Notes under the pieces: generated by a model | Told to the model about the DNA's origin: nothing | The model's input: the letters and a program-made list of their open reading frames with translations, nothing else | Databases searched by the model: none | Position numbers and translations under genes: made by a program | Virus genome (UHGV): UHGV-1369668 | DNA: 39,121 nucleotides | Origin: a virus | Strand: one strand, 5' to 3' | Shown: positions 1 to 39,121 of the stretch, piece by piece | Numbering within the stretch: the first letter of the stretch is position 1 | Layout of the letters: each line of letters starts with the position of its first letter

Positions 1-1688
1 AAACTGTTGTTTACCTCTTTTAAGGCGTTAGCATTTGGCACCTTGTCAGCAAGCTCCGCCTCTGTTCCTGCGTTGATTTCTTCAAGAGTTAGTACAGATG
101 TATTCTTTACCACATCCGCCTCAAGAGTAGTTACTTTGTTGCTTAACGTATTAACAGATGTTGAAACATTGCTTATCTTTTCACTAACCTTAGTTGCTTC
201 CTTATCGCTCATATCAATGTCTGTTGCATACAGATTGATATTTACGCCGTTTTTTCCATTAACAACAGTCGGATTGCCCTGCTCACCCTTCTCGCCTTTT
301 TGTAATACAAAATCTAAGACTGCATTGGTGTTAGTTCCAGAGTTTGTCACAGAGGTATAATCGCCATTAGTTACCGAGCCAATTGATATTGTTGCAGAAG
401 CTCCTGTATCGCCTTTGTCACCTTTATCTCCTTTATCTCCTGTGCTACCTTTATCTCCCTTGTCACCTTTCTGCAATACGAAATCAAGGATTGCATTATT
501 GGCTGTTCCGCTATTAGTTACTGACGAGGTCGCTCCGCTGGTGACTGTACCTATGGAAACTGTTGCAGGTGTACCGGCTTCTCCCGTATCACCCTTGGGA
601 CCCGTTGCTCCTGTTGATCCTGTGTCTCCTTTATCGCCCTTATCTCCTTTATCTCCTTTTGCGCCCTGCAGCGAACCTAAGTTATCCCACTGCGATGTAT
701 CAACATTCCAATTATAAATAACATTAGATGCAGATGTACCAACTGCATAGGCATCACCTATTGCTCCTGTTGGATGAGCCGCCTTCAACTCATCAAGCGT
801 CGCATATAGTCCTCGAACAGTAAAAGAGGTTCCGTCATCTCCTTTGTCTCCTTTATCGCCCTTTGCACCTGTAGCACCGGTTGCTCCGGTATCTCCTTTT
901 TCTCCCTTATCGCCTTTAGGAAGTACAAAATTGAGAACTGCATTATTGCTTGAACCAACATTTGTAACACTTGGAGATGTACCAGATTTTACCGTACCGA
1001 CTTTTACAGTAGCGGCGGTTCCTGCGTCTCCCTTGTCTCCTTTGGGCAATACAAAGTTCAAAACTGCATTATTTGTAGTTCCGCTATTGGTTACGTTTGC
1101 AGCTTCGCCGCTTACTACATTTCCTACACTAACGGTTGCAGCCTCTCCTTTTTCACCTCTCGGAATACCAAAATTAAGTATTGCATCCGTCGTGCTACCA
1201 ACATTCTCGACATAAGCGGAATCGTTTTCTACAACATTCCCTATCATAATTGTTGCAGCTTCACCCTTATCTCCCTTTTCACCGGCGGGGACAGAAATAA
1301 ATGTCTTATTTTGCTGTGGATTGTCAGATATTATCACATTATCACTGAACTGAAGCCTTGCTCTTGCAGGATATTGTGTGCTTGCTCCATTTTCAATAAT
1401 ATGTCCACTTGAAGCTGTTGCTTCCCAAGTTACTCCGCCATCATTTGAAGTCTCAAGCTGTTTATCCTCATTAATTCTAATATTTGTGATTTCTTCGCTC
1501 GAAACCTTCTTATCAATAGACTTTGAATCAAGCTCATCTGAAAGCTTATTGAATTTAGGTATGATAACATCAGTAGCTAATTCATCGAATTTTTTCTGCA
1601 TTTCCTGAGTCGATAAATTCGGTGTATCAGCAAGTCCAACTACACCCTTATTGGCTGTATCTTCACTCGTTATTTTAGTAAATGCCAT
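1..1688 (-). CDS. Tail fibre protein with collagen-like Gly-X-Y repeats (N-terminal 562 codons; ORF runs off the window start)
   Basis: ATG at 1688 follows AAGGAG. The minus-strand translation begins MAFTKITSEDTANKGVV and then shows repeated GDKGDKGDTG / GEKGEAAT triplet blocks (about 395-480, 585-670, 835-930, 1250-1290), separated by similar beta-rich spacers (VTNSGT.NNA.L.FVL.KG). The plus-strand SPLSPL ORFs are its antisense. Confidence 0.8.
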   Translation of the reverse strand, partial: MAFTKITSEDTANKGVVGLADTPNLSTQEMQKKFDELATDVIIPKFNKLSDELDSKSIDKKVSSEEITNIRINEDKQLETSNDGGVTWEATASSGHIIENGASTQYPARARLQFSDNVIISDNPQQNKTFISVPAGEKGDKGEAATIMIGNVVENDSAYVENVGSTTDAILNFGIPRGEKGEAATVSVGNVVSGEAANVTNSGTTNNAVLNFVLPKGDKGDAGTAATVKVGTVKSGTSPSVTNVGSSNNAVLNFVLPKGDKGEKGDTGATGATGAKGDKGDKGDDGTSFTVRGLYATLDELKAAHPTGAIGDAYAVGTSASNVIYNWNVDTSQWDNLGSLQGAKGDKGDKGDKGDTGSTGATGPKGDTGEAGTPATVSIGTVTSGATSSVTNSGTANNAILDFVLQKGDKGDKGSTGDKGDKGDKGDTGASATISIGSVTNGDYTSVTNSGTNTNAVLDFVLQKGEKGEQGNPTVVNGKNGVNINLYATDIDMSDKEATKVSEKISNVSTSVNTLSNKVTTLEADVVKNTSVLTLEEINAGTEAELADKVPNANALKEVNNS

Positions 1689-1697
1689 ATTTTCTCC

Positions 1698-3566
1698 TTA
1701 TCCCTTGTAATTTCCGTTTTCTGTGTATTCCATCGCTATGTTATACAATGCAAATGGCTCATTCAATTCATCGTTTACAAGTCTTATCCTATACTTATCA
1801 ACCTTTTTAATCCTTACCTTTGTCCTTGAAACTTTCTGTGTTTTATTTCCGCTAAATGCTATTTTCGAGAATATTAAGTTTTGGAACGAAAAGTATCGAC
1901 CGAATGTATTGTCATACTTGATGAAATTCCAAAGTCCTCTATCCATGCCATATATTTTTACACTGGTTGCAATTGCTGCGCCAACGCGAATAGCAATATA
2001 TCTAAGAGTCTTGTTTTTATAGAACAAGGTACCGTCTATATCTGGTGTCTCCCACTGGCATACAATCCTCTCTCCATTATCGTTATATGAGCTAAGAGAC
2101 TCTTTATCGTTATAAAAACGGCATATCTTTCCGTCATTTGTACCAAAAAACAGTCTATTATCCTGCTCCCACATTGAATGAATCGGCAGGTTATTACAAT
2201 AAAAGGCAACATACTGTCTCGTTGCATACGGCTCTGATTTATCTGTCCTAATCGGTTGAAGTCCGTCAAGAATATACAATCTATCGTGTGCAACACTTAG
2301 TAGATACATATCATTGTAAATGCAAGCAAAACTACCAACTAAATCTTCGTATTTTTCATTAGTCAATTTTCCATTCAAGTAGAAACTTCTGCTCTGTGCG
2401 TACTTTTCGCCTGTTATATCCTGTGCAGTTACTGCATAAAGTCCGCTTCTCGTTAAAAATAAAGGCTCTGTGCATAAGTAAGCAAAACTATTAGTAGCTA
2501 TTGCTCCTGCTCCCTGCAAGGTATTTATTATTTTGAATGAAGGCTCATTATCAACCATATCTCCTTCACGCAAAATAATAGACAAGTCTTGTTCCATTTC
2601 ATCCTTGTGTGTAGCAAGATAGTTACTAATAATTGAATAGCCGACTATGGCACTTTTTGAACTTCCAAGCAATGAATACCCTGTGTCTGGGAAATATGTA
2701 CAGTCCCACTGTTGGCTATACCAGTCACTATTTGGATAATCAGGATTTCCGCTTATAAACAGTCTGTCAAAAGCTCCATTAACGCCAAATCTCGTACCAA
2801 ACTTGCACCTATTAATTCTGTCTGCGTATCCTTCGACTGTTCTGAATGCCTGTATCTTAACATTGTCCTCTCCTGTTAATGGGCTCTTTCCAGGTGCAGT
2901 TGTAAAATTAATGGTTCCCGCCGGTCTGTTTACAGTAAAATCAGTTCCCTCTTTCTTTTCAACCCAATTTGCATTTGAGTCAAGAAACCACACTTTAACC
3001 GGAGTATCGTCTAACTCACCAAATGTAAGCTGATAAGATGTACTTGTTCCGTCGCTCAAAAACAATTCAATAAAAGCAGGCTGAATCAAATTAAGAGCTT
3101 CATACTGTGTGCCACCACCACCAGGTGCTTTTGCAATGGTTATTGTTGGGATATATGCTACGCTCTCACAAGTGTGCAAACTTTCGCCATCATACTGTAG
3201 CATCTTTTTGCCGTCAATAATATAAAGGTTATCGTTAAACTGCCACGAACGAGATATTGCATCATTAGCACCTTCGTAAACAATATCATCACCCATATAC
3301 ATATTTGTTCCAACATGAACAATGGCCTTATCATCTCCGCGCCTTGTGTGATATCCGTTTATATTACCCTGCCCATAGTCTTTTATTACTTCATATCCCA
3401 TCCTTTTACGGACTTTTCCAGGTACATCTCTTATAAGATTTACTGCGTTTGGACTCTTGTTATCGTCAATATTGGCAGGAGAGTTGCTGAAATCGACTCC
3501 GAGAAAGTCATCTATTTTCATTATGCTTTTGCTTGGGCTCTTAGGTATGCTAAAATTTACCGCCAT
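1698..3566 (-). CDS. Virion/tail structural protein (622 aa; possibly tail tube/nozzle or baseplate-type)
   Basis: Large ORF lying between the head genes and the tail fibre. ATG at 3566 overlaps the upstream TAA by 1 nt; the track shows an alternative GTG at 3575. No motif recognised; the call rests on position. Confidence 0.45.
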   Translation of the reverse strand: MAVNFSIPKSPSKSIMKIDDFLGVDFSNSPANIDDNKSPNAVNLIRDVPGKVRKRMGYEVIKDYGQGNINGYHTRRGDDKAIVHVGTNMYMGDDIVYEGANDAISRSWQFNDNLYIIDGKKMLQYDGESLHTCESVAYIPTITIAKAPGGGGTQYEALNLIQPAFIELFLSDGTSTSYQLTFGELDDTPVKVWFLDSNANWVEKKEGTDFTVNRPAGTINFTTAPGKSPLTGEDNVKIQAFRTVEGYADRINRCKFGTRFGVNGAFDRLFISGNPDYPNSDWYSQQWDCTYFPDTGYSLLGSSKSAIVGYSIISNYLATHKDEMEQDLSIILREGDMVDNEPSFKIINTLQGAGAIATNSFAYLCTEPLFLTRSGLYAVTAQDITGEKYAQSRSFYLNGKLTNEKYEDLVGSFACIYNDMYLLSVAHDRLYILDGLQPIRTDKSEPYATRQYVAFYCNNLPIHSMWEQDNRLFFGTNDGKICRFYNDKESLSSYNDNGERIVCQWETPDIDGTLFYKNKTLRYIAIRVGAAIATSVKIYGMDRGLWNFIKYDNTFGRYFSFQNLIFSKIAFSGNKTQKVSRTKVRIKKVDKYRIRLVNDELNEPFALYNIAMEYTENGNYKG

Positions 3567-4486
3567 TAAATCCACCCACTTTCGCTCTTAATCTCTTCCG
3601 CCTTGCCGTTTATCGCAGTACTTTGTAATCTTTCAAACGCGACTTCAAACTCATTCCTGTACTGTGTGGCAATTGAGATATCATCCTCTTTATATAGCTG
3701 TGAAGCCATATAAAGCGGTAATATTGCAGCCACTTCTCTGTCAAGCGATAATTCATAGCTATCCTCTGTTCCACTTGTTATTGTTGGAGGTAGTGCATTG
3801 TAATACACTATGTAATTACCTGGGACTTCTCTATCGAGGGCAAGTACCTTATCACCCTCTTGGTAAACCTCATCCGTCTTAATATATCGTGTATTTTGAA
3901 TATCGCCTTCAAAGTAGATTGAATTAATCGAATGAAAATCATCAACAATATCCGGCATACGAAATCTGACTTTTTCACAATAATCCGGAACTAAGCCTGG
4001 CTCTGTAAATTTAGACCTGTATAACGCAATATTCTTTACTGAATATGGATATTCCGAATCGAATACTATAGTTACAGGAAGCTGTTTTTCATTGTTTATC
4101 AATCCCTTAAACGGCGTATACTTATTTATGCTATCGATATCAACAATTTCTACATAATCTCCTGCTGAAATTGTGGCAGTGCACTTTCCCGTAGCTTCAA
4201 AGTAATATGACCTAGCACGTTCTCCGCTAAATATCATTTCACCGCTTTCTTTCAGATGGATTTTTCCGCCAGTCTCTTTGCCTAAGATATTTGGTATAGG
4301 GTTAATTGAAATAGACACGCTCTTAACCAAAAACTTACCTGCCGTCGAAAGCATTAAAATACCTTCGTTTGCTACCTGTGGCATTGCAGCCAAGTAGTCC
4401 CTTGTACTGTCGTCTGTCGGGATAGTGCTTCCATTTGCACTAAACATTTTCTGTATGGTTGCTAATTTCAATTCTTCCCATGTCAT
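3566..4486 (-). CDS. Virion structural protein (306 aa; head-tail adaptor/tail candidate)
   Basis: Tightly coupled in the late operon downstream of the capsid gene and a 96-aa gene. Function assigned by synteny only. Confidence 0.4.
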   Translation of the reverse strand: MTWEELKLATIQKMFSANGSTIPTDDSTRDYLAAMPQVANEGILMLSTAGKFLVKSVSISINPIPNILGKETGGKIHLKESGEMIFSGERARSYYFEATGKCTATISAGDYVEIVDIDSINKYTPFKGLINNEKQLPVTIVFDSEYPYSVKNIALYRSKFTEPGLVPDYCEKVRFRMPDIVDDFHSINSIYFEGDIQNTRYIKTDEVYQEGDKVLALDREVPGNYIVYYNALPPTITSGTEDSYELSLDREVAAILPLYMASQLYKEDDISIATQYRNEFEVAFERLQSTAINGKAEEIKSESGWI

Positions 4487-4489
4487 AAT

Positions 4490-4780
4490 TTATAACTCCA
4501 ATTTTTCGATAATAGCCTTCTTAATAGCAGAACCGCTTGTCGCTTCAATTCCATATTCACTAGCCAACTTCTTTAATTCAGTAATTGTCATTCTATTAAT
4601 CTGTGTCTTAGTGTATTTCTTGATTTCTGCTTTTTCTTCCAAAAGCTCATCTTTTTCCACAAGCTTCTTGCATTCAACTCTCTTAGAAATATAATTACCG
4701 TCTTTTAATACGCGGATAATCTCATAAGTTGAACCGCAATCTCCAAATGTGTCACCTATTTTTAGATTCTTTGGTATCAT
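4490..4780 (-). CDS. Small protein with a C-terminal Rho-N/SAP-like domain (96 aa)
   Basis: The C-terminal TITELKKLASEYGIEATSGSAIKKAIIEKL resembles the Rho N-terminal/SAP helix-hairpin often found in small phage head-associated proteins. It lies directly after the capsid gene. Confidence 0.45.
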   Translation of the reverse strand: MIPKNLKIGDTFGDCGSTYEIIRVLKDGNYISKRVECKKLVEKDELLEEKAEIKKYTKTQINRMTITELKKLASEYGIEATSGSAIKKAIIEKLEL

Positions 4781-4795
4781 ATTATTCTCCTAAAA

Positions 4796-4830
4796 ATAAA
4801 AAGGGGCAGATCGCTCCACCCCTTTTTGCT
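4796..4830 (-). terminator. Rho-independent terminator after the capsid gene
   Basis: Minus strand reads GGGGTGGAGCGATCTGCCCC followed by TTTTTATTTTT, between the capsid stop (4837) and the next start (4780). Confidence 0.4.
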
Positions 4831-4836
4831 ATTCAC

Positions 4837-5838
4837 TTATGACAGTGTTGTACCTAAGTCAGCACCGCCAAGGATGACATGTCTCCAGTCAAAGAATCCG
4901 GCAGACATTCTTGCTCTACCAGACCAGTTAAGATTGAAGCTCTTCTCCTCTACCCAGTCCTTCATAGTAAGTGGGATTCTGTCAAAGAATACTGAACCTG
5001 AAAGCTCCTTATTAGCTTCACTCGACATGATAATATAAGGTGCCTTTCCCTCTGCAACCACCCATCTGTGATTTACTACCAGATTCCAGAGTCCCTTCTG
5101 AGTATTTACATCATTGTAATTTGAACCAACTGTAAGGTCTGACTTAATAATCTTTCTTACAGTATCCTCAAGCTCGGGGCAATTGCCGGGAATAACAATT
5201 GTATCAAATGTGTATCCCATAACATTGCCAGAGGCATTCTTAAAATTGCGACCGATATTAGCCAGTCTGTTAAGCATCTTAGAATCTGTTCCAAATCCAT
5301 TTGTAAATACATTGGACTGCTCAGCAACGCCCGACTTCTTTCCAAGATGATCTGTTGCGAAAAGTGCCTTTGCATCACCTGTGGTCTTATCAAGCGACTT
5401 ACCACCGAACATGAATGTTGAGCCCTCAGCTGTAAGTGCATCTGAAGCATACTGTGCGCGTGTTCTCTTGTAAGCTCTAACAAAGTTAGCTGCTGCTGTC
5501 TTCATTGTATCGATATCGCCGTCTTCATTCATTTCTGCTGTGCATACAAATGTCTTAATGAACTGCTTATGCTCAATAAGCTTTGAGAAGCCCTGCTGAA
5601 GCTCATCCTGAACACCGTTATCGCCTTCATCGACAATATCAAAATTAGCCATTTCTGTAAGACCGGTCATCTTCTCACCGAACTTATCTGACTTCTTAAT
5701 GTTAAACAGCGACTTAACCAGCTCATCATCATTATTCTTCTCGTTATCTGTATCCATGAGTACAGCTCTAACGACCTGGTCTGTTACCTTCCATAAATCA
5801 TCATTTAATCCACTCTTCTTTGAAAATACAATAGCCAT
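4837..5838 (-). CDS. Major capsid protein candidate (333 aa)
   Basis: Lies immediately downstream of an acidic coiled-coil (scaffold-like) gene and the portal gene. Followed by a terminator. No motif-level proof. Confidence 0.5.
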   Translation of the reverse strand: MAIVFSKKSGLNDDLWKVTDQVVRAVLMDTDNEKNNDDELVKSLFNIKKSDKFGEKMTGLTEMANFDIVDEGDNGVQDELQQGFSKLIEHKQFIKTFVCTAEMNEDGDIDTMKTAAANFVRAYKRTRAQYASDALTAEGSTFMFGGKSLDKTTGDAKALFATDHLGKKSGVAEQSNVFTNGFGTDSKMLNRLANIGRNFKNASGNVMGYTFDTIVIPGNCPELEDTVRKIIKSDLTVGSNYNDVNTQKGLWNLVVNHRWVVAEGKAPYIIMSSEANKELSGSVFFDRIPLTMKDWVEEKSFNLNWSGRARMSAGFFDWRHVILGGADLGTTLS

Positions 5839-5853
5839 GTTTTAATCTCCTTA

Positions 5854-6696
5854 TCATAAAATCTTGTTATACTTGGCCTTCAATTCCTTCATTGAACAAT
5901 CAGGGAAAGCCCTCTTCCACTGTGGCAACTCTTCACTAGGAATATCAACACCGCCATCATCACTATTGGAAATACCATTAGTCTGGTTTAGATGCTGTGT
6001 ATTCTTCATGCTATTTATAGTTGCCTGTTTTGCGCCTGCTGTCATTTGAGACACAAGCGCATCGTAATTGAACATCTTATAAGCATCAGCAAGACTCACA
6101 TTGTGGTCATTTACATACTGAATCATAGCGGCTGCATTATCCTTGTTAAGGATGTCATCAATGCTTTTAACCGAACTGTCAAGCTTCTGAATCTCTTTGA
6201 CATCATTCTCAAGACGATTCTGAATTTCAAGTTGTTTTGTTGCTTCAATAATCTGCTGTGCTTGTAAAATGGCAGGATTATTATTAATCTGCTTTTCGAT
6301 ATAGGAATTAAGCTCATCAGCGGTTACACTTCCGCTCTGCAAGCTCTGTTCCATTTGAAGCTTTTCCTGTGCATCTAAAGCATCAAAATAATCCTTCTGT
6401 GAACGTATAGGTTGTCCTGTAATCGGATTGATGTAGCCTGCAAATCTCCGCTCAAATGCTAAATCCGATTCTCTCTGCCTTTTAGCAAACTCCTGCTCCG
6501 CCCTACGTCTTGCGGCGGCATACTTGGCATTTTCTTCAGCACTCTGAATTTCTGCCTCACTGCCTTCTGCTAACTGCTGTCCTTCTGCTTCGATTGTTTC
6601 TGAACTATCTGTATTAATGTCAGTAGTAACAACTTCCGCTCCGGTTTCCTGAGTCTCAGCGACCGACTCATTGTTTACGCTTAAATCTGCACCCAT
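5854..6696 (-). CDS. Scaffolding protein candidate (acidic, coiled-coil rich)
   Basis: Glu/Gln/Ala-rich helical sequence (EAEGQQLAEGSEAEIQSAEENAKYAAARRRAEQEFAKRQRE...) between portal and capsid. Best start is ATG at 6696 with GGAAAGGAG upstream; the track ORF extends to 6753. Confidence 0.45.
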   Translation of the reverse strand: MGADLSVNNESVAETQETGAEVVTTDINTDSSETIEAEGQQLAEGSEAEIQSAEENAKYAAARRRAEQEFAKRQRESDLAFERRFAGYINPITGQPIRSQKDYFDALDAQEKLQMEQSLQSGSVTADELNSYIEKQINNNPAILQAQQIIEATKQLEIQNRLENDVKEIQKLDSSVKSIDDILNKDNAAAMIQYVNDHNVSLADAYKMFNYDALVSQMTAGAKQATINSMKNTQHLNQTNGISNSDDGGVDIPSEELPQWKRAFPDCSMKELKAKYNKIL

Positions 6697-6742
6697 ATTT
6701 CTCCTTTCCATTTTTCCGCTCTTGGTTGCGATTTTATATATT

Positions 6743-6766
6743 AAAAAAAGCACCCTTGTGGATGCT
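6743..6766 (-). terminator. Hairpin plus T-run between the portal and scaffold genes
   Basis: Minus strand reads AGCATCCACAAGGGTGCT followed by TTTTTTT. A second weaker hairpin (GTGCT...AGCAC) lies at about 6781-6803. Confidence 0.35.
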
Positions 6767-6833
6767 TAATTAACCAAAATGTGCTTTTTTTATCGGAGAG
6801 CACTAACTCCGTTATGGAGGTACAATAACCATG

Positions 6834-7022
6834 TCATTCTGACACAACGTTATCTATTGGATTTCTAACAGTACTTACTGTCTTGTTGTAATTACTGCAT
6901 TTCTTGCTCCTACAAGTAAGCTCCTGCTCAAGTACTAACTTGGGGTTGCCTTCATTATCCAACGAGACCTTGTAAGTCGAATTGGATATTGCCATTTCCA
7001 CCCTGCATAGCGGACACATCAT
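6834..7022 (-). CDS. Small zinc-ribbon protein (62 aa) overlapping the portal 3' end
   Basis: MMCPLCRVEMAI...CRSKKCSNY shows a CPxC...CxxxxC pattern. A strong RBS, GGAAGGAG, lies 6 nt upstream of ATG 7022. It overlaps the portal (stop at 6955) by about 68 nt in another frame. Confidence 0.45.
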   Translation of the reverse strand: MMCPLCRVEMAISNSTYKVSLDNEGNPKLVLEQELTCRSKKCSNYNKTVSTVRNPIDNVVSE

Positions 7023-8892
7023 TTTGCGCTCCTTCCTGCTCAGATATTCTAGCTTCAATACTGTCTTTTATTATTCCTGCATTGGGATATCCGTTTTTTT
7101 CCATAAGCTTCCAGTATAACAACGATGTCTGCAAATCTCCTACCGGTCCGAAAGCACCACTCTGTAACTTAAGGTCTATCTGTTGCCACATAGCCTCTCG
7201 ATTTGTCATTATTGTCGATGTAGGATTGGTTGTGAAAATAAATTCATCATTCCAATAATACTCTCCCGCGCTATCTCTCTTTAGGAACATGTATCTATCA
7301 AACGCCGAATATTCTTTGCTTCCATCTGTGTTTTCACTACTAATCGGCATAGGCTGGTCTGCATAAGCAAGTGCAAACTTAAACATCATTTCATAAAGCT
7401 TTGCGTATGCTGCATTTTTCATCACACGTTTACTTTCAAGCCTTCCTGCTGCCTGGTTAATCGAATACTGCTTAGCACTGCCCGAACGAGCCGACGCGTC
7501 ATATTTGCCCTGGAACGCATTTGTAATTCCGAGTGTTGACTGCGCAAAGCTGTAATTCTGAGAAAGCATTGATAAATCTTGAGATATATCAGCTTGTGTG
7601 GTTCTTACTCCAACCAAATTTGCGTTACTTTGGTCTACTCTAATAATCTTATATTCCTTGTCCGATGTCTCAACATCGGTATTCTTTGGAAGCTGAAGAT
7701 AAGAGCCACCCATAAGTATTTTTTCCTGTATTTTTGAACCTATTTTTGAGATTGCGTCCTGTTGGTCTCTTATGACATCAATGTCAGACGAGCCAAGGAA
7801 TTTATTGTAACGTGATACATTTTTGCGTTCTACAATAGGGAAAATATTAGGCTTATAATATGGCAATTTAACGTTTCTCGTCTTTGTTGTCATTATCGGC
7901 TTTCCGACCTCATTAAACATCGGTGCTCCGTTAGCATCGGTGAGTGGTACTTCTTCGTCGAATGTGGGTTCAAACGTTTCAGTAAACGTAACAACCTTTT
8001 CGTTAATGGTCTCGTAATCTTGCACTTCTTCGACAAACTTTTTACTTCCGCATTCGCATTTTTCACCCGTTTTCGGTTTTCCACACTTTTCACATACCTC
8101 TATTCTTCTCTTCTGATAGTCTTCCATATCTTCGAGAATATAATCGTCGCACCAAATAAATACACCTATGCCACCATTTTTATTGCGGTAGTATGCCTGT
8201 GTGACTGTGCCGATATCATCGCATTGCATTGCGTTTTCGGTTGTGAAGTTATGGTCTACATCAGCAAGTTCAACATCAACGCCGTACTTTCTCTTTATAA
8301 AGTCTTTCGTCATATTGTACTGGATAAAGAAGTAGTCCATTTTATCAAAGTCAACTACACCAGGCTGTGGAATAATCTGTCTTGGATGTCTCTCTGAGAT
8401 AACTATATCGCCATATGTTGTGTGTAGTCCCTTTGAACTATCCCATTCAACATGAAAGAAATCTGCTCCTTGTACATACGTTGTTCTTTCATTTTGGTCA
8501 TTAAGTATTTCCGCACCGAGTGTCTGAATCTCATTAGTTAAAAATGCTTCAATTACTTTGGCTGCTTCCTCGTCCTCTTTATGAATGGGTATTACTCTGG
8601 GACTTGGTATCGAACTATCAACCTGCGATTCAATAAGCTCATAGCAAATATTTCTCACATTAATTGCAAGCTTCTTTACGCCCGAATTACTGTTAGGATT
8701 TTTTTCAACCTTACGGCTTCCTTCATACAGCTCATCTCTACGGCTTATAAGCTCGAGCTCTGACTCATACGCAATCCTTGCCTTTTCAAATCTGTTTTTC
8801 CATCGGCTAAGTTTCTTCGCCTCTTCGGGATTGACTACTGTGTCAACTGCCTTCTTAATCATCTTTTTCAACCTCATTCGGGCTCTCCCCAT
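6955..8892 (-). CDS. Portal protein (645 aa) with an internal Cys4 zinc-ribbon insertion
   Basis: Immediately downstream of terL with a 19-nt overlap; size is typical of a portal. Contains CEKCGKPKTGEKCECGSKKF, encoded at about 8040-8100. Confidence 0.6.
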   Translation of the reverse strand: MGRARMRLKKMIKKAVDTVVNPEEAKKLSRWKNRFEKARIAYESELELISRRDELYEGSRKVEKNPNSNSGVKKLAINVRNICYELIESQVDSSIPSPRVIPIHKEDEEAAKVIEAFLTNEIQTLGAEILNDQNERTTYVQGADFFHVEWDSSKGLHTTYGDIVISERHPRQIIPQPGVVDFDKMDYFFIQYNMTKDFIKRKYGVDVELADVDHNFTTENAMQCDDIGTVTQAYYRNKNGGIGVFIWCDDYILEDMEDYQKRRIEVCEKCGKPKTGEKCECGSKKFVEEVQDYETINEKVVTFTETFEPTFDEEVPLTDANGAPMFNEVGKPIMTTKTRNVKLPYYKPNIFPIVERKNVSRYNKFLGSSDIDVIRDQQDAISKIGSKIQEKILMGGSYLQLPKNTDVETSDKEYKIIRVDQSNANLVGVRTTQADISQDLSMLSQNYSFAQSTLGITNAFQGKYDASARSGSAKQYSINQAAGRLESKRVMKNAAYAKLYEMMFKFALAYADQPMPISSENTDGSKEYSAFDRYMFLKRDSAGEYYWNDEFIFTTNPTSTIMTNREAMWQQIDLKLQSGAFGPVGDLQTSLLYWKLMEKNGYPNAGIIKDSIEARISEQEGAQNDVSAMQGGNGNIQFDLQGLVG

Positions 8893-10433
8893 TTCTCAAT
8901 TAACCTAAGTTTATCCGCTTCGTTTGCATTTTTATAATCTTCATACATATCGCTAGTCCATTTTTTACGCCTACCATCTTTTATAATGTCCGGCGGTAAT
9001 GTCCAATAAACCGCAAAGTACCTAAACGAGTCAACACTGTGTGTCAGCTCATGCGGTTGCTTTGCATATTGATTAGGCTTGTTTTTATCTTGGAGTATTT
9101 TCTTCATACAGCGATAAAGGTTATTGCAAGTGCCTTTCAATATCGTAAAACGCGCTTGCTCACCCTCTGGTGCATAAAGCCATTCCTTCATTCGCATACA
9201 GCCATTAAACATGCTATTGTCAACTTTTGTCAGTGGTATACCATGCTCTTCAAATATAATGGCAGTGCTTTTTCCTGTAGTTGCTTGTCTGTTCCACAAA
9301 TCAGGCGGTGCTAAGTATGCAGTGATTTTTTCATCACCAACCAAATCCCTAAGAGTGTCGGCTGCTTGCATTGCATTTAAGTTAGGCTCATGAATTTCTC
9401 TGTATGCCTGTGCATGATAGTTTGCGTCAACCGCATAAAATATAGCTGCAAACATATCGAATCCATAATCAATAGATACATATCTGTTTACAGCTCCCTT
9501 TATAGGTATTTCGCTTATGTGCTGTTTCGAATTTATCTCCGGCAAGAATAATCCGCCCGCAACACTTAATGCCTCATCAATGCTTGCAGGATATTCTTGT
9601 TTTGTTTCTTCTACTCCTATCATCGCAACGGTTTCGTCATACCATTCCTTACTTCTTCGCGGATCGGCGAACCAAGGAATAAAAATCTTATTAAAGCCGT
9701 TGTCATTGTTGGTAAACATGTCTTCAAACAGTGAACCATGATTGTTTGTAGATAGACCTATGAATTTACCGCCTGTCGGTCTGTTTATTGTAGGTGCAGC
9801 CGATACCCAAATATCATCAGCCCATTGCTGATATGCCCACTCATCAAAAATAGCCAGGTCTGCCGTGAAAGAACGACACGCACCAGGCGATGACGGAAAA
9901 GCCTTAAATACACTGTCCTGACTTCCCGGGAAGTGAACTATTAGTTGTAACGATTGTCTCTCAAATGTGGGACCTGGCCACCCCTTGGCAGAATCGCTTT
10001 TATATTCGCGTATGAGGAATGTCATATTCTCATATTCAACACTTAATCTTCTTACTAACTCCTTCGCTTCGTCTTCTGTTCTTGATAATGCTATTGCCGT
10101 TCTACCGCTTCGCATGAGACATACCCATGAAGCATACGATATAACTAACCACGAAAACCCAAGCTGTCTTGCTTTTAGTATTATGTTTCGCCTATGCTCG
10201 TGAATCGACCTGAGTGCTTCCTTTTGCGCGTCCCACATAATAAAGGGTTGTATAAGTTCTTCTGCGTCCTTATCTTCAAATACGCAATAGTTCTCAACGT
10301 AGTATTCTATATCGTCTCTGCACTTCTCGATTTGCATATCGCGAGTAAGGGCTAAAATCTGTCCGTATGTGAGCGATTCAACTGCTTCCTCACTATCGAC
10401 CCCTCTGCTTTTTAAGTATTCTCCTATGTCCAT
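8874..10433 (-). CDS. terL: Terminase large subunit
   Basis: 519 aa with an ATPase-type DE in LAIFDEW and a C-terminal nuclease-like segment (IDYGFDMF...HSVDSFRY). The gene order terS-like / terL / portal fits. Confidence 0.8.
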   Translation of the reverse strand: MDIGEYLKSRGVDSEEAVESLTYGQILALTRDMQIEKCRDDIEYYVENYCVFEDKDAEELIQPFIMWDAQKEALRSIHEHRRNIILKARQLGFSWLVISYASWVCLMRSGRTAIALSRTEDEAKELVRRLSVEYENMTFLIREYKSDSAKGWPGPTFERQSLQLIVHFPGSQDSVFKAFPSSPGACRSFTADLAIFDEWAYQQWADDIWVSAAPTINRPTGGKFIGLSTNNHGSLFEDMFTNNDNGFNKIFIPWFADPRRSKEWYDETVAMIGVEETKQEYPASIDEALSVAGGLFLPEINSKQHISEIPIKGAVNRYVSIDYGFDMFAAIFYAVDANYHAQAYREIHEPNLNAMQAADTLRDLVGDEKITAYLAPPDLWNRQATTGKSTAIIFEEHGIPLTKVDNSMFNGCMRMKEWLYAPEGEQARFTILKGTCNNLYRCMKKILQDKNKPNQYAKQPHELTHSVDSFRYFAVYWTLPPDIIKDGRRKKWTSDMYEDYKNANEADKLRLIEKWGEPE

Positions 10434-10781
10434 TGTTCCCCTTTTTATATTTTTTTATAAATTTTTCGAGGGTGACTATCTATGAGGTTGCGCGCCCCCG
10501 GTGGGTGGTGGGGGGGTGGTACCCGTCCTCTGATCCGGCAGTAAGGTATGTATATATAATCTATTATAGAGACCCCCCTATAGAAATATTTTTATCCACC
10601 GGATTATTCTATATGTGTTGTCCGTTTGGGCTGTCGGCTTATAACTATTCGCTAAATAACTCTTTTGCGAATAATTGAAAAACTGCAAACCCTTGTAAAT
10701 ACGGCATTCTTCAAGATTCACCCTGTTGCTTCTCTGTTATGTAAACTATAACCGAATGTTTCACAGCATTATGTAAACTCA
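10434..10781. other. 348-bp noncoding spacer between the terS-like gene and terL, with a G-tract and palindromes
   Basis: Contains gcgcgcccccggtgggtggtgggggggtggtacccgtcc inside an AT-rich genome, the 11-bp palindrome TCTATTATAGA, and CTATAG / TCTATA repeats. The only ORF is a low-complexity, RBS-less one on the plus strand. Confidence 0.4.
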
Positions 10782-11453
10782 CTAACCGTTTTTCTTTCCT
10801 GTCGCTATAAGCCTCTTAAGCTGTGTTCGCATTACATCGAGTTTCTCCCGGTCCTTATCGGTCAGGCACATATCTTCAATCACCCTATCCTGGGGAGTAT
10901 CACCGTATGTATCTCTAACCAATATTGCTGCCTTTATGTCTCCCGCTAAAGCTACCTGGACCATTCTGCACCAGAGTATGTTATAAACACTGTAATCTCC
11001 GTCAGTTAAGACGATACCATCACCGAGTATCTCCTCGGCAGTCTTTGCTGATAGGTCTGAATTAAGTATATTTTTAAGGCATTCCTTCGCTTCCTTGCGT
11101 CTTTTGGTGTTCCTTTTTCGAACCTCGGCAGCCCTTCGCCCGTATTCAGCCCTAGTCTCCTCAGACCACTCTTTTATATTAACCCCTTTATTATATATAT
11201 TTTTATATCTTTCTCTGTACTCAGCAGGTACTTTATCAGGTGGGCAGTTTTTAGGTAGCTGACCGGTAATATCCGGTTGATTATCTGATGCATTATACAG
11301 TTCTTCATCTGATTCAGACTCACCAAGTAATAGCTCTTTTATGTCCTCGATCTGTTCATCTGGTTCTGTATTTATTTCTAAATCTTCTAGTTGCTCAATC
11401 GGTATCTCTTCAGGAGCTGTCTTAATAGCCTCATCAATTATCTCTCTTTTCAT
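10782..11453 (-). CDS. Putative terminase small subunit / DNA-packaging protein
   Basis: 223 aa from the MKREIIDE start (RBS AAAGGTGA), with an acidic N-terminus and a basic KRNTKRRKEAK patch. It is the first gene of the late operon, directly upstream of terL. No family motif recognised. Confidence 0.4.
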   Translation of the reverse strand: MKREIIDEAIKTAPEEIPIEQLEDLEINTEPDEQIEDIKELLLGESESDEELYNASDNQPDITGQLPKNCPPDKVPAEYRERYKNIYNKGVNIKEWSEETRAEYGRRAAEVRKRNTKRRKEAKECLKNILNSDLSAKTAEEILGDGIVLTDGDYSVYNILWCRMVQVALAGDIKAAILVRDTYGDTPQDRVIEDMCLTDKDREKLDVMRTQLKRLIATGKKNG

Positions 11454-11778
11454 GCTTGTCACCTTTCTACCCTTTTGTTTTTCTTCACCAGTACCATACA
11501 AAAAAGGCAACCACCTTATTTGGTGGCTACCTTCTTGTTAGGGGTACAATGGTGTTTTTAGCAATTAACCAATTTTATTAATAACATACTAAAAAAAAAA
11601 TATATATGGCTATTTGGGGAAGATTGCCCATTTTTTGCCCGTTTTTGCACGATTTGTTGAAACTGCACAAAAACTCATTTTGACTTTTGTGAACTTTTGC
11701 CACTTGCACTACTGGTATCCCAGTGTTAAGATAAAGGCACAACGAAGCACAAAACAACAAGTTGAAAGGAGCACGAAA

Positions 11779-12687
11779 ATGAAGAAAGATGTTTACGAAA
11801 TAGTTACAGAAAGATTTTTGGAGAAGCTTGAACAGGGCATTATCCCTTGGAAAAAACCTTGGAAAATGGTCGGCGGTGCTTTTCCGGCTTATCCTCTTGG
11901 AAGTAAAAAGCCATACGGATTTATTAACCAGATGTTACTCGATTTTGAGTATGGAGAGTTTGCTACTTTTGAAACTATCAAGAGAAACGGCGGCAAGGTT
12001 AAGAAGGGTGAAAAGTCAAGACTTATCGTTGGATGGATTCACACCACCGAAAAGATAAAGGATGAGAACGGCGAAACGGTCGTTGACGATGATGGCAATG
12101 AACAATATAAAGACAGATTCGCATTGAGATATTATCAGGTATTTAACGTATACACACAGGTTGAAGGGCTTAAGGACAACATCGATATAGAGGACGAGAC
12201 AAGCGCACTAATCGAGTCGGATTTTGTTCCTGGAGATGCTTATCAAATGGCAAATGATATTATCGTCAATTATACAGATAGAGAGCAAATCTCGTTCAAC
12301 AATGGCGATATATCAAACAGGGCTTATTATCTTCCTTCTGCTGATTCAATAACAGTCCCGAATATGTCCCAGTTCGAAGATGTTAACAAGTATTATAGTA
12401 CCGTTTTTCACGAGATGGTTCACTCAACAGGACATCAATCGAGGTTAGATAGAGAACTCGAAAAGAAGGCAGCTCACGGATCTAAGGAATATAGCCGAGA
12501 GGAGTTAGTCGCCGAAATCGGATCCGCCGCATTAATGAACATCTGCGGAATAGAGAACGAAGACACTTTCGAAAATTCGGCTGCTTATATTCAAAGTTGG
12601 TCGAAAGCTCTTAAGGACTCGCCCAAAATGATAGTATATGCTAGTGCTCAGGCACAAAAGGCAGTCGAGTATATTATCGAAAAATAG
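11779..12687 (+). CDS. ardC: ArdC-like antirestriction protein (ssDNA-binding N-domain plus HExxH metalloprotease domain)
   Basis: The N-terminal IPWKKPW...YYQVFNV motif region is typical of the ArdC-N/DUF1738 fold. A C-terminal HEMVHSTGH zincin motif is present. The RBS GAAAGGAG precedes ATG 11779; the track's N-terminal extension from 11614 lacks an RBS and is rejected. Confidence 0.7.
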   Translation: MKKDVYEIVTERFLEKLEQGIIPWKKPWKMVGGAFPAYPLGSKKPYGFINQMLLDFEYGEFATFETIKRNGGKVKKGEKSRLIVGWIHTTEKIKDENGETVVDDDGNEQYKDRFALRYYQVFNVYTQVEGLKDNIDIEDETSALIESDFVPGDAYQMANDIIVNYTDREQISFNNGDISNRAYYLPSADSITVPNMSQFEDVNKYYSTVFHEMVHSTGHQSRLDRELEKKAAHGSKEYSREELVAEIGSAALMNICGIENEDTFENSAAYIQSWSKALKDSPKMIVYASAQAQKAVEYIIEK

Positions 12688-12774
12688 TGACATCATCCCT
12701 TCCGGTAGGCGGTAAGACCGGCGAAACTTGAAGCAGGGAGAACCGAAAATAAACACAAGGAAAGGTAAAAAGAT

Positions 12775-12963
12775 ATGAAAGCACAGAACATGACAATCGA
12801 CATCAATAAATTAAATACTTATGAACTTGAACAGTTAAGAGCAATGTTTTTCAACCTGAACATGATGGACGAAGTAGGACAGATTAATGACAGAATCGCA
12901 TTTATAAATGGATGGATGAATGAAAAACAAGAAAAAGAATATGTTAATAAATATTGTGCATAA
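12775..12963 (+). CDS. Hypothetical protein (62 aa)
   Basis: Co-directional with ardC and preceded by AAAGGTAAAAAG before the ATG. No recognisable motif. Confidence 0.35.
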   Translation: MKAQNMTIDINKLNTYELEQLRAMFFNLNMMDEVGQINDRIAFINGWMNEKQEKEYVNKYCA

Positions 12964-13018
12964 GTAAAAACAATAAACCGAGCCACAGCGGTTACTGTGG
13001 CAGAAAGAGAGGTGTAAT

Positions 13019-13279
13019 ATGAAAAGTATAATATGGCACTATTCACTTACTTCTATCTATACAGAGTGTCCGTATTGCCATTCACAAAATAGTGAAAATG
13101 AACGTACAGGAGAATGTAAAAATTGTCACAATATAATGGATTTTGCTAATGAAGTTGTTAGGAAATCAAAAGACGTTTTAGAGTGTGAAAAGTTGGGTTT
13201 ACAAGGTGCTGTATATAAGAATGATAAGGGACAATGGGAGCAATGGGTAGACCCATACAGTGCAAAAATTTGCATTTAA
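13019..13279 (+). CDS. Zinc-ribbon protein (86 aa)
   Basis: CPYCHSQN...ECKNCHN gives a CPxCH...CxxCH pattern. RBS is GAGAGGTG. Confidence 0.4.
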   Translation: MKSIIWHYSLTSIYTECPYCHSQNSENERTGECKNCHNIMDFANEVVRKSKDVLECEKLGLQGAVYKNDKGQWEQWVDPYSAKICI

Positions 13280-13340
13280 TAACAATAACAGCAAAGCAAT
13301 AAAGATTCGGAAATAACAAGTATTATTTCAGGAGGGAACA

Positions 13341-13514
13341 ATGGTTAATAAAAAAGCGAAAAATGCGTATGATACAAAATATGTTGCAGAGCACTATGAT
13401 ATAATAACTTTTAAGCTCCCCAAGGGCTCAAAGGATAAACTTAAGGCATCGGCAGAAGCCCAGGGAGTCACTCTGACAGACCTACTAAGGAAATCAGTAA
13501 ATAAATATCTATAA
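13341..13514 (+). CDS. Ribbon-helix-helix (Arc/CopG-like) DNA-binding protein (57 aa)
   Basis: MVNKKAKNAYDTKYVAEHYDIITFKLPKGSKDKLKASAEAQGVTLTDLLRKSVNKYL, with RBS GGAGGG. It is below the 60-aa cut-off of the ORF track. Confidence 0.45.
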   Translation: MVNKKAKNAYDTKYVAEHYDIITFKLPKGSKDKLKASAEAQGVTLTDLLRKSVNKYL

Positions 13515-13517
13515 ATA

Positions 13518-13552
13518 AAAAGCATCCACCTTACCTAGTGGGTGCTTTTATT
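13518..13552. terminator. Bidirectional rho-independent terminator between convergent genes
   Basis: Stem GCATCCAC/GTGGGTGC of 8 bp with an 8-nt loop, followed by TTTTATT. It lies between the RHH stop (13514) and the late-regulator stop (13555). Confidence 0.55.
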
Positions 13553-13554
13553 AA

Positions 13555-13965
13555 TTACAGTTTTATTTTTTTTATAGTCCTTTGAATAATCCTGTGAATA
13601 CTTTGGTCTTCCTTCCCATAAAGCACCGCGATTTTATGCACCCCAACACCTTCAATAAACCTCAGGGACATAATTTCGCGTTTTCGACTGTCCTTGATTC
13701 CTTCGATAGCTTCCGTCACGAGATATTTATTAGCTTCGCTCAGTTTCTTAAGTCTATCGATTTCTTGACGGATTTCCGCGCACATTATGGCACACTTCTC
13801 AACCCGTGAGCTTATGTCATTATTCGATATAGTCACGGGCGATATTTTTTGAGTGATGCTCGTTGCTATAGTCTCCCAACCTTCAAGCTCAAGCTCTAAC
13901 CGCCATATCTCGTGATTTATTGACTTGTATTCATTTAGAATTTTTCTTTTTTGCTCATAATTCAT
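13555..13965 (-). CDS. ArpU/RinA-like late-gene transcriptional activator (sigma region-4-like HTH)
   Basis: 136 aa. The C-terminal REIMSLRFIEGVGVHKIAVLYGKEDQSIHRIIQRTIKKI matches the sigma-70 r4 / ArpU pattern. Its position upstream of the packaging genes is typical for Firmicutes phages. Confidence 0.55.
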   Translation of the reverse strand: MNYEQKRKILNEYKSINHEIWRLELELEGWETIATSITQKISPVTISNNDISSRVEKCAIMCAEIRQEIDRLKKLSEANKYLVTEAIEGIKDSRKREIMSLRFIEGVGVHKIAVLYGKEDQSIHRIIQRTIKKIKL

Positions 13966-14376
13966 TATATGACACCTATAATATTATATTATGTTTATAT
14001 TTTATCGCACTGTTTAGAATTTTCAATAAAAGTCCGGCTGCACACTTCCAGGCAAGTACCAAAATAGGCTGGTCTATGTTGGCATATAATAATATTACTT
14101 GTGTTATTTATTATATAATCTTCGCTTCTCCGCATATCCCTCTCCGCCTCGTTTTTTATTTTCCCGTTTTTCTTCATCATTTTTACCTTTTTTCTAAATC
14201 TTGCTTTTATCGTTCAAGTTATATTATCTCTTTAGCACATTATGCCCATTTTGCCTAGTTTTTGCCCCCCATTTTCGTGTTTTAACCTCATAATGGTATA
14301 TTTATATGCCAAGCAATTGAAAGCTGATTATATGGCAAAATTTGCACATTTACTAAAGTTCAGTTTACCTGACTAA

Positions 14377-14580
14377 CTACAACACAAATATCTTATCTCT
14401 TTCATATTCTTCTTCAGAATAATGTTCACACTTATTCGCTCTGCTTCTATGAACATCCTGTCCAACTTGAATATGATGCATTGTGCCATCTCGCATTTCA
14501 TCATAGGAATAATGGCAAGTACACATAAATCCTCTTATAAAGTCGCAATTAACACAATTCTTGCAATCTCTACCAGTCAT
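14377..14580 (-). CDS. Cys/His-rich small protein, paralog 1 (CKNCVNC...CTCH)
   Basis: 67 aa, about 88% identical in DNA to 15967-16176. The CxxCxxC plus CxCH metal-binding pattern is present. Confidence 0.45.
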   Translation of the reverse strand: MTGRDCKNCVNCDFIRGFMCTCHYSYDEMRDGTMHHIQVGQDVHRSRANKCEHYSEEEYERDKIFVL

Positions 14581-14764
14581 AATCTATCCTCTTACCTTTA
14601 ATCTGATTAAGCATAATTTCTGCTACTTCAGGAAGTCTTAAAGATTCCATACAACCATTGTGTAAACCACTTTCTTCATTCCACTTACGAATAGGGCACT
14701 TTTTACAAAGTGTAGAAGTACAAAACTCACCAATCTGTCTTATTGTTAATTCTTTATTGCTCAT
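14570..14764 (-). CDS. Small Cys-rich protein (64 aa)
   Basis: CTSTLCKKCP...HNGC. Overlapping stop/start coupling within the operon. Confidence 0.4.
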   Translation of the reverse strand: MSNKELTIRQIGEFCTSTLCKKCPIRKWNEESGLHNGCMESLRLPEVAEIMLNQIKGKRIDYDW

Positions 14765-14811
14765 ATCTATCCTTTCTCCGCTAAAGTCTTATTTCAATAT
14801 GATTTCCTTTA

Positions 14812-15024
14812 TTAGTCTGCTGCCTTAAATAACTTATTAAATGGACAACTAATGCAAGGTGAATCCTCATCATTGATTAGCCAATCTTCATCCTTGCCTT
14901 CAGGAATAGGCATATTGGGGTACTTGCAATATCCATCACAGATTTCTTGATTTACTTCACAAATAATATCCATTAATTTCATACTTTTATCAATTACTTC
15001 ATCAATAATCCCCATTGCTACCAT
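14812..15024 (-). CDS. Small Cys-rich protein (70 aa)
   Basis: CEVNQEICDGYC...PCISCP pattern. Confidence 0.4.
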   Translation of the reverse strand: MVAMGIIDEVIDKSMKLMDIICEVNQEICDGYCKYPNMPIPEGKDEDWLINDEDSPCISCPFNKLFKAAD

Positions 15025-15034
15025 ACTTTCTACC

Positions 15035-15235
15035 TCACATTTCTACTGGTTCCCATTCATCATATTTGCAGCCATGAAGAACCGCTCCAAATAACCTTTC
15101 AAGCATATCCACCTGGGATGGGCACCAGTTTTCTTCTGCCATTGCTCCACACTGATTTATGAACTCACCGACTAATCCCGACATTTTATCTATTAAATCA
15201 TTCTCATTCATACATTCTCCTTTACAAAGAACCAC
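15035..15235 (-). CDS. Small Cys-rich protein (66 aa)
   Basis: CKGEC...CGAM...WCP...HGC. Confidence 0.35.
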   Translation of the reverse strand: MVLCKGECMNENDLIDKMSGLVGEFINQCGAMAEENWCPSQVDMLERLFGAVLHGCKYDEWEPVEM

Positions 15236-15423
15236 TTAGGCTCCTGCTTCTTGATATCAACTACAACTAACCACAATCCCTTTTTACCATCCTTATCACA
15301 CAGGAAATCAGTATCAATCCCTTCATTGCCCAGTTCCATTGATATACTGACCATTTCATCCTTATCACTGCATTTGATAGTATCTCCTGCCTTAAGAACA
15401 GGCTCTTTTCTTTTGTCTCTCAT
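15208..15423 (-). CDS. Hypothetical small protein (71 aa)
   Basis: Coupled ORF within the early operon. Confidence 0.35.
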   Translation of the reverse strand: MRDKRKEPVLKAGDTIKCSDKDEMVSISMELGNEGIDTDFLCDKDGKKGLWLVVVDIKKQEPKWFFVKENV

Positions 15424-15507
15424 ATCTCACTCCATAAAATCGCTTATATTCATCTGACTGGGGATCTGATCACCGTCATTGGCTTCCTGTTTCAGATCAT
15501 CCGTAAT

Positions 15508-15708
15508 TTAATCGCTCTTCAGTTTATCCACTTTCTTTTTTTCTGGAACAAGGATTATCCTGTTCAAATCGTATCTGCTATTAAGTAACTTATCTCGAAT
15601 CTCATTCCACTGTTTTCTGAAATACATTCTATACAAAATATCATCCATTATCTCTCCTATCCAACCATCGCAAGCGCGGTCTGTTCTTATCTTGTCATTC
15701 TTCCTCAC
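15508..15708 (-). CDS. Hypothetical small protein (66 aa)
   Basis: Coupled ORF within the early operon. Confidence 0.3.
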   Translation of the reverse strand: MRKNDKIRTDRACDGWIGEIMDDILYRMYFRKQWNEIRDKLLNSRYDLNRIILVPEKKKVDKLKSD

Positions 15709-15943
15709 TCCAATCCAATTTTTGACCGCAATTCTGACAGTAATTGTGGCTTACTTTAACGAAATCATTACAATACGGGCAAATATACATTATATATCTG
15801 TTATCTATTTTAGGCTTCTTCGGTATCTGCTTTTCAAGTGCCTTGATTGCCATTTCTAATGTATCTTTTGATATGCAACCATATCCTGTGCCTTTTGCTT
15901 CATAGGCAAGTTTTAATTCAATTATTGCTTCACTCTCTGTCAT
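15695..15943 (-). CDS. Zinc-ribbon protein, MTESEA...KQIPKKP...CPxC...CxxCGQKLDWSE family, copy 1
   Basis: 82 aa. Shares its N-terminal, central and C-terminal motifs with 19546-19797 and 19216-19521. Confidence 0.5.
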   Translation of the reverse strand: MTESEAIIELKLAYEAKGTGYGCISKDTLEMAIKALEKQIPKKPKIDNRYIMYICPYCNDFVKVSHNYCQNCGQKLDWSEEE

Positions 15944-15966
15944 TCTCCGTCGCTCCTTTTTATATT

Positions 15967-16176
15967 CTAAAACACAAATATTTTGTCTCTCTCATATTCT
16001 TCTTCAGAATAATGTTTACACTTATTTGCTCTGCTTCTATGAACATCTTGCCCTACTTGTATATGGTACATTTTGCCATCTTGCATTTCGTCATATGAAT
16101 AATGACAAGTACACATAAAACCTCTTGTGAAGTCGCAATTAACACAATTCTTACAATCTCTACCTTTGTTGCTCAT
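15967..16176 (-). CDS. Cys/His-rich small protein, paralog 2
   Basis: 69 aa, near-identical to 14377-14580. RBS is AAGGAGTGA. Confidence 0.45.
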   Translation of the reverse strand: MSNKGRDCKNCVNCDFTRGFMCTCHYSYDEMQDGKMYHIQVGQDVHRSRANKCKHYSEEEYERDKIFVF

Positions 16177-16183
16177 TTCTCAG

Positions 16184-16321
16184 TCACTCCTTTACTTTGC
16201 ATTTATGCCCTAAACTCGGCTTGAAAAATAATCCGCATTTTTCACATTTGCAAACCGTTGTCTGTTGCCATATATGGCTATTAAACCAAGCCTTTGTTGC
16301 TCTATCATAGACTTCGCTCAT
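16184..16321 (-). CDS. Small zinc-binding protein (45 aa, not in ORF track)
   Basis: MSEVYDRATKAWFNSHIWQQTTVCKCEKCGLFFKPSLGHKCKVKE. The ATG overlaps the upstream stop in a TGATATG arrangement. Confidence 0.3.
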   Translation of the reverse strand: MSEVYDRATKAWFNSHIWQQTTVCKCEKCGLFFKPSLGHKCKVKE

Positions 16322-16322
16322 A

Positions 16323-16745
16323 TCATTCACTCTCCATTTCCTTTAACTTTTGCCCAGCTTCGGCTTGCGTGAGGAATACGGTTTTGCCAAAGTTTTTGAA
16401 ATTCAGCCTAATTCCCTCATAATTGCAAACAAATTGTTGTAATGGTCTTATATCAAACGAATAAACAACAAATTTATTAATTTCATTATCTTCAATGTAA
16501 TATACTGTAGCTCCAATCTTGCAAGGCAACCTCAACAGCAAGCCTTGCTCCTCCAAGTCCTTATACTCTTTGTACGGTTCTAACTCTGCAACAAGCTTTT
16601 TTATACACCTTAAAGCTCTACGCACTACACAATGGCTTTCAGGCGGTTCGCTTTTTCTATCTTCTTTGTCGAATAACTCCTTTACTTCTTTTTTCAAAAA
16701 AGTGTATTCTTCTTCAAATGTCATTTCTCTTGTTAATCTCTCCAT
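16323..16745 (-). CDS. Hypothetical protein (140 aa)
   Basis: The C-terminus ...TQAEAGQKLKEMESE is encoded by the conserved junction element that also occurs at 18148-18185 and 19098-19157. Confidence 0.45.
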   Translation of the reverse strand: MERLTREMTFEEEYTFLKKEVKELFDKEDRKSEPPESHCVVRRALRCIKKLVAELEPYKEYKDLEEQGLLLRLPCKIGATVYYIEDNEINKFVVYSFDIRPLQQFVCNYEGIRLNFKNFGKTVFLTQAEAGQKLKEMESE

Positions 16746-16758
16746 ATCACTCCATCTC

Positions 16759-16875
16759 CTAAAGGTCAGATTCTTCTAGTTCCTTCATGCATCTGTTATA
16801 TTCTTCTCGCTCAATATCGTCTAACATTTCCCACCATTCAGAAAAATCAAGTTCCTCAATCTCTTCATTTTCCAT
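16759..16875 (-). CDS. Small acidic protein (38 aa, not in ORF track)
   Basis: MENEEIEELDFSEWWEMLDDIEREEYNRCMKELEESDL, with RBS GGAGTG. It fills the gap between 16745 and 16880. Confidence 0.3.
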   Translation of the reverse strand: MENEEIEELDFSEWWEMLDDIEREEYNRCMKELEESDL

Positions 16876-16879
16876 TTTG

Positions 16880-17296
16880 TTACACTCCTAAATATTTGTT
16901 TAACTCAACTATCCCTTCATCAATCAGCATATTCAAATACCTCATTGCGTTTATCTGAACATTCATATCCCACTTGTTCTCAATGCTCTTTGCATCATAA
17001 AACTTATCAAAGCGATAATGGCACATGCCTTCCCTTGAAGTAAAATGATAATCTACTTTACCATTCTTCTTATTAAACCCAATCCAAAACTCATCTTCAT
17101 CACCATAGAAGCCACCACCATTTGAACCTTCCAAGTGACAATACCATTCACCGGTTTTCTTCATCGCTTCGTTATACCAGGTATGTTTTTTTAGTTTATC
17201 CCAATCTAATACTTTGAGTTTCATAATGTCCTTGGGATTAATGTTGTATTTGTTTGGAACGGCTTTAATTAACTTAAAATCTATATATTTATTCAT
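16880..17296 (-). CDS. Hypothetical protein (138 aa)
   Basis: Coupled ORF. No motif recognised. Confidence 0.4.
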   Translation of the reverse strand: MNKYIDFKLIKAVPNKYNINPKDIMKLKVLDWDKLKKHTWYNEAMKKTGEWYCHLEGSNGGGFYGDEDEFWIGFNKKNGKVDYHFTSREGMCHYRFDKFYDAKSIENKWDMNVQINAMRYLNMLIDEGIVELNKYLGV

Positions 17297-17308
17297 GTTT
17301 ACCTCGTC

Positions 17309-17548
17309 TTAACAATGCTTCTTTAATTCTTCTGCTACCGAATTAATAAACGTCATTATGCTTGAAAAAGCTATATTAGTGTTTGCATTGTTAGATTTAC
17401 AGTCCATAAGCCATTTTTCTTCAAATAAAACCTTTTCTCGAATATATTTTGCAAAATCGTCAATTCCTTTACAGTACATTTCTCGGGCAACTCCGTCGTG
17501 TATTTCTCTAATCATTTCGGTTAAGTTGGGATTGTTTTCATTTGTCAT
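17309..17548 (-). CDS. Hypothetical protein (79 aa)
   Basis: Coupled ORF. Confidence 0.35.
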   Translation of the reverse strand: MTNENNPNLTEMIREIHDGVAREMYCKGIDDFAKYIREKVLFEEKWLMDCKSNNANTNIAFSSIMTFINSVAEELKKHC

Positions 17549-17859
17549 ATATTTTGCTCCTTTAATAGTTTTGCTAAATCCATAAGTTTGTAATGTATAT
17601 CAGCTACCATATCTCTTGGTTGTGGGTTTCTATCTCTGTTATTTGAGTCATACACAATCTTTATTGCTTCCACTGCAAAATCGTCAATCGCCTTGGCATA
17701 TCCTTGTCTATATCCATGGTTATGTGCTTTTGACTTCATCTTTTCAAATGCTTCTTTTGAAATCGAATTTTCTTTACACTGCTTCAAAACATCTTCTATA
17801 TCAACACTTGCTAATACCCGACCTTGTGTATCGTTTTCTAAACATAATGTCAATCTCAT
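17545..17859 (-). CDS. Hypothetical protein (104 aa)
   Basis: Its ATGA overlaps the stop of the upstream gene. Confidence 0.4.
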   Translation of the reverse strand: MRLTLCLENDTQGRVLASVDIEDVLKQCKENSISKEAFEKMKSKAHNHGYRQGYAKAIDDFAVEAIKIVYDSNNRDRNPQPRDMVADIHYKLMDLAKLLKEQNI

Positions 17860-18146
17860 TTCTCCTGCTCCTTTAACTGTTCTAATCTCAAATGTAGAGT
17901 ATCAACCAAAATCTCATTATCTAAAGTTTGCAAGACAACACTTTTTGCATCATCAATAGCCTTGTTGTAAAATTCTTTATTTCTATTAATGCAGTATTTC
18001 TTTATCCAATCGCTTTGCTCTTTAGTGAAATGCTGTGGAATTGATAAATCCATTTCCTTGATTACTTTCAGTTCTTCTAACCAATTTGCAATTTGCTCGT
18101 TTGAAACCTCTCTTGCGTGTGCTATTGCTTCATCAATGCTTAACAT
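17856..18146 (-). CDS. Hypothetical protein (96 aa from ATG MLSIDEA)
   Basis: The C-terminus ...RLEQLKEQEK resembles the junction-element tails. The track start at 18155 is a GTG. Confidence 0.4.
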   Translation of the reverse strand: MLSIDEAIAHAREVSNEQIANWLEELKVIKEMDLSIPQHFTKEQSDWIKKYCINRNKEFYNKAIDDAKSVVLQTLDNEILVDTLHLRLEQLKEQEK

Positions 18147-18219
18147 ATCAATCACTCTCCATTTCCTTTAACTGTTCTGCAACTTTCTTTGAAGTTTCAA
18201 TTATATAATCAACAATTTA

Positions 18220-19066
18220 TTACCCTATAAAATCAGTAATACTCATTTGTGCATAAACAGGAAAATCAAGCATTTCATTCTTTGCCCTTGTATAGAAATT
18301 TCTATCGATTTCAAATCCAAATGCGCTTCTTCCAAGATTATGTGCTGCTCTTAATGTGCTACCTGAACCACAACATGGATCAATTACAACATCTCCTTCA
18401 TCTGTAAAAATATTAATTAACTGTTCTAATACTTTCACTGGCTTTTGTGCAGGGTGAATCTTTGGAATCTCTTTACCATCTTTTTCCCACTTGAACCAAT
18501 TGAATATCATGTGTCCTGTCCCCCTGATGTTTTTTCCTTCTTCATCAACCTGACAACCATTTCTAAATTTTGGAAGTCTATCTCGGTACAAAACAAGCGC
18601 ATATTCTGTTGCACCGACAATCCTCATATTTGCTTTCAAAACCTGCGGTGAATAATTCTTAATAAACACAAGCGGAATATAATTCACAAATCCATGTTTT
18701 TTTTGCTGCATCAATCAATGTTTGCATCTGTTCAAATGCACAAAATACAATCATGCATGGTGAATTGCTGCTTCTTCCTCTCTGTAATGGTTTGGTATCA
18801 TCTTTCTTTAGCATCTTGCTGCAGAAATGAAAATATTCATACAGATTAAAATTAAAATCTGAATTAAAAGCAGATTTTCCTGCAAGTTTGCTTTCTCCAT
18901 TTTTATTGTCACCACCTATATACCATGAAGGATTGCTTCCATAGAAATTCGTTCCTACATTATATGGAACATCTGCAATAATAAGCTGTGCAGGTGGTAT
19001 TGCATATTTCTTGTAATTCTGCATTGAATCACGATATATTTCACATTTGATTTTCTTTTGTTTCAT
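18220..19066 (-). pseudogene. Beta-class (CcrM/Hia5-like) N6-adenine or N4-cytosine DNA methyltransferase, frameshifted in an A8 homopolymer
   Basis: The upstream ORF has motif IV (IIADVPYN). The downstream ORF has HPAQKP and motif I (VIDPCCGSGST). The two overlap by about 56 nt. Removing one A from the A8 run at about 18697-18704 fuses them into a protein of roughly 281 aa. Confidence 0.75.
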
Positions 19067-19215
19067 CTTTCACCTCTCTAAATTCTTATCAAGCTTACAT
19101 TTCCTTTAACTTCTGCTCAGCTTCGGCTTGCGTGAGGAATATGGTTCAACTGATTAAACACACGCGTGCGTTTATCGTGCGTTTATCGTGCGTTTTTGTT
19201 CCCTTTGAAATTTCT

Positions 19216-19521
19216 TCAATGTTCTATCTCATAAAGGCTTAGTTGTTCACTCCAATCAATAGCCTGTCCGCAACCTGCACAAAATTTATTCAAGTATTCA
19301 TCCATTCCTACCCAACCGCCACAAATAGGACACGCAAAATATTCTTGAAGCAGTTTGTCTGTTGATTTCATCTCAACAGGCTTTTTCGGTATCTGCTTTT
19401 CAAGTGCTTCCATAACCATGTAGTTTTCTTCAACATCAAATCTATCCATAATTCCAAAGTTTTCTTTTTGTGCTTTTACTTTCTGTAATGCACTTTTTGT
19501 GATTTCAACTTCTCTTATCAT
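19216..19521 (-). CDS. Zinc-ribbon protein of the KQIPKKP...CPxC...CxxCGQ.IDWSE family, copy 2 (101 aa)
   Basis: ALEKQIPKKP...CPICGGW...CAGCGQAIDWSE. Confidence 0.5.
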   Translation of the reverse strand: MIREVEITKSALQKVKAQKENFGIMDRFDVEENYMVMEALEKQIPKKPVEMKSTDKLLQEYFACPICGGWVGMDEYLNKFCAGCGQAIDWSEQLSLYEIEH

Positions 19522-19545
19522 ATCTGTCCTTTCTCTGCTAAAGTC

Positions 19546-19797
19546 TTATTCACTCCAATCCAATTTTTGACCGCAAAATTCACAGTAACTGCTACCAGCA
19601 CAATACCAAGTTTCGTACTGGCTGTTATTACATACAGGACATACATTATATTTTGTAATCTTCTTCGGTATCTGCTTATCAATCGCCATTGCCGACAATT
19701 CCAACGCTTCTCTGTAATCTGCAATATTATCATTGTAATTTGCTTTGATAAGGTCTATTCTCTCGTTGATAAATTTTAATGCTTCACTCTCTGTCAT
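19546..19797 (-). CDS. Zinc-ribbon protein of the same family, copy 3 (83 aa)
   Basis: MTESEA...AIDKQIPKK...CPVCNN...CEFCGQKLDWSE. About 25 bp at each end of the gene is identical in DNA to copy 1. Confidence 0.5.
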   Translation of the reverse strand: MTESEALKFINERIDLIKANYNDNIADYREALELSAMAIDKQIPKKITKYNVCPVCNNSQYETWYCAGSSYCEFCGQKLDWSE

Positions 19798-19850
19798 TCT
19801 CCGGCACTCCTTTACTCATTGTATTTTTCTTTAACTGTTTTGCTATTTCG

Positions 19851-20132
19851 TCAATTTACCTCATCTATAAGTTTTATCAGTTCTTTCTTACAATCGTTCA
19901 TTATAGCTACTTCGCTTTCGTCGTCTGACATATAAAACGAATATGAATAATCATAATTTGCACTACTTACAAATCCGTCAAGAATTATGTTTACGGTAAC
20001 CAGCGGCAGCTTTCCAATATTGTCAATCGAAACATTGATATAATGACCTCTGCTCATAACTGCTTTTGCGTATTCTAAGATTTCCTGTACGTCCTTAATT
20101 CCCACATATTCAATCTCTATTGACTTTTTCAT
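19851..20132 (-). CDS. Hypothetical protein (93 aa)
   Basis: Coupled ORF. Confidence 0.35.
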   Translation of the reverse strand: MKKSIEIEYVGIKDVQEILEYAKAVMSRGHYINVSIDNIGKLPLVTVNIILDGFVSSANYDYSYSFYMSDDESEVAIMNDCKKELIKLIDEVN

Positions 20133-20138
20133 ATTGAT

Positions 20139-20516
20139 TTATCCTTTCTCTAATCTTTTATAAAGCTCATCCTTAAAATCCGATAATAATAATTCGATAT
20201 TATTTGTTATCGCTTCAGGCTCTCTTTTAGCACTGGCAATTAATCTTTTCGAAAATTTTTCAAGCTCTTTCACAACAATATCCTGCACCGTCACCAACTC
20301 GCATATATCCTTTGAGCAAGTTCCAGATATATGATGTACGCAAATCCTGCAGTAATATTTATCATCAATAGCATTACCCTTTAGCTCAAAATGTTTTTTA
20401 CAAGCATTATCGTATGAATATTTACACATCTTCGAATATTTACAACTGCCCTTTTCCTTGCCGCGTTTGCCTGATGCGAATACCTTAAAAAATGCACATT
20501 CACCGCAACTTGCCAT
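20139..20516 (-). CDS. Cys-rich protein (about 125 aa from MASCGEC)
   Basis: CGEC...SCKYSKMCKYSYDNACKKH...CRICVHH...CSKDIC: many Cys/His pairs. Confidence 0.4.
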   Translation of the reverse strand: MASCGECAFFKVFASGKRGKEKGSCKYSKMCKYSYDNACKKHFELKGNAIDDKYYCRICVHHISGTCSKDICELVTVQDIVVKELEKFSKRLIASAKREPEAITNNIELLLSDFKDELYKRLEKG

Positions 20517-20672
20517 TTTCAATCTCCTTCCTGGCGCGCCATGATATAACATGTATTTTCGAATTATTAAATTTAATTAGCTTGCTTATCCAACGATTCA
20601 GAAGGTATAAAAGCTTATTACACATAATCAATAATTTGATAATTGCGCTCATAATATTTACTCTCGTTTTCA

Positions 20673-20870
20673 TCACGGCTCCTTGTAATACTCACAATCC
20701 TCTGGTCTACACTCGCGCCTGAATCCGGTTGATAAAATATAGCCGCATCCATACTCTTTTTTATAATTAATTACTCGTGTCACGAACTTATACTTGCACT
20801 TGCTACATTTTTCAGCATCAATCTCTCTAATTTCATCATACGTATAATCTTTCCACCGTTTATGAAGCAT
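20673..20870 (-). CDS. Small Cys-rich protein (65 aa)
   Basis: CSKCKY...CGY...CRPEDCEY. Confidence 0.4.
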   Translation of the reverse strand: MLHKRWKDYTYDEIREIDAEKCSKCKYKFVTRVINYKKEYGCGYILSTGFRRECRPEDCEYYKEP

Positions 20871-20881
20871 ATCCTCACCGC

Positions 20882-21091
20882 CTAATCATCCATTAATCTG
20901 TCCCATACAGTGCGGTATTCCATTAAGATGCAGTTAACACACAAGTCTTCACCTTCAACCTCGTATAAATCTTCTGCATCAAACTCTTTTTTACATTTAT
21001 CACACGTACAGCTAATCACGTTTCTGTAAATACAACTGTCGCCTAAACATGGCAAACCGCATCCAACACAGCCATCTCCAAAAACAACCAT
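20882..21091 (-). CDS. Small Cys-rich protein (69 aa)
   Basis: GCVGCGLPCLGDSC...CTCDKCKKEF...CVNC. Confidence 0.4.
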   Translation of the reverse strand: MVVFGDGCVGCGLPCLGDSCIYRNVISCTCDKCKKEFDAEDLYEVEGEDLCVNCILMEYRTVWDRLMDD

Positions 21092-21108
21092 TTCTTATTC
21101 ACCTCGCT

Positions 21109-21459
21109 TTATTGGAATGGCAGCTCTTCCTGTGTTCCCTCGGGGATCTGAACGAAATCATTAGGTGCACTGCCACCAACTACATCAAAATCGTTAATCA
21201 TATAGCTGATATACGCCTTGTTCTGATACTCTTCTACTACGGGAAACGCATTATTAATCTTGATTATTGTTTTATCTGCAATCTCTGATTTTCTTGCTTT
21301 GGGAAAATTGCAATTGATTAATCCATTAACCCAATTATTGTTTTTGTCCTTGCTTGCAACCGATAAGCAATAACTCTTATAGCTATTTCCTGCTGCGCTT
21401 GTTTTATCAAACACCCTTACTTTTACATTTTTCTCATCAGTAACTAACTTTAGTCCCAT
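21109..21459 (-). CDS. Putative single-stranded DNA-binding protein (116 aa) with an acidic C-terminal tail
   Basis: Lies in the replication module. The terminal EELPFQ resembles the DDD(I/L)PF protein-interaction tail of SSB. Confidence 0.3.
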   Translation of the reverse strand: MGLKLVTDEKNVKVRVFDKTSAAGNSYKSYCLSVASKDKNNNWVNGLINCNFPKARKSEIADKTIIKINNAFPVVEEYQNKAYISYMINDFDVVGGSAPNDFVQIPEGTQEELPFQ

Positions 21460-21463
21460 ACTT

Positions 21464-22351
21464 TTATTCTCCTATTAATCCCATTTTTGATAAAAACTCT
21501 CGATTTTTATCGTTGGCCTGCTTTCGTCTTATGCTTTGCTCTGGAAAATGAATGACAACAGCGCACTTATTTATCCTGTCGATAACCCGGTCCGAGCACT
21601 TAAGCTCTTCAATGTCGAGGTTAGATGTAAAAATAGTCAATCTATTATTTACCATTCGCTCATCAATCAGTCTGTAAAGCTCTGTATCGTACCACTCCTT
21701 GGAAGGCTGAGCACCTATGTCATCAAGCACTAACAAATCGCATACTCTGTAAATATATGTCTTATCAACGGCACCCTTTTCAGCATCCATTTTCTCTTTA
21801 AGCAGATTGAAATAGTCCGGTGCAGTAATAAACCGCATTGAAATGTTATTACCAACCATTGCACTATTAGCTATGCAACATGCAAGAAATGTCTTTCCGC
21901 TTCCAGAGGTTTTGCTCCAAATATATAGTCCCCTGTTATCTTTTGCCCATTCTTTGTAGTTTCTAACAAAACTCGCAATATAAGAATGTATCTTGCGCAT
22001 ATAGTCTTCGTTGTCGTATATTTTCCAACGAAATTTTGAAATATCTGCATCACAGAAAAGTTTCGGAATACCTGTTATACATCTGGTCTCTCTTTCCGAT
22101 GTTTTGCATCTTGGACATTTTCTCGGGTACTCAATTTTGCGGTCATCACCATATACCATTTTGGAATAATCATCCGAGTACCAAACAGATATAAATCCCG
22201 TGCCGCCACATTCAGGGCACTTGTTGGAAATCGAGTCTTCCTGTTTGCTCTTTGAGTCCGGATCTATATTCACTGTCGATAAGAAGTCCTCTACCCTCTC
22301 TCTTAATTCGCTCATACTTATTTTCCTTGCTTTCGTTAAGATAGTTTTCAA
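21464..22351 (-). CDS. DnaC/IstB-like AAA+ helicase loader with an N-terminal zinc finger
   Basis: Walker A GSGKTFLA, Walker B LLVLDDIG and sensor TSN are present, plus an N-terminal CPECGG...CPRC finger. An alternative start at 22315 has a better RBS. Confidence 0.65.
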   Translation of the reverse strand: MKTILTKARKISMSELRERVEDFLSTVNIDPDSKSKQEDSISNKCPECGGTGFISVWYSDDYSKMVYGDDRKIEYPRKCPRCKTSERETRCITGIPKLFCDADISKFRWKIYDNEDYMRKIHSYIASFVRNYKEWAKDNRGLYIWSKTSGSGKTFLACCIANSAMVGNNISMRFITAPDYFNLLKEKMDAEKGAVDKTYIYRVCDLLVLDDIGAQPSKEWYDTELYRLIDERMVNNRLTIFTSNLDIEELKCSDRVIDRINKCAVVIHFPEQSIRRKQANDKNREFLSKMGLIGE

Positions 22352-23033
22352 AATTGCCTGGTCTAAATAATGTGCTAGGTCTGAGATATTTATTCATATC
22401 AGGATTGTCTTTCCAGTCGGATACTTTGCAATCAATGACTTTAACAAAATCTTCAAAACTATATCCATCTTCAAAACGTGCATTAATCATTTTTACTGTC
22501 GCATCAACACCCTGTTTGAAATTCTTATCAGCAGTTTTGTTTAGGTAATTTATTACTTCTGAAATATCTTTTTTCCGTTCCTGCTTCACATTATTATTTA
22601 TATTCTTATCATTCTTATCATTCTTTACATTTATTGTTTGTGTAACGTTGGGTGCACGCTCGCTGAACGATTGATGAACGTTTGTTGTATCAGAGGCTGT
22701 AACGACATCCTGAAAAACCCCATAATTTACAACGGTTAAGGTTGTACCATAGGGTGTACACTTTTGTGTCAGCATGTCGTCACGTTCGAGTAAAGTTAGA
22801 AATCGTTTTACCCTTGGTCTGCTCCACTTCCAACGCTCTGACAAACTAACAATACTTGTATGATATGAACCTCGGCTTACAGTAGTTAACTCTCCGCCGA
22901 TAACCATTTTTACATCCTTATGATTTGCTAATAACAATAAGTCAACCCAGGCTTGACCTTCTGAAAAAGGTCCTTTTTTCCATATCCAACAATCCTGTAG
23001 CTGCCTATGCAACTTTATATATCCTTGATTCAT
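22212..23033 (-). CDS. Phage replisome organiser / replication initiator (N-terminal Phage_rep_org_N-like domain)
   Basis: The N-terminus YIKLHRQLQDCWIWK...AWVDLLLLANHKD resembles the replisome-organiser N-domain. It lies upstream of the DnaC-like loader. Confidence 0.5.
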   Translation of the reverse strand: MNQGYIKLHRQLQDCWIWKKGPFSEGQAWVDLLLLANHKDVKMVIGGELTTVSRGSYHTSIVSLSERWKWSRPRVKRFLTLLERDDMLTQKCTPYGTTLTVVNYGVFQDVVTASDTTNVHQSFSERAPNVTQTINVKNDKNDKNINNNVKQERKKDISEVINYLNKTADKNFKQGVDATVKMINARFEDGYSFEDFVKVIDCKVSDWKDNPDMNKYLRPSTLFRPGNFENYLNESKENKYERIKREGRGLLIDSEYRSGLKEQTGRLDFQQVP

Positions 23034-23275
23034 TCAACAATCTTCACATCCTTTATACTCTTTGGCATTACGACATAATTAACTCTTCCACCCTTATCAA
23101 GCTCATACGAAAACTGTAGTCCGCCCTTCTGCGTAACGCCCAAAAATTTGCCAATATAAACAGCGTTATTTGCGATAAAAATATATGTGTTATTCACAAC
23201 AAGCTCGTTTTCATCGTCAATCATAACCTTTGTTATTGTTTCTCTTATTACTTTCATTAATTTCTCCTTTCCCAT
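23030..23275 (-). CDS. Hypothetical protein (81 aa)
   Basis: Coupled ORF. Confidence 0.35.
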   Translation of the reverse strand: MGKEKLMKVIRETITKVMIDDENELVVNNTYIFIANNAVYIGKFLGVTQKGGLQFSYELDKGGRVNYVVMPKSIKDVKIVE

Positions 23276-23472
23276 GAATAACGTGTATAATGCGTCTTCT
23301 TCCCATAACGAGTGGTTGTTAACTCGACTTTTTTATTAATTTTTGCTCCGTCCCTTATCATTTCACTGATTCGGGTTGCAAGCTTGGTTATTCCCAAATC
23401 GCTAAATGCTTCAATAGGACTAATACTTCCAAAATCATCAATATATTTACTAATCGCTTCTATCTGCGTCAT
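23257..23472 (-). CDS. Hypothetical protein (71 aa)
   Basis: Coupled ORF. Confidence 0.3.
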   Translation of the reverse strand: MTQIEAISKYIDDFGSISPIEAFSDLGITKLATRISEMIRDGAKINKKVELTTTRYGKKTHYTRYSWERRN

Positions 23473-23860
23473 TTAACACCTCGATTTCTACTCTTACAAA
23501 AACCTCGTCCGTATACACAAATTTATTTTTGCCGTACAAAAGATAACTAGGATTATCATCCTTAAGTGTTCCAGACTTGACTAATGCATCATTTATTAGC
23601 TTTCTTGCCGCCGCGACAACATTATCGTAATCTCGCCTGTTACCCTTAGATTTCTCGCCATAAACAATATTCAACTGACATAATCCGTTTGGTTTCCAAC
23701 CTCTTAAATCTCGCCTTATACAGCTGATAATTATTGTCTCCATTTCCTTTTTAAGGCGGTTATAGGCTATTGGATGTCGTTCTGCTTCTCTAAGAAGATC
23801 ATTAAGCCCCGGCAAACAATTGCTCTTATAATGAGCTCCATTTACTGTAAATATATTCAT
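23450..23860 (-). CDS. rusA: RusA-like Holliday-junction resolvase
   Basis: RRDYDNVVAAARKLINDALVKSGTLKDD matches the conserved RusA D-x-DN and K-x-I-x-D-A-L core. Confidence 0.6.
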   Translation of the reverse strand: MNIFTVNGAHYKSNCLPGLNDLLREAERHPIAYNRLKKEMETIIISCIRRDLRGWKPNGLCQLNIVYGEKSKGNRRDYDNVVAAARKLINDALVKSGTLKDDNPSYLLYGKNKFVYTDEVFVRVEIEVLNDADRSD

Positions 23861-24120
23861 ATATAGCTCCTTCCATATCGTTTTATGAAATCCTGTCTGC
23901 TATGCGTCTTCTCATAGACTAATTGCCCACATATTCTACTTAGCTTGCTAGCAGCAGTACTGCTATGTATTTCGTTATGGCATCTTATACATAGTGGTAT
24001 TACAAGTCCGTCCTCGTCAGCTAATTTTCTGAGTCCCCTGCCAAATACCAAATGATGCATATTATCACTAGGTCTATTGCAAACAGCACATAATTTCTCA
24101 TAATCAGTTATTGTTCCCAT
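23857..24120 (-). CDS. HNH endonuclease (about 88 aa from MGTITDY)
   Basis: CAVC...HHLVF...CIRCHNEIH. Confidence 0.55.
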   Translation of the reverse strand: MGTITDYEKLCAVCNRPSDNMHHLVFGRGLRKLADEDGLVIPLCIRCHNEIHSSTAASKLSRICGQLVYEKTHSRQDFIKRYGRSYI

Positions 24121-24917
24121 AACAAATCCTCTATTCCTATTGGTGCAGTTAGTTTTCTGGTCCTTACACAGTACGGACACGACTCACATCTAATTGGTTC
24201 GCTTTCTCCGTTCCGTATGGATAAATAACTATTCATATTCATCTCAATGTAATTAAGCGCATGGTCTAATATATTTTGAGGTATGTTTATAACAGCAATC
24301 TCTGGATTATCGCTCTTACTTACGGCCGCTATATAACAAGCAAGTTTTTCTCCGGTATTAATCTCAACTATTTTTTGATATAAAGCCAATTGTCCTGTAT
24401 AAAAATAAGCTTCTATAAAGGTTGCATATCCGTAATCCCGTATTTTCCACGCCCTATGTAAATCAGAGACTGTCTTAAAATCGGTAATAAATTTGTGCTC
24501 CATATATGAGTCCATTTTTATTTTCCAATTCGCACCCGCCCAATAACCTGTCATTATTTCCTGCTTTTTTCCTGACATTGCTTGCTGAAACAACTCATCT
24601 TCAAGGGTTCTTGATATCATTTTTTCAGCTTGCTTATAAGGGGCTTTTAATTCGCCCTTTTGAGTAAAAATCTCTGGATTACTCTTTTTGAAATCATCAA
24701 GTGTTCCCTCGTAAAAAGAATCGCAATAACTACCTACTAACATTGGTAAGGTTTTTTCTTCCTGCCACTCACCCTTGCGCATAGCAATATAACGTGCTTC
24801 ACATCCTCTGACTTCCATATATCCGATACAATTCAAAAAATCATGAAACGAACAGTATATATCATTAGCCTCTTTGCTATAATAGTTATCTTTTGTTAAA
24901 ACAAACTCGTCACTCAT
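24108..24917 (-). CDS. PD-(D/E)xK-type exonuclease (partner of RecT) with a C-terminal Cys cluster
   Basis: Lies immediately downstream of recT. The C-terminus contains CESCPYC. The call is by synteny and composition. Confidence 0.45.
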   Translation of the reverse strand: MSDEFVLTKDNYYSKEANDIYCSFHDFLNCIGYMEVRGCEARYIAMRKGEWQEEKTLPMLVGSYCDSFYEGTLDDFKKSNPEIFTQKGELKAPYKQAEKMISRTLEDELFQQAMSGKKQEIMTGYWAGANWKIKMDSYMEHKFITDFKTVSDLHRAWKIRDYGYATFIEAYFYTGQLALYQKIVEINTGEKLACYIAAVSKSDNPEIAVINIPQNILDHALNYIEMNMNSYLSIRNGESEPIRCESCPYCVRTRKLTAPIGIEDLLWEQ

Positions 24918-25695
24918 TAGCAGGTACCTCTGTTATACTTCCGTCTTCCTCAACAACTGTGTCGAATACGTTTACAACCGCATCAGATACAGGCTTATTA
25001 ACTCGGTTCTTGTCCAGATCGCTACTTTCATCCCATGCAAGCCTTGCCTCTACACTTTCAAAATCTATTTCAATGTATTTGCAAAGCCTTCTTAATACTG
25101 TTTTTATACACATTTGGTCAAAAGAGTTTTTCCAGGCTTTACCATTTGCCATTTTTGAATAGTTGGAGCGAACTGCGTTTATATCGCTTACCGACATTGC
25201 TTCATACTGCATTCCGCCGTCCTTATATGTAACTACTGCAAACGCACCTATAATATCTCCACCATTAAACGGCAAAGGCGAAAAATTAATTGATTGCTCT
25301 CCGTCAATAATCCTCTCTTCGAAGATGTCGCCTTCCCTAACTACTTTTGCATAGATATCTAATACCGGTCGGATAGAATACTTTTTTGCAATTTTTATTT
25401 CACCTCTATAACTGGTCTGAAACTCAATTGACTGTCCGTATGGTATTAAATAACACTCGTCAGCTAAAAAATCCAAGCCTAAATAAGCTCCTTTTACCAG
25501 ACCCTGAATAAGCATTTGCTGATTGATTTTTGCAAGCTCAGGCTTATCGTTTAGTACTGCAATTGCGTTCTGCACAAAGCGCGTTTTATTAAACTCCTTA
25601 GGCAGGGCAGTTTCAATAGACACAAGCTTATCCATAAGACAATCCGATAACTTTGCCTTGACTTCATTTTTCTCTTGTACAACTAACTCACTCAT
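24910..25695 (-). CDS. recT: RecT-family single-strand annealing protein
   Basis: CYLIPYGQSIEFQTSYRGEIKIAKKY matches the RecT signature (xPYG...YRG). Followed by an exonuclease gene. Confidence 0.6.
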   Translation of the reverse strand: MSELVVQEKNEVKAKLSDCLMDKLVSIETALPKEFNKTRFVQNAIAVLNDKPELAKINQQMLIQGLVKGAYLGLDFLADECYLIPYGQSIEFQTSYRGEIKIAKKYSIRPVLDIYAKVVREGDIFEERIIDGEQSINFSPLPFNGGDIIGAFAVVTYKDGGMQYEAMSVSDINAVRSNYSKMANGKAWKNSFDQMCIKTVLRRLCKYIEIDFESVEARLAWDESSDLDKNRVNKPVSDAVVNVFDTVVEEDGSITEVPANE

Positions 25696-25915
25696 TAAAT
25701 TTTCCTTTCTTTTTGATATCCGTAATATAAGGCGATAGCTCTGTATATAATGCGGTCATTTTATGAATTTCATTTGGACAACTTGTAACTGATATCTGTT
25801 TAGTAAAACCAAACCTATCCACAACTTTCATACGGCTTTCAATATATTCATCGCCGACCTGTCTAGTACACCCGCAATCCAGTACTTGCCGTTTACCTAC
25901 TCTTATAAATTCCAT
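25688..25915 (-). CDS. Small Cys-containing protein (75 aa)
   Basis: LDCGCTRQ...SCPNEIH. Confidence 0.35.
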   Translation of the reverse strand: MEFIRVGKRQVLDCGCTRQVGDEYIESRMKVVDRFGFTKQISVTSCPNEIHKMTALYTELSPYITDIKKKGKFNE

Positions 25916-26005
25916 ATTTACAATCCTCTTATTATTGGTTAAAATATAAATGTGCTCACTTGGTGAGTGCTTCGTTGTCGATCGGGTCGGTTTATTCCGA
26001 CCCTT

Positions 26006-26239
26006 TTAATGTTTTAATATCTCTTTGCAGTTTCTAAGCACTTCCTGAATCTCTATCAATGTCATCTGCTCACTACAGCAATTCAAAATATTAAAGATGT
26101 CGCTAAGCTGCTCCTTAACCCTTGTATCCCTGCGCTCGATTTCAGATAGAATCATATTTGTCGGCAGGTTCATTAGTACTACTCGCTTTTCGCTCAAAGA
26201 CATAGCTTTTGTCCTTGTAGCAATTTCATTTACTTCCAT
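26006..26239 (-). CDS. Hypothetical protein (about 77-92 aa; start uncertain)
   Basis: The track ORF 26006..26410 overlaps the upstream gene. The likely start is ATG MEVNEI at 26239, or an upstream TTG with RBS AAGGGGGGAG. Confidence 0.3.
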   Translation of the reverse strand: MEVNEIATRTKAMSLSEKRVVLMNLPTNMILSEIERRDTRVKEQLSDIFNILNCCSEQMTLIEIQEVLRNCKEILKH

Positions 26240-26252
26240 AGCAGATAAAATG

Positions 26253-27197
26253 TTAGTAGACTCCTGTGTCAAGTTCTTGTTCAATTTGCTCCCCCCTTTC
26301 GATAATGTATGATGCATAATAACTCTCGACATTATTACGCAAATTACTATCAGCACAACTGTCGCCGTGATATTTATCAAGTGCCCAGTAAATTCCATTT
26401 CCCTCGTCAATAAGTGACTTCAAATAACTGGTGGCTACATCAACATTACTAAGTAGGTCATAAGGATTTTCAATGTCGTGATAAGTTGTATTAAGCTGAC
26501 AAGCTCCAAAACAAGTATTGCTACTATTAACAGCTTCTCGATCATATCCACTTTCAACCTCAATAAGTGCCATAACCAAACCAAATTCAAGCCCCTTACT
26601 TTCGCATATATTCTTGATTTTTATCTGCTCGTCAGGGCTAATAGCAATCTCTTCAATAACATAAGCATCGTAATATCCAGGTGTGAAATCATTGTTATAT
26701 TCAATTCCAAACACCTCGTTATATATTTCTTCCTTGCTCTGTTCGTATTTTGGATATTCCCTTTTCACATAGTCGGTATCTTCTTTTGCTCTTGCATTTG
26801 TCCCCCACAAAATCAGAGCAGACGCTAAAAGTAACGTGACCTTATACCAACGCCCTAAAATATCGCGTCGCATTACCGTCTTCTTCTTTGGCTTCTTCTT
26901 GGCATATCTTGGATCCGCTGTAGAGACATTTCTTTTATCAGCCTTACTCTTTAACATTTCCGGCCTTACATACCAATCTTCCGGCTTAAGCTCAAGATAG
27001 TTTGCTAGTTTAGCAGCGATATACTTTGACTTGCTGTGCCTGTGATCTCCGAAAAAGTTGTACAGAGATTTTTTTGAGACACCAATGTCCTCGGCTACTT
27101 TTACAAAGGTAAGTCCGCGTTTTTCTATGCGTTTACGGCAGACTCTTTCAAATCGTCTAAACTCTTTTTCGTTTAGTTGAAGTTCGATTAATTGCAT
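26253..27197 (-). CDS. Membrane-anchored HTH (XRE-like) regulator fused to a lytic transglycosylase (SLT) domain
   Basis: N-terminal HTH LTFVKVAEDIGVSKKSLYNF, then a basic stretch and TM segment WYKVTLLLASALILWG. The C-terminus has the SLT signature LIEVESGYDREAVNSSNTCFGACQLN...YLKSL. Confidence 0.55.
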   Translation of the reverse strand: MQLIELQLNEKEFRRFERVCRKRIEKRGLTFVKVAEDIGVSKKSLYNFFGDHRHSKSKYIAAKLANYLELKPEDWYVRPEMLKSKADKRNVSTADPRYAKKKPKKKTVMRRDILGRWYKVTLLLASALILWGTNARAKEDTDYVKREYPKYEQSKEEIYNEVFGIEYNNDFTPGYYDAYVIEEIAISPDEQIKIKNICESKGLEFGLVMALIEVESGYDREAVNSSNTCFGACQLNTTYHDIENPYDLLSNVDVATSYLKSLIDEGNGIYWALDKYHGDSCADSNLRNNVESYYASYIIERGEQIEQELDTGVY

Positions 27198-27406
27198 CAG
27201 GGCTCTCCTTTCTCTCTAATTTCATATCCCGCAAGGTCTAACATCTTAATGAACTCCGGGAAGGTTCTCGGATAAACTTCTGAGAATCTATAACCGTATG
27301 CCTGTCTCGATATTCCAAGCTCAGCGGCAACTTGAGTTTTCTTTGGCAGACATCTTAAGATTCTGTCAGCCTTGCGGGCTTCTTCTGTTAAAATTACTTT
27401 TGCCAT
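27197..27406 (-). CDS. HTH DNA-binding protein (about 69 aa; start uncertain)
   Basis: HTH QVAAELGISRQAYGYR. The track ORF extends to 27478 and overlaps the Cro-like gene. No candidate start has a strong SD. Confidence 0.35.
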   Translation of the reverse strand: MAKVILTEEARKADRILRCLPKKTQVAAELGISRQAYGYRFSEVYPRTFPEFIKMLDLAGYEIREKGEP

Positions 27407-27443
27407 ACTGATTAATGATGAAATATAACATTTTGTTGTGGAG

Positions 27444-27635
27444 TCATGGCAAAAAAATAACATCATCCATTGAAACATCGATGCACTCGCATACCTTTAC
27501 GGCATTAACTAGCTTAATGCTTGATGGCTTTTCTTCCCATCCACGGTATGTATTGGGGTGAACATCGCAATAATCTGCTATTTTTTCAACAGGGATATTC
27601 TTTAATCGTCTCCACTCTGGCAGTGTTAATTTCAC
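27444..27635 (-). CDS. Cro-like HTH repressor (63 aa, GTG start)
   Basis: Divergent from the CI-like gene. RBS AAGGAGG lies 7 nt upstream of GTG. HTH KIADYCDVHPNTYRGWEE. Confidence 0.55.
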   Translation of the reverse strand: MKLTLPEWRRLKNIPVEKIADYCDVHPNTYRGWEEKPSSIKLVNAVKVCECIDVSMDDVIFLP

Positions 27636-27727
27636 TTTTCATCCTCCTTTCCTATTTTTATATGTAGTTGTTGAACATTAGTTCCATACCATAGATTGAT
27701 ATTTTCCTGTGCCCATTGATACTATAT

Positions 27728-27762
27728 CACAACATTTTGTTGTTTACAACATTTTTTTGTGA
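27728..27762. promoter_or_regulatory. Operator sites of the genetic switch (ACAAC-N5-GTTGT inverted repeats)
   Basis: cACAACATTTTGTTGTttACAACATTTTTTTGTG overlaps the -35 of the repressor promoter. A third copy, TAACATTTTGTTGTG, lies at about 27426-27440. Confidence 0.5.
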
Positions 27763-27786
27763 AAAATTACAAAATTATGGTATAAT
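27757..27786 (+). promoter_or_regulatory. Sigma-70-type promoter for the CI-like repressor gene
   Basis: TTGTGA, then 18 nt, then TGgTATAAT, upstream of the GGAGG RBS and ATG 27808. Confidence 0.5.
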
Positions 27787-27807
27787 CTCATCATGGAGGA
27801 CAAAGCA

Positions 27808-28260
27808 ATGGAAAATTTTGGCAAAAACTTAAAGCGAATTAGAACTAATAAACTATTATCACAAGAGGCATTAGCTTCTACTATGCAAATGACACAAGCA
27901 AATATTTCGTCCTGGGAAACAGGCAGAACAGAACCTTCTATTAGTGATATATACAAATTGAGTCAAATATTGGAATGTACCATTAGTGAATTGACAGGCA
28001 CAGAACAGCTTGGACGAAGCAATACACTCTCTGATGATTCAAATACTTTAGAAAGTCCATACGACCGTATTTTACAATTGTCAGATAAACTAACAAGTCA
28101 AGAACTAATAAGATTACAGAAGTTATTTAAGATTAAAGCTGAATATAAGCAAAATCTCGAACAATTGGAACAGCAAAAGCAACTATATGAAGAAGAGTAC
28201 AAAAAGCACACAAGCGATTTCTTGAACGGATATAGGCCTAAAAAGGATGGATTTATATGA
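27808..28260 (+). CDS. CI-like XRE-family repressor (about 150 aa)
   Basis: HTH LSQEALASTMQMTQANISSWETGRTEPSISDIYKLSQIL. Divergent from Cro and adjacent to the integrase. Confidence 0.65.
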   Translation: MENFGKNLKRIRTNKLLSQEALASTMQMTQANISSWETGRTEPSISDIYKLSQILECTISELTGTEQLGRSNTLSDDSNTLESPYDRILQLSDKLTSQELIRLQKLFKIKAEYKQNLEQLEQQKQLYEEEYKKHTSDFLNGYRPKKDGFI

Positions 28261-29246
28261 AAATAGAAAAAGTAGGGAATCAGTTCCGAGTACGAAAAAT
28301 GATTAATTGTATAAGGTACACCATGACTTTTGATCATGAGCCAAAGCAAAGTGAGATAAAACGCGAATTGTCGCGCTTAATGCGTGAGCAGCCAAAAGAC
28401 GATACGCCAAAGGGTACTTTTGAATATTATGCTAAAAAGTATATGCAAATACAGGATAATATATTGTCACCATCAACACTTCGATCGTATGGATTTATAT
28501 TAGATAAGTTAAGCAGTGAATTTAAGCGAAAACAACTTAAAGATATTACTCAGGCTGATGTACAGGCAGAAATAAATATAATTGCTAAAAACAAAAGTCC
28601 TAAGACAGTTCGTAACAATCACGCATTCATATCAGCTGTTATTAAAATGTATCGCCCTAATTTAATACTGCATACCAAATTGCCTCAGAAAATCAAGAAA
28701 CAAAAAACAGTTCCATTAAGGGATGATATAAAGGCAGTTTTAGATGAGGTTAGAGATACAAGATATTATATTCCTTATCGCCTTGCCATATATGGCCTAA
28801 GAAGGGGCGAAATTTGCGCGATAACGGCCCTTGATATATCTGATGCCAATATTCTTACCATAAACAAAGATAAGGTCTATAATGGCGAAAAAAAGTGGGT
28901 AATTAAGCCATATCCCAAAACCACCGATTCTCAAAGGGCCATATACATTGATAATGAGCTTGCTGATTTAATAAGAAAACAAGGTTATGCTTTTAACGGG
29001 CACCCTTCCAGACTGTACGATAATCTTAAACATGTACAGGATAGACTTGGCATCGAGCGGTTTAGATTCCACGATTTCAGGGCGTATATGGTAACAGAGC
29101 TTTCACAAGCCGGATATTCAGAAGCGGATATTATGAAAATGGGCGGATGGTCTACACCTAATATTATGAAATCCGCGTATCGTCAATCTCGTATCCAAAA
29201 GGAACTCGAAACACAGAAAAACATATCCTCTACACTGACGTTATAA
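28257..29246 (+). CDS. int: Tyrosine site-specific integrase
   Basis: 329 aa. The C-terminal catalytic region has R...HDFRAY...GGWSTPNIMKSAYRQ (the R-H-R-Y family pattern). Followed by attP. Confidence 0.85.
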   Translation: MKIEKVGNQFRVRKMINCIRYTMTFDHEPKQSEIKRELSRLMREQPKDDTPKGTFEYYAKKYMQIQDNILSPSTLRSYGFILDKLSSEFKRKQLKDITQADVQAEINIIAKNKSPKTVRNNHAFISAVIKMYRPNLILHTKLPQKIKKQKTVPLRDDIKAVLDEVRDTRYYIPYRLAIYGLRRGEICAITALDISDANILTINKDKVYNGEKKWVIKPYPKTTDSQRAIYIDNELADLIRKQGYAFNGHPSRLYDNLKHVQDRLGIERFRFHDFRAYMVTELSQAGYSEADIMKMGGWSTPNIMKSAYRQSRIQKELETQKNISSTLTL

Positions 29247-29372
29247 GACAAACGTTTTTTGACAAATTTTTTGACAAATTTTTTGACAAACGTTTTGACA
29301 AAAAATCTTGTAAAGCCCCATTTTACAAGGGTATGAGGATTTTTACGAGAAAACGTTTTGACAAATAAAAAA

Positions 29373-29410
29373 AGCCCCGAAAACCGCGTAAAACCGCGTA
29401 TTTTGGGGCT
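29373..29410. terminator. Bidirectional hairpin terminator containing a 2x10-bp direct repeat
   Basis: AAAGCCCCGAAAACCGCGTAAAACCGCGTATTTTGGGGCTTTT. On the minus strand it directly follows the tRNA fragment and the end of the 1764-aa gene. On the plus strand it follows int. Confidence 0.55.
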
Positions 29411-29420
29411 TTTCTGGTAG

Positions 29421-29455
29421 TGCCGGCAGTGGGACTTGAACCCACTACGGACACC
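29421..29455 (-). other. 3' fragment of a tRNA gene (T-arm plus acceptor 3' strand); the probable integration core
   Basis: Minus strand reads GTGGG-TTCAAGT-CCCAC-TGCCGGC-A. The 5' acceptor strand GCCGGCA is absent and the anticodon stem is not intact upstream, so it is not a complete tRNA. Confidence 0.55.
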
Positions 29456-29551
29456 CTATAAAGTCAATAATTTCAAGGCTTTTCAGATTTTTGACAAATT
29501 TTTTGACAAATTTTTTTTTTTGAAAAGCACTTCTAAGACTCTGTTTTTACA

Positions 29552-32500
29552 TCATTTGCTAAGAACCACTATATCATTATAGGATTTCAAGATGTCGCTC
29601 TTGCTTGTTCCGTTCTGTTTGTACTTCTTAGGTATTTTGCCATTATTCTGTTCAAGCAATATGTCATACTTTTGCTCTGTAGTAAGATTGCTCTTTAGAA
29701 GTACGGGTACCCATTGTTTCATTTTGGTGTACTGTTTTATTTCGTTATATACCTTAATTTCAGCATCAGTATGTCCTTCAGTTGCATATTCAATAACGGA
29801 CTGCTTAGCATTATTAATTCCTAATTCTGCTAAATGCTGTTCGGCATCATCTTTTGCAAATTGCTCTGTAAAGTAATTCATTAGGGCATCGGTACCACCC
29901 GAGTTGTATATGTTATAAGGCTTGTTAGTTGATGTAAACTCTTCACTGACAGCACTCTTTCCGCTATCTGAAGCGATAGTTGATACACTCTTAAGGACTT
30001 CATTTTTCTGTTCATTTGAAAGATTATTAAACACTTCATTCTTTGCCAATTCATTCCTAATCTTTGCGTCAGTGCTTCCTGCTACTTTCTGATATTCAGT
30101 ATATGTCTGCGGATCTAATTTATCTCCACCGATTTTAACGTTAGTTTCTAGCTTAGGCAAGGCTCCCTTGTCCGCTATTTTCTGACCGTTAGTATTCTCA
30201 GAATTATATACATCTCTGGTGGCCCGATAGCCTTCATCTGTCTGAAGATTACCAATATATGCCGGCGAAAAAAATTGATAAGCCGCATTTGCAAAAGTGC
30301 TATCGAACGGACTATTATTTTGTGTCTGTCCCTTCATATCAATATACGGCTCATTTTGGGCACTTAAGAACGGAATCTTGTTTTCAACTTTGTTAAGTTG
30401 TCTTTTGTAAATAGCATCTAATCCAGTTGCATCTGTATATGTTGATCTCCTTGTCGGGTCAACAATTCTTGCAATCTGTCCGCCTACTGTAGGTATAGCC
30501 TGTGTAGCATAACTTGCAGCCATGTTTGCCAATCCTGTGACTGCTGCCGACGCTACATTCTCACCACTATTAAACGCGCTTGATACAGACTGCATAGCGT
30601 CCGCAATACCAGATAACATTGATGTCTCAATAATAGGACTTATAAGATTACCGGTTGAGTCAAGTATTGTTCTGAGACCATTCTCTTTATTAAATACTTG
30701 TCTTATATCCCCGCCGCTCTCTTCCACAACCTTTGCAAGCTGTGCGCCTAGTAATAACGGCATTACACCGGGTGCCGCCCAATCAATACTATAAGACTTA
30801 TCATTCATGTTAATAGCATAAGTCTGGTTTCCTTCCTGCGCATCCATCTTGGCTGTATCACCGTCATTAATATGTACGATACCTTTATCAAACAGATAAT
30901 ATCCAAGATAAGCTAGTCCGGTTCCTGTAAGTGTTTTGCTCCAACTTTCAATGACATCCGAAGCCGTTGCTTTTCCAGTCATTAGTTTTCCTGTTTTTGC
31001 AATACTTGAAACAGCCCCTAAAGGCGAATAATCAACACCACTTCTTAATACGTTTGCCGGCGTTTTCTTGAATGGTATTAGTCCTTCAATCAACATATGT
31101 CCTGCCGTAGCTCCGGCAGTTCCTTCGTTTTTCAGTTTTGTGCTAGTCTCTGTTACAATCCTAGCAATTGCATTATCCTCATGAAATGTTGAATACTCTG
31201 CCTGCGCTTTGGCATATTCTCTTGCCTTGTTAAGCACTTCAATATCAGACGGATTTTCGCTTTCGAATATGCTTGCATCATATCCATTTGCTTTCAACCA
31301 ACCCGCAAGGGAAGTAGAATACTTTTTCCTTACTGCCGTATAATCAGATATACCTTTATCAACGAGGTCGCTTGCTTTTCTTAAAATCTTACTATCAAAC
31401 GTATCTTTATTTCTGTCAAGTCCTTGCTTAAGATTATCACTATACTTAGTGCCATTAAGCTGACGATACATTTTTGTATCTGCATCATTTCTACTTGCGT
31501 CAATCAGCTTTGAATCACTAATAGGATTCAGGACTGATTTAGTACGCTGAATGCGCCCACCGCTGACTTTATCAACACCACGCTCAAGCAAAGCCGCTAA
31601 AGTATTTGATGTCCCTGTTATAAATCCGAATATATTATTACCTAAATAATTTCGAATCATAGTTTTGGGGTTTCCAAGCATAGCAAGGTATCGCCAAGCT
31701 TCGAATTTATCAAATAATGATGACTTTCCGAGGTCATTTGCCACAAGCCTGAGCGCATCTGCCTCAGCATCAACATATTCCTTTGAGTTTTCGTCAAGTC
31801 CCTGTATGCTTTCGAAGATATCATTAACAGCTTTCATGGTATCTGGCTTCACGCCGAATGTTCCTGTTGCCATTTTAATATTCAAGAAATCTTTTATGTC
31901 TCTTGTTGTAGCTCCCTCGTTCAGCAGATTAGCAATGAAATCAATATCGCCATCGCTAAACTGATTTCTTATTGAGGACGACTCTTTTGCCAACTCTTCA
32001 TTAATGATATTTTTAAGTTCGTCAATTGTAGGCTTATAAACATCTGTTGTTGCAGCTGCTTCAGGCGCATCTTTGCCCATTTCTGATAATGCTGTGGCAA
32101 ACCTTTTATCAAGTCTATCACTAAGGCTCTGTATGCTCTTTGAATCTCTTATATGAGTTTTTTCCCACGTCTTAGCTTTTGAATTAAGGATATTATATGC
32201 ACTACTTTCAATGCCCTGTGCGGTGTGTCTCGTCCATTTAGCTGTGGACTGCAGTACTCGACCGGCATTACTTACTGAAGAGTCTAATTTCTTTATTAAC
32301 AGTACCCTTTGAGTATTTAACCTTGTTGCGGAATTGATATCGCCATTTGCGATTGCATCATCATACTGCGCTGACAGATCGTGCGCACTAAGCATTATCT
32401 TATCAACCCCAACATTACTGCTAATATCCTCTTTATCATTTATTACAGCTTTTACAAATTCATTGCGCTTTTCCACTGTATCAAGTGCCTTGGACGCAGC

Positions 32501-34846
32501 GTCAAGAGTATCAATCTCGTGTTCAACATAGTGTTTATTAAAGGCATCTAACGTCTGCTGTGAAATGCCTCTATAAATACCGCTCCTCTTGGCTGTATTA
32601 GTAATCGTCCTCGACTCTGCCATATCATTAGTAGGATTTTCATTTACAATAGGCATGCCAACTTTTTTAGTACCGACGGTATCATCAATAGCAGACGTTT
32701 CGTTGGTCTGAATATCATTTATTATGTTGCTATCGTTATTTGTATTTCCAATAACATCTGTTAACGTACCATTATTGAGTCTCGACTCATACCCCGATAA
32801 AACGTCATCAATTTCAGATTGAAGCTGCGTATCGAAGATATCGTTAAATCCAAAGACATTATTAAACCTTTCACCCTCTAAAGAACCGCGCTTATAATCC
32901 TGTGACAGTTCTATTATCCTTGCTATTCCATCAGAGTTGACTCCATTAAATTCACCGAGCTCACCGATTTGACTTTGTAACACTGGCCATAGGTCCGACT
33001 TATCTAATGGAACACCAACATTTGGGTCTTTCGTAAACAAATTCCTACCGACCGCATTATTCATAGCTCTTACAGTGTCGTATGTATTAATATCGTTTAA
33101 GTCGGCATCAGTCACAAGAATTTTGTATCCGTCTATTGTATCTAATAAACGCTTTCTGAATGTCTTATACGTATCCTTTGCATCATTTACCAGAAGATAG
33201 CCATTTTGAAGCAAGTCTTTTATCTCTTTATAGGCAGAGTTGATTTCACTTCTTGTCGCATCTATATCTTCCTTTCTTCTGATATTATCAATACCGTCTA
33301 CAGCCCTTGAAAATCTTGCCACCGCATTATTAAATGCCGCCTTATCTTCTTTACTATCAAACTTAAGAGCTTTCAAATTATCATTACGAATGTATGAGTT
33401 CGCAACTCCCCTCATAGAATTTTGGGTAGAATAATCATTAATATCATTTGCGATATTATTATTTGTCTGTATATTATCGACAATAGGTTTGTCGCTAATA
33501 TTATCAGCCTTATTGTAGTTACTATTTGAATTAATAATTGCATTGGCTGACTGATTGGTTGGTGCTTCAATAGTTTGTTTGTTTGAATTAATATTTGTTA
33601 CTGACGACATATCATCCAACTCTTTATCCAAATTTACAGTATTGCTCTGTGACTTTGACAATATCTCTGAATCTATCTGATTGGTAATCTGATTTCTTGG
33701 TATATCATCAGAATTGCGAATCGCATCACTAATAACGTTGTCTGCATTAGTTTCAATATTAAGCTTTGACGATACGTATTTACTGATTGGCTTGAGTGCC
33801 ATAGAACCACCTGCAAAAACACCTCCCATTGCTGCGCCTGTTGCTACAGACGACAATATTCTACTTACAGAGTTTTTATTGGCATAGTTGCGCGCTTCTT
33901 CCTCTGATAATCCGTTCGATAACGCCTCAGAATAGTCCTTAATTCGCTGTGAATTATCTTTGTTGATTAAACTATCAAGCAACTCCTGAGAGCCCGATTC
34001 TAGCCCTTCTTCTAGCCCTTCTGTAAGCGCACCTGCGCCAACATTCTTTGCAACGTCGCCTAATCCCTTAATTGTGGAAGAACCTAGCTTGTTGTTAATT
34101 ACATCTATTCCTTTTGCCTGCAATAATCCGCCAACAGTTCCGCCGGCTAAACCATAGGCAGAAGCTTGTCTGTTATTAGCTCCGTTTTCCTTCGCAAGAT
34201 TATATAACTCACCTGATGTATTACCGCCCGCTGTAATTCCAGACAATAAGGCACCGCCAACAGCCGAGCTTCCTAACATCTCAGCAACATTTGTGCCGAT
34301 ATCATAAACCATGTTTCCGGCATTAGAGTTAATATTTGATTTTGCTCCCTCTTTGATATTTGCTCTCTGAATAGCAAATCTATTTGAATTATTACCGTCT
34401 ATTGCTCCCGCCGTATTTTCAACTGCACTTCCTATTGCGCTAATCGGAGCTGTGATAGTGTTATATACGGTTGATAATACGGGGTGTTCGGAAGCAAACT
34501 TGCCCGATTTTGTAAGAGAAGCCTGTCTTTTCTGTCTTGCTATGTTGTCGCTTCGATTGAGTACTTTATTAGCGTTGCTATCGGTTATTGCTGTAAGGTC
34601 GCTTCTAGCTGAGCTTAGAGTTGCGTTATTGCGCATTGCGGACGGCGATATAACCTGTGTTCCTTTAGGAACGACTTGCGTATTAGCTGTACTTAAATCA
34701 ACCGACTTCGCGTTATTATTTTTTTTGAGCGCAGGCAACTCTCTATACTTCGGTGTAGAAGTTGAAGAGGCGGCTTTTTTTACCGCCTCCGCCTTATCCA
34801 TTTGCCTCTGTGTTTCTTCAACCTGTTTAAGAGTGAATTTAGGCAT
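29552..34846 (-). CDS. Giant protein (1764 aa) with Gly/Ala-rich hydrophobic segments; candidate internal-virion/ejection or tape-measure-like protein
   Basis: It is the last gene before attP. It is translationally coupled to the upstream 349-aa gene through TAAGGAGATAATAT-ATG. Segments such as MLGSSAVGGALLSGITAGG, SSVATGAAMGGVFAGGSMALKP and GTAGATAGHMLIEGLIPF resemble TMP / T7 gp16-type membrane-penetrating regions. No enzymatic motif recognised. Confidence 0.4.
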   Translation of the reverse strand: MPKFTLKQVEETQRQMDKAEAVKKAASSTSTPKYRELPALKKNNNAKSVDLSTANTQVVPKGTQVISPSAMRNNATLSSARSDLTAITDSNANKVLNRSDNIARQKRQASLTKSGKFASEHPVLSTVYNTITAPISAIGSAVENTAGAIDGNNSNRFAIQRANIKEGAKSNINSNAGNMVYDIGTNVAEMLGSSAVGGALLSGITAGGNTSGELYNLAKENGANNRQASAYGLAGGTVGGLLQAKGIDVINNKLGSSTIKGLGDVAKNVGAGALTEGLEEGLESGSQELLDSLINKDNSQRIKDYSEALSNGLSEEEARNYANKNSVSRILSSVATGAAMGGVFAGGSMALKPISKYVSSKLNIETNADNVISDAIRNSDDIPRNQITNQIDSEILSKSQSNTVNLDKELDDMSSVTNINSNKQTIEAPTNQSANAIINSNSNYNKADNISDKPIVDNIQTNNNIANDINDYSTQNSMRGVANSYIRNDNLKALKFDSKEDKAAFNNAVARFSRAVDGIDNIRRKEDIDATRSEINSAYKEIKDLLQNGYLLVNDAKDTYKTFRKRLLDTIDGYKILVTDADLNDINTYDTVRAMNNAVGRNLFTKDPNVGVPLDKSDLWPVLQSQIGELGEFNGVNSDGIARIIELSQDYKRGSLEGERFNNVFGFNDIFDTQLQSEIDDVLSGYESRLNNGTLTDVIGNTNNDSNIINDIQTNETSAIDDTVGTKKVGMPIVNENPTNDMAESRTITNTAKRSGIYRGISQQTLDAFNKHYVEHEIDTLDAASKALDTVEKRNEFVKAVINDKEDISSNVGVDKIMLSAHDLSAQYDDAIANGDINSATRLNTQRVLLIKKLDSSVSNAGRVLQSTAKWTRHTAQGIESSAYNILNSKAKTWEKTHIRDSKSIQSLSDRLDKRFATALSEMGKDAPEAAATTDVYKPTIDELKNIINEELAKESSSIRNQFSDGDIDFIANLLNEGATTRDIKDFLNIKMATGTFGVKPDTMKAVNDIFESIQGLDENSKEYVDAEADALRLVANDLGKSSLFDKFEAWRYLAMLGNPKTMIRNYLGNNIFGFITGTSNTLAALLERGVDKVSGGRIQRTKSVLNPISDSKLIDASRNDADTKMYRQLNGTKYSDNLKQGLDRNKDTFDSKILRKASDLVDKGISDYTAVRKKYSTSLAGWLKANGYDASIFESENPSDIEVLNKAREYAKAQAEYSTFHEDNAIARIVTETSTKLKNEGTAGATAGHMLIEGLIPFKKTPANVLRSGVDYSPLGAVSSIAKTGKLMTGKATASDVIESWSKTLTGTGLAYLGYYLFDKGIVHINDGDTAKMDAQEGNQTYAINMNDKSYSIDWAAPGVMPLLLGAQLAKVVEESGGDIRQVFNKENGLRTILDSTGNLISPIIETSMLSGIADAMQSVSSAFNSGENVASAAVTGLANMAASYATQAIPTVGGQIARIVDPTRRSTYTDATGLDAIYKRQLNKVENKIPFLSAQNEPYIDMKGQTQNNSPFDSTFANAAYQFFSPAYIGNLQTDEGYRATRDVYNSENTNGQKIADKGALPKLETNVKIGGDKLDPQTYTEYQKVAGSTDAKIRNELAKNEVFNNLSNEQKNEVLKSVSTIASDSGKSAVSEEFTSTNKPYNIYNSGGTDALMNYFTEQFAKDDAEQHLAELGINNAKQSVIEYATEGHTDAEIKVYNEIKQYTKMKQWVPVLLKSNLTTEQKYDILLEQNNGKIPKKYKQNGTSKSDILKSYNDIVVLSK

Positions 34847-34857
34847 ATATTATCTCC

Positions 34858-39121: not shown

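Follow-up and report, generated by a model that had tools for sequence, protein, structure and literature searches.

Organization of the locus

The 39,121-nucleotide stretch analyzed here in its entirety (UHGV virus genome UHGV-1369668, hereafter the window) belongs to a temperate, low-GC (~38%) tailed phage of gut type, whose host is probably a low-GC Clostridia-like bacterium. Its temperate markers are an HTH repressor (27793-28260) and an integrase (28257-29246), and the phage also encodes RecT, a PDDEXK exonuclease and, downstream of a 1764-aa ORF, a protein with a Cna_B domain. Across the whole window, zero Rfam matches and no tRNAs were found, and a nucleotide search against the phages deposited in GenBank returned nothing beyond one 198-bp match.

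Between positions 11779 and 13514, the ORF inventory comprises four plus-strand genes encoding proteins of 302, 62, 86 and 57 aa (Table 1). They are enclosed by minus-strand neighbors, with terS and TerL on one side and a sigma-region-4-like regulator on the other, so that the initial annotation, which had described four plus-strand genes inserted between the late regulator and the packaging genes of a minus-strand genome, was correct on this point. It had also proposed a strong bidirectional terminator at the end of the cassette, and the stem found there is indeed stable on both the plus (dG -16.8, z -5.1) and the minus strand (dG -13.9, z -3.2). A minus-strand terminator is further present at 11492-11545, a strong terminator sits 45 nt before terS, and the hairpin between orf62 and orf86 is a candidate antisense insulator or RNA-stability element. 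Regarding the flanking genes, terS has no family match of its own among Pfam and NCBIfam profiles and was putatively identified by its place directly upstream of TerL and by tblastn matches upstream of TerL in relatives, while homologues of the late regulator border the same site in L009, L011, L012, L050 and L057 (the L numbers designate loci of relatives).

Sign flips of the GC and AT skews are confined to ~11500-13500 and to the lysogeny module (~27500-29500). The comparison of GC content and codon skew with the rest of the genome, which had been suggested along with the initial annotation, disclosed no compositional island signature: the GC content of the island is 37.85% versus 37.76% for the genome (52nd percentile among windows of the same size), and the codon-usage distance of the first gene (0.219) falls within the span of the other long genes (0.13-0.34). 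Neither measure gives an indication of a recent foreign origin. The accessory, rather than core or replicative, nature of the cassette was borne out by TerL relatives at 50-64% identity, which carry other cargo or none at this site.

Table 1. Features of the cassette and of its flanks (positions in the window).
Feature	Position	Strand	Remarks
TerL	8874-10433	-	packaging-side flank
Putative small terminase, terS	10782-11453	-	flank, outside the cassette; start at ATG 11453; directly upstream of TerL
Putative sigma-A-type promoter	11704-11732	+	-35 TTGCAC (11704-11709), 17-nt spacer, TGn-extended -10 TAAGAT (11727-11732)
Candidate operator	11711-11724		inverted repeat ACTGG-TATC-CCAGT within the promoter spacer
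Ribosome-binding site	11764-11771	+	GAAAGGAG; 7 nt before the ArdC ATG
ArdC homologue	11779-12687	+	302 aa; N-terminal ArdC-N and C-terminal gluzincin metallopeptidase; profile and structure-sequence matches
orf62	12775-12963	+	small conserved three-helix protein, variable cargo; 62 aa; AlphaFold pLDDT 95
Hairpin between orf62 and orf86	12982-13001	-	T-run on the minus strand only; dG -13.6, z -3.5
orf86	13019-13279	+	conserved zinc-ribbon protein (CxxC...CxxC), variable cargo; 86 aa; pLDDT 90
RHH57	13341-13514	+	ribbon-helix-helix protein, candidate autorepressor; 57 aa; RHH-family matches over residues ~20-57
Bidirectional intrinsic terminator	13518-13549		serves the cassette and the convergent late-regulator gene; folding of both strands
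Sigma-70 region-4-like putative late regulator	13555-13965	-	flank, outside the cassette; PHROG 36 (6e-12), Sigma70_r4 (8e-4), TIGR02937 (1e-7)

The ArdC homologue

Judged from its sequence, the product of the first gene belongs to the ArdC family over its full length, and its metal and catalytic site is intact. Both domains, ArdC-N and zincin, that had been read from the sequence pass the Pfam cut-offs, with 76.7 bits for ArdC-N (PF08401, cut-off 22.6; residues 3-122 covering positions 1-123 of the 123 of the profile) and 119.5 bits for MPTase-PolyVal (PF18818, cut-off 27.5; residues 171-291). The protein moreover matches PHROG 7245, 'anti-restriction protein' (E 1.5e-69), and aligns over its full length with the solved ArdC from plasmid R388 (PDB 6I89/6SNA; E 1.4e-32, residues 2-300 against 6-285); NCBIfam has no model for it. 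The gluzincin site is complete, with H211-E212-M-V-H215, E241-E242 within EELVAEIG, and Y270, whose counterparts in R388 ArdC are H201/E202/H205, E228/E229 and Y255. A database gene call started the gene at the upstream TTG 11614, giving the 357-aa P0001; ATG 11779 is preferred because a ribosome-binding site is properly placed before it and because the R388 alignment begins at residue 2.

The best plasmid matches are found on Bacillales plasmids (43-46% identity), and the plasmid ArdC matches amount to 3120 records, of which 1740 are conjugative. When contigs were searched with the ArdC, one match was obtained, at 43% identity, in a Clostridiales MAG where it adjoins a resolvase and an integrase. 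Homologues are annotated as primases in some phage records; a replication or primase reading was rejected, as the window has its replication genes at another place and most relatives lack the gene. In the recipient cell, R388 ArdC blunts type I HsdRMS restriction, and its protease target is not known (PMC7213743). The E229A variant, a single metal-ligand substitution expected to inactivate the protease, kept the ArdC phenotype (PMC7213743). From homology and context, we infer an anti-defense role for the ArdC of the cassette; a search of the literature returned no functional data on any phage ArdC.

The small proteins

The initial annotation had assigned the three other genes to small DNA-binding or zinc-ribbon proteins, which proved right for two of them, one being RHH-like and one a zinc ribbon, and not for the 62-aa protein, in which neither type of feature was found. 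The orf62 family comprises 38 representative clusters of proteins of ~60 aa each, and one homologue lies next to an RHH gene in the equivalent site of L057, where ArdC is lacking; a narrow orf62 alignment used as a locus-search query retrieved one locus. For orf86, 17 homologous clusters were found (54-95% identity), in which C17, C20, C33, C36, C56 and H7 are invariant, and homologues occur in unrelated phage contexts. Both proteins have confidently predicted folds and no solved structural relative: nothing significant was retrieved from the PDB for orf62 (best E 1.7) or from the PDB and BFVD for orf86, and NCBIfam searches with either gave only noise.

The last protein, RHH57, appears to be RHH-like. 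At least five different RHH-type families match its residues ~20-57, albeit weakly and at marginal E-values, including PHROG 13890 (4e-7) and Arc-like (3.6e-4) and CopG-like (8.9e-4) families. Matches stay below the cut-offs in Pfam (RHH_1 0.035, 14.5 bits versus 20.5; NikA-like 0.025) and in NCBIfam (RelB 3.7e-4, ORF56 3.6e-3), and these sub-threshold scores weigh against RHH membership. By eye, IITFKL can be recognized as an alternating strand, and the two predicted helices are joined by a G-V-T turn. A word-indexed homologue search retrieved only copies at 89-96% identity; remoter homologues were found by running a home-made HMM over the loci of relatives, where 31 ORFs matched, every one near terS and beside or within the cargo.

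A variable cargo hotspot with a nearly constant RHH gene

The junction between terS and the late regulator is a recombination-prone hotspot of variable cargo, which almost always includes an RHH gene belonging to a single family. Homologues of RHH57 occupy this site in L048, L050, L009, L057, L010 and ~25 further loci. In L048, L050 and L051/52, ArdC comes first and is followed by four to nine small genes that differ from one locus to the other, while L009, L012, L010, L013 and L057 hold other cargo at the same site (GP88, LPD29 with DnaJ, orphans). DUF5688 proteins are also among the hotspot cargo of relatives, and no ArdC was found in 40 TerL-related viral loci. A candidate regulator gene is hence found in or next to an operon whose cargo varies among relatives. 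In the window, L048, L050 and L009, the RHH gene points in the direction of the cargo and is last or near-last of the unit, and in L013-type relatives it lies on the terS strand. Since the same RHH family is encountered at the hotspot in ~30 relatives whatever the cargo, RHH57, which had initially been counted among the components of an anti-defense cassette, is more plausibly a regulator belonging to the cassette than an anti-defense effector.

The cassette promoter and its candidate operator

The sigma-70-like promoter TTGCAC-17-TAAGAT of the initial annotation is present in the sequence, at the coordinates of Table 1 rather than at 11710-11745. Its boxes agree with the consensus at 7 of 12 positions, and the site was not reported by a promoter scan, which itself yielded fewer sites than shuffled sequence. 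Both boxes are kept in the 95%-identical relative L053. The promoter is supported by relatives, which have stronger promoters at the equivalent position, namely TTGACT-17-TATTAT in L048, TTGTAC-17-TATAGT in L050 and TTTACA-17-TATATT in L009.

The inverted repeat in the promoter spacer occurs as a single copy in the window and is not unusual alone, since one or more copies were present in 41 of 100 shuffles. In L053, the ACTGG and CCAGT arms are both invariant although neighboring bases vary. In L050, ACTAG-N4-CTAGT occurs five times, always at one of two cassette promoters (0 of 200 shuffles match), and two of these copies flank the internal cassette promoter, distant from terS. L048 and L009 have different palindromes in the equivalent spacer; across the window, L053, L050, L048 and L009, the spacer palindrome is thus of distinct sequence for each RHH lineage. 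L013 carries four copies of ACGTCNACGTGT between its cargo and its RHH gene, and no obvious palindrome was seen at the L057 cassette promoter. Control of the cassette promoter by CI was considered and rejected, the operator motif being absent from the cI-cro intergenic region.

Likeness to known counter-defense modules

In Acr-Aca operons, the gene for a small DNA-binding autorepressor, which acts on inverted repeats of the promoter, comes after small counter-defense genes, with a cargo that varies and a regulator that stays constant. The logic of the cassette appears, by analogy, to resemble that of these operons and of the ardC-Reg system of p576, a Bacillus plasmid of the pLS20 family (clade II) in which ardC is repressed by the RHH regulator Reg and transiently expressed, and which has itself been likened to anti-CRISPR operons (PMC8708921). 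In terms of layout, rather than of RHH57-Reg576 sequence, the likeness to p576 lies in an ArdC gene accompanied by a small RHH protein, the repressor on the plasmid and a candidate repressor here, in operators at the promoter, which in the window are likewise candidates, in further variable genes and in transient expression on entry, which is a prediction for the cassette. On the plasmid, reg belongs to a separate bicistronic operon and the promoters are flanked by operators made of direct heptamer pairs (TTATCCCnnTTATCCC) (PMC8708921), whereas in the window the RHH gene closes the ArdC operon and a 14-bp inverted repeat in the promoter spacer is the candidate operator. As for the phage repressors of anti-CRISPR operons, they are helix-turn-helix proteins (PMC8708921), unlike the RHH-like protein found here, and the cassette yielded no anti-CRISPR homologue.

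With the ArdC of R388/pSa (IncW), the likeness extends to the two-domain architecture, the length, the collinearity over residues 2-300 and, in the active site, HExxH, the ligand on the Glu helix (EELxAEIG) and the Tyr. The two proteins are distant in sequence, and the plasmid gene belongs to a conjugative element entering as ssDNA, as opposed to a temperate dsDNA phage in which the gene stands beside terS. Indeed, the neighbors here are terS, TerL, portal and a phage late regulator, and not the conjugative element and establishment genes that form the typical context of ArdC. Phage ArdC homologues are already annotated and the cassette is a known kind of counter-defense module: PHROG 7245-type ArdC is annotated as antirestriction in 58 phage records (e.g., in the Caulobacter phage phiCbK group), and in the unrelated MW202801.1 (Caudoviricetes sp.) ArdC likewise heads a four-gene, opposite-strand cassette near the terminase. 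These deposited copies reach at most 37.5% identity and come from unrelated hosts and phage types, and no RHH annotation was seen at the cassette end among the deposited phage ArdC records.

Proposed operation and alternative explanations

On balance, we regard the cassette as probably an accessory establishment or anti-restriction operon, switched on as the DNA enters and later silenced by the RHH protein that it encodes. With function and regulation as we infer them, the genome would enter a cell devoid of RHH protein, and host sigma-A RNA polymerase would fire the cassette promoter. ArdC would be made at once and would blunt host restriction, as R388 ArdC does against type I HsdRMS, by means of its ssDNA-binding domain, perhaps with the help of its protease, while orf62 and orf86 would be co-expressed cargo, possibly directed against other host functions. 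RHH57, translated last, would accumulate, bind ACTGG-N4-CCAGT in the promoter spacer and turn the operon off. The outcome would be a brief burst of expression followed by silence in the lysogen.

The model in which ArdC protects ssDNA is not directly transferable, because the genome of a dsDNA phage is not single-stranded on entry. Regarding autoregulation, the weakness of the promoter, an operator in single copy that is not significant alone and the L057 cassette promoter with its lack of obvious palindrome count against it, and the RHH gene on the terS strand in L013-type relatives could serve late or packaging control.

This last point leads to a reading that we consider rather unlikely, in which RHH belongs to the phage core and regulates the late or packaging promoter, rather than the cargo, at the divergent terS-ArdC intergenic region, the ArdC cassette being a passenger with simple constitutive or early expression. 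The near-universal presence of the family at the terS-proximal site regardless of cargo would fit, as would the ~25 relatives in which the RHH gene lies just upstream of terS on the same strand. In the window, the operator is tens to ~170 bp from the place that a minus-strand late promoter has to occupy, given the strong terminator 45 nt before terS. However, the two L050 operator copies at the internal cassette promoter are far from terS, L013 has a separate strong promoter after the RHH gene and before terS, and the co-orientation of RHH gene and cargo in the window, L048, L050 and L009 argues for a regulator of the cassette. Also unlikely, and somewhat more so, is that the ArdC-like protein acts as an ssDNA-activated protease with a role other than anti-restriction, for example in Spartan-like clearing of DNA-protein crosslinks on replicating or recombining phage DNA or in IrrE/ImmA-like repressor cleavage affecting induction. 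In structure, the protease domain of R388 ArdC is closest to Spartan and IrrE (PMC7213743), the RecT and PDDEXK exonuclease of the phage generate ssDNA, and the catalytic residues are fully conserved; yet the gene is accessory and missing from most relatives with the same backbone, and it is therefore not a core induction switch. Its nearest kin are moreover the plasmid ArdCs, and the hotspot cargo of relatives includes LPD29, whose Pfam name is polyvalent-protein-associated.

That the cassette would be a moron of the lysogenic-conversion type, which the prophage expresses to the benefit of the host, for example through superinfection exclusion or a restriction relaxed for gene uptake, rather than an infection-time counter-defense, strikes us as improbable. 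Its own promoter, its opposite orientation, terminators on both sides and a temperate phage would suit such a function, and the three minus-strand terminators (13518-13549, 12982-13001 and 11492-11545) would insulate it from lytic transcription, but an operator in the spacer and a co-transcribed repressor-type gene predict low expression in the lysogen, and known ArdC biology is transient and belongs to the establishment phase. Finally, it is most improbable that orf86 and RHH57 form a type II toxin-antitoxin pair, with RHH57 as an RHH antitoxin of RelB-like type, a reading rejected on co-occurrence: the RHH family is found without orf86 in ~30 loci and orf86 without RHH in seven, orf86 being devoid of a DNA-binding partner in L054 and L058-L060. 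The two genes are separated by 61 bp, without overlap, and orf86 has no toxin-family match, against which can be set the NCBIfam RelB match, well below its cut-off, and the orf86 homologues located just upstream of a small HTH protein in L055 and L056 or flanked on both sides by small HTH-type genes in L061.

Extending the establishment-operon reading to the relatives, it is conceivable, if doubtful, that many gut and Clostridia-type phages, as a broad group, use the terS/late-regulator junction as a dedicated cargo slot gated by RHH, which would correspond in phages to the establishment regulon or leading-region anti-defense island of plasmids. ArdC, LPD29-DnaJ, GP88 and DUF5688 would then be interchangeable counter-defense genes fired in a burst on entry, and orf62 and orf86 would represent new anti-defense families.

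Significance

Taken as a single finding, the cassette is an expected type of module and is unsurprising. ArdC is among the least understood anti-restriction proteins, and the literature search returned no test of its role outside conjugation. A compact phage operon combining ArdC with a probable repressor would be a tractable system to ask whether ArdC protects a dsDNA phage, against which defenses, and whether its protease is needed. Moreover, the hotspot, with its conserved RHH gene and its terS and sigma-like flanks, could serve as a search handle, and such a search could harvest from gut phages uncharacterized candidate counter-defense genes, the orf62 and orf86 families among them.

Genome Layout and the ArdC Homologue

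The ~39-kb genome is that of a temperate tailed phage transcribed almost entirely from the minus strand. Besides the features listed in the table, the phage encodes a DnaC-like loader, RecT and an exonuclease of the PDDEXK type. GC and AT skew reverse sign only across the lysogeny module and at ~11500-13500, where four plus-strand ORFs occupy precisely the interval given in the initial annotation (11779-13514). The strong bidirectional terminator proposed to close this cassette is likewise present, as an intrinsic terminator with its stem at 13518-13549, stable on the plus (-16.8 kcal/mol, z -5.1) and minus (-13.9 kcal/mol, z -3.2) strands. Between orf62 and orf86 lies a GC-rich 8-bp hairpin (12982-13001) with a T-run on the minus strand only; it may keep antisense transcripts of the late-regulator operon from reading through, or add to the stability of the cassette mRNA.

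Features of the window and of the corresponding region in fetched loci of other phages and contigs (L numbers; positions are those of the locus named)
Locus	Feature	Position	Strand	Details
Window	Portal gene	6955-8892
Window	Large terminase, TerL	8874-10433
Window	Putative small terminase, terS	ATG at 11453		Left flank of cassette
Window	Putative cassette promoter, TTGCAC-17-TAAGAT	-35, 11704-11709; -10, 11727-11732		TGn before -10; ACTGG-TATC-CCAGT inside 17-nt spacer
Window	ArdC homologue	11779-12687	plus
Window	orf62	12775-12963	plus
Window	orf86	13019-13279	plus
Window	RHH57 (putative ribbon-helix-helix, RHH)	13341-13514	plus
Window	Putative late regulator, sigma-region-4-like	13555-13965		136 aa; right flank; PHROG 36, 6e-12; Sigma70_r4, 8e-4
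Window	HTH repressor	27793-28260	plus
Window	Tyrosine integrase	28257-29246
L053 (95% relative)	Promoter, boxes as in window			Palindrome arms intact amid neighbouring substitutions
L050	Promoter, TTGTAC-17-TATAGT			ACTAG-N4-CTAGT, five copies
L048	Promoter, TTGACT-17-TATTAT			CACTTTGCGCAAGGTG in spacer
L009	Promoter, TTTACA-17-TATATT			CGCTAGCG in spacer, second copy 44 bp upstream
L013	Divergent region, J-domain cargo gene / RHH gene	5540-5650		Four copies of ACGTCNACGTGT, ACGTC(T/A/G)ACGTGT, three direct, one inverted
L009	Hotspot cargo			GP88-family protein
L011, L012	Hotspot cargo			LPD29 + DnaJ protein, short integrase-like protein
L013, L047	Hotspot cargo			J-domain protein
L010	Hotspot cargo			4-kb string of orphans

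The first gene had been read as an ArdC-N plus zincin protein, and an HMM search bore this out: the protein scores above the Pfam cut-offs for ArdcN (76.7 against 22.6 bits) and MPTase-PolyVal (119.5 against 27.5 bits) and matches PHROG 7245 'anti-restriction protein' at 1.5e-69. Residues 2-300 align with the solved ArdC of R388 (6I89/6SNA, E 1.4e-32), and the metal ligands and catalytic residues correspond (H211/E212/H215, E241-E242 and Y270 to R388 H201/E202/H205, E228-E229 and Y255). A ribosome-binding site, GAAAGGAG, lies 7 nt 5' of the ATG at 11779; since it and the ArdC alignments both support this ATG, it is the likely start (302 aa), and the 357-aa call from the TTG at 11614, as in the 95% identical database protein P0001, is probably too long. 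As the genome of a dsDNA phage does not enter the cell as ssDNA, the ssDNA-protection model is not directly transferable to a phage ArdC. The R388 protein acts against a type I system in the recipient cell, and its metal-ligand mutant E229A, expected to be protease-dead, is still functional (PMC7213743). A literature search found no experimental work on any phage ArdC.

The Small Cassette Proteins

The three small genes had been annotated as DNA-binding or zinc-ribbon proteins, which stands for orf86 and, through marginal matches, for RHH57, and does not for orf62, which gives no sign of DNA binding. The orf62 family (~60 aa, 38 representative clusters) is confidently predicted as three helices (pLDDT 95), and a search for a solved structural relative found none; one homologue sits in the equivalent slot of L057, next to an RHH gene and without ArdC. 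The orf86 zinc-ribbon family (17 clusters; invariant C17, C20, C33, C36, C56 and H7) has a confident predicted fold (pLDDT 90) for which neither PDB nor BFVD gave a significant match, and is spread over very different phages (L054 2502-2768; L061 1738-2001; L058-L060): in a phi29-like podovirus the family member overlaps the 5' end of the gene for the Gp16 packaging ATPase, a second phage has one immediately 3' of a Cro-like gene, and a third has one 5' of its holin gene. Regarding RHH57, residues ~20-57 marginally match several independent RHH families (PHROG 13890, 4e-7; Arc-like, 3.6e-4; RelB, 3.7e-4; CopG-like, 8.9e-4), Pfam RHH_1 falling short of its cut-off (0.035). A toxin-antitoxin pair of orf86 and RHH57 was rejected on co-occurrence, the RHH family being present without orf86 at about 30 of the loci compared and orf86 without an RHH gene at 7.

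A Variable Hotspot Marked by an RHH Gene

The proposed check of composition revealed no island signature, the cassette having 37.85% GC and the genome 37.76%, and ArdC codon usage lying inside the spread of the other genes. By comparison with relatives, the cassette is an island, one accessory cargo among several at a variable hotspot, the terS / late-regulator junction. In L048, L050 and L051/L052, whose ArdC is 52-55% identical to that of the window, minus-strand terS is followed by opposite-strand ArdC and 4 to 9 small, mostly different genes; where the contig spans the cassette end (L048, L050), the last or near-last gene is an RHH57 homologue and the late regulator comes next. Opposite-strand cargo of other kinds occupies the site in phages whose TerL is 50-64% identical, and no ArdC was found in 40 TerL-related viral loci, with L007 set aside as a truncated, near-identical contig without this region. 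As cargo thus varies among relatives, the cassette is accessory as initially annotated, rather than core or replicative. Run on the fetched loci, an HMM of five RHH proteins from the hotspot matched 31 ORFs, all near terS and within or adjoining cargo: the RHH gene is the constant element of the hotspot.

Promoters and Operator-like Motifs

The predicted TTGCAC-17-TAAGAT promoter exists, at 11704-11732 rather than ~11710-11745; it matches 7/12 consensus positions and was missed by a promoter scan, which returned fewer sites than in shuffled sequence. Promoters adjoining cargo bear lineage-specific symmetric or repeated motifs. In L050, three of the five copies lie at the ArdC promoter and two flank an internal cassette promoter, a total of five being reached in 0/200 shuffles, and the array in the high-GC relative L013 appears operator-like. 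The window palindrome, present once and absent from the cI-cro region, is statistically unremarkable alone and the L057 cassette promoter has no obvious palindrome; the case for operators therefore rests on the recurring pattern. The motif TTTGGGGAA(G/T)AT also recurs 5' of the ArdC promoter (window 11614-11626, L053, L050 ~6160-6172) in otherwise diverged intergenic regions and could be recognised by the late regulator or by some other factor. In L057, the leader between cassette promoter and RHH gene (4540-4700) encodes a hydrophobic peptide, MGGDNISAYEILVIVLMMITLIEMIRGNKK, in an ORF of 31 codons and then has a terminator-like hairpin.

Late-gene Control and Neighbouring Genes

Only ~45 nt before the terS start codon there is a strong minus-strand intrinsic terminator (11492-11545; dG -25.7, z -5.1) whose hairpin is followed by UUUUUUG, so that the late promoter must be upstream of it and late/packaging transcription would need to pass through it. 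A similar hairpin and T-run directly precede terS in the close relatives L048 (~7560-7600), L050 (~6055-6105) and L052 (~2395-2425), and also in the distant L013 (~6015-6045), there preceded by TTGACA-17-TAAAAT and a ~100-nt leader. This recurrence suggests antitermination control of the late genes. In the early region, two near-identical Cys-rich minus-strand ORFs ~1.4 kb apart (14377-14580 and 15967-16176; 67 and 69 aa), with common motifs RDCKNCVNCDF and HYSEEEYERDKIFV, appear to have arisen by recent, tandem-like duplication of a gene for a small zinc-binding protein. Adjoining the lysogeny switch, a 314-aa protein (26253-27197, minus strand) joins a weak N-terminal HTH match to a C-terminal SLT lytic-transglycosylase domain, unusual in position and domain combination.

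Proposed Mechanism and Alternatives

In the establishment regulon of the Bacillus plasmid p576, a strong ardC promoter is kept off by the RHH repressor Reg, and expression is transient after DNA entry since incoming DNA lacks the repressor, an arrangement that its authors compare to Acr-Aca operons (PMC8708921). The phage cassette with RHH57 parallels this arrangement, and we thus propose that it would fire from its sigma-A-type promoter upon genome entry, that ArdC, perhaps with orf62 and orf86, would then act on host defences, and that RHH57, encoded last, would turn the promoter off and maintain silence in the lysogen. Homology, layout, cargo variability and operator-like motifs are the observed parts of this model; we infer the anti-restriction activity of ArdC and the repression by RHH57 in the phage.

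The RHH protein may instead regulate the nearby late/packaging promoter, as its gene lies on the terS strand in many relatives; the internal operator-like copies in L050 do not fit such a role. ArdC may also be an ssDNA-dependent protease akin to Spartan or IrrE, with a part in repair or induction; against this stand the accessory nature of its gene and its closeness to plasmid ArdCs (43-46% identity, Bacillales, versus at most 37.5% for deposited phages). The cassette may also be a lysogenic-conversion moron, which fits a self-repressed promoter poorly.

Concluding Remarks

Phage ArdC genes are already known, as is the ArdC plus RHH logic in plasmids. ArdC-like genes are annotated in 58 phage records, the phiCbK group among them, and an unrelated environmental podovirus (MW202801.1) resembles the window in carrying, ~4 kb from its large terminase gene, an opposite-strand unit (4001-5929) of an annotated antirestriction (ArdC) gene and three small genes. 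What is added here is an RHH-marked hotspot common to many gut-type phages, two small cargo families (orf62, orf86) without known folds and a model of autoregulation open to testing.

Follow-up and report, generated by a model that had tools for sequence, protein, structure and literature searches.

The two paralogous gene families in the UHGV virus genome UHGV-1369668, of which one whole stretch of 39,121 nucleotides (the window) was analysed, are probably sets of old paralogs or separately acquired copies whose cassettes have been shuffled by short-homology recombination at conserved DNA patches, with the phage's own RecT-like protein and exonuclease as the likely catalyst. The original prediction had described both families, here termed A and B, as the outcome of recent gene duplications, the second of them diversifying through a divergent middle region. 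The paralogy is confirmed, the recent origin is not, and the notion of a diversifying family proves right in spirit: family B is modular, and the chimeric genes and reassorted modules described below favour cassette exchange at three linkers over the divergence of a single middle region.

Both families come from a tailed phage with a temperate lifestyle, recovered from a gut metagenome; the window covers nearly all of JGI contig 3300045988 Ga0495776_009952 (39,240 bp). Its gene content, assigned with PHROGs and Pfam, includes an integrase (28257-29246, plus strand), a repressor (27793-28260, plus strand), a RecT-like single-strand annealing protein (24910-25695, minus strand; phrog_148, E 8e-52; the same gene in locus L001 is PF03837) and its partner exonuclease (24108-24917, minus strand; phrog_1227, E 4e-65; PF12684). 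The latter two belong to a long early operon on the minus strand, together with RusA and the DnaD-like and DnaC-like loaders. After the loaders, about thirty small ORFs run from 20.5 kb down to 14.3 kb, and the five genes of families A and B, all on the minus strand, lie within this stretch, that is, in the part of the early operon that separates the replication genes from a sigma-like late regulator (13555-13965). This regulator and a plus-strand ArdC-like gene are found beyond the small ORFs, the remainder of the window holds terminase, portal and capsid genes, and a holin and an endolysin are encoded elsewhere. The GC content of the window is 33-43%, and no Rfam family or structured RNA element was found anywhere in it. 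A megablast search of the region from 13.5 to 21 kb against 50,697 phage records returned zero matches. The host may be guessed to belong to the Clostridia, since the only two matches of family A in metagenome-assembled genomes (MAGs) come from a Ruminococcus sp. and a Lachnospiraceae bacterium.

Family A consists of A1 (14377-14580, minus strand, 67 amino acids) and A2 (15967-16176, minus strand, 69 amino acids), the latter directly upstream of the family B gene B1. A1 is a small Cys/His-rich ORF with the motif CxxCxxC...C(x)C...H...H...C, recovered by the profile A.hmm with an E value of 2e-39. The similarity of about 88% over about 210 bp that had been claimed for the pair is borne out by an ungapped alignment of 14377-14574 with 15967-16164, which gives 89.4% nucleotide identity over 198 nt (self-BLAST E 7e-66) and ends at the gene borders. 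The two proteins are 87-90% identical, and each contains CKNCVNC...CTCH.

By the Nei-Gojobori method, A1 and A2 differ by 16 synonymous and 7 non-synonymous changes, which corresponds to a dS of 0.77, a dN of 0.043 and an omega of 0.056; strong purifying selection thus acts on both copies, and their separation is old. At synonymous sites A1 is nearer to the copy on another contig, L098 (dS 0.33), and A2 is nearer to the copy in L013, an unrelated pig-gut phage (dS 0.39). The quartet (A1,L098)(A2,L013) is favoured by all four informative sites and by a two-codon indel, with none for (A1,A2), so that the characters are few but unanimous. The two genes are thus not each other's closest relatives and their dS is not low, and the recent in-genome duplication proposed for them does not hold.

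Family A is rare. A word-indexed search yielded 36 clusters, and when 1.84 billion representatives were scanned exhaustively with HMMER, 23 clusters at 50% identity emerged. Among the loci fetched, a double copy occurs only in the window phage and its close relative L009. A single copy is present in the pig-gut phage L013/L014, in the MAG contigs L101 and L102, in L098 and, as a full-length homolog, in four IMG/VR loci (L103-L106), and three further IMG/VR loci (L107-L109) have one shorter, partial A-like ORF each. The CxxCxxC motif and two distal cysteines never vary, not even among the remotest homologs. AF2 yields a weak model (pLDDT 67), for which a fold search of the PDB gave nothing significant; the similarity it shows to Fe-S small subunits of benzylsuccinate-type synthases is non-significant (E 0.6-0.8) and serves as a lead only. 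Sequence searches of the PDB, Pfam and PADLOC gave nothing above threshold. Our best guess, from the sequence pattern, is a small protein that would bind Zn or an Fe-S cluster via its five invariant cysteines.

Family B comprises three minus-strand ORFs which, as had been described, share one architecture, (A/I)(L/I)(E/D)KQIPKK...CPxC...CxxCGQ(K/A)(L/I)DWSE. B1 (15695-15943, 82 amino acids) joins a helical hairpin through an EKQIPKKP hinge to a type I zinc ribbon (CPYC...CQNC), B2 (19216-19521, 101 amino acids) has a different N module with a type II ribbon, and B3 (19546-19797, 83 amino acids) carries a type III ribbon. The MTESEA start attributed to all three is not found in B2, which begins MIREVE. 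B3 and B2 stand in tandem with 24 nt between them, and B2 has a C-terminal read-through tail, QLSLYEIEH, encoded by a stretch that is non-coding in the locus of P0073, a chimeric gene described below. The profile phrog_10714 covers the hinge and zinc ribbon of B1, B2 and B3 (E 2.7e-13, 1.7e-14 and 5.5e-7, respectively), which places all three in this family. Pairwise protein identity among them is only 39-49%, dS is saturated at 1.1-1.5 and dN/dS lies between 0.3 and 0.6, values at odds with a recent duplication here too.

A profile search assigns 7,613 or more clusters (90% identity) to phrog_10714, and none of the matches listed has a name or a Pfam domain. In the family alignment, a MTESEA start is followed by a hypervariable hairpin, the ALEKQIPKKP hinge, a zinc ribbon belonging to one of several discrete types and a CGQ(K/A)(L/I)DWS end with an acidic tail; start, hinge and end are invariant. 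The three window copies differ in both variable parts, with three kinds of hairpin and three kinds of ribbon, and what had been taken for one middle region is in B1-B3 a pair of independently assorting modules split by the conserved hinge. Copy number varies among relatives: within about 6 kb scanned on each side of a family B gene in 80 IMG/VR loci, 65 loci are single-copy, 14 contain two copies and 1 contains three, the copies of multi-copy loci often being in tandem or overlapping. For family A the range is one to two.

The AF2 model of B1 (pLDDT 85) shows helices at residues 3-16 and 26-39 that lead through an extended hinge into a beta zinc ribbon, with strands after residue 45 modelled at pLDDT 85-89. 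The CPxC and CxxC knuckles are invariant in sets of 31 and of 77 family B sequences. On this model the C-terminal half falls into the zinc ribbon fold class, with a predicted Cys4 site on beta hairpins. The best Pfam zinc-ribbon score of B1 (Zn_ribbon_3/DZR) is 22.1 bits, below the gathering cut-off of 27, and those of B2 and B3 are lower; sequence searches of the PDB and Pfam found nothing above threshold, and the fold search against the PDB returned generic zinc ribbons only, with E at least 0.9. Structural matches in BFVD are gut-virome homologs, uncharacterised and with automatic labels. The string QIPKKP did not occur in the literature searched.

The identity of about 25 bp that had been noted at both gene ends is real for B1 and B3 and does not extend to B2. 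The 5' patch of B1 (15922-15959, minus strand), consisting of the ribosome-binding site and ATGACAGAGAGTGAAGCA, matches its B3 copy (19776-19813) at 92% over 38 nt and holds a 24-nt identical run, CGGAGAATGACAGAGAGTGAAGCA, which takes in the ribosome-binding-site spacer as well as codons one to six. Dozens of unrelated loci share this B1-type start sequence, and the start of family B genes is mostly ATGACAGAGAGTGAAGC(A/T), with GAG in 39 of 47 cases against a background of 33%. The 3' patch of B1 (15699-15746, minus strand; …TGCGGTCAAAAATTGGATTGGAGTGA) matches its B3 copy (19544-19591) at 85% over 48 nt, including a 27-nt identical run, TTGCGGTCAAAAATTGGATTGGAGTGA; a 26-mer from this patch is present with at most three mismatches in 34 loci, and the 3' end of B2 is only about 72% similar. 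As for the divergent middle, the halves flanking the hinge do diverge, with 59-72% nucleotide identity among the B copies, but the hinge between them forms a third patch. In B1 it reads GCACTTGAAAAGCAGATACCGAAGAAGCC (15813-15841, minus strand) and codes for ALEKQIPKKP, with the B2 copy at 19379-19407. Its core, AAGCAGATACCGAAGAAG, which comprises the KQIPKK codons (19660-19677 on the minus strand in B3), is identical between B1 and B3 at 18/18 positions and agrees with B2 at 17/18. The hinge 29-mer is found with at most four mismatches in 63 of about 93 loci searched.

This resemblance is not a chance similarity confined to ribosome-binding sites. Given the same amino acids and background codon usage, the chance of identical codons is about 0.006 at the start, 0.008 at the hinge and 0.0009 at the end, and the self-BLAST match of B1 to B3 has an E value of 3e-16. 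Codon skew was evaluated in 77 family B genes from independent IMG/VR loci, de-replicated at 85% nucleotide identity. At the hinge, the preferred codons are Leu CTT (84% observed against 26% in the background), Glu GAA (97% against 67%), Lys AAG (80% against 42%), Gln CAG (93% against 63%), Ile ATA (77% against 33%) and Pro CCG (57% against 27%), with G statistics of 33-93. At the 3' end, TTA (78% against 26%), AGT (67% against 22%) and GAT (90% against 68%) are similarly enriched. The invariant cysteine codons provide an internal control: three of the four use TGT and TGC at background frequencies (G 0-2.4), with a mild skew at the fourth (TGC 66% against 45%, G 14.0), so that synonymous sites at the zinc ligands are largely randomised. 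The test ignores phylogeny and shared ancestry of the patches could inflate the skew, an effect against which the cysteine control argues; part of the AAG preference could stem from avoiding runs of A at GAA-AAA and AAA-AAA. The start, hinge and end of family B are conserved as DNA beyond what the protein needs. Since the same patches are family-wide, occurring in dozens of unrelated phages, and coincide with recombination breakpoints, the conserved ends of B1 and B3 are not leftovers of a young duplicate.

The breakpoints are seen in chimeric genes from other contigs. The gene P0003 on L098 agrees with B3 at 114 of 120 positions in its N part (95%), with the hinge at 18/18 and with B1 at 110 of 120 positions in its C part (92%). 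The BLAST match of L098 580-735 to window positions 19815-19660 (94.9%) stops at the last base of the KQIPKK hinge, and that of L099 426-591 to 19826-19661 (92.9%) likewise stops at the hinge. The L099 gene, P0073, has a B3-like N part (115/120), a novel, unrelated C ribbon and then the 3' end of B2 with its downstream spacer at 95.5%; it was recovered by two assemblies, L099 (from ENA, with a SPAdes-style contig name) and L100 (from Logan). In both chimeras, high-identity segments thus end at a patch that the partners share. The contigs from which they come are short metagenomic ones of 1.4-2 kb, with P0003 on a single contig. L098 also adjoins three segments that are far apart in the window, namely 14593-14356, 19815-19660 and 15812-15677.

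Reassortment extends to the family at large. P0004, which represents 8 member sequences, joins a B3-type N module to a type I ribbon, and P0019 couples a type I ribbon with the N module of B2, so that B3-type N modules are found with three C types and B2-type N modules with two. Among 201 family B members, classified into 51 N clusters and 27 C clusters, 5 pairs violate the four-gamete condition.

Short repeats also occur at gene junctions in the window. The sequence comprising the B3 stop codon, a ribosome-binding site and the B2 start (J2; 19518-19550, minus strand) matches 14761-14793 at 94% over 33 nt, and this second copy sits upstream of an unrelated gene (14570-14764). Another junction (J3; 16319-16383, minus strand) consists of the 3' end of the gene at 16323-16745 (…QKLKEMESE*) overlapping the next start. 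Part of it, 16319-16360, recurs at 18144-18185 (86% over 42 nt) with no ORF behind, and the 3' end recurs as a cut-down, ORF-less remnant at 19098-19146 (94% over 49 nt). The repeats are short boundary sequences that neighbours without homology have in common, along with what earlier exchanges left behind.

As to mechanism, these observations probably reflect a phage lineage that assembled its A and B copies by recombination, whether as old paralogs or as separate acquisitions. The three constant segments of family B would serve as homology patches of roughly 25-50 nt, at which homologous recombination would swap N and C cassettes between copies within one genome and also with co-infecting phages or prophages; similar short junctions would join unrelated neighbouring genes. 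The RecT-like protein and exonuclease encoded in the early operon are the likely catalysts, and identical products could also arise through host RecA or through illegitimate recombination with subsequent selection.

The model of recent in-genome duplication, in which the interior diverges fast under diversifying selection and the ends are too young to have diverged, would account for the tandem arrangement of B3 and B2, for the nearly identical ends of B1 and B3 and for the two or three copies in 15 of the 80 related loci. It can also point to the 5-6 substitutions that separate the N module of B3 from those of P0003 and P0073, almost all of which change an amino acid and which cluster in the hairpin loop. 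These few substitutions are all that the near-identical N modules offer, and pairwise dN/dS is below 1 everywhere (0.06 in family A, 0.3-0.6 in family B), so no positive selection was detected in these comparisons. The model is already largely refuted and very unlikely: it conflicts with the synonymous divergence in both families, with the nearer relatives of each A copy in other phages, with the occurrence of the same patches in dozens of unrelated phages and with the joining of one N module to different C modules. An artefact, with chimeras arising as mis-assemblies at short repeats and patches reflecting protein conservation plus codon bias, is highly improbable. The shortness of L098 and L099 and the single contig behind P0003 speak for it; against it stand the recovery of P0073 in two different assemblies, the 8 member sequences behind P0004 and the Cys-codon control, which shows the skew to be specific to the patches. 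Moreover, the identical runs measure only 18-27 nt, and the final k-mers of the usual assemblers are longer than this.

Selection on the mRNA or its translation is a more serious alternative, if still an unlikely one as the main cause. It would attribute the patches to initiation context, the avoidance of slippery A-runs or a translational pause between the domains and make recombination a by-product. The 5' patch does include the ribosome-binding site and first codons, which are known targets of selection at the mRNA level, the use of AAG over AAA at the E-K and K-K steps would avoid runs of five to six A, and in the AF2 model the hinge falls precisely on the domain boundary, where a pause could help the ribbon to fold. 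Avoidance of A-runs, however, cannot account for CTT, ATA, CCG, TTA and AGT, and a rare-codon pause is unlikely given that ATA and CCG make up 33% and 27% of their codon sets in the background of these phages. Nor does this alternative explain why two independent chimeras break at the patch to the nucleotide, or why junction sequences are also common to non-homologous neighbouring genes. Such selection may play some part in the 5' patch and the lysine codons. Exchange of cassettes at short patches thus remains the preferred reading.

That phage mosaics originate at short conserved boundary sequences is an established proposal, made for lambdoid phages, and whether mosaics arise by homologous exchange at such boundaries or by illegitimate recombination followed by selection has long been disputed (reviewed in PMC3029335). 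Experimentally, exchange was shown to need phage Rad52-like/RecT recombinases, with a minimum of about 30 bp and tolerance of diverged homology, and small fragments were exchanged more often than whole modules (PMC3945230). The window resembles this picture in its segments of about 120-160 nt at 92-96% identity bounded by short patches, in junctions common to non-homologous genes, in the presence of both RecT and exonuclease genes and in the small size of the fragments moved. Unlike in other short-homology mosaicism, one of the family B patches, the hinge, lies inside a gene, at a domain boundary, and is codon-conserved across a family of thousands, as a standing linker and not an occasional remnant of homology. 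The finding is an ordinary kind of phage mosaicism, unusually clear here, and useful more than surprising.

A second, tentative comparison is with the PeSL regulatory cassettes of T4-type phages and the pilE/pilS mini-cassettes of Neisseria, in which variable cassettes are shuffled between conserved linkers. Family B shares with them variable coding cassettes, short constant DNA flanks and several potential donor copies per genome. Unlike these systems, it presents no evidence for a G4 or promoter stem-loop initiation signal, for directional conversion or for a phenotype.

At the protein level, the closest relative on record is phrog_10714 itself, which agrees with B1-B3 in size class, phage origin and a profile match over hinge and ribbon. 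Its entry is without function and does not contain the N/C cassette structure or the DNA patches; the neighbouring phrog_16351 is labelled 'DNA binding protein'. Generic zinc ribbons (PF13248, DZR PF12773, bL32-type and RanBP2-type) have two CxxC knuckles and short beta hairpins in common with family B. They lack a counterpart of its hairpin and EKQIPKKP hinge, and no PDB fold match reaches E <=0.001.

As to function, our best guess from the sequence is that family B proteins would be adaptors expressed early in infection, with the ribbon and constant segments as a scaffold and the variable hairpin contacting a partner of the host or of a competing phage. PADLOC defence and anti-defence profiles matched only unrelated models, at E 0.0017 or weaker. 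More speculatively, the patches may be kept as recombination linkers, in which case phrog_10714 would be a self-shuffling cassette family with a role in an arms race, for example in anti-defence or superinfection exclusion; this stronger claim is doubtful at present. If it is true, the copies in one genome and those in co-resident prophages would form a pool that continually yields new hairpin and ribbon combinations by RecT-type annealing, a built-in diversification device which needs no dedicated enzyme and resembles pilin mini-cassette variation. A diversity-generating retroelement was considered as a source of the variable hairpin and rejected, since neither a reverse transcriptase nor a TR/VR pair was found: PHROGs and Pfam identified no reverse transcriptase among the scanned ORFs of at least 100 amino acids (all but 38797-39099), and the self-BLAST of the window contained no TR/VR-like repeat.

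An obligate pairing of the two families was also considered. A2 and B1 are adjacent in the window, and an A gene stands beside a B gene on L098. The pairing was rejected because most B occurrences are without A, and because no B gene lies within about 5 kb (less where some contigs are short) of the full-length A homologs on L103-L106 or of the partial A-like ORFs on L107-L109.

The locus offers a clean natural example of the model of homologous exchange at short boundaries. Its value lies in breakpoints resolved to the nucleotide, in a linker that is intragenic and placed at a domain boundary, and in cysteine codons that act as an internal control for DNA conservation. Both families are flagged for biochemistry, family B as a very large family of early gut-phage proteins for which there is no Pfam model, and family A as a rare family with five conserved cysteines.

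The spacer downstream of B2, the family B copy at 19216-19521, carries a short tandem repeat of AACGCACGATA (about 2.5 copies, 19161-19196) and recurs with 95.5% identity at 714-847 of L099, a short metagenomic contig with a chimeric family B gene. There, the B2-type spacer lies about 190 nt upstream of a gene for a 338-aa tyrosine recombinase (1035-2051), which is absent from the window at the corresponding position. Past this gene, L099 matches the window again, now with the stretch downstream of B1 (15686-15651). The 48-aa Cys-rich ORF at 16184-16330 is found on L099 directly upstream of the family B gene, whereas in the window A2 stands between the two. This ORF is one of four further small Cys-rich ORFs in the operon of families A and B (the others being 14570-14764, 14812-15024 and 20139-20552), none of which received a family assignment.

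Both families also have fused or extended relatives. Fusions of a family A domain or a family B unit are represented by P0172 (173 aa) and by the gene at 5345-6004 of contig L091 (219 aa), and the A-domain and B-unit fusions have the same kind of C-terminal module, consisting of a …GKWI/GEWI… stretch and a terminal CPNCGAKM zinc ribbon. The homolog P0085 comprises two tandem hinge-plus-ribbon units, and in longer relatives QYRAIGTPEEC repeats are inserted between ALEK and EKQIPKKP.

Two spacers contain 3'-end remnants without an ORF (…QKLKEMES(E/D)*) that resemble the end of the gene at 16323-16745. One (19098-19146) is located in the spacer before the methyltransferase and the other (18156-18185) in the spacer before the gene at 17856-18155. 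Both look like scars of past recombination or deletion. The N6/N4 DNA methyltransferase itself is present as two overlapping ORFs (18659-19066 and 18220-18714), with a frameshift at an A8 run (18697-18704) dividing them. The run is identical in L002 and L003, both of the other assemblies that cover the site (L001, being the window's own contig, is not counted). The split methyltransferase may have become fixed as a pseudogene, may be phase-variable, or may be expressed by slippage.

An ArdC-like anti-restriction gene (11614-12687, plus strand; phrog_7245, E 6e-70), situated between the late-regulator and terminase genes, is transcribed in the direction opposite to its neighbours; in L001 it carries PF08401 and PF18818. 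Just 3' of the integrase gene, direct repeats of TTTTTGACAAA with a 12-nt period occupy 29256-29308 and 29488-29516, including a 29-nt copy that is 100% identical at a distance of 232 nt; these may be arm-type or attP-associated binding sites.

The largest ORF of the phage (1,764 aa, 29552-34846, minus strand) gave no PHROG match (E up to 1e-5) or Pfam match (E up to 0.001), and neither did the adjoining 349-aa ORF (34858-35907). At 280-1300, many repeats with a 9-nt period (…TCTCCTTTATCTCCT…) code on the minus strand for collagen-like Gly-X-Y triplets, presumably belonging to a tail-fibre-type protein, and the triplets are broken up by four or five conserved 68-nt units.

Follow-up and report, generated by a model that had tools for sequence, protein, structure and literature searches.

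Phase-variable methyltransferases are known from phasevarions, in which the length of a simple sequence repeat in the coding sequence sets the enzyme on or off, as in the Type III mod and Type I hsd genes of Haemophilus, Neisseria, Helicobacter, Streptococcus suis and others. These are chromosomal Type I/III restriction-modification genes of small-genome pathogens, and their tracts are long and conserved (tetra- or pentanucleotide repeats, poly-G). In phages, orphan methyltransferases help to evade host restriction, and prophage-borne ones can reprogramme the host epigenome. PamA of Staphylococcus aureus is a prophage methyltransferase whose expression could change the lysogen phenotype, and the review that treats it does not describe it as phase-variable (PMC13076061). 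Prediction of phase variation at poly-A/T tracts with PhasomeIt uses tracts of at least 10 (PMC6321876). A different outcome is rescue by transcriptional slippage, as for tssM1 of Citrobacter rodentium (A11) and for poly-A genes of endosymbionts, where a gene broken at an A run is corrected at the RNA level.

The DNA analysed here (the window, 39,121 nucleotides) is nearly all of JGI contig Ga0495776_009952 (39,240 bp) and belongs to a temperate phage with an integrase, an HTH repressor, RecT, a DnaC-like loader, terminase and portal genes and a 1764-aa tail-region protein. Among its small early genes lies a minus-strand DNA methyltransferase gene that is interrupted at a run of eight adenines (A8; Table 1). 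Since the phage is temperate, the methylase could plausibly act against restriction, and like PamA it is a prophage-borne enzyme whose expression could alter the lysogen. A sister lineage carries an uninterrupted A7 run at the same codons and resembles the phasevarions in showing in-frame and out-of-frame lengths on the same background. In contrast to the phasevarions, the gene of the window and of the sister lineage encodes an orphan Type II-like beta-class enzyme of temperate gut phages, and its tract is only A7, lineage-specific and avoided in the family. Homopolymer switching of methylases is already known; the setting, a short tract in a phage orphan beta-class enzyme, is new.

Table 1. 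Positions of the methyltransferase gene, its motifs and neighbouring features in the window
Feature	Position	Strand	Remark
Whole split beta-class PF01555 DNA methyltransferase gene	18220-19066	-	281 aa if A7
N-terminal ORF read from A8	18659-19066	-	135 aa; TAA stop 18659-18661
A8 homopolymer, frameshift site	18697-18704	-	T8 on plus strand; A7 and A10 in frame
C-terminal coding part, +1 frame	18220-18702	-	KKHGF... to stop; holds HPAQKP and DPCCGSGST
C-terminal open frame	18220-18714	-	164 aa counted from TTG
Second, shorter A run (A6)	18530-18535	-	codons Gly-Lys-Asn; in frame in window
IIADVPYN	18959-18982	-	
Catalytic motif IV, DVPY	18962-18973	-	inside the 135-aa ORF
HPAQKP	18439-18456	-	
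DPCCGSGST	18355-18381	-	
Shine-Dalgarno-like GAGAGGTG	19071-19078	-	few bases 5' of ATG 19066-19064; read from sequence
11-bp unit GTGCGTTTATC, ~2.9x in tandem	19166-19197		
Terminator-scan mark	19176-19192	+	
Zinc-ribbon gene 1	19216-19521	-	phrog_10714
Zinc-ribbon gene 2	19546-19797	-	phrog_10714
A10 run	11591-11600		
ArdC-like anti-restriction gene	11704-12687	+	intact
Other T8 runs	13566, 34719, 36203		in frame, within intact minus-strand ORFs
Integrase	28257-29246	+	
T11 run	29511-29521		
1764-aa ORF	29552-34846	-	

The A8 run covers gene positions 363-370 and spans Ala-Lys-Lys codons (GCA AAA AAA plus one). The 135-aa product consists of residues 1-123 followed by a 12-aa out-of-frame tail, TWICELYSACVY. 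One A fewer (A7) gives a single ORF of 281 aa and two more (A10) give one of 282 aa, while the A9 version terminates four codons on at ...AAKKNMDL*. The ORFs, the PF01555 match and the motifs themselves thus bear out the earlier note, which had described a beta-class methyltransferase split at A8 whose protein of about 281 aa is repaired by deletion of one A. The AdoMet-binding motif I, DPCCGSGST, falls outside the N-terminal ORF that holds the catalytic motif IV. Because the catalytic and cofactor-binding motifs lie in different frames, the A8 allele is predicted to have lost methylase activity. The putative ribosome-binding sequence GAGAGGTG supports the annotated methylase start. A run of eight is ordinary for the window (38% GC), which has 16 runs of seven A/T, four T8, one A10 and one T11, and the run in the methylase is the only such run that disrupts a gene.

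In beta-class methyltransferases, a circular permutation places motif IV (D/N/S-P-P-Y/F type) N-terminal to the AdoMet motif I (FxGxG type). The repaired protein matches the Pfam profile PF01555 (N6_N4_Mtase) over residues 27-262 with an E-value of 7e-26 and 91.9 bits (cut-off 26.7), and the alignment spans profile positions 2-220 of 221. The motifs follow the beta-class order, with DVPY at residues 32-35 and DPCCGSGST at residues 229-237, both invariant in 20 relatives. The DpnA/M1.HpyAVI-type N6-adenine methyltransferases (PDB 5HEK/5HFJ) share with the window enzyme the PF01555 domain, motif IV before motif I, and HP(A/T)QKP. Similarity to solved and curated enzymes is weak, as the nearest solved structure, a DpnA-type enzyme, scores only E 9e-15 and all NCBIfam scores fall far under their cut-offs; with respect to target specificity, the PDB and NCBIfam comparison gave no close characterised homologue. 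The label 'CcrM/Hia5-like' given earlier is not sustained, since the CcrM equivalog model NF050803 reaches 44.9 bits against a cut-off of 830 and aligns to residues 200-265 only. On the best reading, the gene lies in the early region of a temperate gut phage of Firmicutes type and encodes an orphan beta-class DNA methyltransferase (N6-adenine or N4-cytosine).

The nearest annotated phage gene is gp48 of Ruminococcus (gnavus) phage phiRM10, which has 76% nucleotide identity confined to the methylase. It resembles the window gene in PF01555 membership and in the kind of early-gene neighbourhood. Unlike the window gene, gp48 is intact and has no A run, and the same is true of nearly all relatives. 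No match was obtained when 24 kb of the window were compared by megablast with 50,697 phage records. Genomic relatives are chiefly from Lachnospiraceae and other gut Firmicutes, and intact homologues, over 100 in number and about 281 aa long, share 86-94% amino-acid identity.

The exact 135-aa product was called on six contigs, all of which carry A8 and are 99.96-100% identical to the window DNA. They come from JGI 3300045988, ERZ27229646, ERZ2661659 and three runs of the Fiji cohort PRJNA217052, and the assemblers behind them were MEGAHIT (k119/k127), SPAdes and that of JGI. Five SNPs clustered at 17218-17301, about 1 kb downstream, separate the strains in ERZ2661812 and ERZ960288 from the window, so that more than one micro-haplotype carries A8. 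Look-ups through both flanking genes, in which the state of the methylase plays no part, returned only A8 contigs or contigs that end before the run, and the tract is A8 in six of the six window-lineage contigs that reach it. An exact look-up in a collection of about 15 billion proteins found no window-lineage product with A5, A6, A7, A9, A10, A11 or A12, a search that misses alleles with any additional change. Tract-tolerant scans with the exact flanks of the window gave nothing in IMG/VR and, in JGI metagenomes, only a distant AAA-AAG relative (L180) and an unrelated locus (L181). A8 is fixed in every sample where the window phage was assembled, at the level of assemblies, which are consensus sequences in which length mixtures within a population are invisible.

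A sequencing or assembly error, with a true A7 genome and an intact gene, had been allowed for in the earlier note. Homopolymers are error-prone on some platforms, and several of the supporting contigs are thinly covered (e.g. about 2.6x). However, A8 is the unanimous result of six independent assemblies (JGI, at least three ENA submissions and separate Fiji runs) made with different assemblers, the exact A7 protein does not occur in the protein collection, and the reading frame is kept at each of the three remaining 8-base runs in genes of this contig. We therefore regard an error as highly improbable. Judged from this allele, the corresponding methylation should be missing from the phage DNA in all samples where the gene has been seen.

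JGI 3300045988 yields the window, the A6 (L198) and A11 (L212) alleles of the sister lineage, and dozens of intact relatives (many of L012-L081). It holds more than 130,000 numbered viral contigs and is probably a catalogue-type compilation and not one sample; co-occurrence in it is therefore likely to be uninformative on any single population.

The frameshift is the sole lesion in the window methylase. The window allele shows no departure at any of the 130 columns whose conservation reaches 95% among 134 distinct intact relatives, compared with a median of one departure among the intact relatives themselves. The dN/dS ratio against intact relatives is about 0.03-0.06 in both halves (0.025-0.07 in the C-terminal half), with dS saturated, and Lys-Lys-His at the junction is invariant among the relatives compared. 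These values speak against the decaying pseudogene that had been proposed as one possibility; the further disabling mutations expected beside A8 in a dead gene did not appear in the conserved-column comparison.

Under plain loss of function, a one-off +1 insertion would have struck a dispensable accessory gene, the allele would be a young pseudogene heading for decay or deletion, and changes in tract length would have no role. The window lineage shows only A8, the run is not conserved and is avoided across the family, and the phage has a second, intact anti-restriction gene of the ArdC type. Frameshifts at other sites occur in the relatives P0131, P0132, P0176 and P0230, and L213 has two lesions, as expected if the methylase is often dispensable. 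On the other side, constraint on the window gene is not relaxed and no second lesion is present, and the very strong purifying selection on the family argues that the enzyme is not generally dispensable. Changes at the run of the sister lineage are repeated, go in both directions and regain the frame at A10, which goes beyond one-way decay. We consider plain loss of function possible, at well below even chances.

The natural variation at the run is seen in the sister lineage. One of its loci, L198, has an A6 frameshift at the same codons as the window, on an unrelated phage backbone that shares only the methylase. Lengths read from DNA in this lineage are A6 (six loci), A7 (10), A8 (four), A9 (two) and A11 (one). 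In the exact look-ups and the retrieved DNA, A6 is out of frame (P0151 on 7-14 contigs, P0156, P0228 and P0229), A7 in frame (P0166 on 91 contigs, P0168 on 33 and P0169 on 15), A8 out of frame (P0181 on 3-6 contigs, P0182 and P0159), A9 out of frame (P0164 and P0232), A10 in frame as KKK (P0231, one 41-kb contig) and A11 out of frame (P0153). Two backgrounds are distinguished by residue 10, which is Ser in background S and Asn in background N, and background N covers A6 through A11. The alleles found on single contigs (A10, A11 and the A9 of background S) could be errors. By a rough tally, with counts drawn from different tables, about 30 contigs are out of frame and about 140-160 in frame. 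In the L193 lineage, A7 occurs on 15 contigs and the predicted A8 fragment on one.

Contigs of the sister lineage with A6 and with A8 show no SNPs relative to A7 contigs over 1.84 kb of flank, in two haplotypes. This identity indicates that the A6 and A8 changes each arose at least twice, and slippage at the run of the sister lineage accordingly reads as recurrent and bidirectional on the sequences compared. The shorter A6 run in the same gene also varies, with -1/+1 variants in the relatives P0132, P0176 and P0230 and A5 in L213, at about ten times fewer variants than the Lys-Lys run, a dependence on length that slippage would be expected to show. Where members of the family have an unbroken A7 at the Ala-Lys-Lys codons, the run thus appears to be a natural slippage hot spot, with recurrent length variants in both directions in otherwise identical genomes. 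The A8 of the window lies under the cut-off of at least 10 used for prediction (PMC6321876), yet the homologous A7 run still varies in nature, and A/T runs below the usual cut-offs can therefore be polymorphic in phages. L213 (Logan SRR12459427) combines A9 at the Lys-Lys run (~1860) with A5 in place of A6 at Gly-Lys-Asn (~2030), and its net reading is out of frame.

ON and OFF lengths on one background, which are the criterion for phase variation at simple sequence repeats, are present in the sister lineage, whereas the window lineage shows A8 alone. Because several lengths on one background were not found in its own lineage, the window is not placed among the phasevarion systems.

Across the family the run is rare. 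In about 135-140 relatives the codons at the site are almost always AAG-AAA or AAG-AAG, and an uninterrupted run of at least six occurs in only about 1-3 of about 140 distinct relatives, in lists of related loci ranked by a score that favours intact genes. The first Lys is AAA in 13 of 55 cluster representatives, compared with a background of 57-60% (p ~5e-8, a statistic that ignores phylogeny). Similarly, AAA-AAA is used by 7 of 91 alleles at the run site and by 58 of 133 at the Lys-Lys of residues 87-88, a difference with a small p that ignores shared ancestry. The family tends to lock the run site by AAG. The tract conserved among homologues that is a further criterion for repeat-based phase variation was not found among these relatives, since the run is present in few of them and AAA is depleted at the first Lys. 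Rarity and avoidance of the run in the family argue against an evolved switch.

A scan of IMG/VR for A8 with degenerate flanks returned no matches. The scan for an uninterrupted run found intact A7 in L193 and L190, in addition to L011 found earlier, and the frameshifted A6 of L198; most other A7/A6 pattern matches were unrelated DNA, the methylase being present in L190, L193 and L198 only. L148 was rejected as a frameshifted copy because its break is a scaffold gap of Ns. The short 'N-terminal' cluster members P0123-P0127 were also set aside as an unrelated small methylase drawn in through P0128. P0128 (349 aa, three contigs) is an apparent fusion of the methylase described here, through DPCC, with a small unrelated Dam-like methylase (...DPCCTHETAKC...NPPY...), and arose either by true recombination at DPCC, which both proteins have, or through chimeric assembly. 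It is because of P0128 that unrelated proteins fall in one 90% cluster.

A full-length enzyme might also be made from the A8 gene by recoding, through slippage of the RNA polymerase or a +1 shift of the ribosome on the A run. Transcriptional slippage occurs mainly at A/T runs, with a frequency that rises exponentially with run length and with +1 insertion as the dominant event (PMC5574713), and an A11 run rescues tssM1 at about 20-25% (PMC4256274). The gene is otherwise pristine, and little protein may suffice for a methylase. However, the run of the window has only 8 nt, compared with A11 in tssM1, and restoration of the frame needs -1 or +2 nt, whereas the favoured +1 gives A9 and a stop after four codons. 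The AAA-AAA-ACA site has no Shine-Dalgarno-like stimulator and no slow or stop codon, and the two-frame arrangement is not conserved. The rest of the family reads in one frame, and split copies elsewhere are explained by a different length of this run or, in L148, by the gap. Recoding therefore seems very unlikely. A split enzyme was considered and rejected. The C-frame ATG just 5' of the run is a by-product of the Leu-Ile-Asp-Ala codons and lacks a Shine-Dalgarno sequence, the next ATG (MRIVG) would lose residues 124-146, and the sequence contains no convincing ribosome-binding site for separate translation of the C-terminal part.

The A run in this phage orphan methylase is probably an accidental on/off site that is prone to slippage, and the window carries its OFF allele. 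According to this explanation, an A7 run (GCA-AAA-AAA) would arise by synonymous drift, and replication slippage would then add one A in the window lineage, changing A7 to A8. Slippage would yield out-of-frame alleles often enough for them to recur in nature, and such alleles would be tolerated, and sometimes favoured, as the methylase is an accessory gene. Translation of A8 would give the 135-aa fragment with DVPY but without the AdoMet-binding motif, and no methylation would follow. The result would be a population-level contingency site that behaves much like phase variation, with the window allele OFF and one step from A7. The OFF state could be of benefit by escape from methylation-dependent restriction, or because protection is needless in the current host. 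We infer the slippage mechanism, the reversibility in the window lineage and any selective benefit.

Phase variation, as the earlier note had it, is supported only indirectly: the sister lineage has A6-A11 with recurrent changes, but the window lineage has A8 only and the run is avoided in the family. A stronger form, in which short poly-A runs within orphan methyltransferase genes serve the temperate phages of gut Firmicutes as true phase-variation switches and the A8 of the window is a selected OFF state, appears unlikely. If it were true, lysogen and virion populations would be mixes of methylating and non-methylating variants, which would hedge between hosts with classical (methylation-blocked) and with methylation-dependent restriction, and the lysogen could show phasevarion-like epigenetic heterogeneity.

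The accidental on/off site that we prefer would also have consequences. If activity flips through a 7-base run, the host range of gut phages and the methylomes of their lysogens would be heterogeneous, and this heterogeneity would be hidden by consensus genomes and annotation pipelines because the gene is called as two fragments. A homopolymer frameshift is in itself ordinary; the natural A6-A11 series makes switching of a phage methylase directly testable, and its occurrence across dozens of public metagenomes offers a natural system in which to measure switching and selection.

Several features near the methylase deserve description. Directly upstream lie two paralogous genes for small CxxC...CxxC zinc-ribbon proteins. 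The tandem GTGCGTTTATC repeat, part of which is marked by the terminator scan, lies within the 149 bp that separate the zinc-ribbon gene from the methylase start; it might serve as an operator, or as a terminator of the upstream gene. Near the homologous methylase, phiRM10 has an annotated 'Lar family restriction alleviation protein'. In many IMG/VR relatives (L034, L035, L042, L043, L045, L052, L053, L081 and others, at ~4270-4520), a second ORF about 430 nt downstream of the methylase matches its C-terminal 80 residues with 38-40% identity, pointing to a tandem second methylase of PF01555 type; this second gene is absent from the window.

The ArdC-like anti-restriction gene contains ArdcN and MPTase-PolyVal domains and matches phrog_7245 ('anti-restriction protein') with an E-value of 4e-70. 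It stands on the strand opposite to that of its neighbours, and an A10 run is located about 100 nt upstream of its ATG. This run is long enough to be a candidate for a length-variable tract in the promoter or leader. The longest homopolymer in the window is the T11 run between the integrase gene and the end of the 1764-aa ORF, possibly within an attachment or terminator region.

Follow-up and report, generated by a model that had tools for sequence, protein, structure and literature searches.

Several described proteins combine an HTH domain with a membrane location, or carry a phage-encoded wall-cleaving activity across the membrane. The HTH of RodZ has a protein, MreB, and not DNA as its binding partner, and p16.7 of phage phi29 and RodZ are analogues in principle for the anchoring of DNA at the membrane and for a cytoskeletal partner, respectively. 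Ltp of the Streptococcus phage TP-J34, encoded near the genetic switch, is a superinfection exclusion lipoprotein with HTH repeats. Endolysins with a signal peptide or of the SAR type, such as Lys44 of the Oenococcus phage fOg44 and Lyz of P1, are switched on only once the membrane potential has been dissipated by the holin. HigX of Caulobacter, a membrane-associated factor of the LytTR type, regulates promoters while it resides in the membrane (PMC13384398). The protein analysed here joins an N-terminal HTH, a hydrophobic segment and a C-terminal SLT domain. Both domains have textbook folds, but their combination was absent from the searched phages of INPHARED (tblastn, E 1e-5) and plasmids of PLSDB (tblastn, E 1e-2), and in the literature searched in full text neither a phage protein of the HTH-TM-SLT type nor a membrane-tethered, hydrolase-coupled phage regulator was found.

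The gene was studied in a stretch of 39,121 nucleotides of the virus genome UHGV-1369668, referred to as the window. The phage is a temperate phage of gut Clostridia, and the target gene is one of its early genes. Its setting in the window is as follows:

24108..25695, minus strand: RecT (24910..25695) and a DUF3799 PDDEXK nuclease (24108..24917)
25952..26003, strand not assigned: two GC-rich hairpins past the 77-aa ORF
26006..26239, minus strand: conserved small ORF downstream of the target, 77 aa, MEVNEIATRTKAMS...
26253..27197, minus strand: target ORF, ATG start, intact, 314 aa
27197..27406, minus strand: conserved 69-aa gene directly upstream, its stop overlapping the target start codon
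27444..27635, minus strand: cro-like HTH gene (HTH_3, 29.5 bits), which opens the rightward/lytic early operon
27793..28260, plus strand: cI-like repressor, divergently transcribed
28257..29246, plus strand: tyrosine integrase
35923..36962, minus strand: separate late lysis cassette with holin (36648..36962) and endolysin (35923..36651)

The order of cro-like gene, 69-aa gene and target gene agreed with the earlier note on this DNA, which had placed the target two genes downstream of cro. Divergent promoter-like sites were present within 27721-27786, and no minus-strand terminator was found between cro and the target gene. The target ATG is preceded by a good Shine-Dalgarno motif, AAAGGAGAG, and overlaps with the stop codon of the upstream gene (TGATG); the target ORF is translationally coupled into the cro operon. 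Homologues of the 69-aa gene precede both a fused (L009) and an unfused (L013) version of the target, and in L012 and L013 the SLT gene is followed by a homologue of the 77-aa ORF. The second of the two hairpins is followed, on the minus strand, by ATTTATATTTT, and from its sequence it is a candidate terminator that would close the immediate-early unit ahead of the RecT module. RecT and DUF3799 are conserved downstream landmarks of the slot that is occupied by the target gene. In this clade of phages, a giant protein of 1300-2100 aa, the integrase, and cI and cro serve as landmarks too. The endolysin of the late cassette consists of a glucosaminidase and a PG_binding_1 domain.

Next, we considered whether the unusual gene could have been created by a chimeric assembly, or by a frameshift that joined two genes, the former of which the earlier note had named as a refuting possibility. 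One observation spoke for such an artefact, namely that the database protein P0002 (206 aa) begins exactly at Met109 of the target, as if the gene were split in a relative. However, in L002 it is preceded by 45 nt of Illumina Nextera adapter (…TCTCGTGGGCTCGGAGATGTGTATAAGAGACAG), and therefore P0002 was rejected as a truncation artefact. The 90%-identity cluster of the target comprises 272 sequences, and all 15 members listed have 314 aa and stem from many contigs and samples. The frame is also kept in the near-identical loci L001, L003 and L011. The same fusion was found in about a dozen relatives with 31-39% identity, which have the same architecture in the same genomic slot; in diverged fused relatives, this slot lies between cro-like genes and RecT/DUF3799. 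It is thus practically certain that the gene is genuine. Its pN/pS ratio of 0.05-0.16 (about 0.1) revealed purifying selection along the whole ORF, and in the HTH the comparison with close relatives yielded 10 synonymous and 0 nonsynonymous differences. A scan of genome contigs gave a sole match, one Clostridiales MAG contig with 97% identity, and the one database name found in the target's own cluster was "hypothetical protein".

The 314-aa protein is composed of an HTH, a Lys-rich tether, a hydrophobic segment, a conserved linker and the SLT domain, which are encoded in the window as follows:

26970..27170, minus strand: Cro/cI-type (XRE) five-helix HTH, residues about 10-76, from profile search, Pfam scores of homologues and fold
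26862..26969, minus strand: Lys/Arg-rich tether, residues 77-112, predicted to be disordered, including the internal Met109
26787..26861, minus strand: hydrophobic segment, residues 113-137, ILGRWYKVTLLLASALILWGTNARA
26670..26717, minus strand: conserved linker motif, residues 161-176, EVFGIEYNNDFTPGYY
26550..26555, minus strand: codons (gaa agt) of the catalytic Glu215-Ser216
26268..26657, minus strand: SLT/GH23 lytic-transglycosylase (goose-lysozyme-like) domain, residues 181-310

The XRE-type HTH that the earlier note had recognized at the N-terminus was borne out by the homologues and by the predicted fold, although the target itself remained below the Pfam thresholds, with 18.1 bits for HTH_19 (cut-off 30.2) and 14.8 bits for HTH_3 (cut-off 23). 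Three aligned homologues exceeded the HTH_3 (PF01381) gathering score of 23, i.e. P0003 with 36.1, P0154 with 25.3 and the standalone ORF of L005 with 30.0 bits. A profile of the N-domain retrieved the 434 repressor, HipB, CylR2 and 434 Cro from the PDB with E values of about 1e-3. The AF2 model of the N-domain (pLDDT 84.7) contains helices at residues 10-26, 31-38, 42-50, 58-67 and 72-75, and its top fold matches were 3ivp, SaPI2 Stl, HipB, lambda cI and C.BclI with TM scores of about 0.5-0.65, at E values of only 0.03-0.4. The putative recognition helix is located around S41-F48 (SKKSLYNF), and this region (S-P-K-S-I-Y-N-F) is unusually conserved across otherwise differing phages. Such conservation could also be explained if the region contacts a conserved protein instead of DNA sites that vary from phage to phage. 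An operator-like palindrome common to related loci was not found in the early regions of the window, L005, L007, L008 and L009, in a crude search restricted to exact matches (perfect inverted repeats with half-sites of 5-7 and spacers of 0-12 as well as shared 11-mers); palindromes were common to two loci at most, and nothing among the repeats and 11-mers was operator-like. This outcome is compatible with DNA binding as well as with its absence.

The Lys/Arg-rich tether that connects the HTH to the hydrophobic segment is confined to the lineage of the target; at this position, the remaining fused members have no more than 3-5 residues. An internal translation start at Met109 was considered and rejected, as the Shine-Dalgarno motif is unconvincing (…GAAGAAGACGGTAATG) and an equivalent Met is absent from the other fused members. 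The hydrophobic segment is the sole one of the protein and is only moderately hydrophobic (maximal Kyte-Doolittle 19-mer of 1.38). A helix was predicted by AF2 at residues 114-131, and the net charge is +5 upstream and +1 downstream of the segment. An A-x-A site (ARA|KED) comes after this short segment. The signal-peptide-like n/h/c layout is kept in the fused members as in the unfused relatives, and a V/A-x-A motif and a short, often Pro-containing h-region are kept in fused and unfused secreted relatives alike. No Cys was found in or just after the segment (…LILWGTNARAKED…), and thus there is no lipobox. The segment could serve as a signal anchor or, alternatively, as a Sec signal peptide in an internal position. 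The single TM helix of the earlier note corresponds to this one hydrophobic segment, which might be cut off as a signal peptide and would then be no stable anchor. In the linker that follows, E161 is invariant and V162, G164, D170, F171, P173 and Y176 are nearly so. Unfused SLT proteins and a variant with a 3D domain share the motif (EVFG..DF.PGYY).

For the C-terminal domain, the assignment of the earlier note as SLT was confirmed. Residues 200-274 matched PF01464 with 26.4 bits, above the gathering score of 21.3, homologues reached 32.7-44.3 bits, and the strings EVESGYD, CFGACQLN and YLKSL are present. E215-S216 (motif I) as well as G231 and Q234 (motif II, G-[LA]-x-Q) are invariant in 14 family members. 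At the position of motif III (A-Y-N-x-G) the target has K-Y-H-G-D (Y276, G278), and across the members either His or Asn stands at the Asn position; G278 is invariant, Y276 only in an alignment of six sequences. The AF2 model has a pLDDT above 90 over residues 180-310. Foldseek matched the domain to goose-type lysozymes, MltF, MltE, Slt and MltC of the PDB, with a probability of 1.0 for 1gbs, 3gxk, 5aa2 (MltF), 3t36 (MltE) and 5ohu (Slt), although the E values were only 4e-3 to 6e-2 and the target-normalised TM scores 0.15-0.55. The PRD1 transglycosylase, the T7 core protein and tail lysins were also among the fold matches. The sequence fits a true transglycosylase, which forms a 1,6-anhydro product, and a hydrolytic muramidase alike, and the two cannot be told apart from it.

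Comparison of the same slot in related phages revealed that the halves of the protein also occur on their own. The HTH alone, with 68-82 aa, was found in the slot in 30 clusters, and no hydrolase was found near the standalone HTH in L014-L018. The slot can also be occupied by an SLT protein that consists only of signal peptide, linker and SLT domain, by a fusion of HTH, TM segment and linker with a probable 3D-type domain, or by separate adjacent genes for an HTH, a small protein with two TM segments and a 3D hydrolase with a signal peptide. In a rough neighbour-joining tree, calculated without support values, fused and unfused SLT domains interleaved; some of the "unfused" entries (e.g. P0012, 155 aa) may be fragments. 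An obligate pairing of HTH and hydrolase ("Rosetta stone"), which was first suggested by L005 and P0015, was weakened, because most standalone HTH homologues are without a nearby hydrolase.

The explanation that we favour, and hold to be probably correct, is that the protein is a bitopic early protein in which two adjacent, independently occurring modules of the early operon were joined. One module would be a small HTH protein of the Cro/cI type with about 74 aa, and the other a lytic transglycosylase made as a precursor for export, composed of a Sec signal peptide, the EVFG..DF.PGYY linker and the GH23/SLT domain. From the layout of the operon, cro and the target gene would be transcribed together immediately upon infection or induction. 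The charge bias of the segment and the location of each domain's substrate suggest an N-in/C-out insertion, with the HTH in the cytoplasm and the SLT domain on the wall side. The latter would cleave glycan strands near the membrane early and independently of the late holin-endolysin pair; in this step, the conserved catalytic motifs and the separate lysis cassette are established, and the activity and its timing are presumed. Cleavage by signal peptidase is plausible because the anatomy of a signal peptide (a short h-region, often with Pro, and then V/A-x-A) was retained, and we consider its chances to be roughly balanced. If it occurs, the enzyme would be freed and the HTH left on the signal-peptide remnant; otherwise, the protein would stay tethered to the membrane. 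The HTH would act like its standalone relatives, probably by binding DNA, at or from the membrane. Early wall cleavage might serve to loosen the thick Gram-positive wall before lysis, to hinder division or sporulation, or to reactivate wall metabolism. Several observations do not fit this two-module explanation easily. The sub-threshold Pfam scores of the target HTH and the only moderate hydrophobicity of the segment counted against it, and the lack of a shared operator in the related loci counted against its DNA-binding step. In addition, the fusion has been kept over deep divergence and recurs with two hydrolase folds, and thus the halves could cooperate instead of being independent modules.

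Cooperation of the halves was also the essence of one proposal of the earlier note, namely that the protein couples the state of the wall to phage gene expression. In such a one-component envelope sensor, the SLT ectodomain would read peptidoglycan, the membrane segment would relay the signal, and DNA binding by the HTH would be switched. The presence of a DNA-binding and an extracytoplasmic domain on one bitopic polypeptide, the retention of the fusion under purifying selection, and the linkage of the HTH to an exported hydrolase in three configurations are compatible with a sensor. However, the halves of a sensor should depend on each other, yet each of them often occurs alone in the same slot. 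The ectodomain is exchangeable for an unrelated fold, the probable 3D domain, and its retained catalytic residues are typical for an enzyme rather than for a binding sensor. Only 3-5 residues between HTH and segment in most fused members, a single short signal-peptide-like helix, which we judged to be a poor transducer, and the failure to find a conserved operator in the five loci argue in the same direction. The proposal was thus not supported, and a sensor of this kind appears quite improbable. The other role suggested in the earlier note, superinfection exclusion, fared no better. The gene belongs to the cro-side lytic operon without an intervening minus-strand terminator and should therefore be repressed in the lysogen, and a PADLOC search for defence systems yielded only weak generic HTH matches.

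The retained signal-peptide features would also allow the export of the enzyme to control the HTH. The protein could be a secretion-coupled regulator or polyprotein that is cut by signal peptidase and then by a site-2 or signal-peptide peptidase, such that export releases or inactivates the HTH and times early expression. The V/A-x-A motif and the short Pro-containing h-region, kept as in the unfused secreted relatives, speak for this, and the standalone HTH homologues indicate that the HTH works as a soluble protein. Against it, the putative internal signal peptide would sit behind a folded domain of 75-110 aa, and the model is purely inferential; we regard it as unlikely. A small chance is given to the fusion being a working unit in the sense that export and processing of the enzyme tether, release or destroy the factor; early transcription would then be timed or gated by the state of the Sec pathway or the envelope. 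Alternatively, the protein could be an accessory Sec-exported lysin, placed in the wall early and kept inactive until the holin has depolarized the membrane. In favour of such a lysin, the muralytic domain would be exported by way of a signal-like segment, which in the target's lineage is SAR-like in its richness in Ala, Ser, Thr and Gly. But the segments of other family members are strongly hydrophobic and not SAR-like, a canonical holin and endolysin are present, and the gene belongs to the cro operon. In window numbering, it is separated from the lysis cassette by about 9 kb, with the integrase/repressor block in between, and this position is kept in relatives. An accessory lysin is accordingly a doubtful interpretation. 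By analogy with phi29 p16.7 and RodZ, the HTH might fix phage DNA to the membrane or engage a host protein there (MreB, for instance, in the style of RodZ), while the ectodomain opens the wall locally. The bitopic N-in layout with an XRE-type HTH, the position just upstream of recombination and replication genes, and the high conservation of the recognition-helix region across diverged phages would be in line with anchoring. On the other side, the HTH is dispensable in related phages, neither HTH_25 nor DUF4115 was among the Pfam matches at E values up to 1, and RodZ was absent from the best 50 fold matches. Anchoring is thus very unlikely.

A wider point may outweigh the fusion itself: among temperate phages that infect gut Clostridia, there is a clade with an immediate-early slot set aside for an enzyme of the SLT or the probable 3D type, predicted to be exported and to cleave glycans, which is separate from the late endolysin. 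We know of no established role for so early a cutting of the host wall. Priming of lysis, a block of division or sporulation, and the waking of dormant cells are candidates, and finding the role could reveal a new step of infection in thick-walled anaerobes. If HTH and enzyme act together, the protein would illustrate in compact, natural form how a transcription factor can be coupled to protein export.

The protein shares features with several known systems and is distinct from each of them. RodZ has the same overall layout, in which an XRE-like HTH at the cytoplasmic N-terminus is followed by one membrane segment and, outside the cytoplasm, by a C-terminal domain tied to wall metabolism; in contrast, the target is phage-encoded and optional and has another C-terminal domain, and a closer likeness to RodZ was rejected on the basis of the Pfam and fold searches. 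ToxR, CadC, TcpP and BcrR likewise have their DNA-binding domain on the same chain as a membrane segment. However, with the exception of BcrR, the DNA-binding domains differ from the Cro/cI type of the target, as ToxR, CadC and TcpP have a winged helix and HigX, which is only a loose analogy, has a LytTR domain. Furthermore, the outer parts of ToxR-type proteins are sensors or helix bundles, whereas that of the target is, by sequence, a catalytic wall hydrolase, and its halves also occur separately. Ltp resembles the target as a temperate-phage protein encoded near the switch with an export signal and HTH-type domains. But Ltp is a lipoprotein that is expressed by the prophage and has its HTH domains outside the cell, whereas the target has no lipobox Cys, is encoded on the lytic side of the switch, and has a single HTH, which is N-terminal to the signal and should thus stay inside. 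The Sec-exported and SAR endolysins (Lys44 of fOg44, Lyz of P1, R of phage 21) are also phage muralytic enzymes that are exported via an N-proximal hydrophobic segment, but they are the main lysins and belong to late lysis cassettes, whereas the target is an early gene of a phage with a separate holin and endolysin. T7 gp16, PRD1 P7, tail lysins, VirB1, PrgK, TraG and CwlT of conjugative elements, specialised enzymes of virions and secretion systems, are SLT-fold enzymes of mobile elements that open the wall locally, as the target may do. These enzymes are parts of structural or transfer apparatuses, in contrast to the target with its immediate-early operon, Sec-type signal and HTH. For the enzymatic half, the closest likeness is to the family 1 lytic transglycosylases (GH23; Slt70, MltE, MltC, MltF), given the Pfam score above threshold, the Glu-Ser and G-x-x-Q motifs, and a fold nearest to g-type lysozymes, MltF, MltE and Slt. 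From these enzymes the target differs in that it is a small single domain, encoded by a phage of a Gram-positive host, with an internal signal or anchor and a preceding cytoplasmic HTH.

The HTH–SLT fusion is encoded by a single 314-aa frame at exactly 26253..27197 (-), which begins with an ATG and is preceded by a good ribosome-binding site (AAAGGAGAG). Because its start codon overlaps the stop codon of the upstream gene (TGATG), the fusion gene is translationally coupled into its operon. The window is a temperate phage genome with about 38% GC that encodes a large terminase, a P22-like portal and a capsid protein; when a genome collection was scanned, the sole match was a contig of one Clostridiales MAG. 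The features that define the surroundings of the gene, and a few others in the window, were as follows:

27444..27635, cro-like gene, first gene of the operon (HTH_3, 29.5 bits)
27793..28260, cI-like repressor, divergent from the operon
28257..29246, tyrosine integrase, divergent from the operon
26006..26239, orf77, conserved small ORF downstream of the fusion
25952..26003, two GC-rich hairpins right after orf77, the second with a T-rich tail (ATTTATATTTT) on the minus strand
36648..36962, holin of the late lysis cassette
35923..36651, endolysin (glucosaminidase and PG_binding_1) of the late lysis cassette
37742..38359 (-), Cna_B-domain protein near the lysis cassette
13555..13965 (-), small protein with a weak sigma-70 region 4 match
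18220..18714 (-), N6/N4 DNA methylase, a fragment-sized ORF

The intergenic region 27721-27786 contains promoter-like sites in both directions, and no terminator-like site was found on the minus strand between cro and the fusion gene. The hairpins are followed by a 75-aa ORF and then by RecT and a DUF3799 PDDEXK nuclease. The second hairpin is a possible terminator between an immediate-early unit (cro, orf69, HTH–SLT, orf77) and the RecT/replication genes, and if it acts as one, antitermination or read-through control would be implied.

Two further genes of the window were noted. An ORF of 1764 aa at 29552..34846 (-) adjoins the integrase and has no Pfam or PHROG match. ORFs of similar size (1324-2109 aa where measurable) are found at the same position in the related loci L007, L008, L014, L015, L017 and L018; compared by size and position at the loci retaining that flank, where several run off the locus end, these giant ORFs look like a hallmark of the phage group. 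At 11614..12687 (+), on the strand opposite to nearly all other genes, lies an ArdC-like gene (ArdcN and MPTase-PolyVal zincin domains); it resembles the anti-restriction or 'polyvalent' genes that one would sooner expect in conjugative elements.

The proposed layout of an HTH, one hydrophobic segment and an SLT domain was confirmed by Pfam, by the scores of homologues and by AlphaFold2 folds. At the N-terminus, HTH_19 and HTH_3 both scored below threshold, whereas homologues that align residue for residue exceeded the HTH_3 threshold, and the family profile matched 434 repressor, HipB, CylR2 and 434 Cro. A separate model of residues 1-81 is a five-helix bundle (pLDDT 84.7) with XRE, lambda cI, HipB and Stl as best structural matches. 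The protein belongs to the Cro/C1 HTH family by fold and homologues, not by its own Pfam score. The C-terminal half is an SLT/GH23 domain by HMM score (26.4 bits versus a gathering score of 21.3), catalytic motifs and fold, as the earlier note had suggested. All 14 aligned family members share E215-S216, G231 and Q234, which correspond to the Glu-Ser catalytic pair and the G-x-x-Q motif that characterise family-1 lytic transglycosylases. Residues 180-310 were modelled with pLDDT above 90; among solved structures this model comes closest to goose-type lysozymes, MltF, MltE, Slt and MltC, and among viral models to GEWL/SLT-type proteins, including the PRD1 transglycosylase.

The single TM helix of the earlier note needs to be qualified. 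Residues 113-137 are indeed the sole hydrophobic stretch, preceded by a net charge of +5 and followed by ARA|KED, but its anatomy is that of a Sec signal peptide (basic n-region, h-region of 16-20 residues often ending in Pro, V/A-x-A), and it is shared with relatives that carry a true N-terminal signal peptide. The preceding Lys-rich disordered tether (residues 77-112) occurs only in this lineage. A linker with a strongly conserved motif, EVFG-x-[DE]-x-x-x-DF-x-PGYY (residues 161-176; 26670..26717 (-)), leads from the signal segment to the catalytic domain; the motif was modelled with low confidence and may be a pro-peptide or a peptide that binds the wall or a partner.

Chimeric mis-assembly was excluded. 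The frame is intact in three near-identical loci (L001, L003 and L011). The 90%-identity cluster has 272 members, and the 15 of them that were listed, from many contigs, are all 314 aa long. The pN/pS values of 0.05-0.16 indicate purifying selection over the whole ORF, and the HTH part differs from L001 or L003 by 10 synonymous and 0 nonsynonymous changes. When 1.84 billion representatives were searched exhaustively with HMMER and a 5.8-billion-protein collection with a profile, about a dozen proteins emerged that are only 31-39% identical yet have the same order, from HTH through hydrophobic segment and linker motif to SLT.

Database entries required some care. P0002, a 206-aa 'standalone SLT' that starts exactly at Met109, was rejected as a split version: it is a truncated assembly, because the 45 nt that precede it in a contig of 773 bp consist of Illumina Nextera adapter. 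This transposase adapter (L002:1-45, public metagenome contig ERZ10622438 NODE_154590; …TCTCGTGGGCTCGGAGATGTGTATAAGAGACAG) creates a false upstream stop codon and, with it, the spurious P0002 entry in protein databases. The database call for P0155 (L007:9950-10003) takes an internal Met as its start (MFLNAMDKKL…); upstream of it the frame runs on as MTLRELKLNDKEHV…, and therefore the true protein has a full HTH, which is missing from the precomputed Pfam list with its SLT entry only. P0024 (495 aa), an SLT-family hit, joins a signal peptide and SLT domain to what by eye resembles an AAA+/RuvB-like ATPase (…GPPGLGKTSLAAVIA…); it is an unusual fusion or else a mis-assembly.

The same slot in related phages held the two halves in several combinations. 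L007, L008 and L009 carry the fusion at the same place: integrase and cI-like repressor stand before a divergent cro-like gene, one to a few small genes separate the latter from the fusion, and further small genes lie between the fusion and RecT, with DUF3799 last. In L012 and L013, a signal peptide-linker-SLT protein that lacks an HTH occupies the slot; both loci retain a homologue of the downstream small gene, and L013 also retains one of the 69-aa gene upstream. The HTH alone occurs at the slot in 30 clusters (68-82 aa); no hydrolase family appears close to it in the gene tables of L014-L018. In P0015/P0177 (L019), HTH, hydrophobic segment and the same linker motif, which fused and unfused SLT proteins also keep, are joined to a different muralytic domain (sub-threshold Pfam 3D match). 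L005 has three adjacent genes instead: one for an HTH, one for a small protein with two TM segments, and one for a signal-peptide protein 38% identical to the P0015 C-terminus. Fused and unfused proteins interleave in the SLT tree, a rough neighbour-joining tree without support values in which some short entries may be fragments. Separately, L009 encodes at the repressor position (11-661 (-)) a 216-aa protein with XRE HTH and GNAT acetyltransferase domains, and further along the early operon (10592-10879) a second small acetyltransferase.

The simplest account is that two early-operon modules, each viable alone, were joined into one reading frame, and we consider it fairly probable that the protein is such a fusion of an early exported enzyme and a cytoplasmic HTH. 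Because the HTH was added before a complete signal peptide, N-in/C-out insertion is expected, which would place each domain where its substrate lies, the HTH in the cytoplasm and the enzyme on the wall side. Cleavage by signal peptidase after A-x-A would make the product a polyprotein, yielding an enzyme of the unfused, secreted type and an HTH with a hydrophobic tail; without cleavage, the HTH would be tethered at the membrane. A regulator coupled to this processing, its HTH being tethered, released or destroyed, seems unlikely, and the narrower version with release by a peptidase slightly less likely still.

The sensor model, which follows the idea of the earlier note that the protein could couple cell-wall state to phage gene expression, was weakened: both halves occur independently, the ectodomain fold is exchangeable, the tether is only 3-5 residues in most members, and no operator-like repeat common to related loci was found. 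Moreover, the conserved catalytic residues argue for an enzyme rather than a sensor. Its other proposal, superinfection exclusion, lost ground as the gene is on the switch's lytic side and PADLOC showed no defence-family match beyond generic HTH hits. A Sec or SAR accessory lysin would fit less well, given that the early position is conserved and the lysis cassette is separate; since the late holin and endolysin of the phage are normal, the fusion is not its main lysin. A RodZ- or p16.7-like tether has no specific support from Pfam and fold searches; in its favour, the recognition-helix region S-P-K-S-I-Y-N-F is unusually conserved across diverged phages, which would be compatible with a conserved partner that is not phage-specific DNA. 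Taken together, the evidence points to modular fusion over a new signalling principle.

The architecture is real and conserved, and it is undescribed in the sources searched: annotated phage and plasmid records gave no match, the literature searched contained no description of an HTH–membrane segment–SLT protein, and 'hypothetical protein' is the one name that its cluster yielded. It is neither a RodZ nor a lysis-cassette endolysin nor an Ltp-type lipoprotein. By analogy only, its position recalls early host-modifying genes, such as lambda kil, beside recombination genes in other temperate phages.
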